From UHGV virus genome UHGV-2172388: a stretch of 32,728 nt of DNA; one strand, given 5' to 3'. How positions within the stretch are numbered: position 1 is the first letter of the stretch; the number at the start of each line of letters is the position of its first letter. The translations under genes were made by a program, and so were the position numbers. Origin of the DNA: a virus. Under the pieces are notes generated by a model. It was not told where the DNA came from, ran no database searches, and saw nothing but the letters and a program-made list of their open reading frames with translations. Shown here in pieces: positions 1 through 32,728 of this stretch.

Positions 1-634
1 TGCTATGTCCCTTCATTGACGCTTTTCTATTTTCTCAGCGTGTTTTCCGCAAACTTTATTCACCCATATGGATACTTCGATTCCGAGCGGCGGCTGTCTT
101 GTTCACAATTTCGATCACGAGGTGCTCCTCTGGCGCATATTTAACGATCTGGAGGCTTGGGTCGAGAGAGCGGTTCTGACCAAAAGCGGGCATCGATGGC
201 ATCAGCACAGCGCTGCAATGCCCCCGGTTGTCGATACCATGGCATTTGCTGATAGGGTCACATGGTATTTGCTATATCTTCGATTCAGCGTCGGCCTTAT
301 ACCATGAAAAATGCCATTGATAATGCAGTCAATATCATCAATGGCACTCACTAAATCAAATAAAACAATAGTTTAAATAATAGCCTCACTCCCACTCGAT
401 TATCTACAGCCAACTTAATCAATTGATTTTAATAATCTAAATCGAGACCTACTACCCAATTTACCGTCAGTTTTACCGTCCACAGAAGAAAGTAACCCAA
501 CGGCAACGAGTTATCATTACCGGGCATATTAACATGCTGGCCAGTGGAAGAATGGGAAGTAAATGGCAGGCAAACATAATGGCTGCTTTTTAACCTATCT
601 ATATATACCAAAGTCCGTGGGGGCTTCGGAAAAA

Positions 635-910
635 GGTAACCTTCGTAACCTGCAACGAAAAATCAAAATAACTTAATGAATAAAAAGGATTTTTCAAAAA
701 CAGAGAAAGGTAATCTTCTGGTAACCAAAGGGTAATCAGGTTACCTTTTATAATAGTGATCTCTTCTAATTGGTAACATTATGATTTATATGAAAATATA
801 AAACAGGTTACCTTTTGGGTTACCTCAGATTACCTTTTATGGGTAACCAAATTTCTCTTTTATAAACAATAGAATAAGCATTATTTTTACTGCCAATTAC
901 TGAGGTTACC
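635..910. repeat. Iteron-like array: 7 perfect GGTNACC copies (GGTAACC/GGTTACC) plus about 5 one-mismatch copies, often as AGGTTACCTTTT, in AT-rich non-coding DNA
   Basis: Direct reading: perfect copies start at 635, 720, 739, 806, 818, 842, 904; near-copies at 644, 709, 731, 772, 828. No convincing ORF overlaps. Confidence 0.6.
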
Positions 911-1099
911 TTTTCCCGACAGGCGATCCAAAAATACCGAAAGGATCGTGGCATTGTCCTCCCGATCGTCTCTGGCGCATACACAGGGCGCATAAATCCG
1001 CATGATTCTGCTGTACCTGCAACCCGACCACGCCCTCCCGTTATGGCCCGCTCCGACGCTTACGCACCAGTGCAAAAAAAGCGATCTATTTACTGCGCA

Positions 1100-1118
1100 G
1101 GCGTGGCGGGGTCACAAC
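1100..1118. other. cos: Candidate cos (cohesive end) site, GGCGTGGCGGGGTCACAAC
   Basis: Resembles the P2/186 19-nt cohesive end (GGCGAGGCGGGGAAAGCAC as I recall it) and lies just outside the portal gene where P2 has cos. Similarity judged from memory only. Confidence 0.3.
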
Positions 1119-1164
1119 CGCGCGCTGGCGGTGCTGGCTGGAGATTCTGGCGGTGAGAAGGCGT

Positions 1165-1188
1165 AAAAAAACCCGCAGGAAGCGGGCT
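1165..1188 (-). terminator. Rho-independent terminator downstream of Q (minus strand)
   Basis: GC stem CCCGC/GCGGG with 5-nt loop; A7 run on the plus strand gives a T7 run after the hairpin on the minus strand, about 45 nt past the Q stop. Confidence 0.45.
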
Positions 1189-1233
1189 GAATGACGCGTG
1201 GTGGCGCTGACGGAGAGTTGGTCGTTGGTGGGG

Positions 1234-2214
1234 TTACTCTGAATCGTCGTCGGCAAGGCGGTACTTTTTGAAGCGAATAACCTCCAGCCCCAACCAGTCG
1301 TTCAGTTCCTTAAAGCGTTCCTGCAGCGGCTCGATCTCATTGCAGTTGAATACCTTCGCCGCTTTGATGGCATCACCAAAGCCACCGGCGTTACTCGGTA
1401 CCACGCCCATGAGCGCGGGCGGTACCCGGTGCGCGGCTAACTGGTCGTCACGGCTGACGCTTTTAATATCGGAGAAGTTATCTTTCGCCGCCACCTCGCC
1501 AATCGGGATCACCTTTACGCTGTCCGGTTTGCCGTTCGGCAGATACATCAGCAGATTGCGGAAGTTGCCGGGGCCACGGCTATTCGCCAGCGCCTCCTGT
1601 AACGCCCCAATATCCGCCTCGTTATGGGCTGGGTCGCTCAGGTAGAGGATGAAACCGGCATGACTGCCGTTCTTGTAGTAGCGACGGCGAAACAGCGTGG
1701 CGGAGTTATCCAGCCATGCCGCGTTCAGCGCAGAGAGGTATTCAGGCAGGCCGTAGATTTCCTGATTGATATCCGGCTCCAGTAGGTGGCCGATACTGCC
1801 CGACGCAAACTCATGATCCACTTTACCGGGCTGAACAAAGAAATAGCTGTCCAGCGCCTTGCCGCGCCGGACATACTTCGCCAGCGCAGGCACCAGCGTT
1901 AACGGCTGGCCCAGCCGGTTATCCTGCCGCTCCAGATAGGCATTGCCGAACACCAGATAGTCCAGCGCAAGGCGGCTGAACGCCTGCCGGGTCAACAACG
2001 TATGAGGTATGAAGGTACCAACCAGCACATTGCGCTTCACGCAGATCGGGCTGGTATGATGTGCCGAAGCGCGGAACGACAGCGCCAGCGAATTAAAATC
2101 CACCGGCGGCGCATACCATTTGCCAAAGTCTACGCACTCCAGATAGTTCAGTATTTCCCGCCTGTCCAGCAGAGCTTCGGGTTCACCGAAGGTGAAAGCC
2201 ATTGTGTTATTCAT
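1234..2214 (-). CDS. Q: Portal protein (P2 gpQ-like)
   Basis: 326-aa ORF; position and orientation as in P2; start ATG overlaps the P stop as ATGA; sequence recalled as P2 Q family. Confidence 0.85.
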   Translation of the reverse strand: MNNTMAFTFGEPEALLDRREILNYLECVDFGKWYAPPVDFNSLALSFRASAHHTSPICVKRNVLVGTFIPHTLLTRQAFSRLALDYLVFGNAYLERQDNRLGQPLTLVPALAKYVRRGKALDSYFFVQPGKVDHEFASGSIGHLLEPDINQEIYGLPEYLSALNAAWLDNSATLFRRRYYKNGSHAGFILYLSDPAHNEADIGALQEALANSRGPGNFRNLLMYLPNGKPDSVKVIPIGEVAAKDNFSDIKSVSRDDQLAAHRVPPALMGVVPSNAGGFGDAIKAAKVFNCNEIEPLQERFKELNDWLGLEVIRFKKYRLADDDSE

Positions 2215-3994
2215 CCGTACACCTTAATTAAGCCCCGCCCGCTGTTCGCGCCGCCGGAGCTTTCCAGTGGTTCATTGATAATGGCGTGCATACACGCCCA
2301 TGCCAGATCCGCGTGGGAGACTTCTTCCGAACGGCTGGCCTCGAAGGTTACCTGACGCCCGGACGGAGTCAGGGTTTTGCGGATCGCCATAAATGCCTGC
2401 GCCAGATCCGTCCATCCGGCGTCAAACTCCAGTCGGCGTTTACGGACAACGTCCAGCGTTTTCAGCACCAGACGCTGTTTCACTTCTGGGGAATAAGAGA
2501 ATGCCTGCACTGCCGGGAAGAACTGTTTCACCAGTTGATGCACGCCGTGGCCGATGCCGGTCACGTCAATACCGATGTAAGTCACGTTATAGCGCTCGGT
2601 AATTTTGCGGATATTTTCCGCCTGCGCCGCGAAGTCCATCCCGTGCCACTGGTGCTTTTCAATTACCCGAAACTTGCCGCCCTCAATGACCGGCGGCGCG
2701 ACCACCACGCATCCGGCGCTGTCGCCGCTTAACGCCGGATCGTAGCCCACCCATACCGAGCGTTCGCCGAGCGGACGCAGGGCAAACGGCTTGTAGTCGT
2801 CCCAGACTTCCCAGCTATCGACCATGCAACCCTGCAACATGCTGAGCGGGAATACCGATGCGGTATCGTCAATAAACTGGCACATAAACAGGTTGGCGAA
2901 CTCTTCCGGCGAGTTCTCCAGCCTGAGTTGCTCAAGGTCGAACAGGTCATAACCCTGATTGATGGCATCCTCAACGGTGACGATTTGCCGCCACTGGCCG
3001 TCTTCACACAACCGCCCTGCCGACAGCGCCCGATGGCTGATATCCAGTCGAATCTGTTCGCTCTTCGGCCTGCCCTTGTTGAACAGTTGCCCTGTCCAGA
3101 ACTTATAGGCTTCATGGGTGATGCTGGACGGCGTGGAGAAGTAGGTTTGCCGCCAGCGCTTCTGGCTGGCCATCCCCGCCGCGTTACGGCGCAGTTCCAG
3201 AAAGCGGTGTATCCAGAAGTATTCATCCAGATACAGGTTGCCATGATAGGTCTGGGCGGTGCGGGCATTAGTGCCGAGAAAATACATCCGGCTATCATTA
3301 TGCGGCAGGTGAATGACTTCGCCTTTCAGCTCAACATCCGCCTCACGAGCAAAATCGACAATGTACTGGCGGACTGGTGCGCCTGCGCTTTGGAAGCAGA
3401 GAGAAAGATCTGGTTGCGCCCACTTTCCACCGCATCCATAAACCCTTCCCGCCCGAAGAACATCGTCGCCCCAATCTGGCGCGACTTGTTGATATCGCGG
3501 ATACGGTGTTCCAGTCCGGCGCGGTACCAGTGTTTCTGGTGCGGATACAGCCCGTCCAGAAATAGCTGTTTCAGCTTCTCCGCCTGCTCCTCGCTGATAT
3601 GGTTGGTTTCCGGCTGTCTGCGCGGCCCGGCGTTACGCTTCGCAAGAGCAGGATTCAGGTCGACCTCATTGCCTCCCTGCTGATAGCGTTCAACCCTTGC
3701 CCCGCGCTCCATCTGCCGCCAGAGCAGGTCGATCTCCTTAAAATCCTTCCCCTCTTTATTTTCCTTCACCGTGAGCTGGATCAGACGCGCCTCGGTCACC
3801 GCCGTCACCCGCTCCAGCGGGGCGGATTCATCCCAGCCGTCGCGCCGCTTCCAGCTATGCAGCGTGGTAACTTTCACCCCCAACAGTTCGGCGATCCGCG
3901 CGATGCGAAAACCCTGCCAGTACAGATAGCGGGCTTTGCGGCGTGGATCTTCATCCTGAAGGGCAAGCAGATGTTTTTCGATGTCTGGCGGCAT
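2211..3994 (-). CDS. P: Terminase large (ATPase) subunit, P2 gpP-like, interrupted by an apparent frameshift near 3376-3392 (possible pseudogene or sequencing error)
   Basis: Two ORFs in different frames (3326..3994, 222 aa N-terminal part; 2211..3287, 358 aa nuclease part). The downstream frame stays open upstream to about 3500 and reads ...[17 protein letters not shown]... Together about 590 aa, the size of gpP. Confidence 0.8.
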
Positions 3995-4051
3995 AACGTC
4001 CTCTCGTTTCTGCCGTCAGCGTAAACAAGCCGCTGCCTGCGCGTAGCAATG

Positions 4052-4079
4052 CCGCTTGTAACCCGGATGATTACAAGCG
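4052..4079. promoter_or_regulatory. Late-promoter activator (Ogr-type) dyad CCGCTTGTA-N11-TACAAGCG upstream of O (possibly shared with divergent P-Q operon)
   Basis: Perfect dyad; centre 84 nt upstream of the O ATG; same motif recurs before X, V and FI. Confidence 0.6.
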
Positions 4080-4149
4080 AAGCCCGTTGCCTGATAGCGG
4101 AGGACTACCCGACCATTCGCTTATTTAGCCAACGCCGGGACTGAACGTT

Positions 4150-4977
4150 ATGGACAAAAAGCCAAAGAAAAAACTGCTCTCTAAATGGGTGCGTATCGCC
4201 GTAGAAGGCGCAACCTGCGACAAGCGCACTATTGAACGCCAGTGGATCGAGCAAATGGCCGATACATACAGCCCAAAAGTGTACGGCGCGCGCATTAATC
4301 TGGAGCACCTGAAAGGCATCCTGCCGGACGGCCCGTTCCAACGCTACGGCGACGTGGCGATGGTGAAGAAAGAAGAGATCGCCGAAGACGGCCCCCTGAA
4401 AGGCAAACTGGCGCTGCTGGCACGTCTGGCCCCAACGGATTCATTGGTCGAAATGAACCGCAAAGGGCAGAAGGTTTATACCTCGGTGGAAGTCGATCCG
4501 AAATTTGCCGATACAGGCAAAGCCTATCTGGTCGGGCTGGCAGTCACCGACGATCCGGCCAGTCTCGGCACCGAAATGCTCTCCTTCTGCGCCAGCGCGC
4601 AGAGCAACCCGCTGGCGGCGCGTAAGCGCTCGCCGGAGAACATTTTCAGCGTGGCAGAAGAGATTGAACTGGAGTTTGAAGAAGTGGAGGAAAGCAGCGG
4701 CGAATCGCTGTTTACCCGCATCAAGGCGCTGTTAAGTAAAAAGCAGAACCACGACGACCAGCAACGGGACGACGTGCATCTGGCGGTGGAGGAAGTAGCG
4801 ACGTTCTGTAGCGAACAGGTCGACCAAATTCGCGCTGAGCTGTCTGAACTGCAAACGCAGCATCAGCAGCTACAGGCCGATTATTCCACGCTGAAAACTC
4901 AGCTTGCAAAGCAACCGGCCACACCATCGCGCCAGCCTGCCACCGGTGGCAACACCGACCTGAAAACCGACTGTTAA
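4150..4977 (+). CDS. O: Capsid scaffolding protein (P2 gpO-like)
   Basis: 275-aa ORF, acidic/coiled-coil C-terminal half, synteny between P and N. Confidence 0.85.
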   Translation: MDKKPKKKLLSKWVRIAVEGATCDKRTIERQWIEQMADTYSPKVYGARINLEHLKGILPDGPFQRYGDVAMVKKEEIAEDGPLKGKLALLARLAPTDSLVEMNRKGQKVYTSVEVDPKFADTGKAYLVGLAVTDDPASLGTEMLSFCASAQSNPLAARKRSPENIFSVAEEIELEFEEVEESSGESLFTRIKALLSKKQNHDDQQRDDVHLAVEEVATFCSEQVDQIRAELSELQTQHQQLQADYSTLKTQLAKQPATPSRQPATGGNTDLKTDC

Positions 4978-4987
4978 GGAACCCCCG

Positions 4988-6007
4988 ATGCGTAACGAAA
5001 CCCGCTTAAAATACAACGCTTACGTTGAAACCGTCGCCGGGCTGTCCGGTGTCCAGAGCGCCGCCGTCGAATTCACGGTAGAACCTTCCGTACAGCAGAC
5101 GCTGGAAACCAAAATTCAGGCGTCCGTAGAATTCCTGACCAAAATCAACGTCCATGAAGTGGTGGATCAGGAAGGAGAAAAAGTCGGCATCGGCATTGAT
5201 CGCCCCACGGCCAGCCGCACCGATACCAGCCAGCGTGAGCGTGAACCCGTCGACCCCACGTCGATGACGACTAACCGCTACCGCTGCGAAAAAACCAACT
5301 ACGACACCGCGCTGAAATACGCCAAACTGGACGCATGGGCCGCCCACCCGGATTTTCAGATCCGCGTGCGCGACAGCATCACCCGGCGACAGGGATTAGA
5401 CCGCATCCTGATTGGCTTCAACGGTATCCTCGTTGCAGCCCAGACCGACTTCCAGCGTTACCCCCTTCTGCAGGACGTTAACAAAGGCTGGCTGCAGCAG
5501 TATCGCGACCACGCCCCGGAACGCGTCATGAACGAAGGTGTGGAAGGTTCCGGCAAAATCATCATTGGCAAAGGCGGCGACTATGAGAATCTGGACGTCA
5601 TGGTCAATGACGGCGAAGAAAACCTGATTGACGAATGGCATGTCGACGGCGCAGATCTGGTCGCCATTTGTGGCCGTGGCGTCCTGCACGACAAATACTT
5701 CCCGATACTCAACCAGCACAATGAGAACAGCGAAAAACTGGCGGGGCAGATTCTGGTCAGCCAGAAAACCATCGGCGGTCGCCCTGCCGTGCGCGTGCCG
5801 GGTTTCCCGCGCAACACCATTCTGGTCACCGCCTTCAGTAACCTGTCTATCTATGTCCAGAAAGGCACTCGCCGCCGCGCCATTATTGATAACCCCAAAC
5901 GTGACCGGGTAAAGAACTTCGAGTCCTCCAACGATGCCTTTGTGGTGGAAGACTTCGGCTGCGGTTGCCTGTTTGAGAATATCAAGTTTGAGGATAAAGA
6001 CGTATGA
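4988..6007 (+). CDS. N: Major capsid protein (P2 gpN-like)
   Basis: 339-aa ORF; N-terminus MRNETRLKYNAYVE and later motifs (GKGGDY, NLSIY) match recalled P2 gpN; RBS AAGGA upstream. Confidence 0.9.
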   Translation: MRNETRLKYNAYVETVAGLSGVQSAAVEFTVEPSVQQTLETKIQASVEFLTKINVHEVVDQEGEKVGIGIDRPTASRTDTSQREREPVDPTSMTTNRYRCEKTNYDTALKYAKLDAWAAHPDFQIRVRDSITRRQGLDRILIGFNGILVAAQTDFQRYPLLQDVNKGWLQQYRDHAPERVMNEGVEGSGKIIIGKGGDYENLDVMVNDGEENLIDEWHVDGADLVAICGRGVLHDKYFPILNQHNENSEKLAGQILVSQKTIGGRPAVRVPGFPRNTILVTAFSNLSIYVQKGTRRRAIIDNPKRDRVKNFESSNDAFVVEDFGCGCLFENIKFEDKDV

Positions 6008-6666
6008 TGACGCCTGCCCGCCGCCACCTGCTGCGCCATCAGGCGCAGGCCGCAAATCAACAGGAAAACCAGACCTACGCCAACGGCTATGAACTAATGC
6101 TGGCAAAGCTGGCAACCGATAAACGCCGCTTGAAAGCGATCCAGTCCATTGAACGCAAAATCGAGGTTAAGGGTGAACTGCTGCCCGATTACCAGCCGTG
6201 GGTAAGCGGCGTTCTGGCTGCCGACAGCCAACAGCAGGACGATGTGTTTATGACGGTGCTGCTCTGGACGCTGGATACCGGCGACTTTCCCGCTGCCTAC
6301 CCCATGGCGGAACACGCCCTGAAACACGGCTGGGTAACGCCGGATCAGTACCAGCGGCAGACCGCCTGCATGGTGGCTGAAGAAGTCGCCGACACCGCCC
6401 TGAAACAGCTTACCGCCGGTACCTTTGCGGCGCTGGACAGCCTGCTGGCCTTTGCCGGGCTGTTAGCCGATCAGGACATGCCGGATCAGGTTCGCGCTCG
6501 CCTGCACAAGGCATTGGGGCTGGCACAAAGCGAAAGCCAGCCGCAGGAGGCGCTGGCGCAGTTCCTGCGCGCACTACAACTGGATGAGAACGTCGGCGTG
6601 AAAAAGCTGATTGAGCAACTGGAGCGGCAAATTCGCAATAACCCGCCCGACCAGTCCACAGAGTGA
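6004..6666 (+). CDS. M: Terminase small (endonuclease) subunit (P2 gpM-like)
   Basis: 220-aa ORF overlapping the N stop; synteny. Confidence 0.8.
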   Translation: MMTPARRHLLRHQAQAANQQENQTYANGYELMLAKLATDKRRLKAIQSIERKIEVKGELLPDYQPWVSGVLAADSQQQDDVFMTVLLWTLDTGDFPAAYPMAEHALKHGWVTPDQYQRQTACMVAEEVADTALKQLTAGTFAALDSLLAFAGLLADQDMPDQVRARLHKALGLAQSESQPQEALAQFLRALQLDENVGVKKLIEQLERQIRNNPPDQSTE

Positions 6667-6751
6667 GACCCTCACGACCGGCGGCACGGCTGGCCGCGCG
6701 TGGTTATACCACTGCAACGCCCGCCGTCCACCGCCGAACAGGGAGAATATA

Positions 6752-7219
6752 ATGAGCTTTATTCAGGTTGCCCCCGCCGCCAGTCTGCCGGGGTTGGTTA
6801 TCAGCAACCACCCTTTCTTTCCCGATATTGATACGCAACATCTGCGTGCAACCCAACGGCTGGACAGCACCATTACCAACGAACGTCTGCGCGAGGCACT
6901 GCTGATTGCGCTGGCCAGCGTAAACGACGACCTGCGGGAATGGCGGCTGGAACAGGAAAACCGTGGCACAACTTACATTGCGGAAACCACGACCGAACGG
7001 CTGGACGGCGAAAGCGTTAACCAGCACCGCTACCGCCGCGCGGTGTACAGCCTGACGCACGCGAACCTGTTGGAACACTATCGTAACTTTGATGCCACCA
7101 CCCACGGCAGCAAACTGGCGGAACAGAAGGAAAGCATCGCTGACGATCTGGCGCGCGATGCCCGCTTCGCCGTGCGGGATATTCTGGGCAAGCCGCGCAG
7201 TACGTTTGTTCTGGTATAA
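6752..7219 (+). CDS. L: Head completion/stabilisation protein (P2 gpL-like)
   Basis: ATG at 6752 preceded by GGGAG RBS; the track ORF starts earlier at 6611 but the N-terminal extension lacks RBS context. Confidence 0.8.
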   Translation: MSFIQVAPAASLPGLVISNHPFFPDIDTQHLRATQRLDSTITNERLREALLIALASVNDDLREWRLEQENRGTTYIAETTTERLDGESVNQHRYRRAVYSLTHANLLEHYRNFDATTHGSKLAEQKESIADDLARDARFAVRDILGKPRSTFVLV

Positions 7220-7334
7220 AAAGAGTACGGATATGCGATGCGCATCACCGTATCGCCTCATCTGAACGCTGGATGCCCCTTCCCCACCAGAGTTAGTGTC
7301 TGACCCAACGAAAGAACCTACAGGGGAAAATACC

Positions 7335-7571
7335 ATGACTATTCAGGCCGCCAGAACCCGCCCAATGACCGATACCGCCCGCCGCATCAGAGACACCATA
7401 GTTAGCGTCGGCGTTCGCAGCACATGGCCGCTGAGCGATCTGGCCGACTACGCAGGTATAGAAATGGTTAACGCTGAATTTATTGTGACGCAGATGGAAC
7501 TGGCCGGTTACCTGAAGAAAACCCACTGGGGCCACTATATGTTAACCAGCGCGGGTATTGAGGCGGCATAA
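7335..7571 (+). CDS. Hypothetical small protein, possible winged-helix DNA-binding protein (accessory)
   Basis: 78-aa ORF from ATG 7335 with AGGGGAAAA upstream; not part of the P2 backbone; convergent with doc. Confidence 0.4.
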   Translation: MTIQAARTRPMTDTARRIRDTIVSVGVRSTWPLSDLADYAGIEMVNAEFIVTQMELAGYLKKTHWGHYMLTSAGIEAA

Positions 7572-7573
7572 TT

Positions 7574-7598
7574 AAAAACAGCCCGATCTGTCGGGCTG
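7574..7598 (-). terminator. Hairpin terminator between convergent genes (serves the doc transcript, possibly bidirectional)
   Basis: 8-bp stem CAGCCCGA/TCGGGCTG with 4-nt loop; A5 on the plus strand gives a T-run after the hairpin on the minus strand. Confidence 0.55.
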
Positions 7599-7603
7599 TA
7601 ACG

Positions 7604-7981
7604 TCAGGAAGCATTTACATCACTAAGGGTATAGAAAATATCGGCTAAATCATCCAGATTCAGCGTTCCCTCAGCCACATCCACCATAATATCTTCCAGC
7701 TTTTGTGTTCGCTTGAGGTTCACACCCTGCATATCAAGGTATGTCAACGCCGTCACCAGTGCCGTTCGCTTGTTGGCATCAGCAAAAACGTGCCCTCTGG
7801 CGATGGCAACCGCATAAGATGCGGCGATCTGGAAAATATCATTCATCTGCTCATACAGAATACGGTTATCCACCCGCGCCAGTGTTGCCTCGACCCGGCC
7901 AGCATCCTGATAACCAACCAATCCCGGCTCATGAGCAAGAATAAAATCGTGAATTCCAATCACCAAATGTGCATCAATCAT
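7604..7981 (-). CDS. doc: Doc-family toxin (Fic-fold kinase, death-on-curing)
   Basis: 125 aa; motif GHVFADANKRTAL matches the Doc/Fic signature HxFx(D/N)(A/G)NKR; overall layout resembles P1 Doc as recalled. Confidence 0.85.
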   Translation of the reverse strand: MIDAHLVIGIHDFILAHEPGLVGYQDAGRVEATLARVDNRILYEQMNDIFQIAASYAVAIARGHVFADANKRTALVTALTYLDMQGVNLKRTQKLEDIMVDVAEGTLNLDDLADIFYTLSDVNAS

Positions 7982-8166
7982 CGGTTAGCCAGCGCCTTAA
8001 TGACTTTGTTGTGTCTGGCATAAATACGTTCTGCCGACTTTTTAATCACACGCTCACCTTCCGGGCCGTCCAGTTTCATTTCGACGGGTACGAACTGCCC
8101 ACTCATACTGTCTCTTTTTACGACCTTGATACCGTATCGGCTGGCAGGACTGCTATTCTTCGCCAT
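7978..8166 (-). CDS. Putative Doc antitoxin, not Phd/YefM-like at the N-terminus (possibly AbrB/MazE-like), C-terminus ...NKVIKALANR
   Basis: 62-aa ORF, stop overlaps the doc start (ATGA); AGAGG RBS 10 nt upstream; C-terminal tail resembles the Doc-neutralising end of P1 Phd (...NKELVNR). Confidence 0.55.
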   Translation of the reverse strand: MAKNSSPASRYGIKVVKRDSMSGQFVPVEMKLDGPEGERVIKKSAERIYARHNKVIKALANR

Positions 8167-8212
8167 TATTTTTTACCTCTAATACTCTTTATTAAAAGTA
8201 TATACCTATCTG

Positions 8213-8392
8213 CTAATCTTTTGTTTCAATGCCTCGTGACTGAAGCTCTTTCCTGATAATTCGCTTAATCCACGCGGAAACAGAGGCATCACCATCAGCT
8301 TTAAGTGCCTGCTGAATTCCGGCCTCAAGAGCAGGATCTACTCGTAACGCGATTTGCTTACTGCCTTTGCCTTGAATAGAAATGGTTGACAC
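8213..8392 (-). CDS. Small ribbon-helix-helix-like protein (59 aa, GTG start), candidate regulator upstream of the antitoxin-doc pair
   Basis: Hand translation of the minus strand: VSTISIQGKGSKQIALRVDPALEAGIQQALKADGDASVSAWIKRIIRKELQSRGIETKD; AGGAG RBS 9 nt before GTG; below the 60-aa cutoff of the ORF track. Confidence 0.35.
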   Translation of the reverse strand: MSTISIQGKGSKQIALRVDPALEAGIQQALKADGDASVSAWIKRIIRKELQSRGIETKD

Positions 8393-8413
8393 TTGCTATA
8401 CTCCTGCTATATT
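8386..8413 (+). promoter_or_regulatory. Near-consensus sigma70 promoter TTGACA-16 nt-TATATT
   Basis: Direct reading; drives rightward toward ORFs 8527 and 8722. Confidence 0.45.
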
Positions 8414-8435
8414 TTCCTACAGTTAGTAAAGCAAG

Positions 8436-8455
8436 TGTATGACAACAGTCATACA
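8436..8455. promoter_or_regulatory. Perfect 8-4-8 palindrome TGTATGAC-AACA-GTCATACA (operator or leader hairpin)
   Basis: Direct reading; lies about 20-40 nt downstream of the -10 element. Confidence 0.45.
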
Positions 8456-8526
8456 AAAACAACGAAGCCCGCAGGTGCTACCAACACCAACGGGCCTCTG
8501 ACCACAACATTATTGAGGCTAATGCT

Positions 8527-8733
8527 ATGGCTACCGCTAATAGTAACATACGCGCACATTCAAAGCTCTACACCTTCCTGAACGCCCGTTCCAACCGCCT
8601 GCTGCGCGAGATCCAGCCATTGCGTCTGGTGTCCGTACTGGCAACAACAGAGATCGAGGCTCGCGACCTGCTGGCGGGTTTCCCGCTGGTATTTGTCTCC
8701 TGCAAGCCGCTGGAGGTGCGCCATGGTGCCTGA
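8527..8733 (+). CDS. Hypothetical protein (68 aa), accessory
   Basis: ORF with GAGG RBS; stop overlaps the next ORF start by 11 nt; no family recognised. Confidence 0.4.
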   Translation: MATANSNIRAHSKLYTFLNARSNRLLREIQPLRLVSVLATTEIEARDLLAGFPLVFVSCKPLEVRHGA

Positions 8734-9043
8734 AACCAACCTGCTTTCTTCCGAACTGGCCGATGTGATCCGCAAGCTGGATATTTCGAATCTCAACGCA
8801 GACGACACCCTGCAACTGGCCAACAGCAGCGAGGAGTGCTGCGCCGGATTGTGCCACGGCCTGCACTTTCTGGGTAAAACCTTCGTATCCTTCGCCGACA
8901 GCAACGTATTGGAGTTCTCACCGGAAAGCCTGTGCCAGTTAGGACACGGCCTGCTAGCCAGTGCACTGCTGATCCCGGCGCTGATCCAAATCCAGAAGTC
9001 CGCAGAACGGCAAATCATCAACACCGACACCGGCGAGGCATAA
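8722..9043 (+). CDS. Hypothetical protein (about 107 aa), accessory
   Basis: ATG 8722 (MVPETNLL...) overlapping the upstream ORF, suggesting translational coupling; no family recognised. Confidence 0.4.
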
Positions 9044-9058
9044 CCCCGCCAATCGCTC

Positions 9059-9087
9059 CCGCTTGTACTGCCCTCAGTTACAAGCGG
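9059..9087. promoter_or_regulatory. Late-promoter dyad CCGCTTGTA-N11-TACAAGCGG upstream of X and the lysis genes
   Basis: Perfect dyad; centre 84 nt upstream of the X ATG. Confidence 0.6.
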
Positions 9088-9156
9088 AAGCCTTCCCTTC
9101 ACTTCCCGCCCCTGTGCCACCATCCCCGCATCACCTGACGCCGCGTGGGAAACGCC

Positions 9157-9360
9157 ATGATCGTCTATAGCCTGCAAAACGAAACGCTCGACCAGATCTG
9201 CTGGCGCACCTTCGGGCGCACTGCCGGGATTGTCGAACGGCTTTACCGCGACAACCCGCGCCTGTGCGAACTGCCGCTGCGCCTGCCGCACGGTACGGCG
9301 GTGAACGTACCTGAACAGGCTTCCGCCGCCACGCGTCAACGAATCAACCTGTGGGACTGA
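9157..9360 (+). CDS. X: Tail protein X (LysM-like, P2 gpX)
   Basis: 67 aa from ATG 9157; MIVYSLQNETLDQICWRTFGRT...LPHGTAV...NLWD matches recalled gpX. Confidence 0.85.
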   Translation: MIVYSLQNETLDQICWRTFGRTAGIVERLYRDNPRLCELPLRLPHGTAVNVPEQASAATRQRINLWD

Positions 9361-9362
9361 CT

Positions 9363-9740
9363 ATGAACGAACCCGTAACCGGCACCGTCGTTGCCGCTTC
9401 CGTAAGCGCATTCTCCATTGCCACGCTGTTCCCGACGCTACAGGCTCCGGTAGTGCTAGGCGCATTGTGTGGCGCGCTGCTGCTGGTGATTTCGCAAAAA
9501 GAGATCGGCCTGTTCCTGCGCATCATTTTCTTCTGCGTGGCGTTTGTGATCGGCCTGCTGACCGCCGACCTGTTCACCGCGCTGGTCGCCGGATATCTGC
9601 CGCAGCATCTGATGGAAAAAGTCTCCCCTGGTATCGGGGCGCTGCTCTCATCGGCGCTGACCGTCAAGGCGCTGCTATGGGCCATCCGACAACTGGATAA
9701 CCCCGGTCAATTGCTCGACTTTTTAAGGGGACGCAAATGA
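9363..9740 (+). CDS. Holin (membrane protein with hydrophobic segments)
   Basis: 125 aa, strongly hydrophobic stretches; first gene of the lysis cassette. Confidence 0.65.
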   Translation: MNEPVTGTVVAASVSAFSIATLFPTLQAPVVLGALCGALLLVISQKEIGLFLRIIFFCVAFVIGLLTADLFTALVAGYLPQHLMEKVSPGIGALLSSALTVKALLWAIRQLDNPGQLLDFLRGRK

Positions 9741-10051
9741 AACTGATCCTGAGCCTTAACGCCATTATTTGCCTGCTGATTACCATCCGTCTGTTCCTCT
9801 ATCGCCGCGTTCACGGTACCACCTATCGCCCGCTGTATAGCTGGCTGGCGTGGCTGCTGATGTGCTGCACCGCATCGGTAGCGGTACTGATTTGTTTCAG
9901 CCTGTACCGCTACGTGTTTATCGCCGAAACCGCCATCAACATCGTGCTGCTGATTTGCCTGAGCGCTGCACGCGGCAATGTCGCCAGTCTGATTAAACCC
10001 TTACGTCACCACCCGAAGGAGCCACGCCATGACTCGTACACTCACCCATGA
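9737..10051 (+). CDS. Second small membrane protein of the lysis cassette (holin/antiholin-like)
   Basis: 104 aa, multiple hydrophobic helices; between holin and endolysin. Confidence 0.55.
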   Translation: MKLILSLNAIICLLITIRLFLYRRVHGTTYRPLYSWLAWLLMCCTASVAVLICFSLYRYVFIAETAINIVLLICLSAARGNVASLIKPLRHHPKEPRHDSYTHP

Positions 10052-10619
10052 TCAACAGCAGGCCGCCGCGTTGTATCTGGGTATCCCGCTGGCGGCGTTA
10101 CAGGCGGTGCAGGAGGTTGAAGCCCGTTCTCGCGGCTTCCTGCCCGATGGCCGTCCGGCCCTTCTATTTGAACGCCATATCATGTACCGCCAGTTAAGAA
10201 GCCACGGACTGGACGCCGACCGGCTGGCGCAGAATTACCCGGATTTGGTGAACAAGAGCGCAGGCGGCTATCAGGGCGGAAGCCGTGAGCACTACCGCCT
10301 GAATCTGGCGAAACAGATCCACAGCGCCGCCGCTATTGAGAGCGCAAGCTGGGGACTGTTCCAGATTATGGGCTTTCACTGGAAAGCGCTGGGCTACGCC
10401 TCTGCCGCCGACTTTGAAAAGCAGATGAACGACAGCGAGCAGATGCAGCTTGACACCTTCGTGCGCTTCGTTGAGGCCAACCCAAAGATCCACGACGCAA
10501 TAAAGGCGCAGAACTGGCCAGAGTTCGCCCGCCGCTACAACGGGCCGCAGTACAAACGCAACCAGTACGATACGAAGCTGGCGGTCGCCTTCGAAAAATT
10601 CAGTCAGGCGGCAGCATGA
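10029..10619 (+). CDS. Endolysin, N-acetylmuramidase-family
   Basis: 196 aa; motif SWGLFQIMGFHW typical of phage N-acetylmuramidase endolysins; GGAG RBS. Confidence 0.8.
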   Translation: MTRTLTHDQQQAAALYLGIPLAALQAVQEVEARSRGFLPDGRPALLFERHIMYRQLRSHGLDADRLAQNYPDLVNKSAGGYQGGSREHYRLNLAKQIHSAAAIESASWGLFQIMGFHWKALGYASAADFEKQMNDSEQMQLDTFVRFVEANPKIHDAIKAQNWPEFARRYNGPQYKRNQYDTKLAVAFEKFSQAAA

Positions 10620-11065
10620 TGAGCTGGATGAAAACCGCGCCACTGCTGTTGCTCGTCGTGATGCTGCTCTGGACGAACTGGCAGCGTATGACGCAGCAGG
10701 AACAGCTTATTGAACAACAGCAGCGCATCAGGCTGGCCGACACTGAGATTGCCAGCCTGACCGAATCCCTGATGACGAAGGTGCAGGAACTGGACGAACT
10801 CCAGCAACAGGCCGACGCCAACCAGCAGGCATACCTGACGCTGCAACAGCAAACCGCCGCCGCCCATGACCAGCTAAAGCAGCGCAACCAGCAACTGGAG
10901 AAACTGAAACGTGAAAATCAACAGCTTCGTGAATGGGCTGATACTGCTTTGCCCGCTGATATTATCCGCCTGCACCAGCACGCCACCATTACCGGCAGTG
11001 CGGCTTACCGCCAATTGCCCGAAGCTGATCCCCTGCCAGCTTCCGGCGCTTCAACCGCAGAGTAA
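10616..11065 (+). CDS. lysB: i-spanin (LysB/Rz-like)
   Basis: 149 aa; N-terminal TM segment then Q/E-rich coiled coil; ATGA overlap with the endolysin stop. Confidence 0.7.
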   Translation: MMSWMKTAPLLLLVVMLLWTNWQRMTQQEQLIEQQQRIRLADTEIASLTESLMTKVQELDELQQQADANQQAYLTLQQQTAAAHDQLKQRNQQLEKLKRENQQLREWADTALPADIIRLHQHATITGSAAYRQLPEADPLPASGASTAE

Positions 11066-11186
11066 TGAAGATTTAAGCCGCGCGCTGCTGGAAACTGAAA
11101 ACGCGTGGCACCAGTGCGCTGCGCAGGTGGATATGACGATTAGTTGTCAGGAGCGTATCGATGCACAAAGCGCAGCTCATCCGTGA
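10911..11186 (+). CDS. lysC: o-spanin lipoprotein (LysC/Rz1-like), overlapping lysB in another frame
   Basis: GTG start; signal peptide with lipobox LILSAC; Pro/Cys-rich; starts inside lysB and extends beyond it. Confidence 0.6.
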   Translation: MKINSFVNGLILLCPLILSACTSTPPLPAVRLTANCPKLIPCQLPALQPQSNEDLSRALLETENAWHQCAAQVDMTISCQERIDAQSAAHP

Positions 11187-11619
11187 ACTACTGACCGCCA
11201 GTATCCCGCACTTACAACACAACCCGGACGCGCTGCGGGTCTTTATCAATAAGGGCCGGATCGTCGCCACCGCAGGGCGCAGCACCAGTTTTGAATACCA
11301 GTACACGCTGGAACTGTTGATCACCGACTACGCCGCCGATCCCGATACGCTGATGGTGCCGCTGGTCGGCTGGATGTCGCTTCACCAGCAGGAAGCCTTC
11401 GCCAACAGCGATCTGCGCCAGCAGGCATTTCAGTTTGAAGCCGAAGCCATCGACCACCAAAGTTACGATATCAGCATCAAGCTGGCGCTGACCGAGCGCG
11501 TCATTGTGCGCCCGCGCGACGGCGGGCTGGAAGCAAAGCACTGTAACGACCAGCAGCCAGAAAGCGGTTACAATGGCTGGGAAATCGCCTGTCGCGGTGA
11601 AACGATAGTGAGTACCTGA
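11161..11619 (+). CDS. R: Tail completion protein (P2 gpR-like)
   Basis: 152-aa ORF, synteny and recalled family similarity. Confidence 0.8.
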   Translation: MHKAQLIRELLTASIPHLQHNPDALRVFINKGRIVATAGRSTSFEYQYTLELLITDYAADPDTLMVPLVGWMSLHQQEAFANSDLRQQAFQFEAEAIDHQSYDISIKLALTERVIVRPRDGGLEAKHCNDQQPESGYNGWEIACRGETIVST

Positions 11620-12068
11620 TGAGCGACGACCTGCAACAACTCCACCGCTGGGCCGATGGCCTGCTTGCAAAGCTCTCCCCGGCAAGCCGAACCCAACTGG
11701 CGCGGGAAATCGCCCACAGCCTGCGTCAGTCGCAAAGCCAGCGGATAACCGCACAGAAAAACCCGGATGGCTCACCGTTCGCCCCCCGTAAGCCTCAGCT
11801 ACGCAGTAAAAAAGGAAAGATCCGCCGCCAGATGTTCCGTAAGCTGCGTACCGCACGCTATATGAAAGGGAAAGGCGATGGGCAGGGAGCAACCATTTCG
11901 TTTCTCAGCAGCGTTCGACATATGGCCGCCGTTCATCAGTATGGCCTGCGCGATCGGGTAAATCGCTACGGGTTGGAGGTGGATTACGCACAAAGGCAGT
12001 TGCTGGGATTTTCTCAGCAAGATTATTTACAAATTCAATCTATTATCATGCAATATTTAGCGGTGTAA
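11619..12068 (+). CDS. S: Tail completion / virion morphogenesis protein (P2 gpS-like), C-terminal about 25 codons AT-rich and atypical
   Basis: 149-aa ORF; TGATG overlap with the R stop; the 3' end lies in AT-rich DNA, suggesting the native end was replaced by an insertion. Confidence 0.75.
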   Translation: MSDDLQQLHRWADGLLAKLSPASRTQLAREIAHSLRQSQSQRITAQKNPDGSPFAPRKPQLRSKKGKIRRQMFRKLRTARYMKGKGDGQGATISFLSSVRHMAAVHQYGLRDRVNRYGLEVDYAQRQLLGFSQQDYLQIQSIIMQYLAV

Positions 12069-12107
12069 TAACAAACTTTCTCATATTCAAAAGGATTACT
12101 ACCTGCC

Positions 12108-12563
12108 ATGCCTAATCAACATACTGTTGAAGAATCAACGCGAGCCGCTATCAATGAACTTTTGCGTAACGATGCTCATTTGCTGATTACAGATAATAGT
12201 GAACGGGCTATCGCCAACCGCTTGGGTAGATATCTGGAAAATAACTTCCCGGAATGGGATGTAGACTGTGAATACAATAGAAATGGGGATGCAGTTAAAA
12301 GATTAATTTACGCAGTTGAACCTAACGGAAATGCAAGCGAACGTGATGTTATCCCGGATATTATCGTTCACCACCGAGGAACCGATGAAAACCTGATTGC
12401 GTTCGAACTGAAAAAATCGACCAACAACCAAAGAAATGGCAGAGAAAAAGACCTCCTCAAGCTGCAGGCGTTTAAAGAACAATTGGGTTATAAATATGCC
12501 GTTTTTGTGTCTCTTAAAACAGGCTGTGCGAACCCTGAAGTTACCGAAATCCACTGGATTTAA
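12108..12563 (+). CDS. Moron: PD-(D/E)xK nuclease-fold-like hypothetical protein
   Basis: 151 aa in AT-rich DNA between S and V; putative motifs ...IPDIIVHH... and ...IAFELKK... read as PD and ExK; family assigned by motif only. Confidence 0.5.
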   Translation: MPNQHTVEESTRAAINELLRNDAHLLITDNSERAIANRLGRYLENNFPEWDVDCEYNRNGDAVKRLIYAVEPNGNASERDVIPDIIVHHRGTDENLIAFELKKSTNNQRNGREKDLLKLQAFKEQLGYKYAVFVSLKTGCANPEVTEIHWI

Positions 12564-12591
12564 CCGCTTGTAAAAATCCACAATACAAGCG
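12564..12591. promoter_or_regulatory. Late-promoter dyad CCGCTTGTA-N11-TACAAGCG upstream of V
   Basis: Perfect dyad starting immediately after the moron stop codon. Confidence 0.6.
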
Positions 12592-12633
12592 TTAAAGCTA
12601 CCATTGTCATGCCAGAATACCAATGATTCCGGC

Positions 12634-13233
12634 ATGAGCGACGCAAACCACCCAGCCAACCTCGCCGAACTGCACCGGCGCATAGAGAACCTGATCCGTA
12701 CCGGCACCGTTGAAGAGGTGAAGGGCGATCGAGTACGCATTCACACTGGTGAACTGACCACCAACTGGATACCATGGCTGACGCTACGCGCCGGTGATGC
12801 CCGGACGTGGTGGCGGCCATCAACAGGCGAGCAGGTGTTACTGCTCTGTTTAAGCGGAGAGTTAACCACCGCCGTGGCGCTTCCGGCCATTTACTCTGAC
12901 GCCAGCCCCGCCCCGCTGCTGGATGAACAGGTTCACCATAGCGTTTACCCCGATGGTGCGGTGATTGAATACGATCCGCGCTCCAGCGCGTTAAAAGCGA
13001 CCGGCATCAAAACCGCACTGGTCGAAGCCAGCACCCGCGTCACGCTGGATACACCGCTCGTCGTCTGCACTCAGCATCTGGAAACCGCCACGCTGTCGGT
13101 TAAAAAAGGCGGCACGCTTAAAGGCGCTTACACCCACAGCGGCGGCAGCTTTACCTCTAACGGCGTCACCGTCCATACCCATACGCATACAGGCGTGGAG
13201 CGCGGGGGTAGCAATACCGGAGGACCGCAGTAA
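12634..13233 (+). CDS. V: Baseplate spike/assembly protein (P2 gpV-like)
   Basis: ATG 12634 (MSDANHPANLAELHRRI...) preferred over the track's TTG at 12604; motifs VIEYDP, KATGIKTA, TRVTLDTP, HTHTH match recalled gpV. Confidence 0.85.
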   Translation: MSDANHPANLAELHRRIENLIRTGTVEEVKGDRVRIHTGELTTNWIPWLTLRAGDARTWWRPSTGEQVLLLCLSGELTTAVALPAIYSDASPAPLLDEQVHHSVYPDGAVIEYDPRSSALKATGIKTALVEASTRVTLDTPLVVCTQHLETATLSVKKGGTLKGAYTHSGGSFTSNGVTVHTHTHTGVERGGSNTGGPQ

Positions 13234-13583
13234 TGTACCTCGGTATGAACGCCGAAACCGGCAGAGCATTAAGCGATGAGTTGCACATTAAGCAATCCGT
13301 AAAAGACATTCTGACCACACCAGTAGGTACGCGCGTGATGCGCCGCGATTATGGCTCACTGGTCGGCAACCTGATCGACCAGCCCAACGATGGCGCTACC
13401 CGGCTACGGGTGATGTCGGCGGTGGTCATGGCGCTGACGCGCTGGGAACCTCGCATCGAGATTATCGGCGTGGACTTTGCTGCGGATAATGCCGATCTCA
13501 GCGTCACCATTGAAGCCGAACGTACCGATATCCCCGGCCAGCCGTGGACATTCTCCATTCCGATCGACAGGAGACGTTCATGA
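13233..13583 (+). CDS. W: Baseplate protein (P2 gpW-like, GPW/gp25 family)
   Basis: 116 aa; 1-nt overlap with the V stop; synteny. Confidence 0.85.
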   Translation: MYLGMNAETGRALSDELHIKQSVKDILTTPVGTRVMRRDYGSLVGNLIDQPNDGATRLRVMSAVVMALTRWEPRIEIIGVDFAADNADLSVTIEAERTDIPGQPWTFSIPIDRRRS

Positions 13584-14491
13584 GCGCGCTGACCGATTTA
13601 AGCCAGTTACCCATCCCCAATGTGGTGGAAACGCTCGATTTTGAAACCCTATTCACCGCCCGCAAGCAGCGCTTTATCAGCCTGTATCCTGCCGAACAGC
13701 AAGCAGAAGTTACCCGCACGCTGGGCTATGAATCAGAACCCTTCGTCAAGCTGTTGCAGGAAAATACTTACTTAGAGATGGCGCTGCGGGTACGCATCAA
13801 TGAAGCCGCCGTCGCCAATATGCTGGCCCATGCCGTCAGGCACGATCTGGATAATCTGGTCGCTAACTTTAAGGTTTTTCGCCTGCAAATCTCGCCCGGA
13901 GACAGTACGGCGATACCGCCCGTTGATCCGGTTTATGAATCCGACAGCGATTTACGAATGCGCGCACAGCAGGCGTTTGAAGGACTGTCCGTCGCAGGCC
14001 CGACCGCCGCCTACGAATATCACGCCCGCAGCGCAGACGGGCGTATCGCCGACGTCTCCGCTATCAGCCCCTATCCCTGTTACGTCACCGTGTCGGTACT
14101 CTCCCGCGAAGGCAACGGGCTGGCCAGCGCAGAGTTGCTGGCGATCGTCGATACCGCCCTGAACGATATTGATATTCGTCCGGTAGGCGATCGCCCAACC
14201 ATTCAGTCCGCTGAAGTGATCCCGTATCAGATTGATGCCGTACTTTATTGCTATCCCGGCCCGGAGCAGGAACCCATTCGGCAGGCCGCCGAGCAGCGGC
14301 TAAAAAGCTACGTCAATGACCAGCATCGAATCGGGCGCGATATTCGCCGTAGCGCGATTTACGCCGCGCTGCATGTCACCGGCGTTCAGCGCGTAGAACT
14401 GCTCTCCCCTGCCGTTGACGTCATCATCAGCAAAACGCAGGCCAGTTACTGTACCGGATGGCAAATTGCCATCGGGGGAAGCGATGAATAG
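13580..14491 (+). CDS. J: Baseplate protein (P2 gpJ-like)
   Basis: About 303 aa from ATG 13580, overlapping the W stop. Confidence 0.85.
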   Translation: MSALTDLSQLPIPNVVETLDFETLFTARKQRFISLYPAEQQAEVTRTLGYESEPFVKLLQENTYLEMALRVRINEAAVANMLAHAVRHDLDNLVANFKVFRLQISPGDSTAIPPVDPVYESDSDLRMRAQQAFEGLSVAGPTAAYEYHARSADGRIADVSAISPYPCYVTVSVLSREGNGLASAELLAIVDTALNDIDIRPVGDRPTIQSAEVIPYQIDAVLYCYPGPEQEPIRQAAEQRLKSYVNDQHRIGRDIRRSAIYAALHVTGVQRVELLSPAVDVIISKTQASYCTGWQIAIGGSDE

Positions 14492-15098
14492 CTCCCTGCT
14501 CCCCAACAATGCCAGCTCGCTGGAGCAGAATCTGGCGCAAACAGGTAGCCTGACTGAACGAGTGCCGGTTCCGCTGCGTAGCCTGTGGCAACCGGATAAC
14601 TGCCCCGCCGCGCTGTTGCCTTATCTGGCATGGGCGTTTTCCGTTGACCGCTGGGATGAAAACTGGCCAGCCGATACCAAGCGGCAGGTGATTGCCGCTT
14701 CTTTCTACATCCATCAACACAAAGGCACCATCGGCGCACTACAGCGTGCGGTGGAGCCGCTCGGTTTCCTTATCCGGGTAACCGAATGGTGGCAACTGCG
14801 CCCGGAAGGTATTCCCGGCACCTTCGCGCTGGAAGTCGGCGTGCGCGAACAGGGCATCACCGAGCAGATGTATGTAGAGCTGGAGCGCCTGATCGATGAT
14901 GCAAAACCCTGTTCACGCCACTTAATCGGACTGGCGATCAGCCTGCAGAGCAACGGATACGTCTGGTTCACCGCGACGAACTATACCGGCGATACGCTCA
15001 CCGTTTATCCCTTTATTCCTGAACATGTATACAGCGTGGGCCGTAACTACCGTGGGGCTGCGCTGCATCTGATTGATACGCTAAGGATCGCCCCATGA
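14484..15098 (+). CDS. I: Baseplate protein (P2 gpI-like)
   Basis: ATG 14484 ([15 protein letters not shown]...); [30 protein letters not shown] match recalled gpI. Confidence 0.85.
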
Positions 15099-16606
15099 GC
15101 GCTACCTATTTCACGCTATTAACCACTACCGGCGAATCCGCGCTGGCGACCGCCACCGCACAGGGTTCGCCTCTTCATCTGACGCAAATGGCCGTTGGTG
15201 ACGGAAATGGTAACCTGCCAACGCCGGATACCGGCCAAACCCGGTTAGTCAACGAACGCCGACGTGCGCCGCTGAATACGCTCAGTATTGACCCTAACAA
15301 CCCCAACCAGATTATTGCCGAACAGGTATTGCCGGAGGACGTAGGCGGATGGTGGATCAGGGAAATTGGCCTGTACGACGAGCACGACCGGCTGATTGCC
15401 GTCGGCAACTGCCCGCCAACCTACAAGCCGCAGTTAATCGAAGGTTCGGGCCGCACACAGATTATCCGCATGGTGCTGATTGTCTCCCATACGGAAAACG
15501 TGGAACTGAAAATCGACCCTGCCGTGGTGCTGGCAACAAGACAGTATGTGGATGAAGGCCTATCCCGCCACGCGCAGTCCCGTAACCATCCTGACGCCAC
15601 CTTAACCGCCAAAGGATTTGCCCAATTAAGCAGCGCGACCAACAGCATCAGCGAAACACTGGCCGCCACGCCCAAAGCGATGAAAGCAGCCTACGATCTG
15701 GCTAATGGAAAATATACCGAACAGGATGCCACCACAGCGCGCAAAGGGGTTGTCCAGCTTAGCAGCGAAACCAACAGCACCAGCGAAACGCTCGCCGCCA
15801 CGCCCAAAGCGGTGAAAGCGGCCTACGATCTGGCTAATGGAAAATATACCGAGCAGGATGCCACCACGACGCGCAAAGGGGTTGCCCAGCTTAGTAGCGC
15901 CATCGACAGCACCAGCGAAACGCTGGCCGCCACGCCTAAAGCGGTAAAAGCGGCAGTAGACAAAGCGCTGGCGGCGGAAACCTGTCCGGTCGGCGCGCCG
16001 ATACCGTGGTCATCCGATGCCATCCCCAGCGGCTACGCCCTGATGGTCGGTCAGTCCTTCAATAAAACCTCCTACCCTAAGCTGGCAATCGCTTACCCCT
16101 CCGGTGTAATCCCGGATATGCGCGGCTGGACAATCAAGGGGAAACCCGCCAGCGGACGCACGATACTGTCTCAGGAGCAGGATGGCATTAAATCGCATGG
16201 TCACACCGCCAGCGCCACTAACACGGATTTAGGTACTAAAACCGCCAGTTCCACCGATTTGGGTACCAAAAATACCAGCGCGTTTGACTACGGGACAAAA
16301 TCGACCAATACCACCGGCGCGCACAACCACCAAATTCCGACTGACGGCATAAAAACAGGGAAGAATATGGCGTCAGTGGTGGGTTCTGATAATAGCGATG
16401 AAGATTTCAGGGACGTGACAAGTACCAATGGCAACCACGCCCACACCGTTGCTATCGGCGCACATACCCATTCGCTGGCTATCGGCGCACATAACCACAC
16501 CGTCGTCTTAGGTTCCCACAGCCACACTATTACGGTGAATGCCGCCGGGAACGCCGAAAACACCGTTAAAAATATCGCTTTCAACTATATCGTGAGGCTG
16601 GCATGA
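15095..16606 (+). CDS. H: Tail fiber protein (P2 gpH-like) with internal tandem repeats and His-rich C-terminal domain
   Basis: 503 aa; conserved N-terminus; three ~44-aa repeats; C-terminal HxH-rich tract ([29 protein letters not shown]). Confidence 0.9.
15611..15955 (+). repeat. Coding tandem repeat, 132-nt unit, 2.6 copies, inside tail fiber gene H
   Basis: Units start at 15611, 15743, 15875; protein repeat ...KG(V/F)[37 protein letters not shown]. Confidence 0.85.
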
Positions 16607-17310
16607 GCACATTCGCATTTTCCGACGAACCGCAAACCCTGCGCATCTTTAACTACGCGGCAGACACTCAGGAATTTATCGGCGTCAGCGACGCCTATAT
16701 CGCCCCCAACACCGGCTTACCGGAATGCTGTACCACTATCGAGCCTCCCGAATGCCAGAGCGGCTTTGCCCTGACATTCAACGGAGAAACATGGCTTGCG
16801 GTAGAAGATCATCGCGGTAAAACCGCGTTTGATACCGATGCGGGCAGTGAGGTACAGCTTCATCATCTGGGGCCATTGCCGGATAACGTCACTCTGCTGA
16901 AGCCCGATAACGCCTTTGTCCGTTGGGACGGCAAACGCTGGCGGCCCGATATCGAAAAAGCCCGACAGGCAAAGGTGGCAGAAATAAAGCAGTATCGAGA
17001 TCGAATCACCGCCGACTACATCATCATCGATAATCACCATTTCCACAGCGACGCTAACAGCCGCATCCAGCAGCTCTCGCTCACCAAAATGGGCGTGGCT
17101 AAACAAATACCGGCAGGCTTAATGTGGCAGACCAAAAATCACAACCTGATTGAACTGACCAACGAAATCGCCGCCCGGTTTGAAACCGAAACAATGGCGC
17201 ACGATATGCGCCTGTTCGCCGCTGCCCAGCAGCATATTGCCGCCATTGAAGCATTGACGGAGGTGCAGGCGGTTATGGGTTACGACTACTCGTCAGGATG
17301 GCAACCATGA
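16603..17310 (+). CDS. G: Tail fiber assembly chaperone (P2 gpG-like)
   Basis: 235 aa directly after H with ATGA overlap; synteny. Confidence 0.8.
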
Positions 17311-17765
17311 GTCAGGTTTACGCGGCGTTCTACCGTGGCCGGGCTGAACGCTTTTTCAGCCTTGCCCGGCTCTCCGACTGGCTGACTCGACAGGTCACGC
17401 GCGGCCCTTACTCTCACTGCGAACTGGTCGAACGCCAGCCGGATGGCCTGTTTATCTGTTACTCATCATCGGTACGGGATAAAGGCGTGCGCAGCAAACG
17501 AATGCCGCTGCCGATTGAGAAATGGGATTTACTCCCGATCAACGCCGATCCGCTGGCACTGGAAACCTTTTTTCGTCAGCATGACGATAAAGGTTACGAC
17601 TGGCTGGGCGCCATGGGTTTTGTGTTACTCAGTCAGGGCAAACAGGAACGCCTGTTTTGCAGCGAGTTCTGCGCCGAATTTCTGCACCTGCGCGATAGCT
17701 GGCGCTGGTCGCCTAATCTGCTGTATGCGTTGGTCAGCAGTCGGTCTGGAAAATTGACAATATGA
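17307..17765 (+). CDS. Hypothetical protein (about 152 aa) at the G/FI accessory locus, translationally coupled to the downstream methyltransferase
   Basis: ATG 17307 overlaps the G stop; its stop overlaps the dam start; no family recognised. Confidence 0.45.
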   Translation: MSQVYAAFYRGRAERFFSLARLSDWLTRQVTRGPYSHCELVERQPDGLFICYSSSVRDKGVRSKRMPLPIEKWDLLPINADPLALETFFRQHDDKGYDWLGAMGFVLLSQGKQERLFCSEFCAEFLHLRDSWRWSPNLLYALVSSRSGKLTI

Positions 17766-18520
17766 ATACGTTACCCGTTATTCCGTGGATCGGCGGCAAA
17801 CGCCGACTGGCGAAACACATCCTGCCGCTGTTTCCTGAACACCGCTGTTACGTCGAGCCATTTTGCGGAGCGGCGGCGCTGTTCTTTATGAAACGCCCCG
17901 CTCAGGCCGAGGTGCTGAATGATATCAACGGTGACGTTACCAACCTCTACCGGGTACTCCAGCACCATTTAGAAGAGTTTGTCCGCCAGTTTAAATGGTC
18001 GCTGGTCAGCCGCGAAATGTACCGCTGGCTCCAGATCACCCCGGAAGAAACGCTGACCGACATCCAGCGCGCGGCGCGCTTCTACTATCTGCAAAAGCTG
18101 GCGTTCGGCGGCAAGGTGGAAAGCCGCACGTTCGGTACCGCCACCACCTCACCGCCACGCCTGAACCTGCTGCGTATGGAGGAAGATTTATCCGCCGCCC
18201 ATCTGCGGCTGGCGCGCGTCTGTATTGAAAATCTGGACTGGGCCGACTGTATTCGCCGCTATGACCGCCCGCATACCCTGTTCTACTGCGACCCGCCATA
18301 CTGGAAAACCGAAGGCTACGGCGTACCGTTTGGCCTTGAGCAGTACCAGCGTATGGCAGAGCTGGCGCGCACCATGCAGGGCCGGATGATTATCTCGGTT
18401 AACGACATCCCGGAAATGCGCGATATCTTCCACGGCCTGACATTCTCAACGGTAGGGATTCGCTATACCGTAGGCGGAAAGCCAGCCAGCGCTACATCAG
18501 AACTGATTATCCTGAATTAA
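17762..18520 (+). CDS. dam: DNA N6-adenine methyltransferase (Dam-like, D12 class), orphan
   Basis: 252 aa; N-terminal WIGGKRRL and SAM-binding EPFCGAAAL; catalytic FYCDPPY (DPPY) motif. Confidence 0.85.
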   Translation: MNTLPVIPWIGGKRRLAKHILPLFPEHRCYVEPFCGAAALFFMKRPAQAEVLNDINGDVTNLYRVLQHHLEEFVRQFKWSLVSREMYRWLQITPEETLTDIQRAARFYYLQKLAFGGKVESRTFGTATTSPPRLNLLRMEEDLSAAHLRLARVCIENLDWADCIRRYDRPHTLFYCDPPYWKTEGYGVPFGLEQYQRMAELARTMQGRMIISVNDIPEMRDIFHGLTFSTVGIRYTVGGKPASATSELIILN

Positions 18521-18523
18521 AAA

Positions 18524-18562
18524 CCGCTTCTGCTTGTAGTGCCTGTGGTTACAAGTGGAAGC
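18524..18562. promoter_or_regulatory. Late-promoter dyad, degenerate copy (CTTGTA-N11-TACAAG core) upstream of FI
   Basis: Core TGT-N13-ACA spacing identical to the other three sites; centre 83 nt upstream of the FI ATG. Confidence 0.5.
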
Positions 18563-18626
18563 GATCTTACATCCCCCCGCCATCGTGCCACCATCGTCAT
18601 TTATTGACCTGATGGAGGCTCGCCCT

Positions 18627-19805
18627 ATGGCAACCGACTACCACCACGGCGCGCGCGTTATTGAAATCAATGAAGGCGTGCGCCCAATCCGTACCCTCTC
18701 CACCGCCGTGATCGGCATCGTCTGCACCGGATCAGACGCCGATGAAAAAACCTTTCCCCTTGATACCCCGGTACTGTTAACCGACGTGCGATCTGCGCTG
18801 GGTAAAGCCGGTGATAGCGGTACGCTGGCGCACTCTCTGGATGCCATCGCCGACCAGACGCAGCCGGTGGTAGTCGCCGTGCGCGTAGCCGAAGGCGACT
18901 CCGCCGCCGAAACCACCGCCAATATCATCGGCGGCAGCACGCCAGCCGGGAAATACACCGGCATGAAGGCGCTGCTGGACTCGCAAACCAAACTGAAAAT
19001 AAAACCGCGCATTCTGGCGGTACCGGGGCTGGATTCTCTGCCTGTCGTCACCGAACTGGTCAGCATTTCACAGCAGCTTCGCGCCTTCAGCTATCTGTCG
19101 GCGTTCGGCGCGCAGACCAAAGAAGAGGTGGTGCTGTATCGCGATCAGCTCGGCGCACGGGAGGCGATGATTATCTGGCCGGATTTTGTCGGCTTTGATA
19201 CGCAGGCTGCTGCCGAACGCACGCTGTACGCCACCGCCCATGCCGTGGGCCTGCGTGCAAAAATTGATGAAGAAATCGGCTGGCATAAAACGCTGTCCAA
19301 CGTTGACGTCAACGGCGTGACTGGCATTTCCCGCAGCGTATTCTGGGATCTGCAGTCCACCGCCACCGATTCGGATTACCTCAACAGCCACGACGTCACC
19401 ACGCTGATTTGCAACGGCGGCTATCGCTTCTGGGGATCGCGCACCTGCAGCACCGATCCGCTGTTTGCCTTTGAGAACTACACCCGCACCGCGCAGGTGC
19501 TGGCGGATACCATCGCCGACGCCCACTTCTGGGCGGTAGATAAACCGCAACACGCTTCTCTGTTCCGCGACATTATCGAAGGCGTGAACGCCAAATTCCG
19601 CGAACTGAAAGGCAACGGCTACATCGTCGATGGTTCCGCATGGTTCGATCCCGCCGCCAACACGCCGGACATCCTGAAAGCGGGTAAAGCGTATATCGAC
19701 TACGACTACACCCCGGTGCCGCCGCTGGAAAACCTGATGTTCCGCCAGCGCATCACTGACCGCTATCTGGTCAATCTGGCTGAATCCATCGCCACCACCG
19801 TGTAA
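18627..19805 (+). CDS. FI: Tail sheath protein (P2 gpFI-like)
   Basis: ATG 18627 with GGAGG RBS; MATDYHHGARVIEINEGVRPI... matches recalled FI N-terminus. Confidence 0.9.
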   Translation: MATDYHHGARVIEINEGVRPIRTLSTAVIGIVCTGSDADEKTFPLDTPVLLTDVRSALGKAGDSGTLAHSLDAIADQTQPVVVAVRVAEGDSAAETTANIIGGSTPAGKYTGMKALLDSQTKLKIKPRILAVPGLDSLPVVTELVSISQQLRAFSYLSAFGAQTKEEVVLYRDQLGAREAMIIWPDFVGFDTQAAAERTLYATAHAVGLRAKIDEEIGWHKTLSNVDVNGVTGISRSVFWDLQSTATDSDYLNSHDVTTLICNGGYRFWGSRTCSTDPLFAFENYTRTAQVLADTIADAHFWAVDKPQHASLFRDIIEGVNAKFRELKGNGYIVDGSAWFDPAANTPDILKAGKAYIDYDYTPVPPLENLMFRQRITDRYLVNLAESIATTV

Positions 19806-19819
19806 CAGGAGAACGCACC

Positions 19820-20335
19820 ATGGCACTACCCAGCAAACTGAAATACCTCAACCTGTTTAACGAGGGCGATATCTATCTGGCGCAGGTGGAGTCCTTCACT
19901 CCGGCAAAGCTGACGCGCAAGCTGGAAGCCTATCGTGGCGGCGGCATGAACGGCGCAGCGCATGTCGATCTGGGGCTGGATGACGAGGCGCTCAGCGTGG
20001 AATGGTCAATCGGCGGCTATGAGCTGCTGGCGCTGCGGCAGATCGGCTGGACGAAGATCAGCGGCGTGATGCTGCGATTCTCCGGCGCTATCCAGCGTGA
20101 AGACAGCGAAGAGTACGACGCAGTGGAAATCGTGGTGCGTGGTCGCCACAAAGAGCTGGATCGCGGCGAATACAAGCAAGGCGAGAACTCCGCGACCAAA
20201 ATCAGCACCCTTTGTACCTATTACAAAGAGAGCGTTAACGGTGAAACCATCGTTGAAATCGACACCGTGAACTTTATTGAAAATATTGACGGCAAAGACC
20301 GTCTGGCTGGCGCACGCCGGGCCATTGGCCTGTAA
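19820..20335 (+). CDS. FII: Tail tube protein (P2 gpFII-like)
   Basis: 171 aa, synteny after sheath. Confidence 0.9.
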   Translation: MALPSKLKYLNLFNEGDIYLAQVESFTPAKLTRKLEAYRGGGMNGAAHVDLGLDDEALSVEWSIGGYELLALRQIGWTKISGVMLRFSGAIQREDSEEYDAVEIVVRGRHKELDRGEYKQGENSATKISTLCTYYKESVNGETIVEIDTVNFIENIDGKDRLAGARRAIGL

Positions 20336-20344
20336 GGATGAACC

Positions 20345-20641
20345 ATGAACGAACGTAAAACCGTGACCCTGAATACTCCCCTGAAACGCGGCGAAACCGA
20401 ATTTGTCGAGTTCCAGATCCGTAAACCGCTGGGCGGCGACCTGCGCGGTGTCAGTCTGGTGGAGCTGCTGAGCCTCAACGTCGACGCACTGACCACCGTT
20501 CTGCCCCGCATCACCGCACCGGCGCTGAATAAGCATGAGGTGGCGCAACTGGATTTTATCGACCTGACGGCCTTCGGTACGGCGCTTGTCGGTTTTTTGC
20601 CGCAGACCTCGCCGGAAGCAGCGGATACCCCGGACGCATAG
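20345..20641 (+). CDS. E: Tail assembly chaperone E (P2 gpE-like)
   Basis: 98 aa; MNERKTVTLNTPLKRGE... similar to recalled gpE. Confidence 0.8.
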   Translation: MNERKTVTLNTPLKRGETEFVEFQIRKPLGGDLRGVSLVELLSLNVDALTTVLPRITAPALNKHEVAQLDFIDLTAFGTALVGFLPQTSPEAADTPDA

Positions 20642-20766
20642 AAGAGGCGCAGGCCGATATCGCCGTTATTTTTCACTGGCCGCTGTCGGCAATGGACGCT
20701 CTCACACTAAGCGAAACCCTTTACTGGCGGGAACAGGCCCGCCAGCGCAGCGGGGCCGATAAATGA
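20345..20766 (+). CDS. E': E+E' fusion made by programmed -1 ribosomal frameshift at the slippery heptamer T TTT TTG (20593-20599)
   Basis: -1 frame after the slip site stays open to TGA 20764-20766, overlapping the T start; the extension (...IAVIFHWPLSAMDALTLSETLYWREQARQRSGADK) resembles recalled P2 E'. Confidence 0.6.
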
Positions 20767-23612
20767 GCACACAGAACCTACGCCTGCAGGTACTCCTCAA
20801 CGCAGTGGACAAAATCACCCGCCCGCTGCGTTCTGTTTCACATCAAAGCAGCGAAACCGCCAGAGCGCTGAAAGCGGCGCAGCAGCAGGTCAAAGACCTG
20901 AACAAACAGGCCGGACAAATCGATGGCTATCGCAAGCTGGCGCGCGATGTCGCCGTCACCGGCAACCAGCTTAAAAGCGCGCAGGATCACGTCCGGGCGC
21001 TGGCCACGGCAATGCAAAGCAGCACTGCGCCCACGGCAGCGATGCGTCGGGAGTTTGAACGTGCCCAGCAGGAGGCGCGGCGACTTAAAGAACGGCATGG
21101 TCAACTTACTCAGGCCCAGCAGCGTAGCCGCACCGCACTGTGCAACGCTGGTATCGATACCCGTAATCTTAGCCAGCGCCAGAGTGAACTACGGCAACGA
21201 CTGGAGAGTGCTAACCGTAGCGTGGAGGAACAGCGCAGGCGACTGGAACGGCTAAACCGGCAGCAACAGCGGATGAACGCAGCAAAAAACAGCTACGCCG
21301 GAGCCATGGACACCCGCAACAAACTGGCCGGATTTGGCGCAACCGCGACGGCCACCGGCGTGGGTATGCTCTACGGCGGTGCGCGGGTAATGATGCCCGG
21401 CTACGATTTCGACGTGGGCATGTCGCGCGTACAGGCGTTAACACGCACCGATAAAAATTCTGATGAACTGAAACGGCTGCGAACGCAATCGCGGGATTTG
21501 GGCGCATCAACCAGCTTTACCGCCAACGATGTGGCGCAGGGGCAGGGTTTTCTGGCAATGGCGGGCTACACGCCGGATAAAATCGAAAAGGCGATGCCGC
21601 ACATGCTGGATCTGGCGAAAGCGGCGGGAATGGATACGCAACTGGCGCAGGTTTCTGATATCGCATCCAATATTCAGAGCGCCTATAAAATCCCGGCTGA
21701 CCAGATGCAACGCATGGCCGACGCGCTGACTTTCACATTCACCACGTCTAATACCGACCTGCAAATGTTGGGCGAAACGATGAAATACGTTGGCCCGGCG
21801 GCGCAGGCGGCAGGGCAGGATTTTGAAACCATGTCGGCAATGGTCGGGATGCTGGGCAACGTGGGGATTCAGGGATCGCAGGCGGGTACCTCTTTGCGTA
21901 TGGCGCTGTTACGGCTGGCAGCCCAGCCCAAACGCGCGGCGGAGGCGCTGGAGGATCTGAAAGTCTCGGTGGCGGACAGTACCGGGAAAATGAAAGAGAT
22001 GCCGCAACTACTGGCAGAAATATCCGCCGCATTTGAGAAGAAAGGGATTGGCGGCGTCGGTAACGTGAAGAAAATGTCCTACATCAAGGATATTTTCGGC
22101 GTGGAAGCCTCCTCCGCCATGATGGAACTGCTCGACAAACAGGCGTCACTCGATCCGTCGCAGCGCATTGAAGCCTATGCCGAACAGGTGAAAGCCTCCC
22201 TCGGTACCGCTGGCAAAGTTGCCAAAACGATGGCCGATAATATGAAGGGGGATCTCCAGAATCTTGACTCAGCGTGGGAAGATCTCGGTATTGAGATGTT
22301 CGAATCGGTAGACAGCCCGTTGCGCAGCATTACCCAACGTATGACCGGCGTTTTACAGTCCATCGGCGCATGGATGAAGGCCAACCCGCAGCTAACCGCC
22401 ACACTGGTGAAAATCGGCATGGCGATCGGCGCGTTCGCCGTAGCGCTCGGTGGCATATCCCTGACGCTGGCCGGTATCCTCGGCCCGATGGCGGCGCTAA
22501 AACTCAGCCTGTCGGTGCTCGGTATTAAGGGCGGCAGCGCGCTAGGGCTGCTGGCGAATGCCTTTAAAGGCGCGGGAAAAGCGGTAATTTGGCTGGGTCG
22601 CGCAATGATGGCTAACCCGGTTCTGGCGGTGATTGCGCTGATCGCCGGTGCCGCCATCTGGATCTGGAGTAACTGGGACTGGCTGGGGCCGAAGTTCGCC
22701 GCGCTTTGGAATAGTTTTAAGCAGGTATGCAGCGATGCGTGGAACAGTGTAAAAACCACAACCAGCGCCGTCTGGGAAGGGATTAAAACGTTTCTCTTCG
22801 GCTGCTGGGACGGGCTGGTGAATATCCTGCTGAACTGGACGCTGCCCGGTCTGGTTTACCAGCACTGGGATACTATCAAAGCAACGACCGTTGAAGCGTG
22901 GAACAGCGTGGTGGCATTTCTGGGGCAAATATGGACGGGCATTACCACTACCGCCACCGGTATCTGGGAGGGAATTAAAACCACCGTCAGCACTGCCCTG
23001 AATGCCATCATTGCTTTTTTCACCAACTGGAACCTGTCCACGGTGTTTACCACAGTCTGGGATAACGTTCTGAACAGTTTCAGTAACCTGTCCACCCGCT
23101 TTACCGAGATCGGCGGCAATATCATGGAAGGGCTGAAACAGGGGATCTTCGCCAAATGGGAAGCGATTAAGCAGGGTGTGCTGGATCTGGGCAGCAATAT
23201 TTCCAACTGGTTCAAGGACAAGCTCGGTATTCACTCACCGTCGCGGGTATTCGCCGAAATGGGCCGCTATACCGTGGACGGGCTGGCGGTCGGGATTGAG
23301 GGCAACACGCAAACGGCGCTGGCCAGCGTAGGGCAACTCTCGAAGCAGTTAATCGCCGCCGGTGCCGGGCTGACGCTCAGCGCCGCCGCTGTCGCCATGC
23401 CCCCTCTCGCCGCCCTGCCGGATAATCGCGCCCCGCTCGCGCCAGCATCCCTTTCCGCACCAGCAACCAGCGGCGGGCCAGTCACTATTCACATCCACGC
23501 TGCTCCCGGCATGAATGAACAACAACTGGCGAAACTGGTGGCGCAGGAACTGGACAAGCGCGAACGGCAGAATGCCGCCAGAACCCGCAGCAGCCTGCGC
23601 GATATTGATTAA
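20763..23612 (+). CDS. T: Tail tape measure protein (P2 gpT-like)
   Basis: 949 aa; coiled-coil N-terminus, hydrophobic middle, Trp-rich repeats; synteny. Confidence 0.9.
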   Translation: MSTQNLRLQVLLNAVDKITRPLRSVSHQSSETARALKAAQQQVKDLNKQAGQIDGYRKLARDVAVTGNQLKSAQDHVRALATAMQSSTAPTAAMRREFERAQQEARRLKERHGQLTQAQQRSRTALCNAGIDTRNLSQRQSELRQRLESANRSVEEQRRRLERLNRQQQRMNAAKNSYAGAMDTRNKLAGFGATATATGVGMLYGGARVMMPGYDFDVGMSRVQALTRTDKNSDELKRLRTQSRDLGASTSFTANDVAQGQGFLAMAGYTPDKIEKAMPHMLDLAKAAGMDTQLAQVSDIASNIQSAYKIPADQMQRMADALTFTFTTSNTDLQMLGETMKYVGPAAQAAGQDFETMSAMVGMLGNVGIQGSQAGTSLRMALLRLAAQPKRAAEALEDLKVSVADSTGKMKEMPQLLAEISAAFEKKGIGGVGNVKKMSYIKDIFGVEASSAMMELLDKQASLDPSQRIEAYAEQVKASLGTAGKVAKTMADNMKGDLQNLDSAWEDLGIEMFESVDSPLRSITQRMTGVLQSIGAWMKANPQLTATLVKIGMAIGAFAVALGGISLTLAGILGPMAALKLSLSVLGIKGGSALGLLANAFKGAGKAVIWLGRAMMANPVLAVIALIAGAAIWIWSNWDWLGPKFAALWNSFKQVCSDAWNSVKTTTSAVWEGIKTFLFGCWDGLVNILLNWTLPGLVYQHWDTIKATTVEAWNSVVAFLGQIWTGITTTATGIWEGIKTTVSTALNAIIAFFTNWNLSTVFTTVWDNVLNSFSNLSTRFTEIGGNIMEGLKQGIFAKWEAIKQGVLDLGSNISNWFKDKLGIHSPSRVFAEMGRYTVDGLAVGIEGNTQTALASVGQLSKQLIAAGAGLTLSAAAVAMPPLAALPDNRAPLAPASLSAPATSGGPVTIHIHAAPGMNEQQLAKLVAQELDKRERQNAARTRSSLRDID

Positions 23613-23625
23613 GGAGGCTCTTATG

Positions 23626-24051
23626 ATGATGGTACTGGGGCTGTTCGTCTTCAGCCTGAAAACCCTGCCCTATCAGGATATGCAGCACGCCGTAGCGTGG
23701 CGGCATCCTGCCAGTTCCCGCGTGGGGCTACGTCCGGCCAGCCAGTTTATCGGCGTGGGTGACGAAACCATTACGCTAAACGGCGTGCTGTTGCCGGAAC
23801 TGACCGGCGGGCGCTTTACTCTGTTTTTCCTGCGTAAGATGGCCGATCAGGGGATGGCGTGGCCGCTGATTGAAGGCACCGGCTCGCTGCATGGCTGGTT
23901 TGTGATTGAGAGCCTGAACGTCACCCGCAGCGTCTTTTTTCGCGATGGTGCGGCCCGGCGCATTGAGTTTACGCTGGCGTTAAAACGTGTCGATCCGCCG
24001 AAGCTAGGTGGCTTGCTGGGCGACATCATCACGATGGTAGACGGACTATGA
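23626..24051 (+). CDS. U: Tail protein (P2 gpU-like)
   Basis: AGGAGG RBS at 23612-23617; MMVLGLFVFSLKTLPYQ... matches recalled gpU. Confidence 0.85.
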   Translation: MMVLGLFVFSLKTLPYQDMQHAVAWRHPASSRVGLRPASQFIGVGDETITLNGVLLPELTGGRFTLFFLRKMADQGMAWPLIEGTGSLHGWFVIESLNVTRSVFFRDGAARRIEFTLALKRVDPPKLGGLLGDIITMVDGL

Positions 24052-25154
24052 CGATGTTAAACGCACTCTTAAACGCCCAGCCGCAGCCGGAGTACAGCGT
24101 GGTGCTGAACGGTAAGGACATTACGCGGAATCTGGACAACCGCTTAATCAGCCTGCGTATCACCGACAACCGGGGCTTTGAGGCCGACGAACTGCAGCTC
24201 GAACTGGACGACAGCGACGGCCTGCTGGCGTTTCCGGCAAAGGGCGAAAAAATAACGGTTTCTCTGGGCTGGAAGGGTGACGGCGTGATGCACCAGAATG
24301 TCTTCACCGTGGACGAACTGGAGCACAGCGGCGCACCGGACGTACTCAGTCTCCGCGCCCGCAGCGCCGATTTCCGCGATTCGCTGAACGTTAAACGGGA
24401 ACAGAGCTACCATGATGTGACGCTGGGCGCGATTGTGCAAACCGTGGCGGCACGTCATAAGCTGGAATCAACCGTCAGCGGCGAGCTGGCTGGGATCGCC
24501 ATTGAGCACGTTGACCAGACTAACGAGTCTGATGCGTCCTTCCTAACCCGGCTGGCGCAAATGCACGGCGCTATCGCCTGCGTGAAAAATGATGCTCTGC
24601 TGCTGATGCCGACAGGTTCCGGTAAAAGCGCCAGCGGCAAGCCGCTGCCGGTCGCAACCATTAACCGCGAGGACGGCGACAGCCACCGGTTCAGCATCGC
24701 GGACAGGGAAGCCTATACCGGCGTAACGGCCTACTGGCTGGATACGCGGCAGGCTAAAAAGCAGTCAACTGACGTGAAGCGCAAGACACGGAAAAATCTT
24801 CCGCAAACGCAACCAACAGAATCGCCGACGTCAGACACCTCATTCAACGCCGATAACGTGATGGTCGGCGAAGAGGGAAATATCAAGGTGCTGCGCCACA
24901 CCTATGCCAACAAAAATAACGCCTACAGAGCGGCAAAAAGCGCGTGGGAGCTATTACAGCGAGGCGCGGCAACGTTCAGCCTGAATCTTGCGCGCGGACG
25001 GCCCGATTTGTTCCCGGAACTGTCGGTGCAGGTGAAGGGGTTTAAGGCGGAGATTGACGGCACCGCGTGGGTGATTACGCGGTGCGTGCATACGTTGGAT
25101 AACAGCAGTGGGTATGGGACGGCGGTGGAGTGTGAGTTGGGGCTGGAAGATTAA
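24048..25154 (+). CDS. D: Tail protein / late control protein D (P2 gpD-like)
   Basis: 368 aa; ATGA overlap with U; synteny. Confidence 0.85.
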   Translation: MTMLNALLNAQPQPEYSVVLNGKDITRNLDNRLISLRITDNRGFEADELQLELDDSDGLLAFPAKGEKITVSLGWKGDGVMHQNVFTVDELEHSGAPDVLSLRARSADFRDSLNVKREQSYHDVTLGAIVQTVAARHKLESTVSGELAGIAIEHVDQTNESDASFLTRLAQMHGAIACVKNDALLLMPTGSGKSASGKPLPVATINREDGDSHRFSIADREAYTGVTAYWLDTRQAKKQSTDVKRKTRKNLPQTQPTESPTSDTSFNADNVMVGEEGNIKVLRHTYANKNNAYRAAKSAWELLQRGAATFSLNLARGRPDLFPELSVQVKGFKAEIDGTAWVITRCVHTLDNSSGYGTAVECELGLED

Positions 25155-26152
25155 TATCCAATACCGCTACTTACACCAACATCACTTAAAATCATTCTCA
25201 ATTCGTTCAAATATCCAGGTAACGGCCATTCTTGCTGTAATTTATTACTGTCTTCATTTATTGCCAGCCAGTAAGTAAAAATGACCACTGGCTGCGCAAA
25301 AAAAAGATTGGCAGTAGCCCTTTGTTGGATTTTATATGATATATATTTTTTCTTATCAAGAAGGTCGATTAGATTAGTCAAAAGATCTTCTTGTATAAAC
25401 GACCTATACTCATCTAAAAAACAATAATTTATTTTATCTTCCTGATTTAAATACTGTCTCCCAATTTTATTTATATAAAAATCTTTTAACTCCTTTAAAA
25501 AATCATTTCTTGGTTTATTAGTATCACATAAAAGCCGCATTGTATTACAAAATAATTCATCTGTTGTTTCCATCAAAGCCATACTACGCGCAATTTGGCG
25601 CTCCGCTTTTTTCGGTACTGGGCCAACAGGTTTATAAACGCTATCATGAACTAATTCTGCATACGCATGCTGCAATAATGTTCTAATTTGTACTTCACAG
25701 CACATATCAGTTGTAATATTAACTCCCGATATAACGCTATTTATCTTTGGCCTTATTTCAAAATGCTTTGATTGATAATCAAATAGTTTAGGGTTTACCT
25801 CTATTTCATCCTGATAATCTTTAGAAACAACAGCTATCCATTGTTCATTATTCTGAATGATTTTACAGATTGTCTCAATATCTTCAGAAAGTAAAACGAC
25901 AAAACGAACGCCAACGAGATCCGTCATCTGCTGAACAGGGTTGTTATAACCTTTACGACCAACCTTCCCTAATGCGGACTCGATACCTTTAACTCTCGGA
26001 GTGGGTGGTACCTTGATGAAGAGCTGGGCGGCCCCTTCACCAAGTTGTTCAATCAAAGCCGCATTGATTTCAGACGCAATATGTTTACCCCATGCTTCAT
26101 AAGCAGCATGGTTTTCAACCAGATAACGTCTAAAATCCTCTATACTCATCAT
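25151..26152 (-). CDS. RelA/SpoT-family nucleotidyltransferase (small alarmone synthetase / toxSAS-like) with about 140-aa C-terminal extension of unknown fold
   Basis: 333 aa in AT-rich DNA; synthetase-domain motifs RVKGIESALGKVGRKG, DLVGVRFVV, CEVQIRTLLQHAYAELVHDSVYK; ATGA overlap with the upstream gene. Confidence 0.7.
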   Translation of the reverse strand: MMSIEDFRRYLVENHAAYEAWGKHIASEINAALIEQLGEGAAQLFIKVPPTPRVKGIESALGKVGRKGYNNPVQQMTDLVGVRFVVLLSEDIETICKIIQNNEQWIAVVSKDYQDEIEVNPKLFDYQSKHFEIRPKINSVISGVNITTDMCCEVQIRTLLQHAYAELVHDSVYKPVGPVPKKAERQIARSMALMETTDELFCNTMRLLCDTNKPRNDFLKELKDFYINKIGRQYLNQEDKINYCFLDEYRSFIQEDLLTNLIDLLDKKKYISYKIQQRATANLFFAQPVVIFTYWLAINEDSNKLQQEWPLPGYLNELRMILSDVGVSSGIGY

Positions 26153-27237
26153 TCTTGACTTTTCAACCGCCCTTTGACTTTAAGTGTAGTTGACTCATCA
26201 TCATCTGTTTGTTCAATCTGTACCAGTTCTTTTACTTGATCTGGTGGTATGGATATCCATACATCGCTTGTAAACACTAATTTACTTCTACGACGAAGCT
26301 TTTTCTTAATATAATCAGTATCTTTAGACACTGCATTCTGCGGAAAACCTTTTTGAGCCATAAATGACTGATAGCTCGTCTGTAATTCTTGAGGAAGATG
26401 TTCCGTAGCAAACGAAGCGGTACTCAAAGTTGCTTTCTGACTTCTCAGTTCAGAACGTAATGACTCGTGTAAATCAAACTTAGTTTCTTCATCAACTGGA
26501 GCCTGATTAATGAAATTTCGAGTATGTTCAAAAAAATCCTGCGTCAATTTCTTGGAGGATTTTTCGATCCCCATTCCAAGAAAAACACTGTAAAAATACC
26601 CCGCAGCATTTTTAGTTTCCGTCGATGTCATCAAGTGATCAAATAAAAATGAACGATAATATTGCGTATCACAACGACCATCAATCAATTCATGGCCTGA
26701 CTCACACTCAATCAACACTCCTATTTTATAAAGCCGCTGAGTTGGTGTAAGTAATAAGTCAGCAATATACTCCATCGCTATTTTCTCTGGGGTATCATTG
26801 GTCCGAAATCCGTTTTGCATTTCAGCACGCAGTACAGCAAAGAATGGGCAGGCTTGTTCACCAATTTTTCCCGTAATGATTACTAACACACCACCGGAAA
26901 CCTTCCCCGCACTATATTGAGCTTCTGTTAACTTATGCGCCAATCGCTTAGATACGTTAATAAATGATTCGCCTTCAACATGTAGTACAGACGTTGTCAG
27001 TGCAAAAAAACTATCATCACCGGTATCAGTGATAGACATTTCAATGCCATGAGATTTATTACCTAAGGCTTCTGTTATACGAACCTGTAGTGCATCCAAA
27101 GCATCTTGTTCTAACGTTATTAACTGATTACTTAACTTAGGTGGAACCATTTGCTTATCGGGAGACCTTGGGAAGATTCGATGAGCAATAATTCTTTCAA
27201 TCATCACCCCCTCAAAAGAAAAGCCGACATTTGCCAT
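26149..27237 (-). CDS. NdpA/YejK-like (NA37 nucleoid-associated protein family) hypothetical protein
   Basis: 362 aa in AT-rich DNA; by-eye resemblance to E. coli YejK in several blocks (IERIIAHRI vs INQIALHQL; GG-hydrophobic block); assignment from memory. Confidence 0.45.
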   Translation of the reverse strand: MANVGFSFEGVMIERIIAHRIFPRSPDKQMVPPKLSNQLITLEQDALDALQVRITEALGNKSHGIEMSITDTGDDSFFALTTSVLHVEGESFINVSKRLAHKLTEAQYSAGKVSGGVLVIITGKIGEQACPFFAVLRAEMQNGFRTNDTPEKIAMEYIADLLLTPTQRLYKIGVLIECESGHELIDGRCDTQYYRSFLFDHLMTSTETKNAAGYFYSVFLGMGIEKSSKKLTQDFFEHTRNFINQAPVDEETKFDLHESLRSELRSQKATLSTASFATEHLPQELQTSYQSFMAQKGFPQNAVSKDTDYIKKKLRRRSKLVFTSDVWISIPPDQVKELVQIEQTDDDESTTLKVKGRLKSQE

Positions 27238-27268
27238 AATTACTCCCTAATAAGCTGAAATTAATAAA

Positions 27269-27604
27269 TCATTGTACTTTTCGACAATTCATCGGTTGCG
27301 CAAGCGCAGCGCTAACCGTGTCAAGGGTGGACTGGTGTTCTGGCGTAGCAGAACGATAGTTTTCCACCAACACACTCTCTTTATTGGACAACGTAACCAC
27401 AGGCGTGCGGTTGCCTGTTAGAACATACAGAACATCAACTCCCGCTGCCGCTATGCCAGCAAGATAGTCACTGTCCGGCTTGCGCAACCCATTCTCATAG
27501 TTGCTTTGTGCGTTTTTCTTCACGCCCCCAAGTTGTCCAAAGCCGTCTTGATCAAGTCCAAGTCGGATACGTTCTTCCTTCAAACGGATGCCAAATTCTT
27601 TCAT
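27269..27604 (-). CDS. XRE-family helix-turn-helix repressor (candidate prophage immunity repressor)
   Basis: 111 aa; HTH_3 pattern IRLKEERIRLGLDQ...YENGLRKP...LAGIAAAGVDVLYVLTG; leftward from the switch region; GC content like the phage backbone. Confidence 0.65.
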   Translation of the reverse strand: MKEFGIRLKEERIRLGLDQDGFGQLGGVKKNAQSNYENGLRKPDSDYLAGIAAAGVDVLYVLTGNRTPVVTLSNKESVLVENYRSATPEHQSTLDTVSAALAQPMNCRKVQ

Positions 27605-27732
27605 TTGGATATAATTACCATTGACAATTCACTCAATTGAGGGAATTATAGATTGTGTAATGTTAATAACCACAATATACCACCATGAAAACAAATGAGA
27701 ACGTCTTACGCTCAAGAGCGCCTCGCGGGGTG
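27605..27732. promoter_or_regulatory. Divergent switch/intergenic region: rightward TTGACA (27621-27626), leftward perfect TATAAT (complement of 27645-27650), 10-bp palindrome CTCAATTGAG (27632-27641)
   Basis: Direct reading of the sequence between the divergent repressor and RHH genes. Confidence 0.4.
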
Positions 27733-27891
27733 ATGTCGAACAAACCGGTGGCAATGCGCCTGCTCCCCGCTGAAATCGCGGAACTGGAAGCATTAGCGCT
27801 GGATCAGAACCGTTCGATGTCCAGCATGGCAAGAATCATTTTTTTGAACGGCATCACACTATTTCGTCAGTCCGTTAACGAAAAGCGTTAG
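27733..27891 (+). CDS. Small ribbon-helix-helix (CopG/Arc-type) DNA-binding protein, candidate Cro/Cox-like early regulator
   Basis: 52 aa from ATG 27733 (MSNKPVAMRLLPAEIAELEALALDQNRSMSSMARIIFLNGI...); divergent from the repressor. Confidence 0.4.
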   Translation: MSNKPVAMRLLPAEIAELEALALDQNRSMSSMARIIFLNGITLFRQSVNEKR

Positions 27892-27909
27892 TGTTTCAGT
27901 TAGTTAAAA

Positions 27910-28158
27910 GTGGTAAGGAGACAGGACATGATGAAATGCCCACACTGCGACGGTAAGGCGATAATTCGCAGCAGCGAATATATGTCACCGCTGGTACGTA
28001 AGCTCTATTACCAGTGCAAAAACGTTAACTGTTCGTTTTCATTTATCGCAATGGAAACCGTGATGGGAACGGTGGTACCGAGCGGTTGCCCGAATCCTAA
28101 GATACACATACCACTATCCACACGCGGGCAATTTCTGCAAAAACAGAAAATCGCGTAA
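27910..28158 (+). CDS. ogr: Ogr/Delta-family zinc-finger late transcription activator
   Basis: CPHCDGKA...YYQCKNVNCSFSF matches the Ogr Cys4 pattern (P2 Ogr CPLC...YHQCQNVNCSATF as recalled). Confidence 0.8.
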   Translation: MVRRQDMMKCPHCDGKAIIRSSEYMSPLVRKLYYQCKNVNCSFSFIAMETVMGTVVPSGCPNPKIHIPLSTRGQFLQKQKIA

Positions 28159-28246
28159 CGCTCAGTAAATAAAAGACTCACAACCACAACGCATAAACAA
28201 CGTGTCTATGCGACGGGTAAGTATTACCTGAATAAAGGTACTGGCA

Positions 28247-30901
28247 ATGCAACCACAACTTCATCAGGAAATTACGCGGCGACTACTGGCCGACTTTTCC
28301 TTTAAAGAACAGGGCGACTGGCTGCGGCAGGGCATCTGCCCGGACTGCCAGAAAAAAGAGCTGTACACCAATGCCATCAGCCCGTGGGTATTGCGCTGCG
28401 GTCGCCTGAATAAATGCAATGCCGAAATCCACATCAAAGATATGTACCCGGATCTGTTTGAAAGCTGGTCAGACAGATATCCCCCAACCCCGGAAAACCC
28501 ACAGGCCGCCGCCGATGCCTACCTGCGCGAGATGCGCGGCTTTGACCTTTCGCTGATCCGTGACTGTTACACTCAAGAGAACTACTACGACCCACGGCGT
28601 GATATCGGTTCAGCGACGGTACGTTTCCCGCTGGCTGACGGCGTGTGGTGGGAGCGGATCGTTGACCGCCCACAGCGTTTCGGCGATCGCAAAGCCAACT
28701 TTCACGGCGCTTACAGCGGGCTATGGTGGCTATTGCCAACGCTGAAGCTGGAAGAACAGCAGGAGATCTGGCTGGTTGAGGGCATTTTTGACGCTATCGC
28801 CCTGCACCACCACGGCATTGCCGCCGTTTCCCTGATGACCTGTAACAACTATCCGGCGCAGGCGTTAAGCCAACTGGCCGCGCTGTTCGTGGATAAAAAG
28901 CGCCCTTTACTGGTCTGGGCGCTGGATAACGACAAGGCGGGCATGAGCTATACCCGGCGATGGGTAAAGCGCAGCCGGGACGAAGGCTGGAGCGCAGCCG
29001 CCGCACAGACGCCGCATTCCCGCAGCAAGCTGGACTGGAACGATTTGCACCAACGCGACCGGCTTAACCCAGAGCTAGTGAAGAAATACCGCTACTACGG
29101 CTCTCTGCTGATCGCCACCTCTCCCGCCGCCAAAGCCCTGCTGATGCACGAACAGACAGAGCGTAAAGAGTTCCACTTCGAGTTTGACAGCCGCCTGTTC
29201 TGGTTCAAGCTGGATATTGACCGCTATATGCGGGTGCATGAAAGTATCTCATTCTCCAATGACGACCTGAGCGAAGAAGAGCTGAAACAGAAGGCGCTGA
29301 AAGAGTCGTCCGCCGTGGTGGAGATCGCCAACTGCTACCCGACCGCCCTCTACTATCAGGCCAACACCATCACCGACGAAAGCTGGTATTACTTTCGCAT
29401 TAACTTCCCGGACGACACGCCGCCGATAAAAAACACCTTCACCGGCTCCCAACTTTCCAGCGGCTCAGAATTCAAAAAGCGCCTGCTGCATATCGCGCAG
29501 GGCGGCATCTTCACCGGCACCAGTCAGCAGTTAGATAAGTTGCTGCTCAAGCAGCTTCCCAAAATCAAAACTGTCCAGACCACTGATTTTATCGGCTACA
29601 GCAAAGAATACCGCGCTTACGTGTTCAACGATCTGGCCGTTCGCGATGGTCGGCTGTACACACTCAACGAAGAAGACTTCTTCGACATGGGCAAACTCAG
29701 CCTTAAAAGCCTGAACCAGTCGGTCAGCCTGACGCTGAACGACAATTTAAAACAGATGGACAGCCAGTGGCCCCAGCTACTCTGGCAGGCGTTTGGCGCA
29801 AAGGGCTTTGTGGCGCTGGCGTTCTGGCTTGGGACGATGTTTGCCGAACAGATCCGCGACAAGCACAAGAGCTTTCCGTTTCTGGAAATCGTTGGCGAAC
29901 CCGGCAGCGGCAAAACCACGCTGATAGAGTTTCTCTGGAAGCTGTTAGGCCGACGCGACTATGAAGGTTTCGATCCGTCTAAATCAACGCTGGCCGCCCG
30001 CGCGCGCAACTTTGCGCAGGTGGCGAACATGCCGGTGGTGCTGATCGAGGGTGACCGTAATCAGGAGGGTGCAAAGCAACGCGGCTTTGATTGGGAAGAG
30101 CTAAAAACCGCCTATAACGGGCGGTCAGTGCGGTCTCGCGGTCTGCGTAACAGCGGTAACGAGACCTATGAACCTCCGTTCCGGGGCTCGATTGTGATTG
30201 CGCAAAACGCCGACGTTAGCGCCTCTAACCCGGTGCTGGAACGTATTATTCACCTGTACACCGACCGCAGCGGCCAGAATACTCAGACCAAGGTCGCTGC
30301 CGAGCAGCTCGAACGCCTGCCGGTGGAACAGCTTTCCGGCTTTATGCTGAAAGCAGCGCTGGCGGAACAGGCCGTGCTGGAGTGCGTCAACCGGCAGATC
30401 CCGCTATACGAGCAGCAGCTTCACGCCCACCCCGATATTCGCCATATCCGCATCATTAAAAACCACGCCCAGCTTATGGCGCTGCTCGACGCGCTGGCGC
30501 TGGTTATTCCGGTCACGAAGGAGCAGCTACAGGCAACCAGAGAAATGTTTATCCGCCTCAGTCTGGAGCGCCAGCAGGCCATCAGCGCCGACCACCCTCT
30601 GGTGCAGGAGTTCTGGGATATTTTCGACTTCCTCGATGGCGACGACGAACCACAGCTCAACCACTCGCGCGATGAACAGCTTATCGCCGTCAACCTTAAC
30701 CACTTTATTCAACTGGCCACCGAACGTCGCCAGCAGATCCCACCAGTCAGCGATTTAAAGCGGGTACTGAAAACCAGCCGTACCCACAAGTTTATTGAAG
30801 TCAGAACGGTTAACAGCGGCATCAACGCTGAATTTAACCGCCGTTACCCAGCCGCATCGCGCCACCCGGCGACGGTGAAGTGTTGGGTTTTTCAACGATA
30901 A
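28247..30901 (+). CDS. Replication primase-helicase (N-terminal zinc ribbon, TOPRIM domain, C-terminal P-loop NTPase), P4 alpha-like
   Basis: 884 aa; CPDCQ...C..LNKC zinc ribbon; TOPRIM-like LVEGIFDAIALHHHG; Walker A GEPGSGKTT. Confidence 0.75.
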   Translation: MQPQLHQEITRRLLADFSFKEQGDWLRQGICPDCQKKELYTNAISPWVLRCGRLNKCNAEIHIKDMYPDLFESWSDRYPPTPENPQAAADAYLREMRGFDLSLIRDCYTQENYYDPRRDIGSATVRFPLADGVWWERIVDRPQRFGDRKANFHGAYSGLWWLLPTLKLEEQQEIWLVEGIFDAIALHHHGIAAVSLMTCNNYPAQALSQLAALFVDKKRPLLVWALDNDKAGMSYTRRWVKRSRDEGWSAAAAQTPHSRSKLDWNDLHQRDRLNPELVKKYRYYGSLLIATSPAAKALLMHEQTERKEFHFEFDSRLFWFKLDIDRYMRVHESISFSNDDLSEEELKQKALKESSAVVEIANCYPTALYYQANTITDESWYYFRINFPDDTPPIKNTFTGSQLSSGSEFKKRLLHIAQGGIFTGTSQQLDKLLLKQLPKIKTVQTTDFIGYSKEYRAYVFNDLAVRDGRLYTLNEEDFFDMGKLSLKSLNQSVSLTLNDNLKQMDSQWPQLLWQAFGAKGFVALAFWLGTMFAEQIRDKHKSFPFLEIVGEPGSGKTTLIEFLWKLLGRRDYEGFDPSKSTLAARARNFAQVANMPVVLIEGDRNQEGAKQRGFDWEELKTAYNGRSVRSRGLRNSGNETYEPPFRGSIVIAQNADVSASNPVLERIIHLYTDRSGQNTQTKVAAEQLERLPVEQLSGFMLKAALAEQAVLECVNRQIPLYEQQLHAHPDIRHIRIIKNHAQLMALLDALALVIPVTKEQLQATREMFIRLSLERQQAISADHPLVQEFWDIFDFLDGDDEPQLNHSRDEQLIAVNLNHFIQLATERRQQIPPVSDLKRVLKTSRTHKFIEVRTVNSGINAEFNRRYPAASRHPATVKCWVFQR

Positions 30902-30910
30902 GGAAATGTT

Positions 30911-31288
30911 ATGAACGAAATATTTAAGGCTCTGGCAACGCAAGAAACCCAACGACAAAGACTTTGCGTAACGCCAGAGGAATACCGCCTTGCTGTCAAT
31001 ACCCTTGTCGACGTTGCTCTCACAGAAACCACCGGCGGACGCGCGGCTGCGCAGGTACTGCTTTCTGCATGGAATGGCTACGTGTGGCAACTGGATATTC
31101 CCGACCTCTGTTATCTGGACTATGACCTGCTGGAACAGGCGCTGATCGTTATCCGGGGGCGGATAATGTTGATGAAAGAGCCGCAGGAGGTGATCCCGGA
31201 GGGGAATGCGGTGATGAAGCGGATTGCAGCGCAGTGGCAACACCTGAACGCCGAACGGCATGGGGAAAACAATGAAAATTGCCATTAG
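30911..31288 (+). CDS. Hypothetical protein (125 aa) downstream of the primase
   Basis: ORF with GGA RBS context, co-oriented with the primase; no family recognised. Confidence 0.4.
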   Translation: MNEIFKALATQETQRQRLCVTPEEYRLAVNTLVDVALTETTGGRAAAQVLLSAWNGYVWQLDIPDLCYLDYDLLEQALIVIRGRIMLMKEPQEVIPEGNAVMKRIAAQWQHLNAERHGENNENCH

Positions 31289-31528
31289 AAAAAACGTGCT
31301 TTTACAGATGGTGCCACTCTCTGAAAGTACGATTTATGCGTTGGAGCAAAAAGGCCTGTTTCCCAACGTTTTGCGCTAACGAAGCGCGCCGTCGCGTGGG
31401 ACAAAGAGGAAGTGGAACGCTGGCTCAAGACTCGGCAGGAAAATAACCATCACCATATTGACAGTGCGGTACAGAAGAATCTGGCCAAAGCACCAAAGCG
31501 CTCTGGTACCAAGATCCCCGCATAGTAC
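31272..31528 (+). pseudogene. alpA: AlpA-like (MerR-type excisionase/regulator) gene apparently disrupted by a frameshift
   Basis: Frame 1 gives MKIAIRKNVLLQMVPLSESTIYALEQKGLFPNVLR then stop; frame 2 continues ...LTKRAVAWDKEEVERWLKTRQENNHHH...; halves match the AlpA pattern (..STIYrl...G.FP....lg.RaVaW...ev..Wl). Confidence 0.35.
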
Positions 31529-32728
31529 TTACGGGCGGTATTGCTTGATCCACCCATCAACCATATCCGCCCACTGCTGCAACATATCACGGCGCTGCTC
31601 TGCGTATTCCGCTTTGTTATAAACGGCTCTGACGCTTCTTTCCTCGTGCGCGAGGCATTTTTCTATCCAGTCGGAATTAAACCCCGCCTCATGCAATAAC
31701 GTCGAGGCCGTTCGGCGCATATCGTGAACGGAAAACGACGCCAGCCTGATCCCCCGTTCCTGCGCCTGCTTAACCGTAAGATTAATGACCCGGTTTAAGG
31801 TCGCCGCCGACATGGTCTTATGCGACGACTGATTGCATGAAGGCAAAACCCAATCACTGCTTCCTGCGCACATTTTCAGGGCAATCAGAATGTCCTGTGC
31901 CTGCCGGGACAGATAAACATTATGATCCCGTGATCCCTTCATCCGGCTGGCGTCAATCGTCCAAAGGCAGGCATTAAAATTAACCTCACCCCACGGCGCG
32001 TTCAGCAGTTCACTTTTACGCACCATCGTTAATAAAACCAATTTAATGGCCAGCTTGATGGTGGGTAATGTACCCGTTTGTTCAAGCTGATTGAAAAACC
32101 AGCCTATCTCCTCTGGCTTGAGCGCCCTGTCGCGCGCTTCGAATGTCGCAATTGAAGCCGGTAAAACCTCTTCGGCAGGATTGGGGTAATAGTCGCCGTG
32201 AAGCGCGGCGAACTTAAATACCGCACTAACGATATTGCGAACCTGAATCGCCGTCGCTGGCGCACCACGCGCTTTTATCTTGTCGCAATACTCACGTAGG
32301 AGAGAGGGGGTTATCTCTGACAGCAGCTTGCGCCCCCATACTGGGGTGATGTCTCTGTCGATAATGCTTTGCTTCATCGCCCTTGTGCTGTCCGCCAGCC
32401 GGGTGTGTTTCATGTAGCTGACGGTAAAATCGTGGAGTGTCTTTTCTTCTTTTCGCTTTGTTTTACCGTCACGCTTCTCTCCAGCGGGCGATATTCCTGC
32501 ATTTACGCGTTTTTTAGCTTCCACTAATTTTTCGCGCGCCTGCGCCAGAGAAATACCGTCACCATAGCGACCAATCGTTAACGTTTCACGACGACCATTG
32601 ATTCGATAGTCATAGCGAAACGTCACCAATCCATTGGGAGATACGGTTACATACAGCCCATCACGGTCTGCAACTTTATAAAGTTTTTCCCGCGCTTTGA
32701 GGTTTTTCAGCTTGGTATCGGTCAGCAT
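31529..32728 (-). CDS. int: Tyrosine integrase, P4/CP4-57 type (N-terminal arm-binding domain)
   Basis: 399 aa; N-terminus MLTDTKLKNLKAREKLYKVADRDGLYVTVSPNGLVTFRYDYR typical of P4-family integrases; C-terminal catalytic region with conserved R...H..R...Y context; start codon at the window edge. Confidence 0.9.
   Translation of the reverse strand: MLTDTKLKNLKAREKLYKVADRDGLYVTVSPNGLVTFRYDYRINGRRETLTIGRYGDGISLAQAREKLVEAKKRVNAGISPAGEKRDGKTKRKEEKTLHDFTVSYMKHTRLADSTRAMKQSIIDRDITPVWGRKLLSEITPSLLREYCDKIKARGAPATAIQVRNIVSAVFKFAALHGDYYPNPAEEVLPASIATFEARDRALKPEEIGWFFNQLEQTGTLPTIKLAIKLVLLTMVRKSELLNAPWGEVNFNACLWTIDASRMKGSRDHNVYLSRQAQDILIALKMCAGSSDWVLPSCNQSSHKTMSAATLNRVINLTVKQAQERGIRLASFSVHDMRRTASTLLHEAGFNSDWIEKCLAHEERSVRAVYNKAEYAEQRRDMLQQWADMVDGWIKQYRP

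Follow-up and report, generated by a model that had tools for sequence, protein, structure and literature searches.

Between the left attachment site and cos of a phiCTX-like P2-family prophage lies an array of short repeats (positions 635 to 910) that is probably the replication origin, or an essential cis-acting replication region, of this phage, with the repeats as iterons for its primase-helicase. From comparison of related genomes we put the probability of this reading at about 0.68. The window, that is, the whole 32,728-nucleotide stretch of DNA analysed here, had received a first-pass annotation in which the array was taken either as an origin or as a cluster of arm-type sites near attL. 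The origin reading gained support since the array follows one primase-helicase family across genera, stands directly after the primase gene in some of them and co-varies with the C-terminal domain of the primase; the arm-type reading lost ground. The array has a conserved geometry and is independent of both att and cos. Binding by the primase, melting and origin activity are what we infer from this pattern.

Anatomy of the repeat array

The repeat cluster reported at 635-910 is real, with seven exact copies of GGTWACC (635, 720, 739, 806, 818, 842 and 904) and 4-5 near copies in AT-rich, gene-free DNA; copies with one mismatch start at 644, 709, 731, 772 and 828. The 32.7-kb window holds 11 GGTWACC in all, compared with 2.3 ± 1.5 in dinucleotide shuffles, and none of 100 shuffles had 11 or more. 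The 300-bp bin of the array is the densest of the window, with 11 matches, while all other bins have five or fewer. The G+C content of the region is 20-38%, and RefSeq annotates no CDS in the array of a 99.96%-identical record. A small RNA or a promoter cluster was ruled out, as a search of the array region against Rfam gave no match and promoter-like and terminator-like sites were not in excess there. A host intergenic repeat family was ruled out as well: 4 of 5426 complete E. coli genomes contain the array, each in a single copy and invariably within this prophage.

The repeat unit had been read as a palindrome, GGTNACC (BstEII-type), and this had to be given up. Since the seventh base is variable among the E. 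coli copies and other genera have the non-palindromic GGTAAT, we took the true unit to be the asymmetric hexamer GGTAAY, with the oriented consensus AAAAGGTAAYCT. Eleven exact GGTAAY/RTTACC sites lie within 635-910, plus a degenerate site at 644; an extra GGTAAC at 772 is not shared by all four E. coli copies.

The sites fall into ordered groups with spacings of 9 / 11, 11, 9 / 12, 10, 13 bp, and AT-rich spacers of 54-66 bp lie between the groups. Group A (635-649, plus strand) consists of GGTAAC at 635 and the degenerate CGTAAC at 644, 9 bp apart and both forward. Spacer 1 (650-708, about 20% G+C) leads to group B (709-745), whose sites at 709, 720, 731 and 740 are spaced by 11, 11 and 9 bp, the first three forward and the fourth reversed. 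The central spacer (746-806, about 20% G+C) holds the extra GGTAAC at 772 and an IHF-like site. Group C (807-847) has sites at 807, 819, 829 and 842, spaced by 12, 10 and 13 bp, with three reverse sites followed by a forward one. After spacer 3 (848-904, about 22% G+C), group D (905-919, minus strand) has a single GTTACC, which is a pair in relatives, followed by the conserved boundary TTTTCCCGA. Group C is thus the mirror image of group B, and the two halves of the array mirror each other. The IHF consensus WATCAANNNNTTR has a single match in the array, with one mismatch, at 774-786 (minus strand), which equals chance expectation, and in the array spacers it was found no more often than by chance. 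GC skew is negative almost throughout the window, with no informative switch.

The prophage, its attachment site and cos

The window is a P2-family prophage of E. coli integrated at the 3' end of guaA, and it matches the record of strain GMF054 (99.4-99.96% identity, 99.96% over 25 kb). Prophage-free genomes align up to position 400, under guaA, and prophage-bearing genomes align from 386. The attL core TCACTCCCACTCGAT occupies 386-400, at the junction of the displaced host guaA 3' end and the prophage. Past the integrase end, where a matching att arm was to be expected, the attR copy TCATTCCCACTCAAT does lie beside guaA, just past the integrase gene and outside the window.

The cos-like site of the first-pass annotation was correctly assigned. 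It is a P2-type cos with the cohesive-end sequence GGCGTGGCGGGGTCACAAC (P2: GGCGAGGCGGGGAAAGCAC) at 1100-1118 (plus strand), and the portal gene follows directly; the cos sequences of P2 and Smp131 are quoted in PMC3931495. The G+C-rich cos-proximal segment (920-1099) carries GCATRA repeats and GTGCAAAAAAA, which are common to P2 and are likely packaging signals, and it aligns with the right ends of P2, phiCTX, RSY1 and Halomonas phage 4908. The array sits between attL and cos, about 190 bp from the latter. The early module, at the right end of the window, encodes Ogr, the primase-helicase, DUF7673, an AlpA-like excisionase and a P4-family integrase. This linear gene order gives, in the circular phage, the order primase, DUF7673, alpA, int, attP, array, cos, portal.

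Several other features of the prophage were observed. The sole exact IHF consensus of the whole window (AATCAATTGATTA) is at 416-428 (minus strand), 16 bp into the prophage from the att core; it is compatible with an IHF site of attP, but a single match in the window is what chance alone would give. Compared with GMF054, one A is missing at 3373 (within 2211-3994, minus strand), which splits the large terminase gene into two ORFs, and one A is missing at 31365 (within 31260-31525, plus strand), which shifts the frame of the AlpA-like excisionase gene; in GMF054 and CEC15 the two genes are intact. Either homopolymer sequencing errors or a defective prophage would account for both. An island of 37-40% G+C at 25151-27237 (minus strand), between gene D and the HTH repressor, is a cargo hotspot, likely for anti-phage defence. 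It encodes a RelA/SpoT-domain protein of 333 aa (PADLOC candidate PDC-S33, E = 1e-13) and an NA37 nucleoid-associated-family protein of 362 aa; the equivalent cargo in GMF054 differs (DUF6037, an NA37-like protein and a hypothetical protein). Directly to the left of window position 1, GMF054 has two neighbouring DUF262-domain genes between yfgI and the displaced guaA 3' end (L001, 2472-5701). Strain CEC15 does not have this pair and its prophage abuts yfgI; the two genes look like a small island of their own at this guaA site.

Relation to the R3 repeats of phiCTX

The GenBank record of phiCTX (NC_003278) annotates 35100-35390 as 'containing R3 repeats' and gives two 'IHF binding site' features, one of them in the spacer equivalent to spacer 1 of the window; it states no function for R3. 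The layout of the R3 region is 9 / 65 / 11, 11, 9 / 66 / 12, 10, 12 / 54 / 9. The array in the window and R3 agree in the GGTAAY hexamer, in the grouping, spacing and orientation of their sites and in the ACCTTTTCCC boundary. Each is placed between attP and a P2-type cos, and each belongs to a P2-family phage with a primase of one and the same family (PHROG 1139). The 2-4-4-2 grouping is found at 635 (+644) / 709-740 / 807-842 / 905, with orientations as in phiCTX and Pseudomonas phage Dobby; the second site of the last pair is lost in the window. The window also differs from R3 in that its sites are mostly GGTAAC(C), the site at 644 is weak, the last spacer is 63 bp rather than 54 bp, an exact IHF consensus is lacking, and the integrase and att site are unrelated. 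By sequence comparison, we assign the array to the phiCTX R3-repeat family, as a positional and architectural counterpart of R3.

The same general layout (two sites, ~65 bp, four sites spaced by 11, 11 and 9 bp, ~66 bp, four inverted sites, ~54-63 bp, one or two inverted sites) was found in Dobby, Ralstonia phage RSY1, Stenotrophomonas phage Smp131 and Halomonas phage 4908, with some sites degenerate or missing in the last three. Spacing and orientation of group B are identical in the window, phiCTX and Dobby, and the outer pair (group A) is matched in phiCTX and all four of these phages, whose primases, with that of phiCTX, belong to the same family as that of the window (46-58% identity). 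The boundary ACCTTTTYCCGA is common to the window, phiCTX, RSY1, Halomonas phage 4908, the Endozoicomonas loci described below and ESSI2.

A search with the central four-site pattern matched 94 viral contigs and 92 species genomes. Most are from Gamma- and Betaproteobacteria and a few from Alphaproteobacteria; the few Firmicutes matches look unrelated. The hexamer itself changes in some phages, being TGTGAY in ESSI2_ev239, where the array terminates in the same GGTTTTCCGA boundary, CTGACA in PfPro, and AGGTAAT plus GCGATA in the L071-type phages. None of the complete genomes scanned has a second dense cluster of short repeats besides the array, and no clear array was seen within the examined portions of phage 2F_1 and contig MT836451.

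The records of phiCTX-like P2-family phages that we examined (Citexvirus, Arsyunavirus, Simpcentumvirus and many prophages of Pseudomonas, Xanthomonas, Stenotrophomonas, Ralstonia and E. coli) carry no replication origin annotation. The papers on Smp131, Dobby and RsoM1USA do not mention the array, and full-text searches of the accessible literature returned no description of an origin for these phages.

Pseudomonas phage arrays are flanked by an inverted repeat, GTTGACCC ... GGGGTC(A/G)A, and L071-type arrays have a G-run and a C-run as their flanks. Flanking elements were noted at ~340-350 and ~640-650 in L084, ~35088-35098 and ~35395-35405 in L085, and ~798-810 and ~1095-1107 in L191; the window has no clear counterpart of them. 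Two public records call for comment. The RefSeq record of Escherichia phage ESSI2_ev239 (NC_049392) ends, at 29119-29203, in Nextera/Illumina adapter (CTGTCTCTTATACACATCTCCGAGCCCACGAGAC...ATCTCGTATGCCGTCTTCTGCTTG) and poly-A, a contamination that has entered a public phage genome. In OR820920.1, 'Bacillus phage vB_BpuM-ZY1' (loci L090 and L093), the primase is ~55% identical to that of the window, its C-terminal domain is nearly identical to that of Halomonas phage 4908, and the portal-side gene order is alike; the Bacillus host therefore looks doubtful.

The primase-helicase and its association with the array

The proposed initiator is a Toprim and P-loop primase-helicase of 884 aa (28247-30901, plus strand). 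It matches Pfam Toprim_2 (E = 3e-12), has a weak AAA_22 match at its Walker A motif, and matches PHROG 1139 'DNA primase' along its full length. It had been called P4 alpha-like, which is right for the order of its domains and does not hold for its sequence, as the best BLASTP matches to alpha have E = 0.07 (Walker A) and 0.12 (Toprim). The C-terminal 98 residues (30605-30898, plus strand) are a putative iteron-binding domain, possibly winged-helix-like; structure models of the last 197 and the last 98 residues have pLDDT values of 95 and 94. Comparison with PDB chains gave no significant similarity for the primase, and no structural match to the origin-binding domain of P4 alpha was recovered; a counterpart of that domain was searched for in both sequence and structure and not found.

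In two Endozoicomonas genomes (L225 and L263), a full-length homologue of the primase (35% identity) ends ~90-110 bp before a complete GGTAAT array, with neither int nor cos between them. In phage phi3, whose primase is 34% identical, 19 CGGAACA/TGTTCCG sites start ~70 bp past the primase stop; they show the same outer pairs, 9 bp apart and in inverted orientation, plus an AT-rich island. In the window the two are farther apart: once the DNA is circular, DUF7673, alpA, int and attP lie between the primase stop and the array, ~2.3 kb in all.

Two positions in the primase C-terminal domain co-vary with the iteron. The residues are V(N/D)S ... (V/I)KCW in eight of eight GGTAAY phages, the distant Endozoicomonas included, a sample that is small and phylogenetically non-independent. 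With other iterons the residues change: TTRS ... FRCW in ESSI2 (TGTGAY), RVES ... MRCF in PfPro (CTGACA), KVRS ... LQCW in phi3 (GGAACA) and NVCS ... VRCW in L071 (mixed iterons). As a predictor of the motif, overall identity of the C-terminal 110 aa was uninformative, being 33-57% in all pairs.

In a Cupriavidus prophage (L270, 4076-4336) and a Thiobacillus prophage (L221, 1289-1555), small stand-alone ORFs near GGTAAY arrays show homology to the C-terminal domain of the primase alone (residues about 781-884; cf. PHROG 20645). By analogy with Cnr, which competes for iterons with P4 alpha, they may be regulators that compete for the same sites. These ORFs bear on another explanation, in which the array would be a platform for some other conserved phage or host protein and serve a purpose other than initiation. 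It could be a crr-like element for copy number and incompatibility (handcuffing) that is not itself the start site, it could act in partition, or a nucleoid protein could bind it as a silencer. They hint at regulation through the same sites; P4 keeps ori and crr apart with the same iterons in both, and DUF7673 is conserved beside the primase. However, each genome has one iteron cluster only, so a merely crr-like array would leave the phage with no recognisable origin, and the dyad geometry with AT-rich spacers has the look of an origin. We regard a role of this kind as unlikely.

Integrase arm-type sites

The integrase, suggested earlier to be P4-type, is a true P4-family relative (30% identity, E = 4e-40), a tyrosine integrase with an arm-binding domain encoded at 31529-32728 (minus strand). 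It belongs to the same early module as the primase, and we do not take it for the binder of the array. If the integrase or the AlpA-like excisionase, or both, bound the array, the repeats would be arm-type sites in the P' arm of attP. The array is indeed only 235-510 bp from the att core, and direct repeats phased by 10-11 bp are typical of excisionase sites. However, the arm role is already filled by another repeat, TTTACCGTCA, which is distinct from GGTAAY and flanks the core on both arms. Two copies lie at 460-481 (plus strand) as direct TTTACCGTC(A/C) repeats, likely the integrase arm-type sites of the P' arm, and about four lie in the arm between int and attR.

The array is also retained with at least four unrelated integrases, each having arm repeats of its own: ACGTAACAAGC in Dobby, GTTCCCA in phiCTX, AATTTTACCGG in Smp131 (noted in PMC3931495 too) and GTCCAC in ESSI2. 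The att sites of array-bearing phages vary as well, being guaA in the window, tRNA-Ser in phiCTX and tRNA-Thr in Smp131 (PMC3931495). Cargo genes fill the 2.2 kb that separate the array from attP in Smp131. Cargo also lies between array and integrase in L102 and L106, where the two are about 4 kb apart, and no integrase is near the Endozoicomonas arrays. The arm-type reading is largely refuted by these observations and we consider it highly improbable. The array is a phage element, neither a host repeat nor an att arm.

Packaging at cos

Array and cos lie a nearly constant distance apart in 74 of 80 viral contigs, and so they do in 56 of the 60 species genomes that carry the array and have a cos that could be detected. 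This is the strongest point for a role in packaging, in which the array would be an accessory site like lambda cosB, bound by the small terminase or IHF or both, and would position the terminase for the cut at cos ~190 bp away. The IHF sites annotated within the spacers of the phiCTX record fit this as well, and repeats with putative IHF sites beside cos resemble lambda cosB, which consists of R sites and the IHF site I1.

Against this, P2 has a homologous cos and terminase, yet its old promoter and cosR are no more than about 150 bp apart, which leaves no room for an array. Those packaging-type repeats that the window has in common with P2 (GCATRA, GTGCAnAAAA) are confined to 920-1099, outside the array. 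In five loci (L107, L158, L168, L262 and L270), 1.0-2.5 kb of cargo comes between cos and a complete array, and in L142 the intervening cargo is HicB-like. The P2-type cos of phi3 has no array next to it, and the Endozoicomonas arrays have no cos within their 8-kb loci. GGTAAT arrays are present in L071-type phages, although the terminase there is merely 43-45% identical and the P2-type cos profile finds no match; this profile found none in the Evevirus-like ESSI2, L071, L025 and L083. A cosB site has an obligatory fixed place by the cos nick and co-varies with the terminase, whereas the array is displaced by 1-2.5 kb in at least five loci, does not occur in P2, and goes with the replication protein, not with the terminase. 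The array is not an obligatory part of cos, and we find a packaging role quite unlikely.

A possible mechanism of initiation

If the array is the origin, initiation might proceed as follows. The excised phage DNA would circularise, bringing int, attP, array and cos into this order. The primase-helicase would recognise GGTAAY hexamers by its C-terminal domain, which may be winged-helix-like. The array offers two mirror-image halves (2 + 4 forward-biased sites and 4 + 1-2 reverse-biased sites) around the central spacer of 20% G+C, and its 9-13 bp phasing would let protomers sit along roughly one face of the helix. Two helicase rings could then assemble in opposite orientation, melt the AT-rich spacers and prime, and bidirectional replication would start; similar schemes have been put forward for P4 alpha (ori/crr) and SaPI Rep (its ori).

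A stronger version of this scheme is conceivable, in which the array is a rigid dyad-symmetric loading platform with a 2-4-4-2 geometry kept almost to the base pair from Enterobacteria to Neisseriales. Two hexamers of the primase-helicase would assemble on it head to head, above AT-rich spacers that are bent, and its near-constant distance of ~190 bp from cos would reflect a coupling of initiation to the terminase, so that the origin also marks the start of packaging. We think it doubtful that the array works in this coupled form; if it did, it would be a new type of phage origin architecture and not a plain iteron cluster.

As a replication origin, the array would give phiCTX-like P2-family phages, a large and widespread group, a testable origin in the form of a defined 280-bp cis element. 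It would also supply a candidate specificity code, in which V(N/D)S ... KCW goes with GGTAAY and other residues go with TGTGAY, CTGACA and GGAACA. Such a code could be of use in building replicons and in predicting incompatibility of co-resident prophages and satellites, and the system would lend itself to the study of self-loading by a single-polypeptide primase-helicase.

Comparison with known systems

In P4, the type-I iteron TGTTCACC occurs in both ori and crr and is bound by the alpha primase-helicase. In crr, ten of these repeats, some in each orientation, are packed into 300 bp, and the element is next to int at a distance of about 200 bp from the attP core. Like crr, the array consists of short repeats in both orientations, clustered in about 300 bp near attP and a P4-family integrase. 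The proposed initiator likewise combines a Toprim primase, a P-loop helicase and a C-terminal DNA-binding domain (putative here), and the flank ACCTTT follows the repeat in both. The iteron itself, however, is GGTAAY and not TGTTCACC, and the primase of the window lacks significant sequence similarity to alpha. P4 has two cis elements about 4.5 kb apart, whereas the window and the related complete genomes have a single cluster. At 4314-4335 of P4 (L094), iteron and flank TGTTCACCTTTC resemble GGTTACCTTTT and GATTACCTTTT of the window (806-816 and 828-838), and comparable combinations are TGTTCCGG in phi3 and TGTGAYGGTTTT in ESSI2; this could be a shared ancestral iteron or coincidence.

Rep of the SaPIs binds, via a C-terminal winged helix, 6-12 penta- or hexanucleotide iterons that are oppositely oriented around an AT-rich centre, and it is thought to self-load two hexamers (PMC9371898). 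The array has the same kind of arrangement, with iterons of 5-6 bp, opposed and flanking an AT-rich region (PMC9371898), in that groups B and C mirror each other across a spacer of 20% G+C. SaPI and PICI origins, to which self-loading helicases of the Rep or PriRep kind bind, lie immediately downstream of the initiator gene, as do the arrays of the Endozoicomonas loci L225 and L263 and of phi3, whereas the array of the window is ~2.3 kb from its primase gene. The window also differs in having three AT-rich spacers rather than one, and in being a complete P2-type phage rather than a satellite, with Gram-negative hosts. On the best reading, which draws on analogy with both systems, the array would work like P4 ori/crr or the SaPI ori, while by sequence it belongs to neither family.

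Follow-up and report, generated by a model that had tools for sequence, protein, structure and literature searches.

Layout of the terminase locus and its prophage

The window considered here, the whole 32,728-nucleotide stretch that was analysed (UHGV virus genome UHGV-2172388), carries on its minus strand, at 2211..3994 (1784 nt), what we interpret as a pseudogene of a large terminase subunit of the phage P2 gpP type, 99.9% identical to its counterpart in the E. coli genome GMF054. The 5' fragment, ORF A (3326..3994, minus strand; 222 aa), begins at an ATG and contains authentic codons 1-207, followed by 15 out-of-frame codons and a stop; the 3' part (2211..3372, minus strand), corresponding to codons 208-594, lies in the -1 frame and encodes a Walker B-like motif and an RNaseH-like nuclease domain. 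Relative to ORF A, this -1 frame is open from 3632 to its stop at 2211, and overlaps ORF A by 307 nt. The earlier note on this DNA, made from the sequence alone, had placed the lower end of the frame correctly at 2211, but its opening at about 3500 rather than 3632. The first possible start codon of the downstream frame is the ATG at 3287, from which an ORF of 358 aa begins.

Pfam domains are distributed over both frames. The HTH domain Terminase_5 (PF06056) occupies residues 16-73 of the 222-aa fragment (E = 2e-23), and the C-terminal, RNaseH-like nuclease domain Terminase_6C (PF17289) is found in the 358-aa ORF (E = 2e-42), out of frame with the gene start. The ATPase domain Terminase_6N (PF03237) is itself divided, with profile positions 2-42 in ORF A and 80-214 in the 358-aa ORF, the frame break falling within the domain at position 42 of 215. 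A Walker A-like motif, KSRQIGAT (residues 170-177), consequently lies in ORF A and a Walker B-like motif, LYLDEYFW (254-261), in the other frame; a complete PF03237 domain combining Walker A and Walker B in one polypeptide, as found in the relatives, is absent here. Because one Terminase_6N domain is shared between both frames, the two ORFs represent halves of a single gene rather than a chance pair, and its division argues that the window sequence is a pseudogene of the gpP family and not a functional member. The ORF coordinates, together with the domains spanning both ORFs, thus bear out the earlier view of a large terminase subunit divided over two frames; its assignment to the gpP type agrees with the annotation of intact relatives, the Pfam domains and a protein search.

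The gene belongs to a prophage of the P2 family (Peduoviridae-like), which occupies the 3' end of guaA in E. coli. A 14-bp att core, GAGTGGGAATGATT, made up of the final guaA codons and TT, recurs at the integrase end of the element and beyond two GmrSD/DUF262 genes (426 and 650 aa), which therefore lie inside the att repeats as prophage cargo. The second core (positions 2265-2278 of sequence L013 and 16711-16724 of L015) is located about 3.4 kb beyond the window start, so that the window is without the last part of the element. What is found is an integrated genome with att repeats and an inactivated essential gene, the hallmarks of a defective prophage. The head-gene synteny of P2 is kept: an intact gpQ-type portal gene (1234..2214, minus strand; 326 aa) lies downstream, its start overlapping the terminase stop (ATGA), and the scaffold, major capsid, small terminase and head-completion genes (O-N-M-L) are arranged divergently on the plus strand, among them an intact gpM-type small terminase subunit (6004..6666, plus strand; 220 aa). 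Just downstream of the portal gene is a candidate cos sequence, GGCGTGGCGGGGTCACAAC (1100..1118, plus strand), the presumed terminase substrate, which we take to resemble the 19-nt cohesive ends of P2 and 186.

Elsewhere the element is well preserved. Among 41 GMF054 genes mapped on the window, 31 encode identical proteins, eight are affected by substitutions or by an exchanged cargo segment alone, and two are interrupted, namely the terminase and an AlpA-like gene; the window shows no large deletions or IS insertions. The suggestion in the earlier note that the prophage retains its cargo genes is upheld by these counts and by the open frames of a cargo pair at 25151-27237 (minus strand), between gpD and a repressor-like HTH gene. 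One member is a RelA/SpoT-domain protein of 333 aa (Pfam 1.7e-18; PADLOC candidate PDC-S33, 1e-13), the other an NA37 nucleoid-associated protein of 362 aa. The locus is occupied by other genes in GMF054 and is bordered on either side by clustered SNPs (24995-25058 and 27384-28621), so that it looks like a defence hotspot exchanged by recombination.

A separate feature of the window is an AT-rich non-coding region at 630-915 containing at least eight copies of GGTTACCTTT in both orientations. When up to one mismatch is allowed, 12 matches occur window-wide, eight of them in 630-915, against an expectation of 2.6; none of 100 shuffles reached 12. This iteron-like cluster is possibly an origin for the P4-alpha-like primase encoded at 28247-30901.

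A one-base deletion at codon 208

Megablast comparison with 5,426 complete E. coli genomes yielded four close relatives of the window, GMF054 at 99.9% identity and L725, CEC15 and 24A16CRGN010 at about 97%. All four carry the terminase as a single gene of 1785 nt and 594 aa, annotated as 'terminase ATPase subunit family protein', close to the length of about 590 aa that had been anticipated for an intact gene. Aligning the locus with intact orthologues, which the earlier note had proposed as a way to find the indel, located a single gap at 3373/3374 (minus strand), in codon Phe208, and this gap is the sole difference from GMF054 within the terminase gene. One T of the TT doublet in CAG-TTC is missing, converting CAGTTCCGC to CAGTCCGC on the coding strand and GGAAC to GGAC on the plus strand; which base of the doublet was lost is indistinguishable. 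The extra base is present in each of the five relatives with sequence at this site (GMF054, L725, CEC15, 24A16CRGN010 and the IMG/VR sequence L012), and putting one T back restores the GMF054 protein WP_089558893.1, residue for residue. The last authentic residue is Q207 (...SKAQAHQ207), followed by the 15 out-of-frame residues. The switch of frame had been placed after ...SKAQAH, near 3376-3392, which was nearly right: the actual site lies 3 nt outside that interval, and the last residue in frame is Q207 rather than H206.

Recurrence of the deletion in independent assemblies

A single missing base invites the question of whether it is real, and the earlier note had left the choice between a sequencing or assembly indel and a genuine inactivating mutation. 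The exact 222-aa product was found on 42 contigs (68 index blocks) from NCBI, JGI/IMG, Logan and ENA, and the exact 358-aa product on 25 contigs (42 index blocks), the split gene being carried by at least six separately named samples. Where longer stretches were compared with the window, the deletion occurred within DNA that was identical over 6669/6669 and 8494/8494 nt in SRR18104980, 4757/4757 nt in ERZ27316940, and 5856/5856 nt in ERZ27281408, and that matched at 13286/13287 nt in SRR31283631; in SRR30896179 the sole difference was one further 1-bp deletion. The nearest intact alleles are rarer in these collections, an allele with one substitution occurring on three contigs and one with six substitutions on ten, as against 42. 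A scan of IMG/VR, a collection unsuited to allele counts, found the deletion junction on no contig and the intact junction on one.

An error, with TT as the true sequence and the gene intact, might be suspected from the fact that the window differs from GMF054 here by a single base in a short homopolymer, and that its second deletion relative to the relatives also sits in a short run. However, a run of two bases is not an error-prone context, a third indel that separates the two sequences proves to be an oddity of GMF054 rather than of the window (below), and the same deletion, flanked by 100% identical DNA, has emerged from different projects and assemblers. We consider an error scarcely credible. 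The artefact reading is rejected because the same change within identical surrounding DNA recurs in so many independent assemblies; of the two alternatives offered earlier, it is the genuine mutation that is supported. The terminase deletion is a real, inherited allele of an often-sampled lineage.

A second frameshift beside the integrase

Over the 30.5 kb of the window aligned with GMF054, three 1-bp indels were found. Polarised with L725 and 24A16CRGN010, the terminase deletion and one at 31366 are specific to the window, and a T6/T7 difference at 20598 is peculiar to GMF054. The number of such indels had raised the separate notion that the window derives from an error-prone assembly; this was rejected on polarising with L725, CEC15 and 24A16CRGN010, two of the three being deletions of the window lineage.

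The deletion at 31366 affects the AlpA-like gene (PF05930) beside the integrase (31272..31525, plus strand), in which AAA becomes AA at 31365-31366, reducing a product of 84 aa to 35 aa. The exact truncated product, looked up as a 39-aa sequence, was absent from the protein collection, and confirmation was therefore sought through contigs carrying the exact integrase. Of 24 such contigs read, 22 belong to the place type without a called AlpA-like gene, and NCBI GCA_026383875.1, which represents that type, agrees with the window at 3700/3700 positions. The AlpA-like deletion is likewise real and lineage-specific, and is reproduced in independent assemblies; the two deletions were seen together on one sequence in the window only. 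AlpA-family proteins are excision regulators or directionality factors for P4-type integrases, and by analogy with this role excision is probably impaired by the frameshift.

The third indel concerns a site of known recoding. The T6G slippery heptamer (T TTT TTG) of the gpE/E' tail chaperone, at 20593-20599, is normal in the window and in the other relatives. GMF054 (L005, about 15684-15691) has T7G at this site, and PGAP calls a fused 140-aa GpE-family CDS there; either an error in the homopolymer or a genuine fusion accounts for this.

Other lesions and host backgrounds

Additional variants of the terminase gene were encountered in other samples. In ERR4013394 (L019) the Phe208 codon is intact, and a different 1-bp deletion, GG to G at positions 3996-3997 of L019 (equivalent to window 2999), leads to a 421-aa product. 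The extra 1-bp deletion in SRR30896179 (L011), on top of that at codon 208, lies at the equivalent of window 2258, and two single Logan contigs encode terminase products truncated near residues 94 and 108. These further lesions, each from one run, may be independent inactivations or assembly errors, and we give them little weight. About a dozen draft assemblies at NCBI (L018, GCA_023868805.1, and cluster members P0002-P0008) contain a 97.8% variant of the prophage, and in them a contig of about 132 kb stops inside the terminase gene, within codons 280-317; the assemblies may be broken there by a repeat or an inserted element.

Of interest with respect to host background is the metagenome contig L017 (ERZ27281408), whose prophage, with the frameshift, matches the window at 100% over the 5856 nt compared, and whose host flank differs from that of L015 by 65 mismatches in 4.3 kb (about 1.5%), beginning 55 bp after attR. 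The divergent flank could reflect a chimeric contig, recombination in the flank or a second host background. If L017 is neither a chimera nor a product of flank recombination, the element would have entered a second host background.

Prospects for function of the divided gene

The 307-nt overlap of the two frames (3632..3326) raises the possibility of programmed recoding, since a -1 shift anywhere within it would yield a near-full-length protein, or of a functional split, in which two polypeptides assemble into an active terminase. The phage family uses recoding elsewhere, as attested by the true T6G slippery site at gpE/E' in the same window, and the frameshifted allele is sampled more than the nearest intact alleles (42 contigs vs 10 and 3). 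Rescue by recoding would need its -1 shift within 3632..3326; searched there in the upstream frame, no slippery heptamer of the form X XXY YYZ was found, nor any homopolymer of five or more in the 307 nt. Independent translation of the downstream part is no better provided for: its frame contains no ATG, GTG or TTG before 3287, the ATG at 3287 is 29 codons past the break, and TGCCGCATAATGATAGCCGG, directly before that ATG, contains no clear Shine-Dalgarno sequence. The break, moreover, separates Walker A from Walker B within a single ATPase fold. Nor did any relative show a two-frame arrangement of the terminase, the four complete E. coli genomes each having a single 594-aa ORF and IMG/VR L012 the undeleted base. 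With no heptamer, no near start and no two-frame relative, programmed recoding or a functional split appears very unlikely, to the point that we would be surprised by either.

Very low spontaneous -1 frameshifting in the overlap could nevertheless produce traces of full-length protein. Judged by its domain architecture and the established role of gpP-type terminases, the deletion allele very probably supports neither cos cleavage nor DNA packaging. Continued transmission of the frameshifted prophage, by rare -1 slippage in the overlap or with the terminase of a co-resident helper, would explain both the identical frameshifted copy beside the divergent flank of L017 and the frequent sampling of the allele; we hold such transmission to be highly improbable.

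Prophage decay and its meaning

With high likelihood, the locus is a true pseudogene of the terminase, and the prophage that carries it was inactivated ('grounded') recently and is still early in its decay; packaging failure is the presumed consequence. Loss of a T from the doublet in codon 208 ends translation after 207 authentic and 15 out-of-frame residues; what remains of the ATPase domain (Walker B and the coupling motif), together with the entire nuclease domain, is left in the -1 frame and has no nearby start. Cos cutting and DNA packaging would be expected to fail for want of a full-length terminase, and infectious particles would not be formed; excision, too, is probably impaired by the second frameshift, that of the AlpA-like gene next to the integrase. 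That the other genes remain uninterrupted, and differ little from their counterparts in an intact relative, argues that inactivation was recent and decay has only begun. Prophage decay, of which this is an ordinary case, begins in textbook fashion when a morphogenesis gene of the integrated phage acquires a point lesion.

Whether selection had any part in it is a further question. Both window-specific indels in 32.7 kb strike mobility functions, while the 39 other mapped genes are open and most are identical; lysis genes would be dangerous to a host to which the cargo (two GmrSD-type genes, the RelA/SpoT-domain protein and a Doc/Fic toxin) may be useful; and the doubly hit lineage is the form most often sampled. 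Possible independent lesions in the terminase gene elsewhere (the 421-aa product of L019 and the extra deletion of L011) point the same way, and selection for loss of mobility would fit the idea of rapid prophage inactivation followed by retention, reportedly advanced by Bobay, Touchon and Rocha in 2014. However, only two events are involved, and at a coding density of about 90% any indel would strike a gene; the sampling frequency may reflect one successful host clone, and the lesions seen once each may be errors in the assembly of single-run Logan contigs. Selection for the terminase and AlpA-like frameshifts, as opposed to neutral decay, is on balance a doubtful proposition, entertained here tentatively.

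For annotation, the genuine-pseudogene reading means that the locus should be described as a terminase pseudogene in a defective prophage, neither as two genes nor as an assembly error. The prophage looks complete to prediction tools, yet very probably packages no DNA and probably excises poorly. Together with the intact and almost identical prophage of GMF054, the frameshifted lineage makes a natural pair, the two differing in the terminase and AlpA-like lesions and, in addition, in a recombined cargo and immunity segment. Such a pair would suit experiments on whether the 'grounding' of a prophage with defence cargo benefits its host; beyond correct annotation, the finding otherwise matters little.

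Comparison with known systems

The intact form of the protein resembles gpP of phage P2 in its Terminase_5 HTH, Terminase_6N ATPase and Terminase_6C nuclease domains and in its length (594 aa here), and the surroundings resemble those of P2 in having the portal gene directly downstream on the same strand and a divergent operon for scaffold, major capsid, small terminase and head completion. In P2, mutants in gene P form heads that are not filled with DNA; those mutants are laboratory ambers, whereas the lesion here is a natural frameshift. The early region also departs from that of P2 and is P4-like, with a P4-type integrase, the AlpA-like gene and an 884-aa toprim primase. Among isolated Peduoviridae the terminase reaches only about 64% amino-acid identity to any, a protein search placing Klebsiella phage ST15-OXA48phi14.1, Escherichia phage Cartapus, Salmonella phage SEN8 and phiCTX at this level. 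Megablast of the window against isolated phages gave no match, so that the family was assigned by protein search; a PDB sequence search with the intact terminase was similarly without a match, and the break was therefore mapped by Pfam domains and motifs rather than by structure. A literature search for P2-like prophages with a frameshifted terminase returned nothing relevant.

The -1 frameshift that joins gpE and E' in P2 provides a parallel for one product encoded over two overlapping frames in a P2-family genome. It differs in possessing a slippery heptamer and in being conserved among relatives, neither of which applies to the terminase split. A further likeness is offered by the defective or cryptic prophages of E. 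coli, such as the cryptic prophages of K-12 and the defective P2-related prophage of E. coli B: in these, as here, point lesions in essential genes for morphogenesis or mobility have disabled an integrated phage genome, which is inherited vertically with the host. The present element differs from them in the very early stage at which it is encountered, with two 1-bp deletions alone and 31 of 41 mapped proteins still identical to those of its intact relative.

Follow-up and report, generated by a model that had tools for sequence, protein, structure and literature searches.

Four palindromes in the late region of a P2-like prophage of Edwardsiella are very probably the activator-binding sites of its late promoters. 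They were found in the window, by which we mean the whole 32,728-nucleotide stretch of DNA analyzed here (virus genome UHGV-2172388). All four are intergenic and lie upstream of the late genes O, X, V, and FI, in the P/O, L-X, S-V, and G-FI gaps, respectively. The dyads are as follows.

4052–4079, center 4066, core match 4055–4077: dyad 1, in the P/O gap, CCGCTTGTAACCCGGATGATTACAAGCG
9059–9087, center 9073, core match 9062–9084: dyad 2, before X, CCGCTTGTACTGCCCTCAGTTACAAGCGG
12564–12591, center 12578, core match 12567–12589: dyad 3, before V, CCGCTTGTAAAAATCCACAATACAAGCG
18524–18563, center 18544, core match 18533–18555: dyad 4, before FI, CCGCTTCTGCTTGTAGTGCCTGTGGTTACAAGTGGAAGCG

The core CTTGTA-N11-TACAAG has four exact matches in the window; dinucleotide shuffles averaged 0.04 matches and never gave more than 2. 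The initial annotation had described the same dyad upstream of O, X, V, and FI, and four exact cores, far above the level of the shuffles, confirm this. It had also called the FI copy degenerate, which does not hold: the 6+6 core is exact, and the deviation is confined to the outer flanks, which read CTG/GTG instead of CCG/GCG in a longer imperfect palindrome with long arms. The end of this site, previously given as 18562, was one base short, as the palindrome ends at 18563. The dyads at O, X, and V share the longer form CCGCTTGTA...TACAAGCG.

The distance from dyad center to ATG is 84 nt for O (ATG 4150), 84 nt for X (ATG 9157), 56 nt for V (ATG 12634), and 83 nt for FI (ATG 18627), in agreement with the earlier count of three centers at 83–84 nt. 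The dyad at 4066 sits in a 155-nt gap between O and the divergent gene P (ATG 3994, minus strand), with 72 nt separating its center from the P ATG.

A search for further copies, proposed in the initial annotation with the leftward P-Q operon as an example, was run over the window and returned none; at one mismatch, there is no fifth CTTGTA-N11-TACAAG in the whole window, and the five extra matches obtained at three mismatches are at chance level. We also scored the window with a symmetrised half-site weight matrix. The four dyads scored 27–32 bits with a matrix trained on sites of the window and its close relatives, and thus including these same four, the next position scored 10.7, and the best of 30 shuffled windows scored 16.0, so that the scores are bimodal. 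A repeat of the form CTTGTTT-N13-AAACGAG at about 4003–4029 was considered as a second dyad for P-Q and rejected, having the wrong spacing and overlapping the P ribosome-binding site. A second candidate, TGTAATGTTAATAACCACA at 27656–27674, has the TGT-N13-ACA core only, and its matrix score falls outside the top 14. It lies in the early control region, with an early promoter-like TTGACA (27630) on one side and the first early gene on the other, and is probably part of the operator/promoter region rather than an Ogr site.

The prophage and its Ogr homolog

The element is a P2-like (Peduoviridae) prophage of Edwardsiella. Gene identities were assigned by homology to P2 genes and with Pfam. The translations give the P2 gene order, with Q and P leftward, followed by O, N, M, L ... 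X, two holin-family genes, a muramidase ... R, S ... V, W, J, I, H, G ... FI, FII, E, T, U, and D. Pfam matches were found for tail protein X, the holins, the muramidase, an Ogr_Delta zinc finger, an HTH repressor, a Toprim primase, and a tyrosine integrase. Rfam and tRNA scans gave no matches. Among genomes, Edwardsiella ictaluri ATCC 33202 is the closest match (91% identity in V), and five IMG/VR prophage contigs carry V at 91–99% identity in four cases and 81% in the fifth. A near-identity DNA search against isolated phages returned just a 221-nt, 76% match to a Yersinia phage, and there is therefore no close sequenced phage. The sheath protein is about 70% identical to those of Ralstonia and Yersinia P2-like phages.

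The candidate activator gene is the following.

27928–28158, plus strand: ogr homolog, 76 aa, Pfam PF04606 (Ogr_Delta), E 1e-19, 70.6 bits against a cut-off of 26.3

The protein is 42% identical to P2 Ogr across 53 aa, and a CX2C-X22-CX4C arrangement can be read from the translation; this spacing is quoted for the Ogr/Delta family (PMC3931495). The PF04606 match and the identity to P2 Ogr support the earlier statement that the element encodes an Ogr homolog. The gene is the second of a rightward early operon (27685–28158, plus strand), 36 nt after a 68-aa RHH-like gene (27685–27891), and the operon lies directly downstream of the repressor and early-promoter region. In P2, ogr follows D and has its own promoter, and in phage 186 the activator B, located where the late region ends, is driven by pB, a promoter repressed by CI. 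A position in the early operon, not after gene D as in P2 and 186, implies a different timing control of the activator.

Several other parts of the element were recorded. The terminase large-subunit gene P (2211–3994, minus strand) is split into ORFs of 222 and 358 aa, while relatives have an intact 595-aa ORF. The split comes from a single missing base near 3373, where relatives read CCAGTTCCGCC and the window reads CCAGTCCGCC, and this deletion is either the mark of a defective prophage or a sequencing error. Since P carries this 1-nt deletion, the prophage may be defective, and the late promoters here may have lost selection. Following D is a two-gene module at 30–40% GC (25151–27237, minus strand). 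It encodes a RelA/SpoT-domain protein of 333 aa (PF04607, E 2e-18; PADLOC candidate PDC-S33) and a 362-aa homolog of the 37-kD nucleoid-associated protein (PF04245), and is possibly defense or cargo of the toxic small alarmone synthetase type. In the arm for replication and integration (28247–32728), which is not P2-like, an 884-aa Toprim primase-type protein replaces the P2 A nickase. A DUF7673 gene also lies there, as does an integrase of the P4 type that has an arm-binding domain and starts exactly at the end of the window.

Predicted promoters and comparison with P2 and 186

A sigma-70 consensus scan of 3900–19000 found no promoter-like site at any of the four dyads. The lack of a −35 element or sigma-70 match is expected, because such promoters would be activator-dependent. 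We aligned the regions on their dyad centers and assigned the following −10-like blocks by eye, from position and conservation only.

4111–4116, plus strand: putative PO −10, GACCAT, +45 to +50 from the center, predicted start about 4122–4123
9115–9123, plus strand: putative PX extended −10, TGcCACCAT, +42 to +50 (hexamer 9118–9123, +45 to +50)
12622–12627, plus strand: putative PV −10, AATGAT, +44 to +49
18586–18594, plus strand: putative PF extended −10, TGcCACCAT, +42 to +50 (hexamer 18589–18594, +45 to +50)
4018–4023, minus strand: putative PP −10, TACGCT, 43 to 48 nt from the center, predicted start about 4010–4011

A NACCAT block occurs at the same offset in PO, PX, and PF, and GTGCCACCATC is identical in PX and PF at offset 41–51 in both. 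These blocks would place the starts 55–57 nt from the centers, as in P2. The PV block would put the start at or next to the V ATG and predicts a leaderless V mRNA, as annotated for P2. For PV, we had also considered TACCAT at 12599–12604, which was rejected as it is absent in all six relatives, whereas CCAATGATTCCGGCATG, the block containing AATGAT, is conserved. The predicted P leader is short, with 16–17 nt from the predicted start to the P ATG, and this counts against the late-promoter reading.

The P2 record annotates the activator-binding sites listed here with their mapped starts, in P2 coordinates.

3057–3087, center 3072: shared pO/pP site, with starts at 3016 (minus strand) and 3127 (plus strand), 56 and 55 nt off; ATGs of O at 3167 and P at 2993
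10239–10266, center 10252.5: pV site, with the start at 10308, which is the V ATG (10308), 55.5 nt off
17555–17583, center 17569: pF site, with starts at 17626–17628, 57–59 nt off; FI ATG at 17652, 83 nt off

The dyad positions are the same as in the window, and in both elements a single site is common to the divergent P and O. The V site center lies 55.5 nt before the V ATG in P2 and 56 nt in the window, and the F site center lies 83 nt before the FI ATG in both. The V distance of 56 nt, odd among the four, thus probably corresponds to P2, where the ATG of V is also the first base of its message. Like the window, P2 combines a TGT...ACA dyad core with the lack of a −35 and with a cognate CX2C-X22-CX4C zinc-finger activator. 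P2 Ogr is known to recruit host RNA polymerase via the alpha subunit. The late-promoter reading offered initially is upheld by this comparison, as the window sites stand where the P2 record annotates activator-binding sites, at the same distances.

The 186 record follows the same overall logic: the divergent p12/pV pair has a single annotated B-protein site, and a further one precedes the sheath gene. Since the divergent promoters have just one annotated site between them in both P2 and 186, no separate P-Q copy is expected in the window. Neither phage has a promoter before X: in P2, L and X abut and there is no site between them, and in 186 the X homolog orf23 abuts Q, whereas the window has a dyad at this place. 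The sites of the 186 late promoters (p12, pV, p32, and pJ; activator B) read GTTGTG-N9-TCCA, unlike those of the window. The P2 sites are also imperfect (GTTGTG-N..-CCA, that is, TGT-N12-(A/C)CA), whereas the window half-sites are perfect 6–9 nt palindromes with N13. Stenotrophomonas phage Smp131 has predicted TGT-N12-ACA-like sites, including one reported site 19 nt long, and uses one site on both strands for its P'/O' pair, as in the window; its operon membership is rearranged with no X promoter, and, as here, the prediction is from sequence only (PMC3931495).

Conservation and spacing of the dyad

We compared the window with six relatives in which V is 81–99% identical (loci L122–L126 and L202). 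The dyad is present in every orthologous region available, at O in 4/4, X in 5/5, V in 6/6, and FI in 3/3, or 22/22 with the window's own four. Across these relatives, the only change in the six-base arms is a single T-to-C substitution in L126. The spacers are variable, with 4 of 11 positions differing at O and wholly unrelated spacers at V. Upstream of the V dyad, there are five unrelated sequence versions among the six relatives (L125 and L202 share one). A pattern in which the arms keep their sequence, the spacers drift freely, and compensatory changes are missing is characteristic of a DNA site bound by protein and not of a helix formed in RNA.

The predicted −10 blocks were also followed in the relatives. 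The PV block CCAATGATTCCGGCATG is exact in 2/6 and carries one substitution, which varies by sequence, in the other 4/6. The PP block GTTTACGCTGACGGCAGAAACG is conserved in four relatives, and the PX dyad and −10 are conserved in five, where the −10 reads CACTAT against CACCAT in the window. At FI, the 22 nt that separate dyad and −10 are not the same in the window as in the relatives, while GTGCCACCATCGTCATTTATTGACC is kept. At V, the 30 nt between dyad and −10 are replaced in the window relative to the relatives; the V promoter of the window differs from the dyad to the −10, as if cargo and promoter had been swapped together. The V dyad of L122, a 99%-identical relative, reads CTTGTA-N10-TACAAG at 9760–9790, which is TGT-N12-ACA with a spacer one base shorter. 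Its right half-site and −10 keep register, and this is a natural N12/N13 variant within one clade.

The initial annotation had equated the dyad with the TGT...ACA element of P2-family late promoters. This stands for the TGT/ACA core, which is found at all four dyads, and does not stand for the spacing, which is TGT-N13-ACA and not the N12 quoted for E. coli phages. The consensus for late sites of E. coli phages is given as TGT-N12-ACA in a passage of PMC3931495, and the sites annotated in the P2 and 186 records, GTTGTG...CCA or TGT-N12-(A/C)CA, agree with that quoted consensus. To place the N13 form, we surveyed 160 loci anchored on V homologs in viral contigs and genomes (Shewanella, Providencia, Pseudomonas, Halomonas, Kushneria, Comamonas, and others), counting the loci with each motif in the 170 nt before a named gene.

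O: 98 loci, TGT-N13-ACA in 68, TGT-N12-ACA in 5
V: 159 loci, TGT-N13-ACA in 89, TGT-N12-ACA in 5
FI: 102 loci, TGT-N13-ACA in 60, TGT-N12-ACA in 5
N (internal gene): 103 loci, TGT-N13-ACA in 2, TGT-N12-ACA in 5
S (internal gene): 121 loci, TGT-N13-ACA in 0, TGT-N12-ACA in 0
L (internal gene): 112 loci, TGT-N13-ACA in 0, TGT-N12-ACA in 0

Of the 185 distinct N13 sites, 84% have an A at +3 and 84% a T at +15, both of them positions outside the search pattern, and the consensus of these sites is yTGTA-N11-TACAa. As N13 is frequent in the survey loci, it is not peculiar to the window element, and it appears to be the commoner site form outside E. coli phages. A literature search for "TGT-N13-ACA" found no paper using it. 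P2-like prophages of Pseudomonas, Halomonas, Kushneria, Salinicola, and others have the same N13 spacing and yTGTA...TACAa half-sites before O, V, and FI as unannotated predictions. These loci differ from the window in having no dyad before X, and their V-site centers lie mostly 36–39 nt from the V start, which is only roughly estimated in these loci, against 56 in the window. Other lineages, such as a Shewanella group, carry different sequences at the dyad position. When the bare dyad pattern (14 specified bases) was searched against viral contigs, the matches listed were mostly isolated ones.

Two other readings of the palindromes were weighed against activator binding. If they acted in RNA, as transcript-end hairpins (terminators, 3' stabilizers, or processing sites) that close the upstream operons, one would expect their location at operon ends, their four stable folds (−10.8 to −22.2 kcal/mol, z −3.0 to −5.5), and the arms of at least 13 nt at X and FI. 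Set against this, the loop has a constant length of 11 nt, no Rfam family matches, and the arms are conserved as sequence rather than by compensation: the same 6-nt arms recur at four unlinked sites and at 13 distinct sites of relatives, and yTGTA/TACAa recurs in the 185 sites of other genera. Moreover, the dyad at 4066 is upstream of both predicted divergent starts and so would not be transcribed. We therefore consider a role in RNA very unlikely. An intrinsic terminator in particular was rejected, since the stable hairpin has an 11-nt loop, no T run (no U tract) follows any dyad, and the terminator scan does not report them. Palindromes are also typical of many dimeric regulators, and another protein of the element or host could bind them, such as the HTH repressor (27269–27604) or the RHH-like 68-aa protein (27685–27891). 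However, the immunity and early-promoter region (27605–27684), where the repressor should act, has no dyad, and this makes a different binding protein unlikely. All copies instead precede late structural or lysis operons, and both the TGT...ACA core and its position match the Ogr/B/Delta sites annotated in P2 and 186. Taken together, these points leave binding by another regulator hardly credible.

The site before X and cargo at the operon boundaries

Judged from the sequences compared, the X site has no equivalent in P2 or 186 and is clade-specific. In the survey, L and X are separated by 20 nt or less in 100 of the 110 sampled loci having both genes. TGT-N13-ACA was found before X in 6 of 117 loci, five of them the Edwardsiella relatives and the sixth with the motif at an implausible distance. 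The L-X gap measures 1937 nt in the window. Two relatives have gaps of 2139 and 2889 nt, and in three others the gap is just 109 nt long and consists essentially of the predicted promoter. In the window and the two relatives with long gaps, an insertion of 1.9–2.9 kb of differing DNA extends from the L stop to about 12 nt short of the X dyad. Because the X dyad is present in the relatives with only a 109-nt gap, the putative X promoter predates the cargo.

The cargo of the window falls into three slots, laid out below.

7220–9050: L-X cargo slot, ending before the X dyad, GC 44–52% against about 58%
7296–7571, plus strand: 91-aa ORF in the L-X slot, convergent with the Fic/Doc gene
7604–7981, minus strand: Fic/Doc gene (PF02661) in the L-X slot
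8386–8413, plus strand: near-consensus sigma-70 promoter in the L-X slot, TTGACA-16-TATATT with TG
8527–8733 and 8693–9043, plus strand: two small ORFs, downstream of the 8386–8413 promoter
12069–12563: S-V cargo slot, at the P2 orf30 position, adjoining the V dyad
12108–12563, plus strand: PD-Lambda-3_A-like gene, 151 aa, PADLOC PDLC03986 (E 1.3e-38, full length), GC 39.5%
17311–18523: G-FI cargo slot, at the P2 Z/fun position, ending at the FI dyad
17298–17765, plus strand: 155-aa ORF in the G-FI slot, no family match
17762–18520, plus strand: Dam-type N6-adenine methyltransferase, PF02086 (E 2e-28), PADLOC MTase_II (E 4e-114)

The insertions had been described as sitting immediately upstream of the X and V promoters, at operon boundaries. 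This is correct for the L-X and S-V slots and extends to G-FI. The G-FI cargo genes are on the late-gene strand and end 3 nt before the FI palindrome. The gene at 12108–12563 is likely anti-phage cargo; when we looked at the context of this PD-Lambda-3-like gene in other viral contigs, we found just two distant homologs, in unrelated contexts. A terminator-like hairpin at 7578–7599 is common to the 91-aa ORF and the Fic/Doc gene. A 2026 survey of P2-like prophages reports a defense hotspot "downstream of GpL", occupied in prophages of E. coli, Klebsiella, and Salmonella (PMC13586616), and thus the L-X cargo as such is not new.

Is the X copy a working promoter? It could instead be a decoy or remnant among the activator sites, such as a fragment of PF left by duplication, or an anchor for the recombination that exchanges cargo. 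P2, 186, and the 100 of 110 loci in which L and X are contiguous do without a promoter here. PX and PF are also the most alike pair of promoters, with 26/35 identities around the dyad and 26/44 downstream against 9–20/44 in other pairs; this likeness may reflect a copied segment, with which a remnant would be compatible, or a shared optimum. Yet the core at X is exact, its center-to-ATG distance is 84 nt as at O, the TGcCACCAT block stands at the offset seen in PF, and dyad and −10 are kept in five relatives, with the CACCAT-to-CACTAT change going towards consensus. Furthermore, the convergent Fic/Doc gene and the hairpin at 7578–7599 separate L from X, so that X and the lysis genes would need a promoter of their own. 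On balance, we think it improbable that the X copy is non-working.

We therefore return to the reading of all four dyads as late-promoter activator sites and propose the following mechanism. The Ogr homolog (27928–28158) would bind each CTTGTA-N11-TACAAG dyad, and the geometry predicts a transcription start about 55–57 nt downstream of each dyad, served by a weak −10 (NACCAT or AATGAT) but by no −35. Once bound, the homolog would recruit host RNA polymerase via the alpha subunit, in analogy to P2 Ogr, 186 B, and P4 Delta. The dyad at 4066 would serve both the leftward P-Q promoter PP and the rightward PO. The dyad at 9073 would form an additional promoter, through which the single O-to-S operon of the P2 type becomes two, O-N-M-L and X-lysis-R-S, and the predicted output of PX is X, the two holin-family genes, and the muramidase, continuing through S. 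The dyad at 12578 would drive a V transcript beginning at the V ATG or 1–2 bases from it, and the dyad at 18544 (PF) would drive the FI tail operon. If each late operon is transcribed afresh from an activator-dependent promoter of its own, foreign genes can enter the DNA immediately before a dyad and cause no polar damage. All three cargo blocks are found in such places, where insertion would be tolerated.

A broader scenario is offered tentatively, as one we find possible but somewhat short of an even chance. The Edwardsiella clade may have gained PX as a fifth Ogr-dependent promoter, possibly as a copy of PF, with which it shares 13-nt arms, TGcCACCAT, and the same offset. PX would then have freed X, the lysis genes, R, and S from PO read-through and opened an L-X cargo slot that now holds different accessory genes in different strains. 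Under the same scenario, restart promoters would define where P2-like phages carry defense cargo, and the N12 and N13 forms may co-vary with the Ogr lineage.

What goes beyond the textbook picture of P2 late control is only the perfect N13 palindromes and the putative clade-specific fifth promoter before X, and both leave the known mechanism unchanged. The predicted sites provide an operon map for this prophage, with PP/PO, PX, PV, and PF. They would also explain the placement of the Fic/Doc block, the PD-Lambda-3-like gene, and the Dam methylase block, each of which lies just upstream of a restart promoter.

What the first reader, a model, noticed from the sequence alone, without database searches (positions are those of the whole stretch)
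7604..8392. Doc toxin module with a non-Phd antitoxin and an extra upstream RHH ORF, inserted between L and X
Seen in sequence: a Doc/Fic-motif toxin (GHVFADANKR) preceded by a 62-aa lysine-rich ORF whose stop overlaps the doc start. Its N-terminus does not resemble P1 Phd as recalled (possibly AbrB/MazE-like), yet its C-terminal tail ends ...NKVIKALANR, like the Doc-neutralising tail of Phd. Upstream in the same orientation is a 59-aa GTG-initiated RHH-like ORF absent from the ORF track. A hairpin with T-run follows doc. Inference: a tripartite or domain-shuffled Doc addiction/abortive-infection module carried as phage cargo.
Basis: partly seen in the sequence, partly recalled or inferred. 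Interest (0 to 1): 0.55.

Follow-up and report, generated by a model that had tools for sequence, protein, structure and literature searches.

The report
Doc toxin with minimal helix-only antitoxin
A P2-like prophage of E. coli carries a Doc "death-on-curing" toxin whose partner is a small unannotated antitoxin that seems to consist of little more than the Doc-blocking helix, while the extra upstream gene belongs to a neighbouring regulatory cassette borrowed from phage satellites, not to the toxin module.

Summary
All the described features are present. They are a 125-aa Doc toxin (7604-7981, minus), a 62-aa basic ORF overlapping it by ATGA (7978-8166), a 59-aa GTG-initiated ORF (8213-8392) and a hairpin with a T-run after doc. 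They lie between P2 genes L and X in an E. coli prophage.

The 62-aa protein belongs to an unannotated family of at least 170 clusters, mostly from Betaproteobacteria, with no Pfam or NCBIfam match. In 15 of 19 evaluable genome loci, a Doc gene, intact or decayed, lies directly downstream. I read it as the cognate antitoxin.

It has no Phd/YefM or AbrB domain. AlphaFold gives one confident helix (residues 35-60). In a C-terminus-anchored register, its near-invariant residues fall on the six experimentally defined Doc-binding hot spots of Salmonella Phd. General alignment statistics are not significant.

The tripartite reading is not supported. Betaproteobacterial loci lack the 59-aa gene. Its homologues occur without Doc in P4-like/PICI-like satellites, divergent from their early operon. 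In another P2-like prophage the downstream gene is an unrelated 177-aa ORF.

Verdict: an ordinary type II Doc module with a minimal, Phd-C-like antitoxin, placed behind a satellite-type regulator. Interest is modest.

The parts
7604..7981 (-). doc: 125-aa Doc/Fic-fold toxin with the motif H-V-F-A-D-A-N-K-R
   Evidence: TIGR01550 88.5 bits (cutoff 38.65) and Pfam Fic 41.5 bits. PHROG 577 'Doc-like toxin' at 1.6e-35. P1 Doc 3K33_A at E 1.5e-25. It is 41.5% identical to P1 Doc and 60.8% identical to the Doc of Burkholderia phage phiBtTUL1a.
7978..8166 (-). 62-aa cognate antitoxin of an unannotated family: a variable basic N-terminal part and a conserved C-terminal region (P27-R62) containing one long helix (35-60)
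   Evidence: No Pfam, NCBIfam, PADLOC or PDB match. PHROG 11529 (unknown function) at 2.2e-5. The family has at least 170 clusters, all 'hypothetical'. Doc lies directly downstream in 15 of 19 evaluable loci. AF2 model has pLDDT about 95 for residues 35-60. Phd hot-spot register.
7578..7599 (-). Intrinsic-terminator-like hairpin followed by a T-run, ending the doc transcript
   Evidence: Nine pairs, six of them G-C, tail TTTTTAATTAT. The block conserved with Edwardsiella starts at 7577.
8167..8212 (-). 46-nt A+T-rich spacer between the 59-aa stop and the antitoxin start; holds the SD GAGGT; no terminator and no consensus promoter detected
   Evidence: Sequence read. Scan found no terminator or promoter here. 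The spacer is nearly identical in L002.
8213..8392 (-). 59-aa Arc/RHH-like small regulator (YlcI/YnfO-like), GTG start; part of a satellite-type divergent cassette, adjacent to the TA pair but not specific to it
   Evidence: NF041551 20.4 bits, below the cutoff of 30. PHROG 228 Arc-like at 6e-4. AF2 gives extended segment-helix-helix. Homologues lie in satellites without Doc; distant YlcI/YnfO-annotated counterparts hold the same position in E. coli satellites. Homology to the Klebsiella satellite covers 8219-8532.
8386..8455 (.). Divergent control region: plus-strand promoter TTGACA-16-(TG)TATATT at 8386-8413; palindromes 8389-8402/8425-8438 and 8436-8443/8448-8455 (candidate operators)
   Evidence: This region and the N-terminal third of the 59-aa gene are replaced together in prophage L002, which has different palindromes.
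8455..8532 (-). Neighbouring element, not part of the TA: candidate SymR-like cis-antisense RNA opposite the leader and start codon of the Icd-like ORF
   Evidence: RF01809 33.8 bits (gathering score 61), E 1e-4. Fold -39.3 kcal/mol, z -4.9. Compensatory changes at 8 of 19 pairs in 7 sequences.
8527..9043 (+). Neighbouring element: Icd-like 68-aa ORF (8527-8733) and 106-aa ORF (8723-9043), divergent from the 59-aa gene
   Evidence: NF033153 24.1 bits against a cutoff of 25. PHROGs 20855 and 19484. A gene order with the same annotation (YlcI/YnfO gene, then Icd-like gene, then a 106-aa ORF) occurs in E. coli satellites; no sequence similarity of the window's proteins to theirs was detected.

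Best explanation
The block is a conventional two-gene type II Doc toxin-antitoxin module.

- **Toxin (inferred from family membership):** Doc phosphorylates EF-Tu and arrests translation.
- **Antitoxin (inferred):** the 62-aa protein neutralises Doc with a single amphipathic C-terminal helix (residues about 35-62). This helix does the job of the 'Phd-C' neutralisation element of P1 and Salmonella Phd. Its short, basic, poorly ordered N-terminal part is not a recognisable DNA-binding domain and probably makes the protein labile.
- **Setting (shown):** the pair came from a lineage common in Betaproteobacteria, their plasmids and their phages. It now sits in the accessory/defence hotspot downstream of gpL of enterobacterial P2-like prophages.
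- **The 59-aa gene (shown by comparison):** in that hotspot the pair lies directly behind a 59-aa Arc/RHH-like gene. That gene belongs to a separate cassette (RHH gene, divergent promoter and leader, early genes) shared with P4-like/PICI-like satellites. The RHH protein most likely binds the palindromes in the divergent control region (inferred).
- **Transcription (inferred):** no terminator or clear promoter lies between the RHH gene and the antitoxin gene. The pair is therefore probably expressed by read-through from the RHH promoter, ending at the hairpin after doc. This is a juxtaposition, not a co-evolved three-component system.
For: - **Doc identity:**
- **Linkage of the 62-aa family to Doc:** in 20 genome loci found with the family pattern, 10 have an intact Doc that overlaps the antitoxin stop or starts within 10 nt of it. 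Five have a fragmented Doc, one ends at a contig edge and four lack Doc. The same pair occurs in Burkholderia phage phiBtTUL1a and on a Robbsia plasmid; the family also matches Janthinobacterium and Polaromonas plasmids.
- **No third gene elsewhere:** no homologue of the 59-aa protein is present in any betaproteobacterial locus, and no conserved upstream gene was found.
- **Helix-only architecture:** AF2 on 105 sequences gives one helix, 35-60, at pLDDT about 95. The rest has pLDDT 56-71.
- **Phd-C-like register:** hot spots F56, I59, M60, H63, L67 and L70 of Salmonella Phd (PMC9207808; sequence confirmed) align with family positions A45 (98/101 A), V48 (95 V), I49 (71 I), H52 (100 H), I56 (98 I) and L59 (101 L). 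The tail alignment scores z 3.3-4.1 above shuffles. hhalign independently picks the same register, though without significance.
- **Precedent:** Phd-C is an exchangeable linear neutralising element, and single-domain antitoxins are known (PMC10440598).
- **RHH independence:**
  - An 84%-identical homologue in a Klebsiella satellite has no Doc. A 72%-identical Pasteurella homologue also lacks Doc.
  - Distant YlcI/YnfO-annotated genes sit in the same position in E. coli satellites.
  - In L725 a variant RHH gene is followed by a 177-aa ORF.
  - Nucleotide homology to the satellite spans 8219-8532, ending at the RHH stop.
  - In L002 the antitoxin and Doc are identical, while the RHH N-terminus and operator region are swapped.
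- **Hotspot:** PMC13586616.
Against: - General alignment methods see no similarity to Phd. hhalign probability is below 1%. Smith-Waterman scores are no better than shuffles, p about 0.3. The Phd-C likeness therefore rests on a pre-chosen, end-anchored register.
- Phd F56, a 'gatekeeper' residue, aligns with Ala in this family.
- No complex model could be made, so binding and neutralisation are inferred.
- In every enterobacterial locus examined the pair has an RHH gene directly upstream. These loci are and the Edwardsiella locus L005. A functional dependence on it there cannot be excluded.
- The N-terminal YG(I/V)x(I/V)K motif is semi-conserved and unexplained. It could contribute to DNA binding or dimerisation.
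Confidence: 0.7

Rival explanations
1. A true three-component Doc system, analogous to paaR-paaA-parE or omega-epsilon-zeta. The 59-aa RHH protein would be the dedicated transcriptional regulator that a DNA-binding-less antitoxin needs, and all three genes would form one co-evolved operon.
For: - The three genes are co-oriented, with a 46-nt gap and no terminator or consensus promoter between the RHH and antitoxin genes.
- The antitoxin has no recognisable DNA-binding domain.
- The block 7577-8512 (Doc, antitoxin, RHH gene and control region) is conserved as a unit at 90% identity in Edwardsiella.
- The exact RHH protein is listed in 461 blocks of the collection, and every place read shows it in this same context.
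Against: - All enterobacterial instances are one closely related lineage (at least 90% nucleotide identity), so this is a single juxtaposition event.
- The pair works as a two-gene unit elsewhere, without any RHH homologue.
- The RHH family is far broader than the pair. It sits in satellites without Doc and precedes another cargo gene in L725.
- A recombination breakpoint inside the RHH gene exchanges its N-terminus together with the divergent operator, not with the toxin-antitoxin pair.
Confidence: 0.17
2. A domain-shuffled antitoxin: an AbrB/MazE-type (or other known) DNA-binding N-terminal domain fused to a Phd-like tail.
For: - Mix-and-match of antitoxin DNA-binding domains with Doc is well documented, for example AbrB/MazE with Fic/Doc (PMC2701414).
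- The N-terminal part has a semi-conserved YG(I/V)x(I/V)K strand-like motif and many basic residues.
Against: - No Pfam or NCBIfam hit at E <= 1.
- Many family members have only about 15 residues before the conserved region, too few for an AbrB swapped hairpin.
- AF2 gives only two 2-residue strand fragments, at pLDDT 56-71.
Confidence: 0.05
3. The 59-aa RHH protein is the real antitoxin of Doc, and the 62-aa protein is an accessory factor such as a chaperone or adaptor.
For: - RHH proteins are common antitoxins.
- Some sources label homologues of the 59-aa protein 'HicB family antitoxin'.
Against: - The 62-aa gene, not the RHH gene, is translationally coupled to doc through the ATGA overlap.
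- The 62-aa family is tied to Doc across Betaproteobacteria, where no RHH gene is present.
- The RHH family occurs without any toxin in satellites.
Confidence: 0.03

Closest known systems
phd-doc of phage P1 and of Salmonella Typhimurium (STM3558/3559)
   Same: - The toxin is homologous: 41.5% identity to P1 Doc, with the same HxFxDANKR motif.
- The gene order is the same, with the antitoxin gene upstream and overlapping the toxin gene.
- The predicted neutralising element is a C-terminal amphipathic helix ending in a basic residue.
- Hydrophobic and His positions lie in the same register as the Phd hot spots.
   Different: - The Phd/YefM N-terminal DNA-binding domain is absent.
- Sequence similarity of the tail is not statistically significant by general methods.
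- Ala stands in place of the gatekeeper Phe56.
- Instead of the kinked two-helix Phd-C, one continuous helix is predicted in the monomer model.
Doc:PanA(Phd-C) of Corynebacterium doosanense and the 'linear neutralisation' model (Ernits et al. 2023, PMC10440598)
   Same: - The idea is the same: a short Phd-C-type element alone carries Doc neutralisation.
- That element can be attached to different domains, or to none.
   Different: - Here no globular domain is attached at all.
- The family is separate and unannotated.
Three-component TA systems with a separate regulator (paaR-paaA-parE; omega-epsilon-zeta)
   Same: - A small antitoxin without a DNA-binding domain lies behind a small regulator gene in the same orientation.
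   Different: - The regulator here is not conserved with the toxin-antitoxin pair.
- It belongs to a satellite-type divergent cassette found without any toxin (distant counterparts).
- This comparison with paaR and omega rests on my own knowledge of those systems.
YlcI/YnfO-family small proteins and the regulatory region of P4-like/PICI-like satellites
   Same: - The 59-aa protein gives a weak YlcI/YnfO_N match.
- Close homologues (84% and 72% identity) lie divergent from the early operon of Klebsiella and Pasteurella satellites.
- Distant YlcI/YnfO-annotated genes lie divergent from an Icd-like gene in E. coli satellites.
   Different: - The window protein scores below the NCBIfam cutoff (20.4 against 30).
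- The cassette here sits inside a P2-like helper-type prophage, not in a satellite.

Membership tests
Doc (Fic/Doc fold; TIGR01550 DOC_P1, PF02661) | Profile score above the curated cutoff | tested here: met
   TIGR01550 88.5 bits (cutoff 38.65); PF02661 41.5 bits (cutoff 24).
Doc (Fic/Doc fold; TIGR01550 DOC_P1, PF02661) | Doc-type Fic motif HxFx(D/N)(A/G)NKR | tested here: met
   GHVFADANKR aligns with GHIFNDANKR of P1 Doc.
Doc (Fic/Doc fold; TIGR01550 DOC_P1, PF02661) | Phosphorylation of EF-Tu and growth arrest | not testable with these tools
   Needs a kinase or toxicity assay.
Phd/YefM antitoxin (PF02604) | N-terminal Phd/YefM DNA-binding and dimerisation domain | tested here: not met
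   No Pfam or NCBIfam hit at E <= 1. No PDB Phd hit at E <= 10. hhalign probability 0.06% against P1 Phd and 0.3% against Salmonella Phd.
Phd-C neutralisation element | C-terminal helix with hydrophobic hot spots that fill the Doc groove | tested here: inconclusive
   Confident helix at 35-60. The anchored tail alignment scores z 3.3-4.1 above shuffles, and 5 of 6 hot-spot positions are conserved in character. The unbiased Smith-Waterman comparison is not significant. No complex model was possible.
AbrB/MazE (SpoVT_AbrB) antitoxin | Swapped-hairpin beta-barrel N-terminal domain | tested here: not met
   No profile hit. The N-terminal part varies in length and is often about 15 residues. AF2 shows no such fold.
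Ribbon-helix-helix (Arc/MetJ/CopG; YlcI/YnfO NF041551) for the 59-aa ORF | Profile match above cutoff, or a strand-helix-helix fold matched to a solved RHH structure | tested here: inconclusive
Three-component (regulator-antitoxin-toxin) TA system | The third gene is conserved with the toxin-antitoxin pair across independent lineages | tested here: not met
   The pair occurs without the RHH gene in Betaproteobacteria, plasmids and a phage. The RHH gene occurs without the pair in satellites and in L725.
Three-component (regulator-antitoxin-toxin) TA system | A single transcript, and regulator binding at the operon promoter | not testable with these tools
   Only indirect evidence: no terminator between the genes, and palindromes upstream of the RHH gene.
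P2-like accessory/defence hotspot downstream of gpL | Variable cargo between the head-completion gene L and tail gene X | tested here: met
   Different cargo at the same site: this island, a variant, an added HigBA-like pair (locus L026; homologous ORFs in Edwardsiella L005), and RelE/HTH plus a 177-aa ORF in L725. The hotspot is described in PMC13586616.

The most novel reading that the evidence does not exclude
The P2-like prophage has wired a Doc toxin to a captured satellite-type genetic switch. The switch consists of the RHH repressor, its divergent promoter, a SymR-like antisense RNA and an Icd-like gene. Anything that disturbs this switch, such as induction, a P4-like satellite or a superinfecting phage, would then shut off supply of the labile helix-only antitoxin and release Doc. 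On this reading the three genes act as a functional sensor-antitoxin-toxin abortive-infection unit even though they did not co-evolve.
Probability: 0.12. Interest if true: 0.6.

Novelty: new variant of a known kind. Interest (0 to 1): 0.33.

Why it matters
- It adds a widespread but unannotated antitoxin family to Doc toxins: at least 170 sequence clusters with no Pfam or NCBIfam model.
- The family looks like a natural 'neutralising element only' antitoxin. That is the minimal form predicted by the linear-neutralisation model, and it is a compact template for Doc-inhibiting peptides.
- It shows that gene adjacency in phage hotspots can mimic a tripartite system. Here two independent mobile cassettes were juxtaposed.
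- Annotation pipelines could label the 62-aa family as a Doc-associated antitoxin.
- Otherwise this is an ordinary type II TA module in a known P2 cargo hotspot.

Tried and rejected
- Megablast of the island against the phage collection found no match.
- tblastn of the 62-aa protein against phages found only a chance hit, E = 10.
- A PDB sequence search with the 62-aa protein gave only chance hits. The RHH family profile likewise gave nothing.
- hhalign of the family profile against P1 Phd and Salmonella Phd was not significant.
- Smith-Waterman alignment against Phd was not significant.
- PADLOC gave no hit for the 62-aa or 59-aa proteins. Doc itself hits only the candidate PDC-M59B.
- I did not run a fold search on the antitoxin model, because a single helix is uninformative.
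- The Rfam gathering-threshold scan of the whole window found nothing.
- The first search for related loci attempt failed because the alignment was too divergent. It succeeded with a narrower alignment.
- The Garcia-Pino 2008 Phd-Doc structure paper is not held, so I took contact residues from PMC9207808 instead.
- A model of the antitoxin-Doc complex could not be made with the tools available.
- I considered the Fic inhibitory-helix motif (S/T)xxxE(G/N) for the conserved 'SGxEG' and rejected it. The Ser is one residue out of register and the Glu is not conserved. The motif itself is from my own knowledge.
Full report

Yes. The minus strand carries three ORFs. They are 8392..8213 (59 aa, GTG), 8166..7978 (62 aa) and 7981..7604 (125 aa). 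The last two share an ATGA stop/start overlap.

The 125-aa protein is a Doc toxin.
- It scores 88.5 bits on TIGR01550 (cutoff 38.65) and 41.5 bits on Pfam Fic.
- It matches PHROG 'Doc-like toxin' at 1.6e-35.
- It matches P1 Doc 3K33_A at E 1.5e-25, with GHVFADANKR aligned to GHIFNDANKR.

A G+C-rich hairpin with a T-run (7599..7578) follows doc.

The GTG ORF looks like a real gene. It has an AGGAG sequence 8 nt upstream. Homologues start with ATG at the same position. RefSeq annotates it.

The window is 100% identical to the chromosome of E. coli GMF054. There the block lies in a P2-like prophage between the head-completion gene L and tail gene X. G+C content drops to 42-51% across the block, against 58-64% in the flanking structural genes.

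**2. What is the 62-aa protein?**

It matches nothing in Pfam, NCBIfam, PADLOC or the PDB. The only hit is an unnamed 43-residue PHROG.

An exhaustive phmmer search found 8 representative relatives. A profile built from them found at least 170 clusters. All are 'hypothetical' with no Pfam domain, and the named ones are almost all from Betaproteobacteria.

The family shares a conserved C-terminal block: PVxMxLxGxxGxRVVxxAAKRVIxxHxxVIKALAxR. Before it comes a short basic segment that varies in length and carries a loose YG(I/V)x(I/V)K motif.

I tested genomic linkage on 20 genome loci retrieved with the family pattern.

| Downstream of the antitoxin gene | Loci |
|---|---|
| Intact Doc overlapping the antitoxin stop or starting within 10 nt of it | 10 |
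| Doc in fragments | 5 |
| Contig ends | 1 |
| No Doc | 4 |

The same pair occurs in Burkholderia phage phiBtTUL1a, whose Doc is 61% identical, and on a Robbsia plasmid. The family also matches Janthinobacterium and Polaromonas plasmids.

A small gene that is translationally coupled to Doc, linked to it across lineages, and retained when the toxin decays behaves as the cognate antitoxin.

**3. How does it probably neutralise Doc?**

AlphaFold2 with 105 family sequences gives one long helix (35-60) at pLDDT about 95. The N-terminal 34 residues are modelled with low confidence. No Phd/YefM, AbrB or RHH fold appears.

General comparisons with Phd are negative.
- hhalign probability is 0.06% against P1 Phd and 0.3% against Salmonella Phd.
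- Smith-Waterman scores are no better than shuffles.

I aligned the tails without gaps from their C-termini. The window tail then scores z 3.3-4.1 above shuffles against both Phd proteins.

An alanine scan of the Salmonella Phd 52-73 peptide defined six Doc-binding hot spots: F56, I59, M60, H63, L67 and L70 (PMC9207808; sequence confirmed). Each falls on a conserved position of the new family.

| Salmonella Phd hot spot | Family position | Commonest residue (of 101 sequences) |
|---|---|---|
| F56 | 45 | A (98) |
| I59 | 48 | V (95) |
| M60 | 49 | I (71), otherwise hydrophobic |
| H63 | 52 | H (100) |
| L67 | 56 | I (98) |
| L70 | 59 | L (101) |

hhalign also chose this register, although without significance.

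Ernits et al. showed that 'Phd-C' is an exchangeable linear neutralising element. It works when fused to Panacea or to SUMO. They also note that single-domain antitoxins exist (PMC10440598).

My reading is that this family is a stand-alone Phd-C-like antitoxin. Binding and neutralisation are inferred, not shown. The Ala at the position of the gatekeeper Phe56 is a real difference.

**4. Is the 59-aa gene a third component?**

Comparative evidence says no.

- *The pair exists without it.* Betaproteobacterial loci contain no homologue of it and no conserved upstream gene.
- *Its family is much broader than the pair in Enterobacterales and Pasteurellaceae.* There are 58 clusters.
  - An 84%-identical copy in Klebsiella sits in a P4-like island in the order int, DUF6387, AlpA, [RHH]. 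It is divergent from a string of small genes leading to a D5-type primase, with no Doc.
  - A 72%-identical Pasteurella copy is divergent from an Ash to DUF927-primase operon.
  - In E. coli satellites, distant genes annotated as YlcI/YnfO hold the same position. They are divergent from an Icd-like gene, a 106-aa ORF, DUF4222 and a primase. By annotation and gene order this mirrors the divergent neighbours in this window. No sequence similarity between the window's proteins and theirs was detected; only a 44-nt leader segment is shared.
- *The homology boundary is sharp.* Nucleotide homology between the window and the Klebsiella satellite runs from 8219 to 8532. It covers the RHH gene, the control region and the leader, and stops at the RHH stop codon.
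- *The RHH N-terminus travels with the operator, not with the toxin pair.* In two other P2-like prophages (L002, L038) the antitoxin is 100% identical, and Doc carries the same RefSeq accession in L002. A recombination breakpoint at 8296 replaces the N-terminal third of the RHH protein together with the control region. The replaced part includes the presumed DNA-reading strand, KQIALRV changed to PPFQFRL. The replacement region carries different palindromes.
- *The downstream slot is variable.* In E. coli L725 a third RHH variant (YVVQLRL) is followed by an unrelated 177-aa ORF in place of the antitoxin-Doc pair.

All enterobacterial RHH-antitoxin-Doc instances are one closely related lineage. 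They include the Edwardsiella block, which matches 7577-8512 at 90% identity.

The arrangement is therefore a juxtaposition of a two-gene TA module behind the regulator of a satellite-type cassette. No terminator or consensus promoter lies in the 46-nt spacer. Read-through expression from the RHH promoter is plausible, and a regulatory dependence in this host is not excluded. I give that rival about 0.17.

The RHH fold itself is only weakly supported.
- The NCBIfam score is below cutoff and the PHROG hit is Arc-like at 6e-4.
- Homologues give scattered weak hits to RHH families.
- AF2 gives an extended segment plus two helices.

**5. Context and likely role**

The site downstream of gpL is a recognised defence/accessory hotspot of P2-like phages (PMC13586616). 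Here it holds different toxin-antitoxin cargo in different prophages. One example is a HigBA-like pair in locus L026, with homologous ORFs in Edwardsiella locus L005. L725 carries a RelE/HTH pair. HicAB sits at the separate S-V site in L002.

The family's presence on plasmids fits an addiction role. The hotspot location fits a phage-exclusion role. Neither was tested.

**6. Comparison, novelty and verdict**

The toxin is a plain member of the Doc family. The antitoxin is not a member of Phd/YefM or AbrB, because their defining N-terminal domains were tested and not met. It probably works like Phd-C.

Mix-and-match of Doc with different antitoxins is established (PMC2701414; PMC10440598). What is new is an unannotated, fairly widespread helix-only antitoxin family, plus the clarification that the apparent tripartite layout is an accident of cassette juxtaposition.

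I rate it a new variant of a known kind, with interest about 0.33.

**7. Seen in passing**

The minus strand at about 8532..8455 encodes a candidate SymR-like antisense RNA. It lies opposite the leader and start codon of the Icd-like ORF.
- It scores 33.8 bits on Rfam SymR (RF01809), below the gathering score of 61, with E 1e-4.
- It folds into two hairpins and a U-run at -39.3 kcal/mol, z -4.9.
- In 7 sequences, 8 of 19 pairs show compensatory changes, and invariant G-U pairs favour this strand.
- A 44-nt core is conserved in about 20 E. coli genomes. In the two I examined it lies in satellite-like islands.

Noticed in passing
window 8455-8532 (minus strand): Candidate SymR-like cis-antisense small RNA opposite the 5' leader, RBS and start codon (8527) of the Icd-like ORF. 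Rfam SymR 33.8 bits (below the gathering score of 61), E 1e-4. It has two hairpins and a U-run, z -4.9. By eye there is an extended -10 (TGtTACTAT) at 8548-8540. Compensatory changes occur at 8 of 19 pairs across 7 related loci. With the Icd-like gene it could form a type I toxin-antitoxin-like pair.
   Followed up: partly
window 8213-9043; loci L031, L035, L039, L040, L042: The divergent cassette (small RHH gene, promoter and leader, early small genes) recurs in P4-like/PICI-like satellites of E. coli, Klebsiella and Pasteurella, next to int-AlpA and DUF4222-primase genes. E. coli satellites L039 and L040 have the same annotated gene order as the window (YlcI/YnfO gene, Icd-like gene, 106-aa ORF), but only a 44-nt leader segment is detectably similar. 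A helper-type P2-like prophage therefore carries a piece of a satellite's regulatory region.
   Followed up: partly
window 8297-8492 against L002 6049-6240: A recombination breakpoint lies inside the RHH gene. The N-terminal third (predicted DNA-reading strand, KQIALRV changed to PPFQFRL) and the palindrome-bearing control region are swapped together between prophages. The C-terminal part, the antitoxin and Doc stay 97-100% identical. This looks like an immunity-specificity exchange.
   Followed up: partly
L042 1642-2403 (E. coli L725 P2-like prophage, same L-X site): A third RHH variant (58 aa, strand YVVQLRL) is followed by an unannotated 177-aa ORF with no Pfam match, in place of the antitoxin-Doc pair. 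A RelE/ParE-HTH pair lies further upstream. The slot behind the RHH gene seems to accept alternative cargo.
   Followed up: partly
loci L007, L009, L011, L013, L015: In 5 of 20 betaproteobacterial loci the Doc gene is broken into fragments while the small antitoxin gene stays intact. In 4 more loci (L014, L017, L020, L021) the antitoxin-like gene has no Doc downstream at all.
   Followed up: no
window 7335-7571 (plus strand): A 78-aa ORF lies between gene L and doc (RefSeq WP_089558884.1; the longest ORF starts at 7296). It matches PHROG 331 (unknown function) and gives only faint winged-helix-like hits (Mrr_N, MCM8 WHD). It is conserved at this site in several P2-like prophages.
   Followed up: no
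window about 12108-12563 (L001 13859-14314): A 151-aa hypothetical ORF lies between the virion-morphogenesis gene (P2 S) and baseplate gene V. In prophage L002 a HicA/HicB pair occupies this position, so it is a second cargo slot in this phage.
   Followed up: no
L001 1-1750 (just upstream of the window start, beyond the portal gene) and window about 16603-18150: Two DUF262-domain proteins sit next to the portal gene, at the known P2 hotspot by the cos site. Further along the window, after the tail-fibre gene, lie a DUF4376 protein, a hypothetical ORF and a DNA adenine methylase.
   Followed up: no

What the first reader, a model, noticed from the sequence alone, without database searches (positions are those of the whole stretch)
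8386..9043. Two overlapping small ORFs of unknown function behind a near-consensus promoter and a perfect 8-4-8 palindrome
Seen in sequence: TTGACA-16-TATATT promoter (8386-8413), then the palindrome TGTATGAC-AACA-GTCATACA (8436-8455) in the predicted leader, then two ORFs (68 and about 107 aa) overlapping by 11 nt, all upstream of the X late-promoter dyad. P2 has no genes here as I recall. Inference: an independently regulated accessory pair (possible toxin-antitoxin, anti-defence or superinfection-exclusion function).
Basis: seen in the sequence. Interest (0 to 1): 0.5.

Follow-up and report, generated by a model that had tools for sequence, protein, structure and literature searches.

The report
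Antisense-guarded Icd-like operon in prophage
Two small cargo genes in a P2-like prophage sit behind a strong promoter but appear to be held off by a tiny divergent repressor and by an unannotated antisense RNA related to E. coli SymR, a layout typical of genes that harm the cell when expressed.

Summary
In detail: promoter, 8-4-8 palindrome, a 68-aa ORF and a 106-aa ORF overlapping by 11 nt, all in a 1.94-kb insert between genes L and X, which abut in P2.

On the minus strand, 8532 to about 8455, lies a two-hairpin RNA of about 77 nt. It is complementary to the ribosome-binding site and start codon of ORF1. It is reciprocally detectable as a relative of the SymR antitoxin RNA of E. coli symE-symR, and its -10 lies in ORF1 codons 5-7, where the symR -10 lies in symE.

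A divergent 59-aa ribbon-helix-helix-like gene (YlcI/YnfO-like) starts inside the -35 hexamer. The palindrome is most likely its operator, because repeat motifs change with regulator class across loci.

ORF1 is a marginal Icd-like protein. ORF2 is a rare three-helix protein with no known relatives. Related loci truncate or lose ORF1 but keep ORF2, the antisense gene and the overlap junction. So the pair is not a classical toxin-antitoxin pair.

Most likely this is a doubly repressed, SymE/SymR-style, toxin-like or abortive-infection cassette. The architecture is well supported. Expression and function are inferred.

The parts
8213..8392 (-). Divergent 59-aa regulator gene, ribbon-helix-helix type, YlcI/YnfO (DUF3950)-like. 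It starts with GTG, preceded by an AGGAG Shine-Dalgarno. Its first codons are the reverse complement of the -35 hexamer of the plus-strand promoter.
   Evidence: NCBIfam YlcI_YnfO_N E 4e-4, 20.4 bits against a cut-off of 30. PHROG Arc-like repressor E 6e-4. The same divergent gene is annotated 'YlcI/YnfO family protein' in the satellite islands L001 and L172. A relative in L066 hits Pfam DUF3950 at E 1.2e-8. Other relatives weakly hit the ribbon-helix-helix families HicB, RepB-RCR_reg and NikA-like. The gene is present next to the cassette in most related loci.
8386..8413 (+). Sigma-70 promoter of the ORF1-ORF2 operon: TTGACA, 16 nt, TATATT, with TG before the -10.
   Evidence: It matches 11 of 12 consensus positions. 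TTGAC(A/G) is kept at the same place, overlapping the start codon of the divergent gene, in every regulator class.
8436..8455 (.). Perfect 8-4-8 palindrome TGTATGAC-AACA-GTCATACA. It is the probable operator of the divergent regulator and lies at about +16 to +35 of the predicted sense transcript.
   Evidence: It is kept, 7 of 8 per arm, at the same position in loci whose regulator is 75-80% identical (L005, L008, L009, L046). Loci with other regulator classes carry other repeats there: TGTACACCAATGTACA, TGTAATTACA two or three times, GGTATATACC/TGTATACAC, and a GTGTACAC inverted repeat. The palindrome is not rarer than chance on its own. The simple scan also scores it as terminator-like on the minus strand.
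8454..8532 (-). Predicted cis-antisense small RNA of about 77 nt, SymR-like. The 5' hairpin carries the anti-Shine-Dalgarno sequence in its loop. The 3' hairpin (plus-strand coordinates 8464-8498) has a covarying G+C-rich stem and is followed by GUUGUUUUUG. The RNA is complementary to the Shine-Dalgarno, the start codon and codon 2 of ORF1.
   Evidence: Rfam symR (RF01809) matches over the full model at 33.8 bits, E 6.7e-4. Model R1, built from 27 related loci, finds K-12 symR at exactly its annotated 5' end at 29.3 bits, E 3.7e-5. On the minus strand 96.6% of cells pair, against 78.8% on the plus strand; 114 cells are G.U (pair on minus only) and 13 are A.C (pair on plus only); 6 pairs covary. 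Minimum free energy is -39.3 kcal/mol (z -6.1) on minus and -20.1 (z -2.2) on plus.
8540..8548 (-). Extended -10 promoter of the antisense RNA, TGTTACTAT on the minus strand. It lies 7 nt upstream of the predicted +1 at 8532 and inside ORF1 codons 5-8.
   Evidence: TGnTAC(T/C/A)AT is kept at this fixed distance in all 25 distinct cassette sequences. It occupies the same nucleotides (+14 to +19 of the ORF) as the symR -10, which was inactivated experimentally by changing CATTCT in symE (PMC1891008).
8527..8733 (+). ORF1: 68 aa, basic (pI 10.3), Icd-like. It probably also serves as the leader ORF for translational coupling to ORF2.
   Evidence: phrog_20855 E 1.5e-45. NCBIfam phage_ICD_like 24.1 bits against a cut-off of 25; 17 of 19 family members match. 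Relatives are named Icd-like by NCBI. hhalign against P1 Icd gives 73% probability over a 23-aa core. dN/dS is 0.07-0.25. AlphaFold2 gives a small alpha/beta fold at pLDDT 72 with no significant PDB match.
8723..9043 (+). ORF2: 106 aa, acidic (pI 4.4), three helices. It is the constant cargo of this cassette lineage. It has its own GGAGG at 8712-8716, and its ATG overlaps the end of ORF1 by 11 nt.
   Evidence: phrog_19484 E 2.6e-53. No Pfam, NCBIfam or PADLOC family. Only 38 representatives among 1.84 billion proteins, and all 40 confirmed genome loci are in Enterobacterales. AlphaFold2 pLDDT 87.4, helices 5-18, 26-59 and 67-103, with no fold match in PDB or BFVD. dN/dS is 0.07-0.20. Many relatives begin MAD-NS-T, which means they are fused directly to the cassette start.

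Best explanation
The interval is the sense half of a compact, mobile, doubly repressed operon built like the E. coli symE-symR type I toxin-antitoxin locus, but carrying different proteins.

Shown by sequence and comparison:
1. A near-consensus promoter drives a 106-nt leader, then the Icd-like ORF1, then ORF2. ORF2 starts 11 nt before the ORF1 stop and has its own Shine-Dalgarno.
2. The opposite strand encodes a two-hairpin RNA of about 77 nt that is homologous to SymR. Its -10 lies in ORF1 codons 5-7. Its 5' end is at nucleotide 6 of ORF1. Its loop carries the anti-Shine-Dalgarno sequence.
3. A divergent 59-aa ribbon-helix-helix-like gene begins inside the -35 hexamer. The palindrome is a repeat that changes with the class of that regulator.
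4. Both ORFs are under purifying selection.

Inferred mechanism:
- The small repressor binds the palindrome just downstream of the start site and keeps transcription low.
- A constitutive antisense RNA pairs with any escaped mRNA, blocks ribosome entry at ORF1 and probably triggers decay.
- ORF2 is translated mainly by ribosomes that finish ORF1, as P1 ant depends on icd. Blocking ORF1 therefore silences both genes.
- When repression is lost, the strong promoter outruns the convergent antisense promoter. The Icd-like protein and ORF2 then arrest growth or division. This would serve the prophage as abortive infection, superinfection exclusion or addiction. The trigger is unknown; infection, induction or loss of the element are candidates.
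For: - Anatomy.
- SymR homology is reciprocal. The Rfam symR model hits 8532-8461 on the minus strand at E 6.7e-4. My model R1 hits K-12 symR at its annotated start at E 3.7e-5, and hits the satellite islands L001 and L172 at the start of their Icd-like genes.
- No spurious R1 hit of 29 bits or more appeared in 734 kb of unrelated viral DNA.
- Strand and structure.
- The antisense -10 is conserved at the position of the experimentally defined symR -10.
- Operator repeats change with the regulator's beta-strand class.
- ORF1 is Icd-like.
- P1 precedent for an icd gene that overlaps ant, is needed for ant expression and is controlled by an antisense RNA: record annotation.
- The 11-nt (or 8-nt) overlap is kept even where ORF1 is reduced to 38-51 aa.
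- Purifying selection.
- Contexts are toxin-antitoxin or defence islands and phage cargo slots.
- An Icd-like protein in a primase-bearing prophage element was reported as the likely effector of programmed cell death triggered by a phage accessory gene (bioRxiv 10.1101/2023.04.06.535777).
- SymE is repressed by LexA, by SymR and by Lon, which is the same layered logic (PMC1891008 abstract).
Against: - There are no expression data. The antisense RNA, both promoters and the coupling are predictions.
- The Rfam score (33.8 bits) is well below the family's gathering score (61).
- The simple terminator scan did not call the antisense 3' hairpin, and the U-run is interrupted.
- No toxicity evidence exists. 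ORF2 has no family, fold or PADLOC match.
- ORF1 is 0.9 bit under the Icd-like cut-off, and BLASTP against P1 Icd finds nothing.
- The regulator is under the curated cut-off of its family, and no convincing promoter for it was found.
- In the upstream tandem copies in Photorhabdus, 5 of the 21 pairs of the modelled structure (mostly in the terminator stem) pair only on the plus strand.
- In the window the palindrome lies downstream of the -10, not over the promoter.
Confidence: 0.6

Rival explanations
1. P1 immI-like switch. The Icd-like ORF1 is only the coupling leader, and ORF2 is an antirepressor-like factor that controls prophage induction or helper-satellite cross-talk. The antisense RNA would act as an immunity factor, as c4 does for icd-ant.
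For: - P1 has c4 RNA, then icd, then an overlapping ant gene, and icd is needed for ant expression.
- ORF1 shares the Icd core motif.
- The same cassette heads the primase operon of satellite islands, where it would act as a lysogeny or replication switch.
Against: - ORF2 has no similarity to Ant or to any antirepressor family.
- The Rfam C4 model gives no hit at E <= 1, and P1 icd has no SymR-like antisense element.
- The cassette with ORF2 also sits in chromosomal defence and toxin-antitoxin islands with no phage around it.
- The cargo behind the cassette varies between unrelated proteins.
Confidence: 0.15
2. One reading: ORF1 and ORF2 form a type II toxin-antitoxin pair, one protein neutralising the other, autoregulated through the palindrome.
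For: - The two small genes overlap.
- One protein is basic (pI 10.3) and the other acidic (pI 4.4).
- The neighbours are toxin-antitoxin modules: Doc here, RelE/ParE in L002, Gp49/HTH_37 pairs and TacAT elsewhere.
Against: - ORF1 is truncated to about 38 aa (Kosakonia), is 41-51 aa in other loci, or is absent with ORF2 fused to the start (Pectobacterium and many representatives). ORF2 persists in all of these.
- ORF1-type leaders precede unrelated cargo.
- Neither protein matches a toxin-antitoxin or PADLOC family.
- The DNA-binding candidate is the separate divergent gene.
Confidence: 0.1
3. The conserved leader works on the plus strand only, as a C4/CI-like processed RNA, an attenuator or an mRNA-stabilising hairpin. 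No antisense RNA is made.
For: - The hairpins are partly palindromic, so they can also fold in the mRNA.
- The upstream Photorhabdus copies pair better on the plus strand.
- P1 and P4 use same-strand leader RNAs to control icd or early operons (for P1; my own knowledge for P4).
Against: - 114 cells pair only on the minus strand (G.U) against 13 that pair only on the plus strand (A.C).
- Three invariant G.U pairs in the 5' hairpin would be A.C on the plus strand.
- The minus strand folds about twice as stably in all cassettes linked to ORF2.
- The U-rich tail follows the hairpin only on the minus strand.
- A -10 is conserved at a fixed distance on the minus strand.
- Homology is to SymR on that strand.
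Confidence: 0.05

Closest known systems
E. coli K-12 symE-symR (type I toxin-antitoxin; SymR RNA, Rfam RF01809)
   Same: - The antisense RNA is about 77 nt and starts at nucleotide 6 of the target ORF.
- Its -10 lies at nucleotides +14 to +19 of the ORF.
- It has two hairpins, with the anti-Shine-Dalgarno sequence in the first loop and a GUGUUGG...GCAC loop in the second.
- The leader is recognisably similar in sequence.
- There is an additional transcriptional repressor site at the sense promoter.
   Different: - The protein is not SymE (AbrB fold). Here it is an Icd-like ORF plus a three-helix protein.
- The repressor site is not a LexA box. It is the operator of a divergently encoded small regulator.
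- The Rfam score is below the gathering threshold.
- Two translationally linked ORFs replace one.
Phage P1 immI operon (c4 RNA - icd - ant1/ant2)
   Same: - A small Icd-type ORF comes first.
- Its end overlaps the start of the next gene, which depends on its translation.
- The ribosome-binding site is masked by an antisense RNA.
- A core Icd motif is shared.
   Different: - c4 is encoded upstream on the same strand and acts through short loop complementarities. Here the RNA is a true cis-antisense transcript.
- There is no C4 family hit.
- The downstream gene is unrelated to ant.
YlcI/YnfO-family gene divergent from an 'Icd-like' gene at the head of the primase operon in E. coli satellite islands (PICI or P4-like)
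   Same: - The divergent small regulator, a TTGAC-type promoter with regulator-specific repeats, the SymR-like antisense cassette and an Icd-like first ORF are all shared.
- The 47-nt hairpin region is 91-93% identical to the window.
   Different: - There the operon continues into DUF4222 and primase genes, i.e. satellite replication. Here it carries only ORF2 and sits in a late-gene cargo slot of a P2-like prophage.
- As far as I could find, the antisense RNA has not been described for those islands either.
Type II toxin-antitoxin modules with ribbon-helix-helix antitoxins
   Same: Small overlapping genes, a palindromic operator, a ribbon-helix-helix-like DNA binder, and location among other toxin-antitoxin modules.
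   Different: - The DNA binder is divergently transcribed and is too short to carry a toxin-binding tail.
- No toxin family is recognised.
- One of the two ORFs is dispensable in relatives.

Membership tests
SymR antisense RNA (Rfam RF01809) | The covariance-model score reaches the curated gathering threshold of 61 bits. | tested here: not met
   33.8 bits, E 6.7e-4, full model 1-77, minus strand 8532-8461. The relative in L002 scores 25.8 bits.
SymR antisense RNA (Rfam RF01809) | Reciprocal detectability: a model of this RNA family finds the genuine symR gene. | tested here: met
   R1 hits K-12 L043 3836-3923 on the plus strand at 29.3 bits, E 3.7e-5. symR is annotated at 3836-3912. No hit of comparable score appeared in 734 kb of unrelated loci.
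SymR antisense RNA (Rfam RF01809) | [quoted passage not shown] | tested here: met
   The predicted 5' end at 8532 is nucleotide 6 of ORF1. TACTAT lies at nucleotides +14 to +19, the same place as TAGAAT (CATTCT in sense) of symR. This rests on sequence only; the transcript start was not measured.
SymR antisense RNA (Rfam RF01809) | Two-hairpin secondary structure, supported on the antisense strand. | tested here: met
   96.6% of cells pair, 6 pairs covary, and 0 of 500 shuffles reach the observed covariation score. The plus strand pairs at 78.8%. z is -6.1 on minus against -2.2 on plus.
SymR antisense RNA (Rfam RF01809) | The target gene encodes SymE (AbrB/MazE-like fold). | tested here: not met
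   ORF1 is Icd-like and ORF2 is helical. Neither has an AbrB/SpoVT hit.
Type I toxin-antitoxin system | The protein is toxic when over-produced, and the RNA prevents its synthesis. | not testable with these tools
   This needs induction and toxicity assays and -10 mutants of the antisense promoter.
Icd-like host cell division inhibitor (NCBIfam NF033153) | The score reaches the curated cut-off of 25 bits. | tested here: not met
   ORF1 scores 24.1 bits, E 2.8e-5, over residues 28-57. 17 of 19 close relatives match at E <= 0.01, the best at 1.1e-6, and several are named Icd-like by NCBI.
Icd-like host cell division inhibitor (NCBIfam NF033153) | Detectable similarity to P1 Icd itself. | tested here: inconclusive
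   BLASTP finds nothing. hhalign of the family profile gives 73% probability over 23 residues: SVLATTEIEARDLLAGFPLVFVS against FVIAATEDEARSQLPDGPCIFTA.
Icd-like host cell division inhibitor (NCBIfam NF033153) | Inhibits cell division, giving filamentation. | not testable with these tools
   This needs expression and microscopy.
P1 immI-type module (c4-icd-ant) | A C4-family RNA (RF01695) lies upstream on the same strand. | tested here: not met
   No C4 hit at E <= 1 in the window 7000-10000 or in L001 and L002.
P1 immI-type module (c4-icd-ant) | The icd stop overlaps the start of the downstream gene (translational coupling). | tested here: met
   The overlap is 11 nt with GGAGG 6 nt upstream of the ORF2 ATG. 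An overlap of 8-11 nt is kept in relatives. P1 icd and ant1 overlap by 4 nt. The coupling itself was not measured.
P1 immI-type module (c4-icd-ant) | The downstream gene is an Ant-type antirepressor. | tested here: not met
   ORF2 has no Pfam, PHROG-function or PDB match to antirepressors.
YlcI/YnfO (DUF3950) small regulators | The score reaches the curated cut-off (NF041551, 30 bits; or Pfam PF13132). | tested here: not met
   The window protein scores 20.4 bits, E 4e-4, and has no Pfam hit. The positional homologues in L001 and L172 are annotated as this family, and the L066 homologue hits PF13132 at E 1.2e-8.
Type II toxin-antitoxin pair (ORF1 with ORF2) | The two partners co-occur obligatorily, and a toxin or antitoxin domain is recognisable. 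| tested here: not met
   ORF1 is truncated or absent in many ORF2 loci. There are no toxin-antitoxin or PADLOC hits.

The most novel reading that the evidence does not exclude
symE-symR would be only one member of a much larger, unrecognised family of portable 'safety-catch' cassettes. Each cassette has a sense promoter with a repressor site, a leader, and an embedded SymR-type antisense gene whose promoter is written into the first codons of whatever ORF follows.

In Enterobacterales this cassette is usually paired with a divergent DUF3950 ribbon-helix-helix repressor and an Icd-like leader ORF. It has been recombined in front of unrelated cargo:
- the ORF2 family described here;
- at least two other helical protein families;
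- the replication operons of PICI or P4-like satellites.

It is found in prophage cargo slots, satellites and defence islands. On this reading, many annotated 'Icd-like' genes are antisense-controlled coupling leaders, and ORF2 is a new toxin or abortive-infection effector.
Probability: 0.45. Interest if true: 0.7.

Novelty: new variant of a known kind. Interest (0 to 1): 0.55.

Why it matters
- If the antisense RNA is real, a textbook single-locus system (symE-symR) becomes a modular control device that phages, satellites and defence islands share to keep harmful genes silent.
- It would explain how 'Icd-like' genes, which are annotated in many E. coli and Enterobacter satellites, are regulated.
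- It would explain the conserved N-terminal peptides MA-ANS-(N/T) and MS(T): they are imprints of promoters on the opposite strand.
- It gives a concrete handle for testing the function of ORF2 and the other cargo proteins as candidate abortive-infection or exclusion effectors. Silent -10 mutations and deletion of the small repressor gene should release them.
- It flags a probable annotation artefact, the long N-terminal extensions on Icd-like proteins.
- It identifies an insulated cargo slot between L and X in one P2-like lineage.

Tried and rejected
- Nucleotide and tblastn searches of 50,697 phage records with the interval and both proteins found essentially nothing. The only result was one chance-level Bacteroides phage hit.
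- Pfam, NCBIfam and PADLOC gave no family for ORF2.
- PDB sequence searches gave nothing for ORF1, ORF2 or the regulator.
- Foldseek of the ORF2 model against PDB and BFVD, and of the ORF1 model against PDB, returned only generic helical-hairpin or small alpha/beta matches, all with E > 0.1. The afdb50 library was unavailable.
- The profile search for ORF2 returned a few long RCC1-repeat proteins. I rejected these as motif artefacts, because FGQLGR resembles LCQLGH.
- I first suspected a P1 c4 or P4 CI-type leader RNA on the plus strand. I rejected it because the Rfam C4 model gives no hit and because of the strand asymmetry of pairing.
- A LexA box at the palindrome was considered and rejected by inspection. 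There is no CTGT-N8-ACAG, unlike the symE promoter.
- A Cys2His2 metal site in ORF2 (C44/H45 and C71/H75) was considered. It is not conserved in distant family members.
- A transmembrane helix in ORF2 is possible in this member (Kyte-Doolittle 19-residue mean 1.77 at residues 70-88). It does not look conserved in relatives.
- The terminator-like hairpin inside ORF1 (8669-8691) was considered as a translation-sensitive attenuator, but it is not conserved in L003.
- The two other cargo proteins are not detectably related to ORF2.
- Literature searches found no description of SymR-like RNAs at Icd-like or other genes. The library is limited to open-access papers.
Full report
**Context**

The window is a P2-like prophage, and the 681-bp stretch queried (8380-9060) is 100% identical to the chromosome of E. 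coli GMF054. The head-completion gene L ends at 7219. Tail gene X (Pfam Phage_tail_X, E 7e-17) starts at 9157. In P2 itself, L ends and X starts at the same nucleotide. The 1.94 kb between them here is therefore inserted cargo. It contains:

- a 91-aa ORF of unknown function (7296-7571, plus strand);
- a Doc toxin gene (7604-7981, minus strand; TIGR01550, 88 bits), with a 62-aa upstream partner that overlaps it by 4 nt;
- a 59-aa gene (8213-8392, minus strand);
- the two ORFs of the finding.

A TTGTA-N11-TACAA dyad at 9063-9083 is one of four in the window. Each lies just upstream of a late operon. The cargo slot is therefore followed by its own late-promoter-type site.

**Checking the observation**

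Every feature is at the stated coordinates.

| Feature | Coordinates | Note |
|---|---|---|
| Promoter TTGACA-16-TATATT | 8386-8413 | 11 of 12 matches, TG before the -10 |
| Palindrome TGTATGAC-AACA-GTCATACA | 8436-8455 | perfect 8-4-8 |
| ORF1 | 8527-8733 | 68 aa |
| ORF2 | 8723-9043 | 106 aa |
| Overlap | 8723-8733 | 11 nt |

Neither the palindrome nor a promoter-like site is statistically unusual by itself. The window has 6 comparable palindromes against 3.2 +/- 2.1 in shuffles. The promoter scan found 2 sites against 1.0 +/- 1.0 expected. Their weight comes from conservation, described below. Both ORFs are genuine genes. Pairwise dN/dS against relatives is 0.07-0.25 for ORF1 and 0.07-0.20 for ORF2.

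**What the proteins are**

ORF1 matches phrog_20855 and ORF2 matches phrog_19484, both of unknown function.

ORF1:
- It scores 24.1 bits on NCBIfam 'phage_ICD_like', whose cut-off is 25.
- 17 of 19 close relatives match that model, and NCBI names several of them Icd-like.
- BLASTP against P1 Icd finds nothing. A profile comparison aligns a 23-residue core at 73% probability.
- The AlphaFold2 model is a small alpha/beta fold (pLDDT 72) with no significant structural neighbour.

ORF2:
- It has no Pfam, NCBIfam or PADLOC family.
- Only 38 representatives were found in a library of 1.84 billion proteins.
- All 40 confirmed genome loci are in Enterobacterales.
- The model is confident (pLDDT 87) and shows three helices, with no fold match in PDB or BFVD.

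ORF1 is basic and ORF2 is acidic.

**The other half of the unit**

A BLAST search of the interval against E. coli genomes gave an unexpected result. A 47-nt piece of the leader (8462-8508) is 91-93% identical to about 20 loci, and a wider search found 61 genomes. The two such loci I inspected (L001, L172) lie immediately upstream of 'host cell division inhibitor Icd-like' genes in integrase, AlpA and primase islands. In both, a 'YlcI/YnfO family protein' gene is divergently transcribed. This is the same arrangement as the 59-aa gene here.

An Rfam scan of 7000-10000 gave a single hit. It was the SymR antitoxin RNA, full model, on the minus strand at 8532-8461 (33.8 bits, E 6.7e-4; the gathering score is 61).

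**Comparative anatomy**

Forty genome loci encode ORF2 relatives. All those with upstream sequence carry one conserved block:

AACGnnGCCC-stem-GTGC...ACAC-stem-GGGCnTCTRACCACAACATTA-[Shine-Dalgarno]-TAATGCTATGGCTnnnnnnRATRGTAWCA

I aligned 27 distinct copies as minus-strand RNA. RNAalifold predicts two hairpins:

- a 5' hairpin with the anti-Shine-Dalgarno sequence in its loop;
- a 3' G+C-rich hairpin followed by a U-rich tail.

On that structure, 96.6% of cells form standard pairs. Six pairs of the 3' stem show compensatory changes. No shuffle out of 500 reaches the observed covariation score, and slid controls fall to 34-56% pairing.

The strand is decided by wobble pairs:

| Measure | Minus strand | Plus strand |
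|---|---|---|
| Cells that pair only on this strand | 114 (G.U) | 13 (A.C) |
| Overall pairing | 96.6% | 78.8% |
| Minimum free energy, cassettes linked to ORF2 | -30 to -42 kcal/mol | -17 to -27 kcal/mol |
| Window copy, energy and z-score | -39.3, z -6.1 | -20.1, z -2.2 |

Three G.U pairs in the 5' hairpin are invariant. The U-rich tail follows the hairpin only on the minus strand.

Upstream of the predicted 5' end, every copy keeps an extended -10, TGnTAC(T/C/A)AT, exactly 7 nt from the A of AGCCAU.

**Relationship to SymR**

I fetched K-12 symE-symR. The two loci correspond as follows.

- The sense leaders align: hairpin with a GTGC..CCAACAC loop, then TC.CT.A.CACAA, then a short stem that presents the Shine-Dalgarno, then ATG(A/G)CT.
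- SymR starts at nucleotide 6 of symE. The RNA here starts at nucleotide 6 of ORF1.
- The symR -10 that Kawano et al. inactivated (CATTCT in symE, PMC1891008) occupies nucleotides +14 to +19 of the ORF. TACTAT does the same here.
- My covariance model R1 was built only from the new loci. It finds K-12 symR at its annotated start (29.3 bits, E 3.7e-5). It also finds the islands L001 and L172 at the start of their Icd-like genes.
- In 734 kb of unrelated viral loci, R1 found only 12 hits, all of 70 bits or more.

The homology is therefore reciprocal, although it is below Rfam's curated threshold. The Rfam C4 model, which I had expected because of P1 c4-icd, gives no hit. P1 icd has no SymR-like element.

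**The regulator and the palindrome**

The divergent gene products align over their full length. The pattern is a short variable N-terminus, x-x-x-R-(V/L), helix, DGD, then W-I-K-R-x-x-R-K-E-L. This is a ribbon-helix-helix layout. The supporting hits are:

- weak matches to Arc-like, HicB, RepB-regulator and NikA models;
- one clear DUF3950 hit;
- YlcI/YnfO annotation of the positional homologues in L001 and L172.

Their start codon plus the next four bases are the reverse complement of the TTGACA(T/C) of the sense promoter, in every class.

Between that promoter and the antisense terminator, each class of regulator has its own repeats. The classes are defined by the predicted DNA-reading beta-strand.

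| Class or loci | Repeats |
|---|---|
| Window class (L005, L008, L009, L046) | TGTATGAC...GTC(A/T)TACA, at the same position as the window palindrome |
| Second class | TGTACACCAATGTACA and TGGT repeats |
| Third class | TGTAATTACA, two or three copies |
| Photorhabdus | GGTATATACC and TGTATACAC |
| L029 | a GTGTACAC inverted repeat |

No convincing promoter for that gene was found. It may be expressed by read-through of the antisense terminator. That is speculation.

**ORF1 against ORF2**

ORF2 is the constant element in this lineage.

- Kosakonia and Enterobacter: ORF1 is reduced to about 38 aa. It keeps only its first codons and the ...QEVRNAA end that overlaps the ORF2 ATG by 11 nt.
- One Photorhabdus set: ORF1 is about 51 aa.
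- Pectobacterium, Brenneria, Symbiopectobacterium, Serratia and many library representatives: ORF2 is fused in frame to the conserved MAD-(T/A)-(D/N)-S-(N/T)-T start.

In viral contigs the same cassette, with short or full Icd-like leaders, precedes unrelated proteins of 133-136 aa, again with 8-nt overlaps.

The Icd-like ORF therefore behaves as a dispensable leader whose junction with the cargo is preserved. P1 behaves the same way: icd overlaps ant and is 'apparently required for expression of ant' (record annotation). This argues against ORF1 and ORF2 being a mutually neutralising pair.

**Genomic contexts**

- Window: next to a Doc-type module.
- E. coli L725 (L002): the same L-X slot, next to RelE/ParE-HTH.
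- Kosakonia: a chromosomal island with SIR2_2 and an ATPase, a 1315-aa protein, and TacA-GNAT.
- Photorhabdus: the edge of a P2-type tail cluster, with two Gp49/HTH_37 pairs and a tandem duplicate of the cassette.

The unit moves as regulator, promoter and operator, antisense gene, and cargo, and it settles among toxin-antitoxin and defence genes.

**Mechanism proposed**

Shown:
- the parts, their homology and their conservation;
- the strand asymmetry of the RNA structure;
- purifying selection on both ORFs.

Inferred:
- The ribbon-helix-helix protein represses the strong sense promoter from the palindrome at about +16 to +35.
- The antisense RNA, made from a promoter that needs no -35, pairs with the Shine-Dalgarno loop and start codon of any escaped mRNA. 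It blocks ORF1 translation and hence coupled ORF2 translation.
- On loss of repression, the convergent strong promoter wins and the proteins are made.
- Their effect is most likely growth or division arrest that serves exclusion, abortive infection or addiction.

The functional guess rests on four points:
- the Icd-like relationship;
- the symE analogy, in which repression is by LexA, SymR and Lon (PMC1891008);
- the neighbourhood of toxin-antitoxin and defence genes;
- a preprint reporting an Icd-like protein of a primase-bearing prophage element as the likely effector of cell death triggered by a phage accessory gene (10.1101/2023.04.06.535777).

None of this has been tested for these proteins.

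**Novelty and verdict**

- The two ORFs themselves are catalogued families of unknown function, and ORF1 relatives are already named Icd-like.
- What appears to be new is the SymR-family antisense gene and the small divergent repressor as a shared control cassette for Icd-like leaders and variable cargo. I found no description of it in the searchable literature, and Rfam does not annotate it at its threshold.
- I classify it as a new variant of a known kind, an antisense-controlled toxin-like module of the symE-symR type.
- The anatomy is well supported. Expression and function remain to be shown.

Noticed in passing
window 7604-8166 (minus strand): A Doc-family toxin gene (7604-7981; TIGR01550, 88 bits) is preceded by a 62-aa ORF (7978-8166) that overlaps it by 4 nt. 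The 62-aa ORF is probably a Phd-like antitoxin, but it matches no family except phrog_11529. A GTATATAC palindrome lies in the 46-nt gap upstream.
   Followed up: partly
window 7296-7571 (plus strand) and 7578-7599: A 91-aa ORF (phrog_331, with weak winged-helix-like hits) lies directly after L. It is followed by the perfect palindrome ACAGCCCGATCTGTCGGGCTGT, between it and the convergent doc gene. This is probably a bidirectional terminator.
   Followed up: no
window 4056-4076, 9063-9083, 12568-12588, 18534-18554: Four TTGTA-N11-TACAA dyads, each just upstream of a late operon (O, X, V and FI-like positions). P2 has no gap and no promoter between L and X. This lineage seems to have gained an extra late-promoter-type site in front of X, creating an insulated cargo slot.
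   Followed up: partly
window 8669-8691 (plus strand): A terminator-like hairpin with a T-rich tail lies inside ORF1, in the codons for LLAGFPLVFVS. It could act as a translation-sensitive attenuator ahead of ORF2, but it is not conserved in L003.
   Followed up: partly
L012 2458-2540 and 3674-3756 (also L014-L016, L026, L048-L050): Photorhabdus carries two tandem copies of the regulator and cassette unit. In the upstream copy, 5 of the 21 modelled pairs (mostly in the terminator stem) pair only on the plus strand. Either the antisense terminator has decayed or this copy is used differently.
   Followed up: no
L052, L092, L125 (viral contigs); L066: The same SymR-like cassette with a short or full Icd-like leader precedes unrelated cargo. 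One type is a 135-136-aa protein with an internal duplication. The other is a 133-aa protein. Both overlap the leader ORF by 8 nt, and neither has a Pfam family.
   Followed up: partly
L001 2932-3309; L172 3573-3776: RefSeq annotates the L001 'Icd-like' CDS as 125 aa, running through the promoter, the leader and the antisense gene. The cassette places the real start at 3070, giving 79 aa. The 'long N-terminal extension' reported for some Icd-like proteins may be a start-codon artefact.
   Followed up: partly
window 8386-8392 and 8539-8548, and all related loci: The first codons of each divergent gene encode the other strand's promoter element. The MS(T) start of the regulator is the reverse complement of the -35 TTGACA. 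ORF1 codons 5-7 are the reverse complement of the antisense -10. This explains why short N-terminal peptides are conserved across otherwise unrelated proteins.
   Followed up: yes
window 8527-9043 compared with L002: Synonymous divergence between the window and E. coli L725 jumps from 0.14 in ORF1 to 0.70 in ORF2. Upstream of the hairpin the regulator class differs completely. This suggests recombination breakpoints inside the module.
   Followed up: no

Follow-up and report, generated by a model that had tools for sequence, protein, structure and literature searches.

A solo gene for a 151-aa protein with a PD-(D/E)xK nuclease fold, which matches the A component of the published anti-phage system PD-λ-3, was located between the tail genes S and V of a P2-like prophage. 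The best overall explanation, which is favoured here with some reserve, is a prophage-borne anti-phage nuclease moron of the PD-Lambda-3_A type that consists of this gene alone. The descriptive part of the explanation, namely a single-gene moron with a PD-(D/E)xK fold that belongs to the PD-Lambda-3_A family and occupies the slot equivalent to P2 orf30, can be put forward with high confidence, and the anti-phage role of the gene is about evenly balanced. A prophage-carried anti-phage accessory gene is most likely, rather than a new kind of element, on account of the relation to PD-Lambda-3_A and the lone place of the gene in an S-V slot whose cargo is swapped in and out.

The prophage and its 151-aa ORF

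The window, i.e. the whole 32,728-nt stretch of DNA that was analysed (UHGV virus genome UHGV-2172388), represents a P2-like prophage in its entirety, with genes found for portal, terminase, capsid, lysis, tail, Ogr-type late control and integrase functions. The neighbours of the 151-aa ORF were assigned by Pfam as gpR, gpS and gpV (Table 1), and RefSeq gives a 199/200-aa product for gpV at the identical locus. As the original prediction had described, the ORF lies in AT-rich DNA between S and V, the GC content being 0.35-0.43 over ~11950-12600 versus 0.57-0.62 in the flanks. An antisense ORF (12303-12740, minus strand) was rejected as spurious; it extends across the cassette boundary as well as pV, and no family was matched by it.

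Table 1. Features of the S-V region, with window coordinates
Feature	Position	Strand	Evidence
gpS (tail completion / virion morphogenesis)	11619-12068	+	Pfam Phage_tail_S, E=1.1e-38, 1-147 of 148
Exchangeable low-GC cassette in the S-V (orf30-equivalent) slot	12014-12614 (601 bp)	+	blastn homology breaks against sister prophages
Candidate weak sigma-70 promoter, TTTACA-17-TGCAAT	12026-12054	+	sequence reading, inside the gpS 3′ end
151-aa ORF, PD-(D/E)xK nuclease fold, PD-Lambda-3_A family	12108-12563	+	
pV late-promoter activator (Ogr-type) dyad, GCTTGTA-N11-TACAAGC	12566-12590	+	
gpV baseplate spike	12634-13233 (true ATG 12634)	+	Pfam Phage_base_V, Phage_spike, Apex

[quoted passage not shown] Identical copies were found on at least 196 contigs of Escherichia coli, Citrobacter freundii, Salmonella enterica and Klebsiella quasipneumoniae, all of them at the S-V position of one and the same prophage type. 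Among 5,426 complete E. coli genomes, one encodes the identical protein and four carry the prophage lineage. Megablast of 11600-12700 against the phage collection returned zero matches, and tblastn of the ORF against the same collection returned a single match (32%) on an unannotated faecal phage contig.

Nuclease fold and active site

A restriction-endonuclease-like fold had been read from the motifs IPDIIVHH and IAFELKK. Both are present in the protein, and structure prediction bore this reading out: the AlphaFold2 model (pLDDT 94, pTM 0.88) displays the canonical alpha-beta-beta-beta-alpha-beta order, and Foldseek gave a weak agreement with PD-(D/E)xK at the superfamily level (TM ~0.45). 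In Pfam, the protein obtained only a sub-threshold match to Hjc (PF01870; E=0.039, 14.3 bits against a cutoff of 21.1), with BsuBI_PstI at E=0.12. PHROG likewise gave a sub-threshold Hjc match (PHROG 6591, E=0.023), no family was matched in NCBIfam, and a PDB profile search by sequence yielded nothing meaningful (E>0.2) and no close solved relative. An identity as Hjc was rejected because both Hjc matches lie below significance.

Alignment of 84 homologues with 33-83% identity showed that E32, D53, E55, D84, I86, H88, N95 and E100 are invariant, and that conservation reaches at least 98% at P83, K102 and K103 and at least 90% at R90, D115, K118 and Y128. Since P83-D84 and E100-x-K102 are invariant or nearly so, the PD...ExK motif constitutes the conserved core of the family. 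The protein thus combines the core fold of PD-(D/E)xK nucleases with conservation of both D...(D/E)xK and the helix-1 glutamate (E32). Judged from the alignment, E32, D53/E55, P83-D84 and E100-x-K102 are the candidate catalytic residues of a putative nuclease. A dN/dS of 0.25 between the two nuclease alleles described below indicates purifying selection.

Relation to PD-λ-3

The PADLOC model PD-Lambda-3_A (PDLC03986) was matched with E=1.3e-38 over residues 3-151 and model positions 12-159 of 159, and membership in the A family is defined by this profile match rather than by a direct percent identity to the ECOR28 protein. PD-λ-3 (Vassallo et al. 2022) derives from E. coli ECOR28 (QOXN01000003, 22616-25374), was selected against lambda-vir and shows abortive-infection behaviour (PMC9519451 supplement); it also serves as an Abi control (PMC13190303). 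Its A protein bears a weak HHpred similarity to PD-(D/E)xK at residues ~91-147, its B protein combines AbiJ_NTD3 with Hypoth_Ymh/HEPN, and its C protein is a WD40 beta-propeller (PMC9519451 supplement). Abi protection against lambda has been published solely for the three-gene clone (PMC9519451 supplement, PMC13190303), and the AbiJ/HEPN protein could be the real effector of PD-λ-3.

PADLOC found neither PD-Lambda-3 B nor C among the 40 window ORFs and no defence match for gpS or gpV, and B and C were likewise not found in the fully annotated identical prophage of E. coli GMF054. The 601-bp cassette by itself excludes the C component, since a gene of ~480 aa does not fit. The protein therefore belongs to the A family, and the locus does not qualify as a PD-λ-3 system because B and C are missing. 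The product would be a Mg2+-dependent DNA endonuclease of the superinfection-exclusion or abortive-infection type, and would act without the AbiJ/HEPN and WD40 partners of PD-λ-3. Against the defence reading, the gene lacks an obvious self/non-self discrimination or immunity partner, and neither a convincing sigma-70 promoter nor a terminator sets it apart from the late operons.

The original prediction had offered phage exclusion or anti-defence as possible roles. The first was the better guess, consistent with the PD-Lambda-3_A family and with the presence of AbiTii and HicAB in the same slot of sister prophages, and the second gained no support. Both the family membership in a published defence system and the identity of the position with the orf30 locus had been missed.

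Family distribution and neighbouring genes

Homologues numbered 90 by sequence search and 1,274 by profile search; they are ~150 aa long, carry no Pfam domain and reach many bacterial phyla as well as archaea, as judged from the sequence search and the best 120 of the 1,274 profile matches. Distant homologues match the same PADLOC PD-Lambda-3_A model. The family is overwhelmingly chromosomal and rare in viral contigs (4 IMG/VR loci), and many genomic homologues sit among housekeeping genes. With many members in such surroundings and few in viral contigs, the family is not exclusively defence-associated. One member, a 258-aa protein from a Methanothrix MAG (P0040), has a HicB-like antitoxin domain (PF15919) fused to its N-terminus and retains the E, DVDCEY, PDIIVHH and ExK elements; HicAB is also an alternative S-V occupant in the lineage of the window prophage.

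Partner genes were sought among the neighbours in 80 species-representative genomes by blastp clustering, Pfam and PADLOC. No conserved partner, HEPN/Ymh included, emerged from these 80 genomes, and unannotated downstream genes of ~340 aa at several loci neither clustered nor belonged to any family. A solo architecture is the norm for the PD-Lambda-3_A family.

The only recurrent immediate neighbours were Type I restriction-modification (R-M) subunits (Methylase_S in 8 and N6_Mtase in 6 of 126 neighbours). About 10 of the 80 genomic homologues (~10%) are embedded in Type I R-M operons with the arrangement HsdM-X-HsdS-HsdR (L014, L045, L049, L056, L058, L068, L081, L085, L090 and L091) and are often translationally coupled there, frequently with 4-nt overlaps. 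C5 methylase/Vsr, Cap4 nuclease and toxin-antitoxin genes were occasional neighbours elsewhere. This coupled arrangement, together with the C5 methylase and Vsr neighbours in several loci, speaks for a restriction-like or R-M-accessory nuclease, which would either cleave according to modification state or be a latent back-up held by a host R-M system or methylase in the manner of PrrC. PrrC is an ABC-ATPase-fused anticodon RNase that sits in the EcoprrI hsd operon and is triggered once a phage inhibits restriction. However, ~90% of the family lies outside R-M operons, the family is strongly conserved across phyla, unlike sequence-specific Type II enzymes, and the window prophage has no R-M partner adjacent to the gene, its Dam methyltransferase being unlinked. 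A split R-M system that would join the nuclease with this Dam was rejected: Dam is lineage-wide and is kept in a sister prophage that bears AbiTii, and it is therefore not the partner of the nuclease. Altogether, a restriction-like or R-M-accessory function of the window gene is improbable, and an anti-phage nuclease that acts alone is the preferred reading.

The S-V slot as a variable locus

In P2 (AF063097), the interval between S and V holds a putative O-operon terminator, the non-essential orf30 (261 aa, minus strand) and then the pV activator site. The earlier statement that P2 has S directly followed by V is thus incorrect for P2 itself, and it does fit Wphi, in which V follows S directly across a tight 66-bp junction. 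The proposed horizontal acquisition of the nuclease gene as an accessory was upheld, in that the gene is missing at the S-V position in most P2-like phages and is not one of their core genes.

A slot survey covered 59 IMG/VR loci that encode relatives of the window gpV and also have S. The junction measured at most 200 bp in 24 of the 59, and cargo of 275-3076 bp was present in the other 35. Median GC was 0.42 for the cargo versus 0.54 for the locus across the survey, and the largest cargo ORF lay on the minus strand in 22 of the 35 loci and on the plus strand in 13. Much of the cargo was of the defence or toxin-antitoxin kind, with AbiTii, PtuA/AriA-type ATPases, EcoO109I endonuclease plus C5 methylase, Dam, HicAB and RelE-type modules among the finds, next to several DUFs. 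From these cargo types, the S-V slot behaves as a defence/toxin-antitoxin hotspot.

The general idea of P2-like defence hotspots is already established. The orf30 locus, TO and Z/fun are the three usual sites of horizontally acquired genes in P2-like phages (PMC3091744; see also PMC6823313). Only the cos-adjacent hotspot is covered by Rousset 2022; Vassallo 2022 adds Z/fun, a 2024 preprint describes the cos-adjacent and Z/fun hotspots and a third next to cI, and a 2026 NAR survey lists minor hotspots 'within the tail genes' and downstream of GpL (PMC13586616). The S-V slot is not singled out in Rousset 2022, Vassallo 2022, the 2024 preprint or PMC13586616.

Other intervals of the prophage also carry variable or accessory genes. 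The gpL-gpX slot (7296-9084) contains a Fic/Doc-family toxin gene (7604-7981, minus strand) and small ORFs, followed by its own late-promoter dyad (9062-9084); sister prophages carry RelE/ParE with an HTH protein (L184) or Gp49 with HTH_37 (L181) there, and the slot agrees with the 'downstream of GpL' hotspot of PMC13586616. The G-to-FI slot, equivalent to Z/fun (17298-18520), encodes an unannotated 155-aa ORF and a D12-class Dam methyltransferase (17762-18520; PADLOC MTase_II, E=3.7e-114), both of which are kept in sister prophages whatever their S-V cargo. On the minus strand between gpD and the HTH repressor (25151-27604), a RelA_SpoT-domain protein (25151-26152), which might be a small-alarmone-synthetase toxin, is accompanied by an NA37 nucleoid-associated protein (26149-27237). 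The prophage of E. coli GMF054 contains DUF6037, NA37 and a 418-aa hypothetical protein in this interval instead; considering that this prophage otherwise looks identical, the gpD-repressor interval represents another variable slot. Just past window position 1, the GMF054 genome (L185, 38290-41519) holds the cos-adjacent, portal-side hotspot with genes for two DUF262-domain proteins, possible candidates for GmrSD-like Type IV restriction. Weaker PADLOC matches across the window (PDC-S33, 1e-13; PDC-M59B, 4e-8; RmrA, 2e-6; RT_UG29/RTasDnaG-like; PD-Lambda-5_B, 2e-15) probably stem from Dam, the Toprim primase (28247-30901) and the RelA_SpoT/NA37 genes.

Promoters and expression

The sequence CTTGTA-N11-TACAAG occurs at four window sites (4055, 9062, 12567 and 18533) where 0.04 are expected by chance, and each of the four dyads precedes a block of late genes. 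The dyad at 12567 is centred 56 nt from the V ATG, compared with 55.5 nt between the centre of the annotated pV activator site and the V start in P2, where the V-side reference point of this distance coincides with the transcription start given in the annotation. The identical E. coli prophage has an annotated Ogr/Delta-like zinc-finger gene. The four-site count, the P2-like spacing and the Ogr/Delta-like gene identify the element next to the ORF as a late-promoter dyad, and the ORF stop codon (TAA, 12561-12563) abuts it at a distance of 2 nt, just as first noticed. The hairpin of the dyad was rejected as an intrinsic terminator because no U-tract follows it.

An own promoter of the moron had also been proposed. 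The hexamers TTTACA and TGCAAT with their 17-nt spacer do exist, and a sigma-70 scan called no plus-strand promoter; the element fails the scan because of the G at position 2 of the -10 hexamer. The element lies in a 40-nt run (12019-12058) that is perfectly conserved relative to an 83%-identical allele, with ~18% divergence in both flanks of the run (P ~0.03), which is suggestive only as support for a possible promoter. In the lysogen, where the gene is presumably expressed, low-level transcription would start from this weak promoter within the cassette. In lytic growth, expression would arise by read-through of the late X-to-S transcript, and such read-through from the 9062 promoter is likely, since no intrinsic terminator was detected either upstream of the ORF as far as S or downstream of it as far as pV.

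The orientation shared with the late genes, the 39-nt gap after the S stop codon, the missing terminator and the position downstream of the 9062 late promoter would also suit a lytic-cycle accessory, late co-transcribed and acting on host or competitor DNA or on a host defence, by which the lysogen is not protected. Nevertheless, the minus-strand cargo in 22 of the 35 loci shows that the slot does not require late co-expression, and P2 orf30 is on the minus strand too. Moreover, the sister cargo AbiTii or HicAB belongs to lysogen-expressed module types, members of the family are mainly chromosomal and seldom occur in phages, and no precedent was found for a PD-(D/E)xK protein in anti-defence. 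A purely lytic function is accordingly quite improbable, and the reading as an anti-phage nuclease that serves the lysogen is retained.

Cassette limits and exchange

Three sister prophages from complete E. coli genomes are 95-97% identical to the window on both sides of the S-V slot. Their blastn homology ends at 12013 and resumes at 12615, and the absence of homology in between defines the exchangeable unit. It includes the last 18 gpS codons, the nuclease gene and the pV dyad with its core promoter. In the sisters, the corresponding interval encodes either an AbiTii-domain protein of 301 aa (in strains L725 and CEC15) or HicA/HicB (in strain 24A16CRGN010).

The insert had been thought to replace the gpS C-terminus and to end at the dyad. 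The end of gpS does lie in the AT-rich segment, with 18 codons rather than ~25, yet a replacement by foreign sequence is not supported: protein alignment showed that the gpS 3′ end on the cassette (12014-12068) encodes a divergent yet homologous allele, and the C-terminal pattern LLGFS..D...I...I..L is common to the sisters, P2 and Wphi. The right edge lies beyond the dyad, which together with the core promoter is inside the exchanged segment, and every cassette retains CTTGTA-N11-TACAAG despite differing surrounding bases. The sequence comparison indicates that P2-like phages swap the cassettes through homologous recombination, which takes place in S and in the V 5′ region. The cassette would then pass between related P2-like phages through recombination within S and just upstream of V.

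An 83%-identical nuclease allele occupies the S-V slot of a related prophage (L181). All 25 substitutions between the two alleles fall in residues 2-73; at the DNA level, the 5′ half is ~20% diverged, whereas 12319-12700, which spans the 3′ half and the pV promoter, is 100% identical. The nuclease gene itself is therefore mosaic, and the mosaic alleles imply a recent recombination endpoint inside it. At the other end of the cassette, a stable hairpin CAUGCCAGAAU...AUUCCGGCAUG (12607-12637) pairs the V start codon region, with a cassette-specific left arm and a right arm from the conserved backbone. The region 12555-12640 folds with z = -4.5, and the hairpin may affect V translation.

A free-standing homing-type endonuclease, or a selfish cassette that invades empty S-V junctions and co-converts its flanks, would likewise be wedged between conserved genes, be exchanged along with the S 3′ end and the pV region, and could leave a mosaic gene whose 3′ half is identical between alleles. 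Such an origin is very unlikely, for the non-nuclease cargo AbiTii and HicAB has the same breakpoints at 12013 and 12615, and the great majority of the family resides on chromosomes, in diverse surroundings and in different phyla, with few members in phages. A functionless, decaying remnant of a three-gene PD-λ-3 locus, to which the missing B and C partners might point, is largely refuted and scarcely credible, given the intact ORF with all catalytic residues kept, the dN/dS of 0.25, the identical protein on at least 196 contigs of four genera, the solo state as the family norm, and a 601-bp cassette without room for, or trace of, B/C remnants.

Implications

The fold and the protein family were known before, as were the moron concept and the variable locus. 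Modestly new are the solo A-type gene, the defence-type cargo of the S-V slot and the minority of the family inside Type I R-M operons. A wider proposal is advanced only tentatively: PD-Lambda-3_A proteins may be a widespread, autonomous, HEPN-free nuclease immunity module of a single gene, of which ~10% would be PrrC-like back-up effectors of R-M systems, and the S-V slot may be a third, under-appreciated defence hotspot that shuttles them together with their own pV promoter allele. Protection of lysogens by the solo gene would make an autonomous minimal defence module of the PD-λ-3 nuclease component, would assign a function to more than 1,200 unannotated bacterial and archaeal proteins, some of them R-M-embedded, and would place the S-V (orf30) slot among the P2 hotspots worth mining for new systems. 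The present locus would not be called by PADLOC and DefenseFinder, whose rules demand partner genes, and solo A-type genes are thus systematically overlooked. If the gene does not protect, PD-λ-3 A would be a passenger or a partner-dependent component, which would be useful for the curation of defence databases.

Comparison with known systems

The A protein of PD-λ-3 (~159 aa) resembles the window protein in its weak PD-(D/E)xK signature at an equivalent position and in its origin from E. coli mobile DNA. PD-λ-3 is a 2.8-kb locus of the three proteins A, B and C, whereas the window has A alone in a 601-bp cassette. At the level of the fold, the protein is also similar to 3ijm, a REase-like fold protein of Spirosoma, to Hjc resolvases and to Cas4/SSO0001, with 11-20% identity; a sequence-level relation to them was not found in the PDB profile search or Pfam. 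What sets the window protein apart from 3ijm, Hjc and Cas4 is an additional invariant motif, WDVDCEY, together with a beta-hairpin inserted at residues 65-80. PrrC/RloC-type nucleases share with ~10% of the family the internal position in Type I R-M operons; this likeness would be one of analogy, since the PrrC fold differs from that of the family and the window copy has no R-M neighbour.

As for the locus, P2 orf30 and the window cargo are found in the same place, from the end of the S operon to the pV activator site, and both are low-GC, non-essential horizontal cargo. P2 orf30 encodes an unrelated 261-aa protein on the opposite strand after a terminator, whereas the window cargo points in the direction of the late genes, and a terminator was not detected there. 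The published defence hotspots of P2 and P4 resemble the S-V slot in being small, with high turnover, located between conserved phage genes and filled with diverse defence and toxin-antitoxin cargo. Their published emphasis is on the cos-adjacent (gpA-portal), Z/fun and GpL-downstream positions, whereas the cassette of the window resides between S and V.

Follow-up and report, generated by a model that had tools for sequence, protein, structure and literature searches.

A putative type I PANGU abortive-infection operon carried as cargo behind the immunity repressor of a P2-like prophage

Organization of the locus

The locus lies in a P2-like prophage integrated next to guaA and was analysed within a window comprising the whole 32,728-nucleotide stretch of DNA from the virus genome UHGV-2172388. 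Two minus-strand genes occupy, as cargo, the slot between tail gene D (gpD, late control D family; positions 24048-25154, plus strand) and an XRE-type immunity repressor gene (27269-27604, minus strand). The first, the pag1A-like gene (26149-27237), encodes a YejK/NA37-family nucleoid-associated protein of 362 residues and 40.8 kDa, and the second, the pag1B-like gene (25151-26152), encodes a putative GRel-type small alarmone synthetase of 333 residues and 38.4 kDa. Stop and start codons of the two genes overlap by 4 nt in an ATGA (26149-26152, minus strand; GAATGATG), an arrangement that implies, as far as sequence can indicate, translational coupling of pag1A and pag1B. The gpD gene converges on the pag1B-like gene, and the stop codons of both are interlocked in the TTAA at 25151-25154, thus leaving no intergenic space for a terminator.

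The repressor, a protein of 111 residues with HTH_3 and HTH_31 matches of which the former lies above its cutoff, is encoded by the backbone of the P2-like prophage, outside the cassette, and the Ogr/Delta gene (27910-28158) is divergent from it. A 31-nt spacer (27238-27268, minus strand), which displays an AGGGAG Shine-Dalgarno/ribosome-binding site, separates the repressor stop codon from the pag1A start codon. Consensus scanning revealed no promoter-like and no terminator-like site in this spacer and placed facing promoter-like sites at 27588-27701, these scans being at or near chance level and used only for the absence of sites in the 31-nt gap. Because the gap comprises only 31 nt and has no predicted terminator, the cassette is probably transcribed from the repressor promoter, and a joint transcript of repressor and cassette genes, as for lambda cI-rexAB, appears plausible. 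The 111-residue HTH protein was itself considered as a member of the cassette and rejected for the window; the repressor is 99% identical in sibling prophages whose cassette differs. Related HTH genes precede the pair in Dickeya, in N. gonorrhoeae and in one viral contig.

The exchangeable cargo module, to which no strand is assigned, extends from 25117 to 27292 (2,176 bp, 37.2% GC), with ends defined by the breaks in homology to a sibling prophage, and includes 38 nt from the 3′ end of gpD and 24 nt from that of the repressor gene. Its GC fraction is 0.372, compared with 0.555 for the remaining window. The preliminary description of the locus, as two ATGA-coupled genes in markedly AT-rich DNA, tail-to-tail with gene D with no room for a terminator and co-oriented with, and 31 bp downstream of, the XRE repressor, agrees with this layout in every respect.

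Type I PANGU

The pairing of an NA37 protein with a toxSAS already has a name and a proposed mechanism, and is thus not to be pursued as a discovery. The preliminary description, which named no system of this kind and held that a match to one would refute its proposal, is superseded on this point. Type I PANGU, reported on 6 April 2026 in an unreviewed preprint, consists of Pag1A, a nucleoid-associated sensor, and Pag1B, a GRel toxSAS (bioRxiv 10.64898/2026.04.06.716658). In the published system Pag1A rests on the chromosome until phage nucleases degrade it, whereupon freed Pag1A binds the C-terminal domain of Pag1B, breaking an inactive tetramer, and the resulting complex produces pppGpp so that infection is aborted (bioRxiv 10.64898/2026.04.06.716658). 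The mechanism and protection against phage were described for systems of this type from three species, among them an ‘NA37 + gRel’ operon of E. coli (bioRxiv 10.64898/2026.04.06.716658). The window operon might or might not equal the PANGU-Ec operon of that preprint.

Type I PANGU is defined by a YejK-like nucleoid-associated protein (IPR007358/NA37, at least 300 residues) with an effector gene less than 40 bp away. In the window, the gene for a 362-residue protein with an NA37 match of 9.5e-15 overlaps the effector gene by 4 nt, and the effector is a small alarmone synthetase whose catalytic residues, the G-loop Tyr among them, are intact. In AF2 models the effector combines a SYNTH domain with a helical linker and a C-terminal helical domain, as in Pag1B, and its partner has a YejK fold (9be2), as in Pag1A.

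Structure and relatives of the Pag1B-like protein

The Pag1B-like protein matches Pfam RelA_SpoT (PF04607) over residues 53-174, with an E value of 1.7e-18 and 67 bits against a cutoff of 27. It contains DLVGVR at residues 78-83, FDYQSKH at 124-130, which includes the G-loop Tyr126, and EVQIRTLLQHAYAELVHDSVYK at 153-174. Of the synthetase motifs noted earlier, DxxGxR and the E/Q/R/H stretch are therefore present, whereas the supposed GRxK reads PRVK (52-55). Motif positions are invariant across 23 homologues, the invariant catalytic residues being R53, K55, D78, G81, R83, Y126, E153, Q155, R157 and H162.

In the AF2 model (pLDDT 84) the SYNTH domain (residues ~1-195) is joined through a long linker helix (198-229) to a C-terminal helical domain (239-324), which is a putative partner-binding domain by analogy with the published family. 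The C-terminal ~135-140 residues have no Pfam assignment, as had been noted for a region of about 140 residues. The corresponding DMK domain of published Pag1B is acidic and DNA-mimicking (bioRxiv 10.64898/2026.04.06.716658). Residues 201-333 of the window protein have a net charge of -1 and a pI of 5.5, and the 23 homologues span -7 to +3; an acidic DNA-mimic character is not evident from net charge.

The nearest structural and profile matches of the Pag1B-like protein are RelP and RelQ (Foldseek 1e-7, sequence profile 1e-10), which are homotetrameric pppGpp synthetases. CapRel follows at 3.4e-5 by Foldseek and 0.024 by sequence profile, and no Tas1 or FaRel structure was matched in the Foldseek and profile searches. 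NCBIfam returned SAS matches at sub-threshold level only, and PADLOC 2023 contains no model of an NA37 + RSH pair, its sole match being a partial one between PDC-S33 and the SYNTH domain (residues 34-166). The Pag1B-like family is largely gammaproteobacterial with members of ~330 residues, the gRel group of SAS being gammaproteobacterial by definition; synteny and architecture are the grounds on which the window protein is provisionally placed in the GRel subgroup.

These relationships bear on the reaction catalysed. The preliminary description pointed to synthesis of (pp)pApp, as by FaRel/Tas1, or pyrophosphorylation of tRNA, as by CapRel, and either could still be coupled to an NA37 sensor, given that RSH substrate choice is not reliably readable from sequence and that family homologues go down to 33-40% identity. 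We nevertheless regard such chemistry as quite improbable, as the nearest proteins by both profile and fold are pppGpp synthetases, CapRel is a weak match and Tas1 and FaRel are missing among the structures matched. The published family synthesises pppGpp, with guanine nucleotides as the only acceptors and no labelling of tRNA (bioRxiv 10.64898/2026.04.06.716658).

The Pag1A-like protein as a presumed sensor

Over its full length the Pag1A-like protein matches Pfam NA37 (PF04245; E 9.5e-15, 55 bits, cutoff 24.6). The only significant PDB structure match of its AF2 model (pLDDT 79) is E. coli YejK (9be2, E 1.4e-8), and its earlier assignment to the NdpA/YejK family is upheld by both comparisons. 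Against PDB sequences, neither Pag1A by itself nor a Pag1A profile gave a match, the PANGU cryo-EM structure being absent from the copy searched. The segment KSSKK (residues 226-230) is conserved and fits a KxxRK pattern; in Ferrimonas futtsuensis Pag1A the basic DNA-contact motif is formed by K200, R203 and K204 (bioRxiv 10.64898/2026.04.06.716658). By analogy, the protein is presumed to be a DNA-bound sensor and activator. WP_074388881.1 (the L725 protein) is 100% identical to window Pag1A, and the cluster that it represents was classified by DefensePredictor as a predicted novel defence gene, with a log-odds of 6.9.

The NA37 protein might instead be an antitoxin. In a classical type II toxSAS toxin-antitoxin pair the NA37 protein would neutralize a constitutive toxicity of the RSH protein, and the pair would mainly stabilize the prophage by addiction, and the tight coupling of the genes with the putative neutralizer first would suit such a function. 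The same prophage encodes another TA-like module, a Fic/Doc protein (7604-7981), and all earlier-studied toxSAS (FaRel, PhRel and CapRel) are toxin-antitoxin systems, as summarized in the preprint (bioRxiv 10.64898/2026.04.06.716658). Published Pag1B, however, is non-toxic or inactive alone, as is its isolated SYNTH domain, Pag1A activates Pag1B in vitro, and a DNA-binding-deficient Pag1A mutant renders the pair toxic (bioRxiv 10.64898/2026.04.06.716658). Moreover, a 40-kDa DNA clamp of YejK fold is unlike known toxSAS antitoxins. We thus consider addiction highly improbable as the main function of the pair. Of the roles first suggested for the NdpA-like protein in a two-gene defence module, those of sensor or partner are retained and that of antitoxin is not, since the published NA37 protein is activator and sensor.

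Conservation of the gene pair

The NA37 gene abuts the RSH gene, directly upstream, in all 24 genomic loci with sufficient flanking DNA, which span several bacterial lineages, and the two genes abut likewise in 43 of 43 viral-contig (IMG/VR) loci with sufficient flank. Identities of both proteins to the window proteins co-vary (r = 0.94, 63 loci), and pag1A and pag1B are abutting in the tblastn alignments of 38 of the 63 related loci. Neighbourhood conservation, which had been proposed as a check on the pair, is thus extensive, and on these sequence comparisons the NA37-RSH pair is inherited as a unit. The scan of genome contigs yielded 26 loci, none from F. futtsuensis or P. aeruginosa, and the names listed by two protein searches include neither species. 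Among INPHARED phages no Pag1A homologue and no full-length Pag1B homologue was found.

Altogether, the cassette that this P2-like prophage carries as cargo is likely to be a type I PANGU system acting by abortive infection, a membership that rests on architecture, synteny and family homology and not on measured identity to a tested system.

Prophage context and the sibling cassette

A blastn comparison of the window with a sibling prophage (L002) revealed homology only at 20215-25116 and 27293-32728. In the same slot, sibling prophages carry a type II-like NA37 cassette in place of pag1A-pag1B, composed of an NA37 protein, a 418-residue protein that is acidic in its N-terminal part and has hydrophobic segments towards its C terminus, and an extra DUF6037 gene. 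The sibling NA37 protein presents 20% identity to window Pag1A, and a scan of viral contigs with it revealed no relatives. The cassette has a foreign GC content and is exchanged between sibling prophages.

Cargo of this kind might act on the host rather than on phages, by altering the stringent response, persistence or nucleoid organization. Being in an operon with the repressor, the cassette would be active in the lysogen, an alarmone synthetase domain is present, and PADLOC 2023 gave no full-length match, only that of the SYNTH domain to PDC-S33. Lysogenic conversion with no anti-phage action is nevertheless the least probable of the alternatives weighed here: three homologous operons are phage-protective in the preprint, DefensePredictor rates the Pag1A cluster as defensive, the pair sits between the Q antiterminator and the lysis genes in a lambdoid prophage in IMG/VR, and sibling prophages fill the slot behind gpD with a further NA37-based system.

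Beyond the assignment of the window cassette to type I PANGU, this rare lineage of P2-like prophages may use its gpD/repressor junction as a dedicated site for exchanging NA37-based sensors, alternating between type I (toxSAS) and type II-like (DUF6037 + NA37 + membrane effector) PANGU cassettes. Swapping would result from recombination within the 3′ ends of both flanking genes, gpD and the repressor gene, and the lysogen would transcribe the cassette together with its immunity repressor. When the prophage turns lytic, convergent late transcription of the tail operon, meeting no terminator before pag1B, would silence the cassette, and the three-gene sibling with DUF6037 would represent an uncharacterized PANGU subtype. 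Taken as a whole, this reading is possible but rather doubtful.

Proposed mechanism

The mechanism considered for the window locus is carried over from the published family. In the lysogen, the repressor promoter would drive the operon, chromosomal DNA would sequester the Pag1A-like dimer and the Pag1B-like GRel synthetase would be kept inactive as an oligomer. Degradation of the host chromosome by a superinfecting phage such as T4 would free Pag1A, which would bind the helical C-terminal domain of Pag1B and dissolve the inactive oligomer. The complex would then move pyrophosphate from ATP to GTP/GDP, making (p)ppGpp and draining NTPs, and both effects would stop transcription and translation and abort the infection. 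The prophage would thereby shield the host population against competing lytic phages. Degradation of the host chromosome is not known from P2-like phages, and the system should therefore tolerate its own carrier.

Three aspects of the locus are of wider use. Type I PANGU appears to be carried by temperate phages, namely the P2-like prophage in the window and the lambdoid prophage in IMG/VR. Slot alternation in this lineage provides a natural isogenic prophage pair for comparing both effector types, and the repressor-pag1A-pag1B segment is a native-promoter construct for PANGU at physiological expression.

Comparison with known systems

RelQ and RelP (PDB 5DEC, 6EWZ and others) match residues ~50-200 of window Pag1B best in both sequence and structure, but they are housekeeping enzymes that lack the C-terminal partner-binding domain and an NA37 partner and are not located on mobile elements. 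CapRel SJ46 (fused toxSAS TA, PDB 7ZTB) is likewise encoded by a phage, as an abortive-infection effector of RelA/SpoT fold that has a regulatory domain at its C terminus, and its SYNTH fold matches that of window Pag1B. In contrast, CapRel SJ46 consists of one protein that is auto-inhibited in cis, responds to phage capsid protein and pyrophosphorylates tRNA, while the window system presumably requires a separate NA37 partner and is much less similar to CapRel than to RelP/RelQ.

Lambda cI-rexAB and the P2 accessory loci (old, tin, Z/fun) similarly express exclusion or defence genes from a prophage. The window cassette resembles them in lying downstream of, and co-oriented with, the repressor and in being cargo exchanged between related prophages, although the proteins are unrelated and the window slot is flanked by tail gene D and the repressor. 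Type II PANGU/DefensePredictor DS-1 (NA37 + membrane effector) shares the NA37 sensor and has a similar cassette in the slot of the sibling prophages. It differs from the window system in its effector, which in the window is a toxSAS, and the sibling cassette has the additional DUF6037 gene.

Type I PANGU displays the same bicistronic order, with a YejK-like NA37 gene followed by a ~330-residue RSH gene, and the same effector architecture of N-terminal SYNTH, helical linker and helical C-terminal domain, with the G-loop Tyr present. Protein sizes are 40.8 and 38.4 kDa in the window against 40.6 and 37.5 kDa in the published P. aeruginosa pair (bioRxiv 10.64898/2026.04.06.716658). The joint inheritance of the pair is shared as well, as is occurrence in Gammaproteobacteria, expected for the gRel subgroup. 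Differences are found in the window Pag1B C-terminal domain, which is not markedly acidic by net charge, and in the location of the operon, which immediately follows the immunity repressor gene of a P2-like prophage; the preprint nowhere uses the word ‘prophage’. The only new element relative to the preprint is this context: the position behind the repressor of a P2-like prophage and the alternation of cassettes.

Genetic organisation of the locus

The cassette comprises two minus-strand genes, a proximal pag1A-like gene (NA37; 26149-27237, 362 aa) and a distal pag1B-like gene (RSH; 25151-26152, 333 aa), which are preceded on the same strand by the XRE repressor gene (27269-27604, 111 aa). A 31-nt gap containing the ribosome-binding site AGGGAG separates the repressor from the pag1A-like gene, the two cassette genes overlap by four bases (GAATGATG), and TTAA at 25151-25154 holds the interlocked stop codons of the 333-aa gene and of tail gene D (gpD), which ends at 25154 on the plus strand. 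The GC content of the cassette is 0.372, against 0.555 in the rest of the window. All three proteins match Pfam families above the gathering cutoffs: the proximal protein matches NA37 over its full length (9.5e-15), the distal protein RelA_SpoT over residues 53-174 (1.7e-18) and the 111-aa protein HTH_3. The structural details of the preliminary description were thus all borne out, and its domain-level reading of both cassette genes is correct. The RSH motifs it listed are present and invariant across homologues, except that the motif given as GRxK is PRVK here.

A consensus scan of the 31-nt gap revealed no promoter-like or terminator-like site, and the promoter-like sites upstream of the repressor face the early promoter region. 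Since these scans operate near chance level, we infer co-transcription of the cassette with the repressor from geometry.

Predicted structures of the cassette proteins

As modelled by AlphaFold (pLDDT 84), the RSH protein has three parts: a SYNTH domain extending to residue ~195, a single long helix (residues 198-229) and a helical C-terminal domain (residues 239-324). A Foldseek search of the PDB placed the pppGpp synthetases RelP and RelQ at the top (about 1e-7) and CapRel (7ZTB) at rank 39 (3.4e-5). The family profile keeps the same order (1e-10 for RelP/RelQ versus 0.024 for CapRel), with no match to Tas1 or FaRel. The only significant PDB match of the NA37 protein model (pLDDT 79) is E. 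coli YejK (9BE2; 1.4e-8 over 355 aligned columns).

Conservation of the NA37-RSH pair

Searching protein databases with the distal protein returned 747 homologues; among the best 120, nearly all are ~320-335 aa long and those carrying an organism name are mostly from Gammaproteobacteria. A scan covering a single genome of each species returned 26 loci; in all 24 of these that have upstream DNA, an NA37 gene lies directly upstream of the RSH gene, usually with a stop codon that it shares with the RSH start. Hosts of the pair include Dickeya, Serratia, Erwinia, Kosakonia, Pseudomonas, Halomonas, Snodgrassella, Neisseria, Methylomonas and Gallionella, as well as Planctomycetota and Syntrophobacter MAGs. 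Scanning IMG/VR with the NA37 alignment identified 45 viral contigs, and the RSH gene comes next in 43 of the 43 having downstream DNA. Identities to the two window proteins correlate across the 63 loci with both genes (r = 0.94). Adjacency in 24/24 and 43/43 loci, together with this correlation, argues that the pair is a single, co-inherited module. The exact window proteins are already public, on 202 and 253 contigs, and are annotated in E. coli as ‘GTP pyrophosphokinase’ and ‘nucleoid-associated protein’.

Cassette exchange in the prophage slot

The window is a P2-like prophage adjoining guaA, ordered as capsid/terminase block, lysis genes, baseplate, tail, gpD, cassette, repressor, Ogr/Delta gene, replication protein and integrase; the replication protein is primase-helicase-like, annotated as ‘toprim domain-containing’ in L725, an E. 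coli strain with the window's cassette. Among 5,426 complete genomes of E. coli, only 4 have this lineage. Two carry the window's cassette at about 100% identity, and the other two carry, in exactly the same gpD/repressor slot, genes for a DUF6037 protein (190 aa), a different NA37 protein (382 aa; 20% identical to that of the window) and a 418-aa protein (GMF054, L002 4930-7933; strain 24A16CRGN010, L075 6629-9631). In L075 the 418-aa gene is broken into two ORFs. PADLOC found no match for any of the three alternative-cassette proteins; DefensePredictor classes the DUF6037 one (WP_024247617.1) as a ‘predicted novel defense gene’. The 418-aa protein is acidic in its N-terminal part (net -15) and has hydrophobic segments towards the C terminus, and so resembles the type II effector Pag2B.

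In the window, homology to L002 ends at 25116 and starts again at 27293, so the final codons of both gpD and the repressor gene belong to the exchanged module. In its tail genes the window is nearest to the sibling with the other cassette (99.7%). L725, with tail genes about 96.6% identical to those of the window, has exactly the window's cassette. Together these identities suggest that the cassette was exchanged recently.

Related loci and other cargo

The pair is also found in a lambdoid prophage (IMG/VR UViG_2724679380_000003, L029 8001-10078; 61% and 59% identity), between a Q-like antiterminator and endolysin, on the opposite strand. The closest relative outside E. coli, in Dickeya oryzae ZYY5 (L003 4627-7002), has a Pag1A of 95% and a Pag1B of only 85% identity, and its preceding HTH gene is 41% identical to repressor residues 28-111. 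Its flanks (MobA/MobL relaxase, TraD, H-NS and shufflon genes) are those of a conjugative element rather than a phage. In Neisseria gonorrhoeae DSM 9188 (L026 4368-6980) the order is XRE-type HTH gene, pag1A, pag1B; pag1B aligns as two overlapping pieces in different frames and is probably a frameshifted pseudogene.

Tail and baseplate genes flank a second AT-rich island of the window (GC about 0.40), which contains a 151-aa ORF (12108-12563, plus strand) matching PADLOC PD-Lambda-3_A (1.3e-38) and no Pfam family. L725 has a different gene at this position, annotated ‘abortive phage resistance protein’, and the island looks like a second cargo slot. A third AT-rich island encodes a 125-aa Fic/DOC-family protein (7604-7981, minus strand; Pfam 2.6e-10, PADLOC PDC-M59B 3.6e-8), preceded and overlapped by a 62-aa ORF (7978-8166, minus strand). 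They are probably a Doc/Phd-like toxin-antitoxin pair; in this region of its prophage L725 has a RelE/ParE and HTH pair instead. Just upstream of the tail sheath gene lies an orphan Dam-type (D12 class) N6-adenine methyltransferase gene (17762-18520, plus strand; Pfam 2e-28, PADLOC MTase_II 3.7e-114).

Relationship to type I PANGU

The pairing, regarded as undescribed in the preliminary description, has already been named and its mechanism described. ‘PANGU’ denotes operons of a YejK-like nucleoid-associated protein and an effector (bioRxiv 10.64898/2026.04.06.716658, 6 April 2026). Type I pairs Pag1A with the GRel toxSAS Pag1B, which consists of a toxSYNTH domain at the N terminus, a helical linker and a ‘DNA-mimicking’ domain at the C terminus. 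According to the preprint, protection against T4 or Bas34 is conferred by the systems of F. futtsuensis, P. aeruginosa and E. coli (the last as ‘NA37 and gRel’, with native Shine-Dalgarno and Ptet); it needs both genes and the G-loop Tyr, and neither Pag1A nor Pag1B alone is toxic. Pag1A associates with long DNA and covers the chromosome. After degradation of host DNA, it changes location and engages the C-terminal domain of Pag1B (Kd about 9 nM). Pag1B, inactive as a tetramer, thereby becomes part of an A2B heterotrimer, which synthesises pppGpp from ATP and GTP and does not label tRNA; T4 escapes through denA (EndoII) mutations (bioRxiv 10.64898/2026.04.06.716658). The gRel group was defined in 2011 as a gammaproteobacterial SAS subgroup (PMC3153485). 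DefensePredictor validated DS-1, a different NA37-containing E. coli system, and its supplementary table lists the WP_074388881.1 cluster as a predicted novel defence gene (PMC13092281); WP_074388881.1 is the Pag1A of L725 and shares 100% identity with its window counterpart.

The window's cassette agrees with type I PANGU in operon layout, in the NA37/YejK fold of the proximal protein, in the intact active site and three-part architecture of the RSH protein, and in size (40.8 and 38.4 kDa; the P. aeruginosa proteins have 40.6 and 37.5 kDa). From these features, matched to the preprint's description, the cassette is predicted with high but not complete confidence to be a type I member. The word ‘prophage’ is absent from the preprint, and the prophage slot alternating between two NA37-based cassettes goes beyond it. 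A second point of interest concerns the acidic, DNA-mimicking C-terminal domain of the preprint's Pag1B, whose window counterpart (residues 201-333) is close to neutral by net charge (-1; homologue range -7 to +3); in several homologues (e.g. P0074, P0096 and P0104) the domain is net positive. This raises doubt about how general the ‘acidic DNA mimic’ character is, and the description may not extend across the whole Pag1B family.
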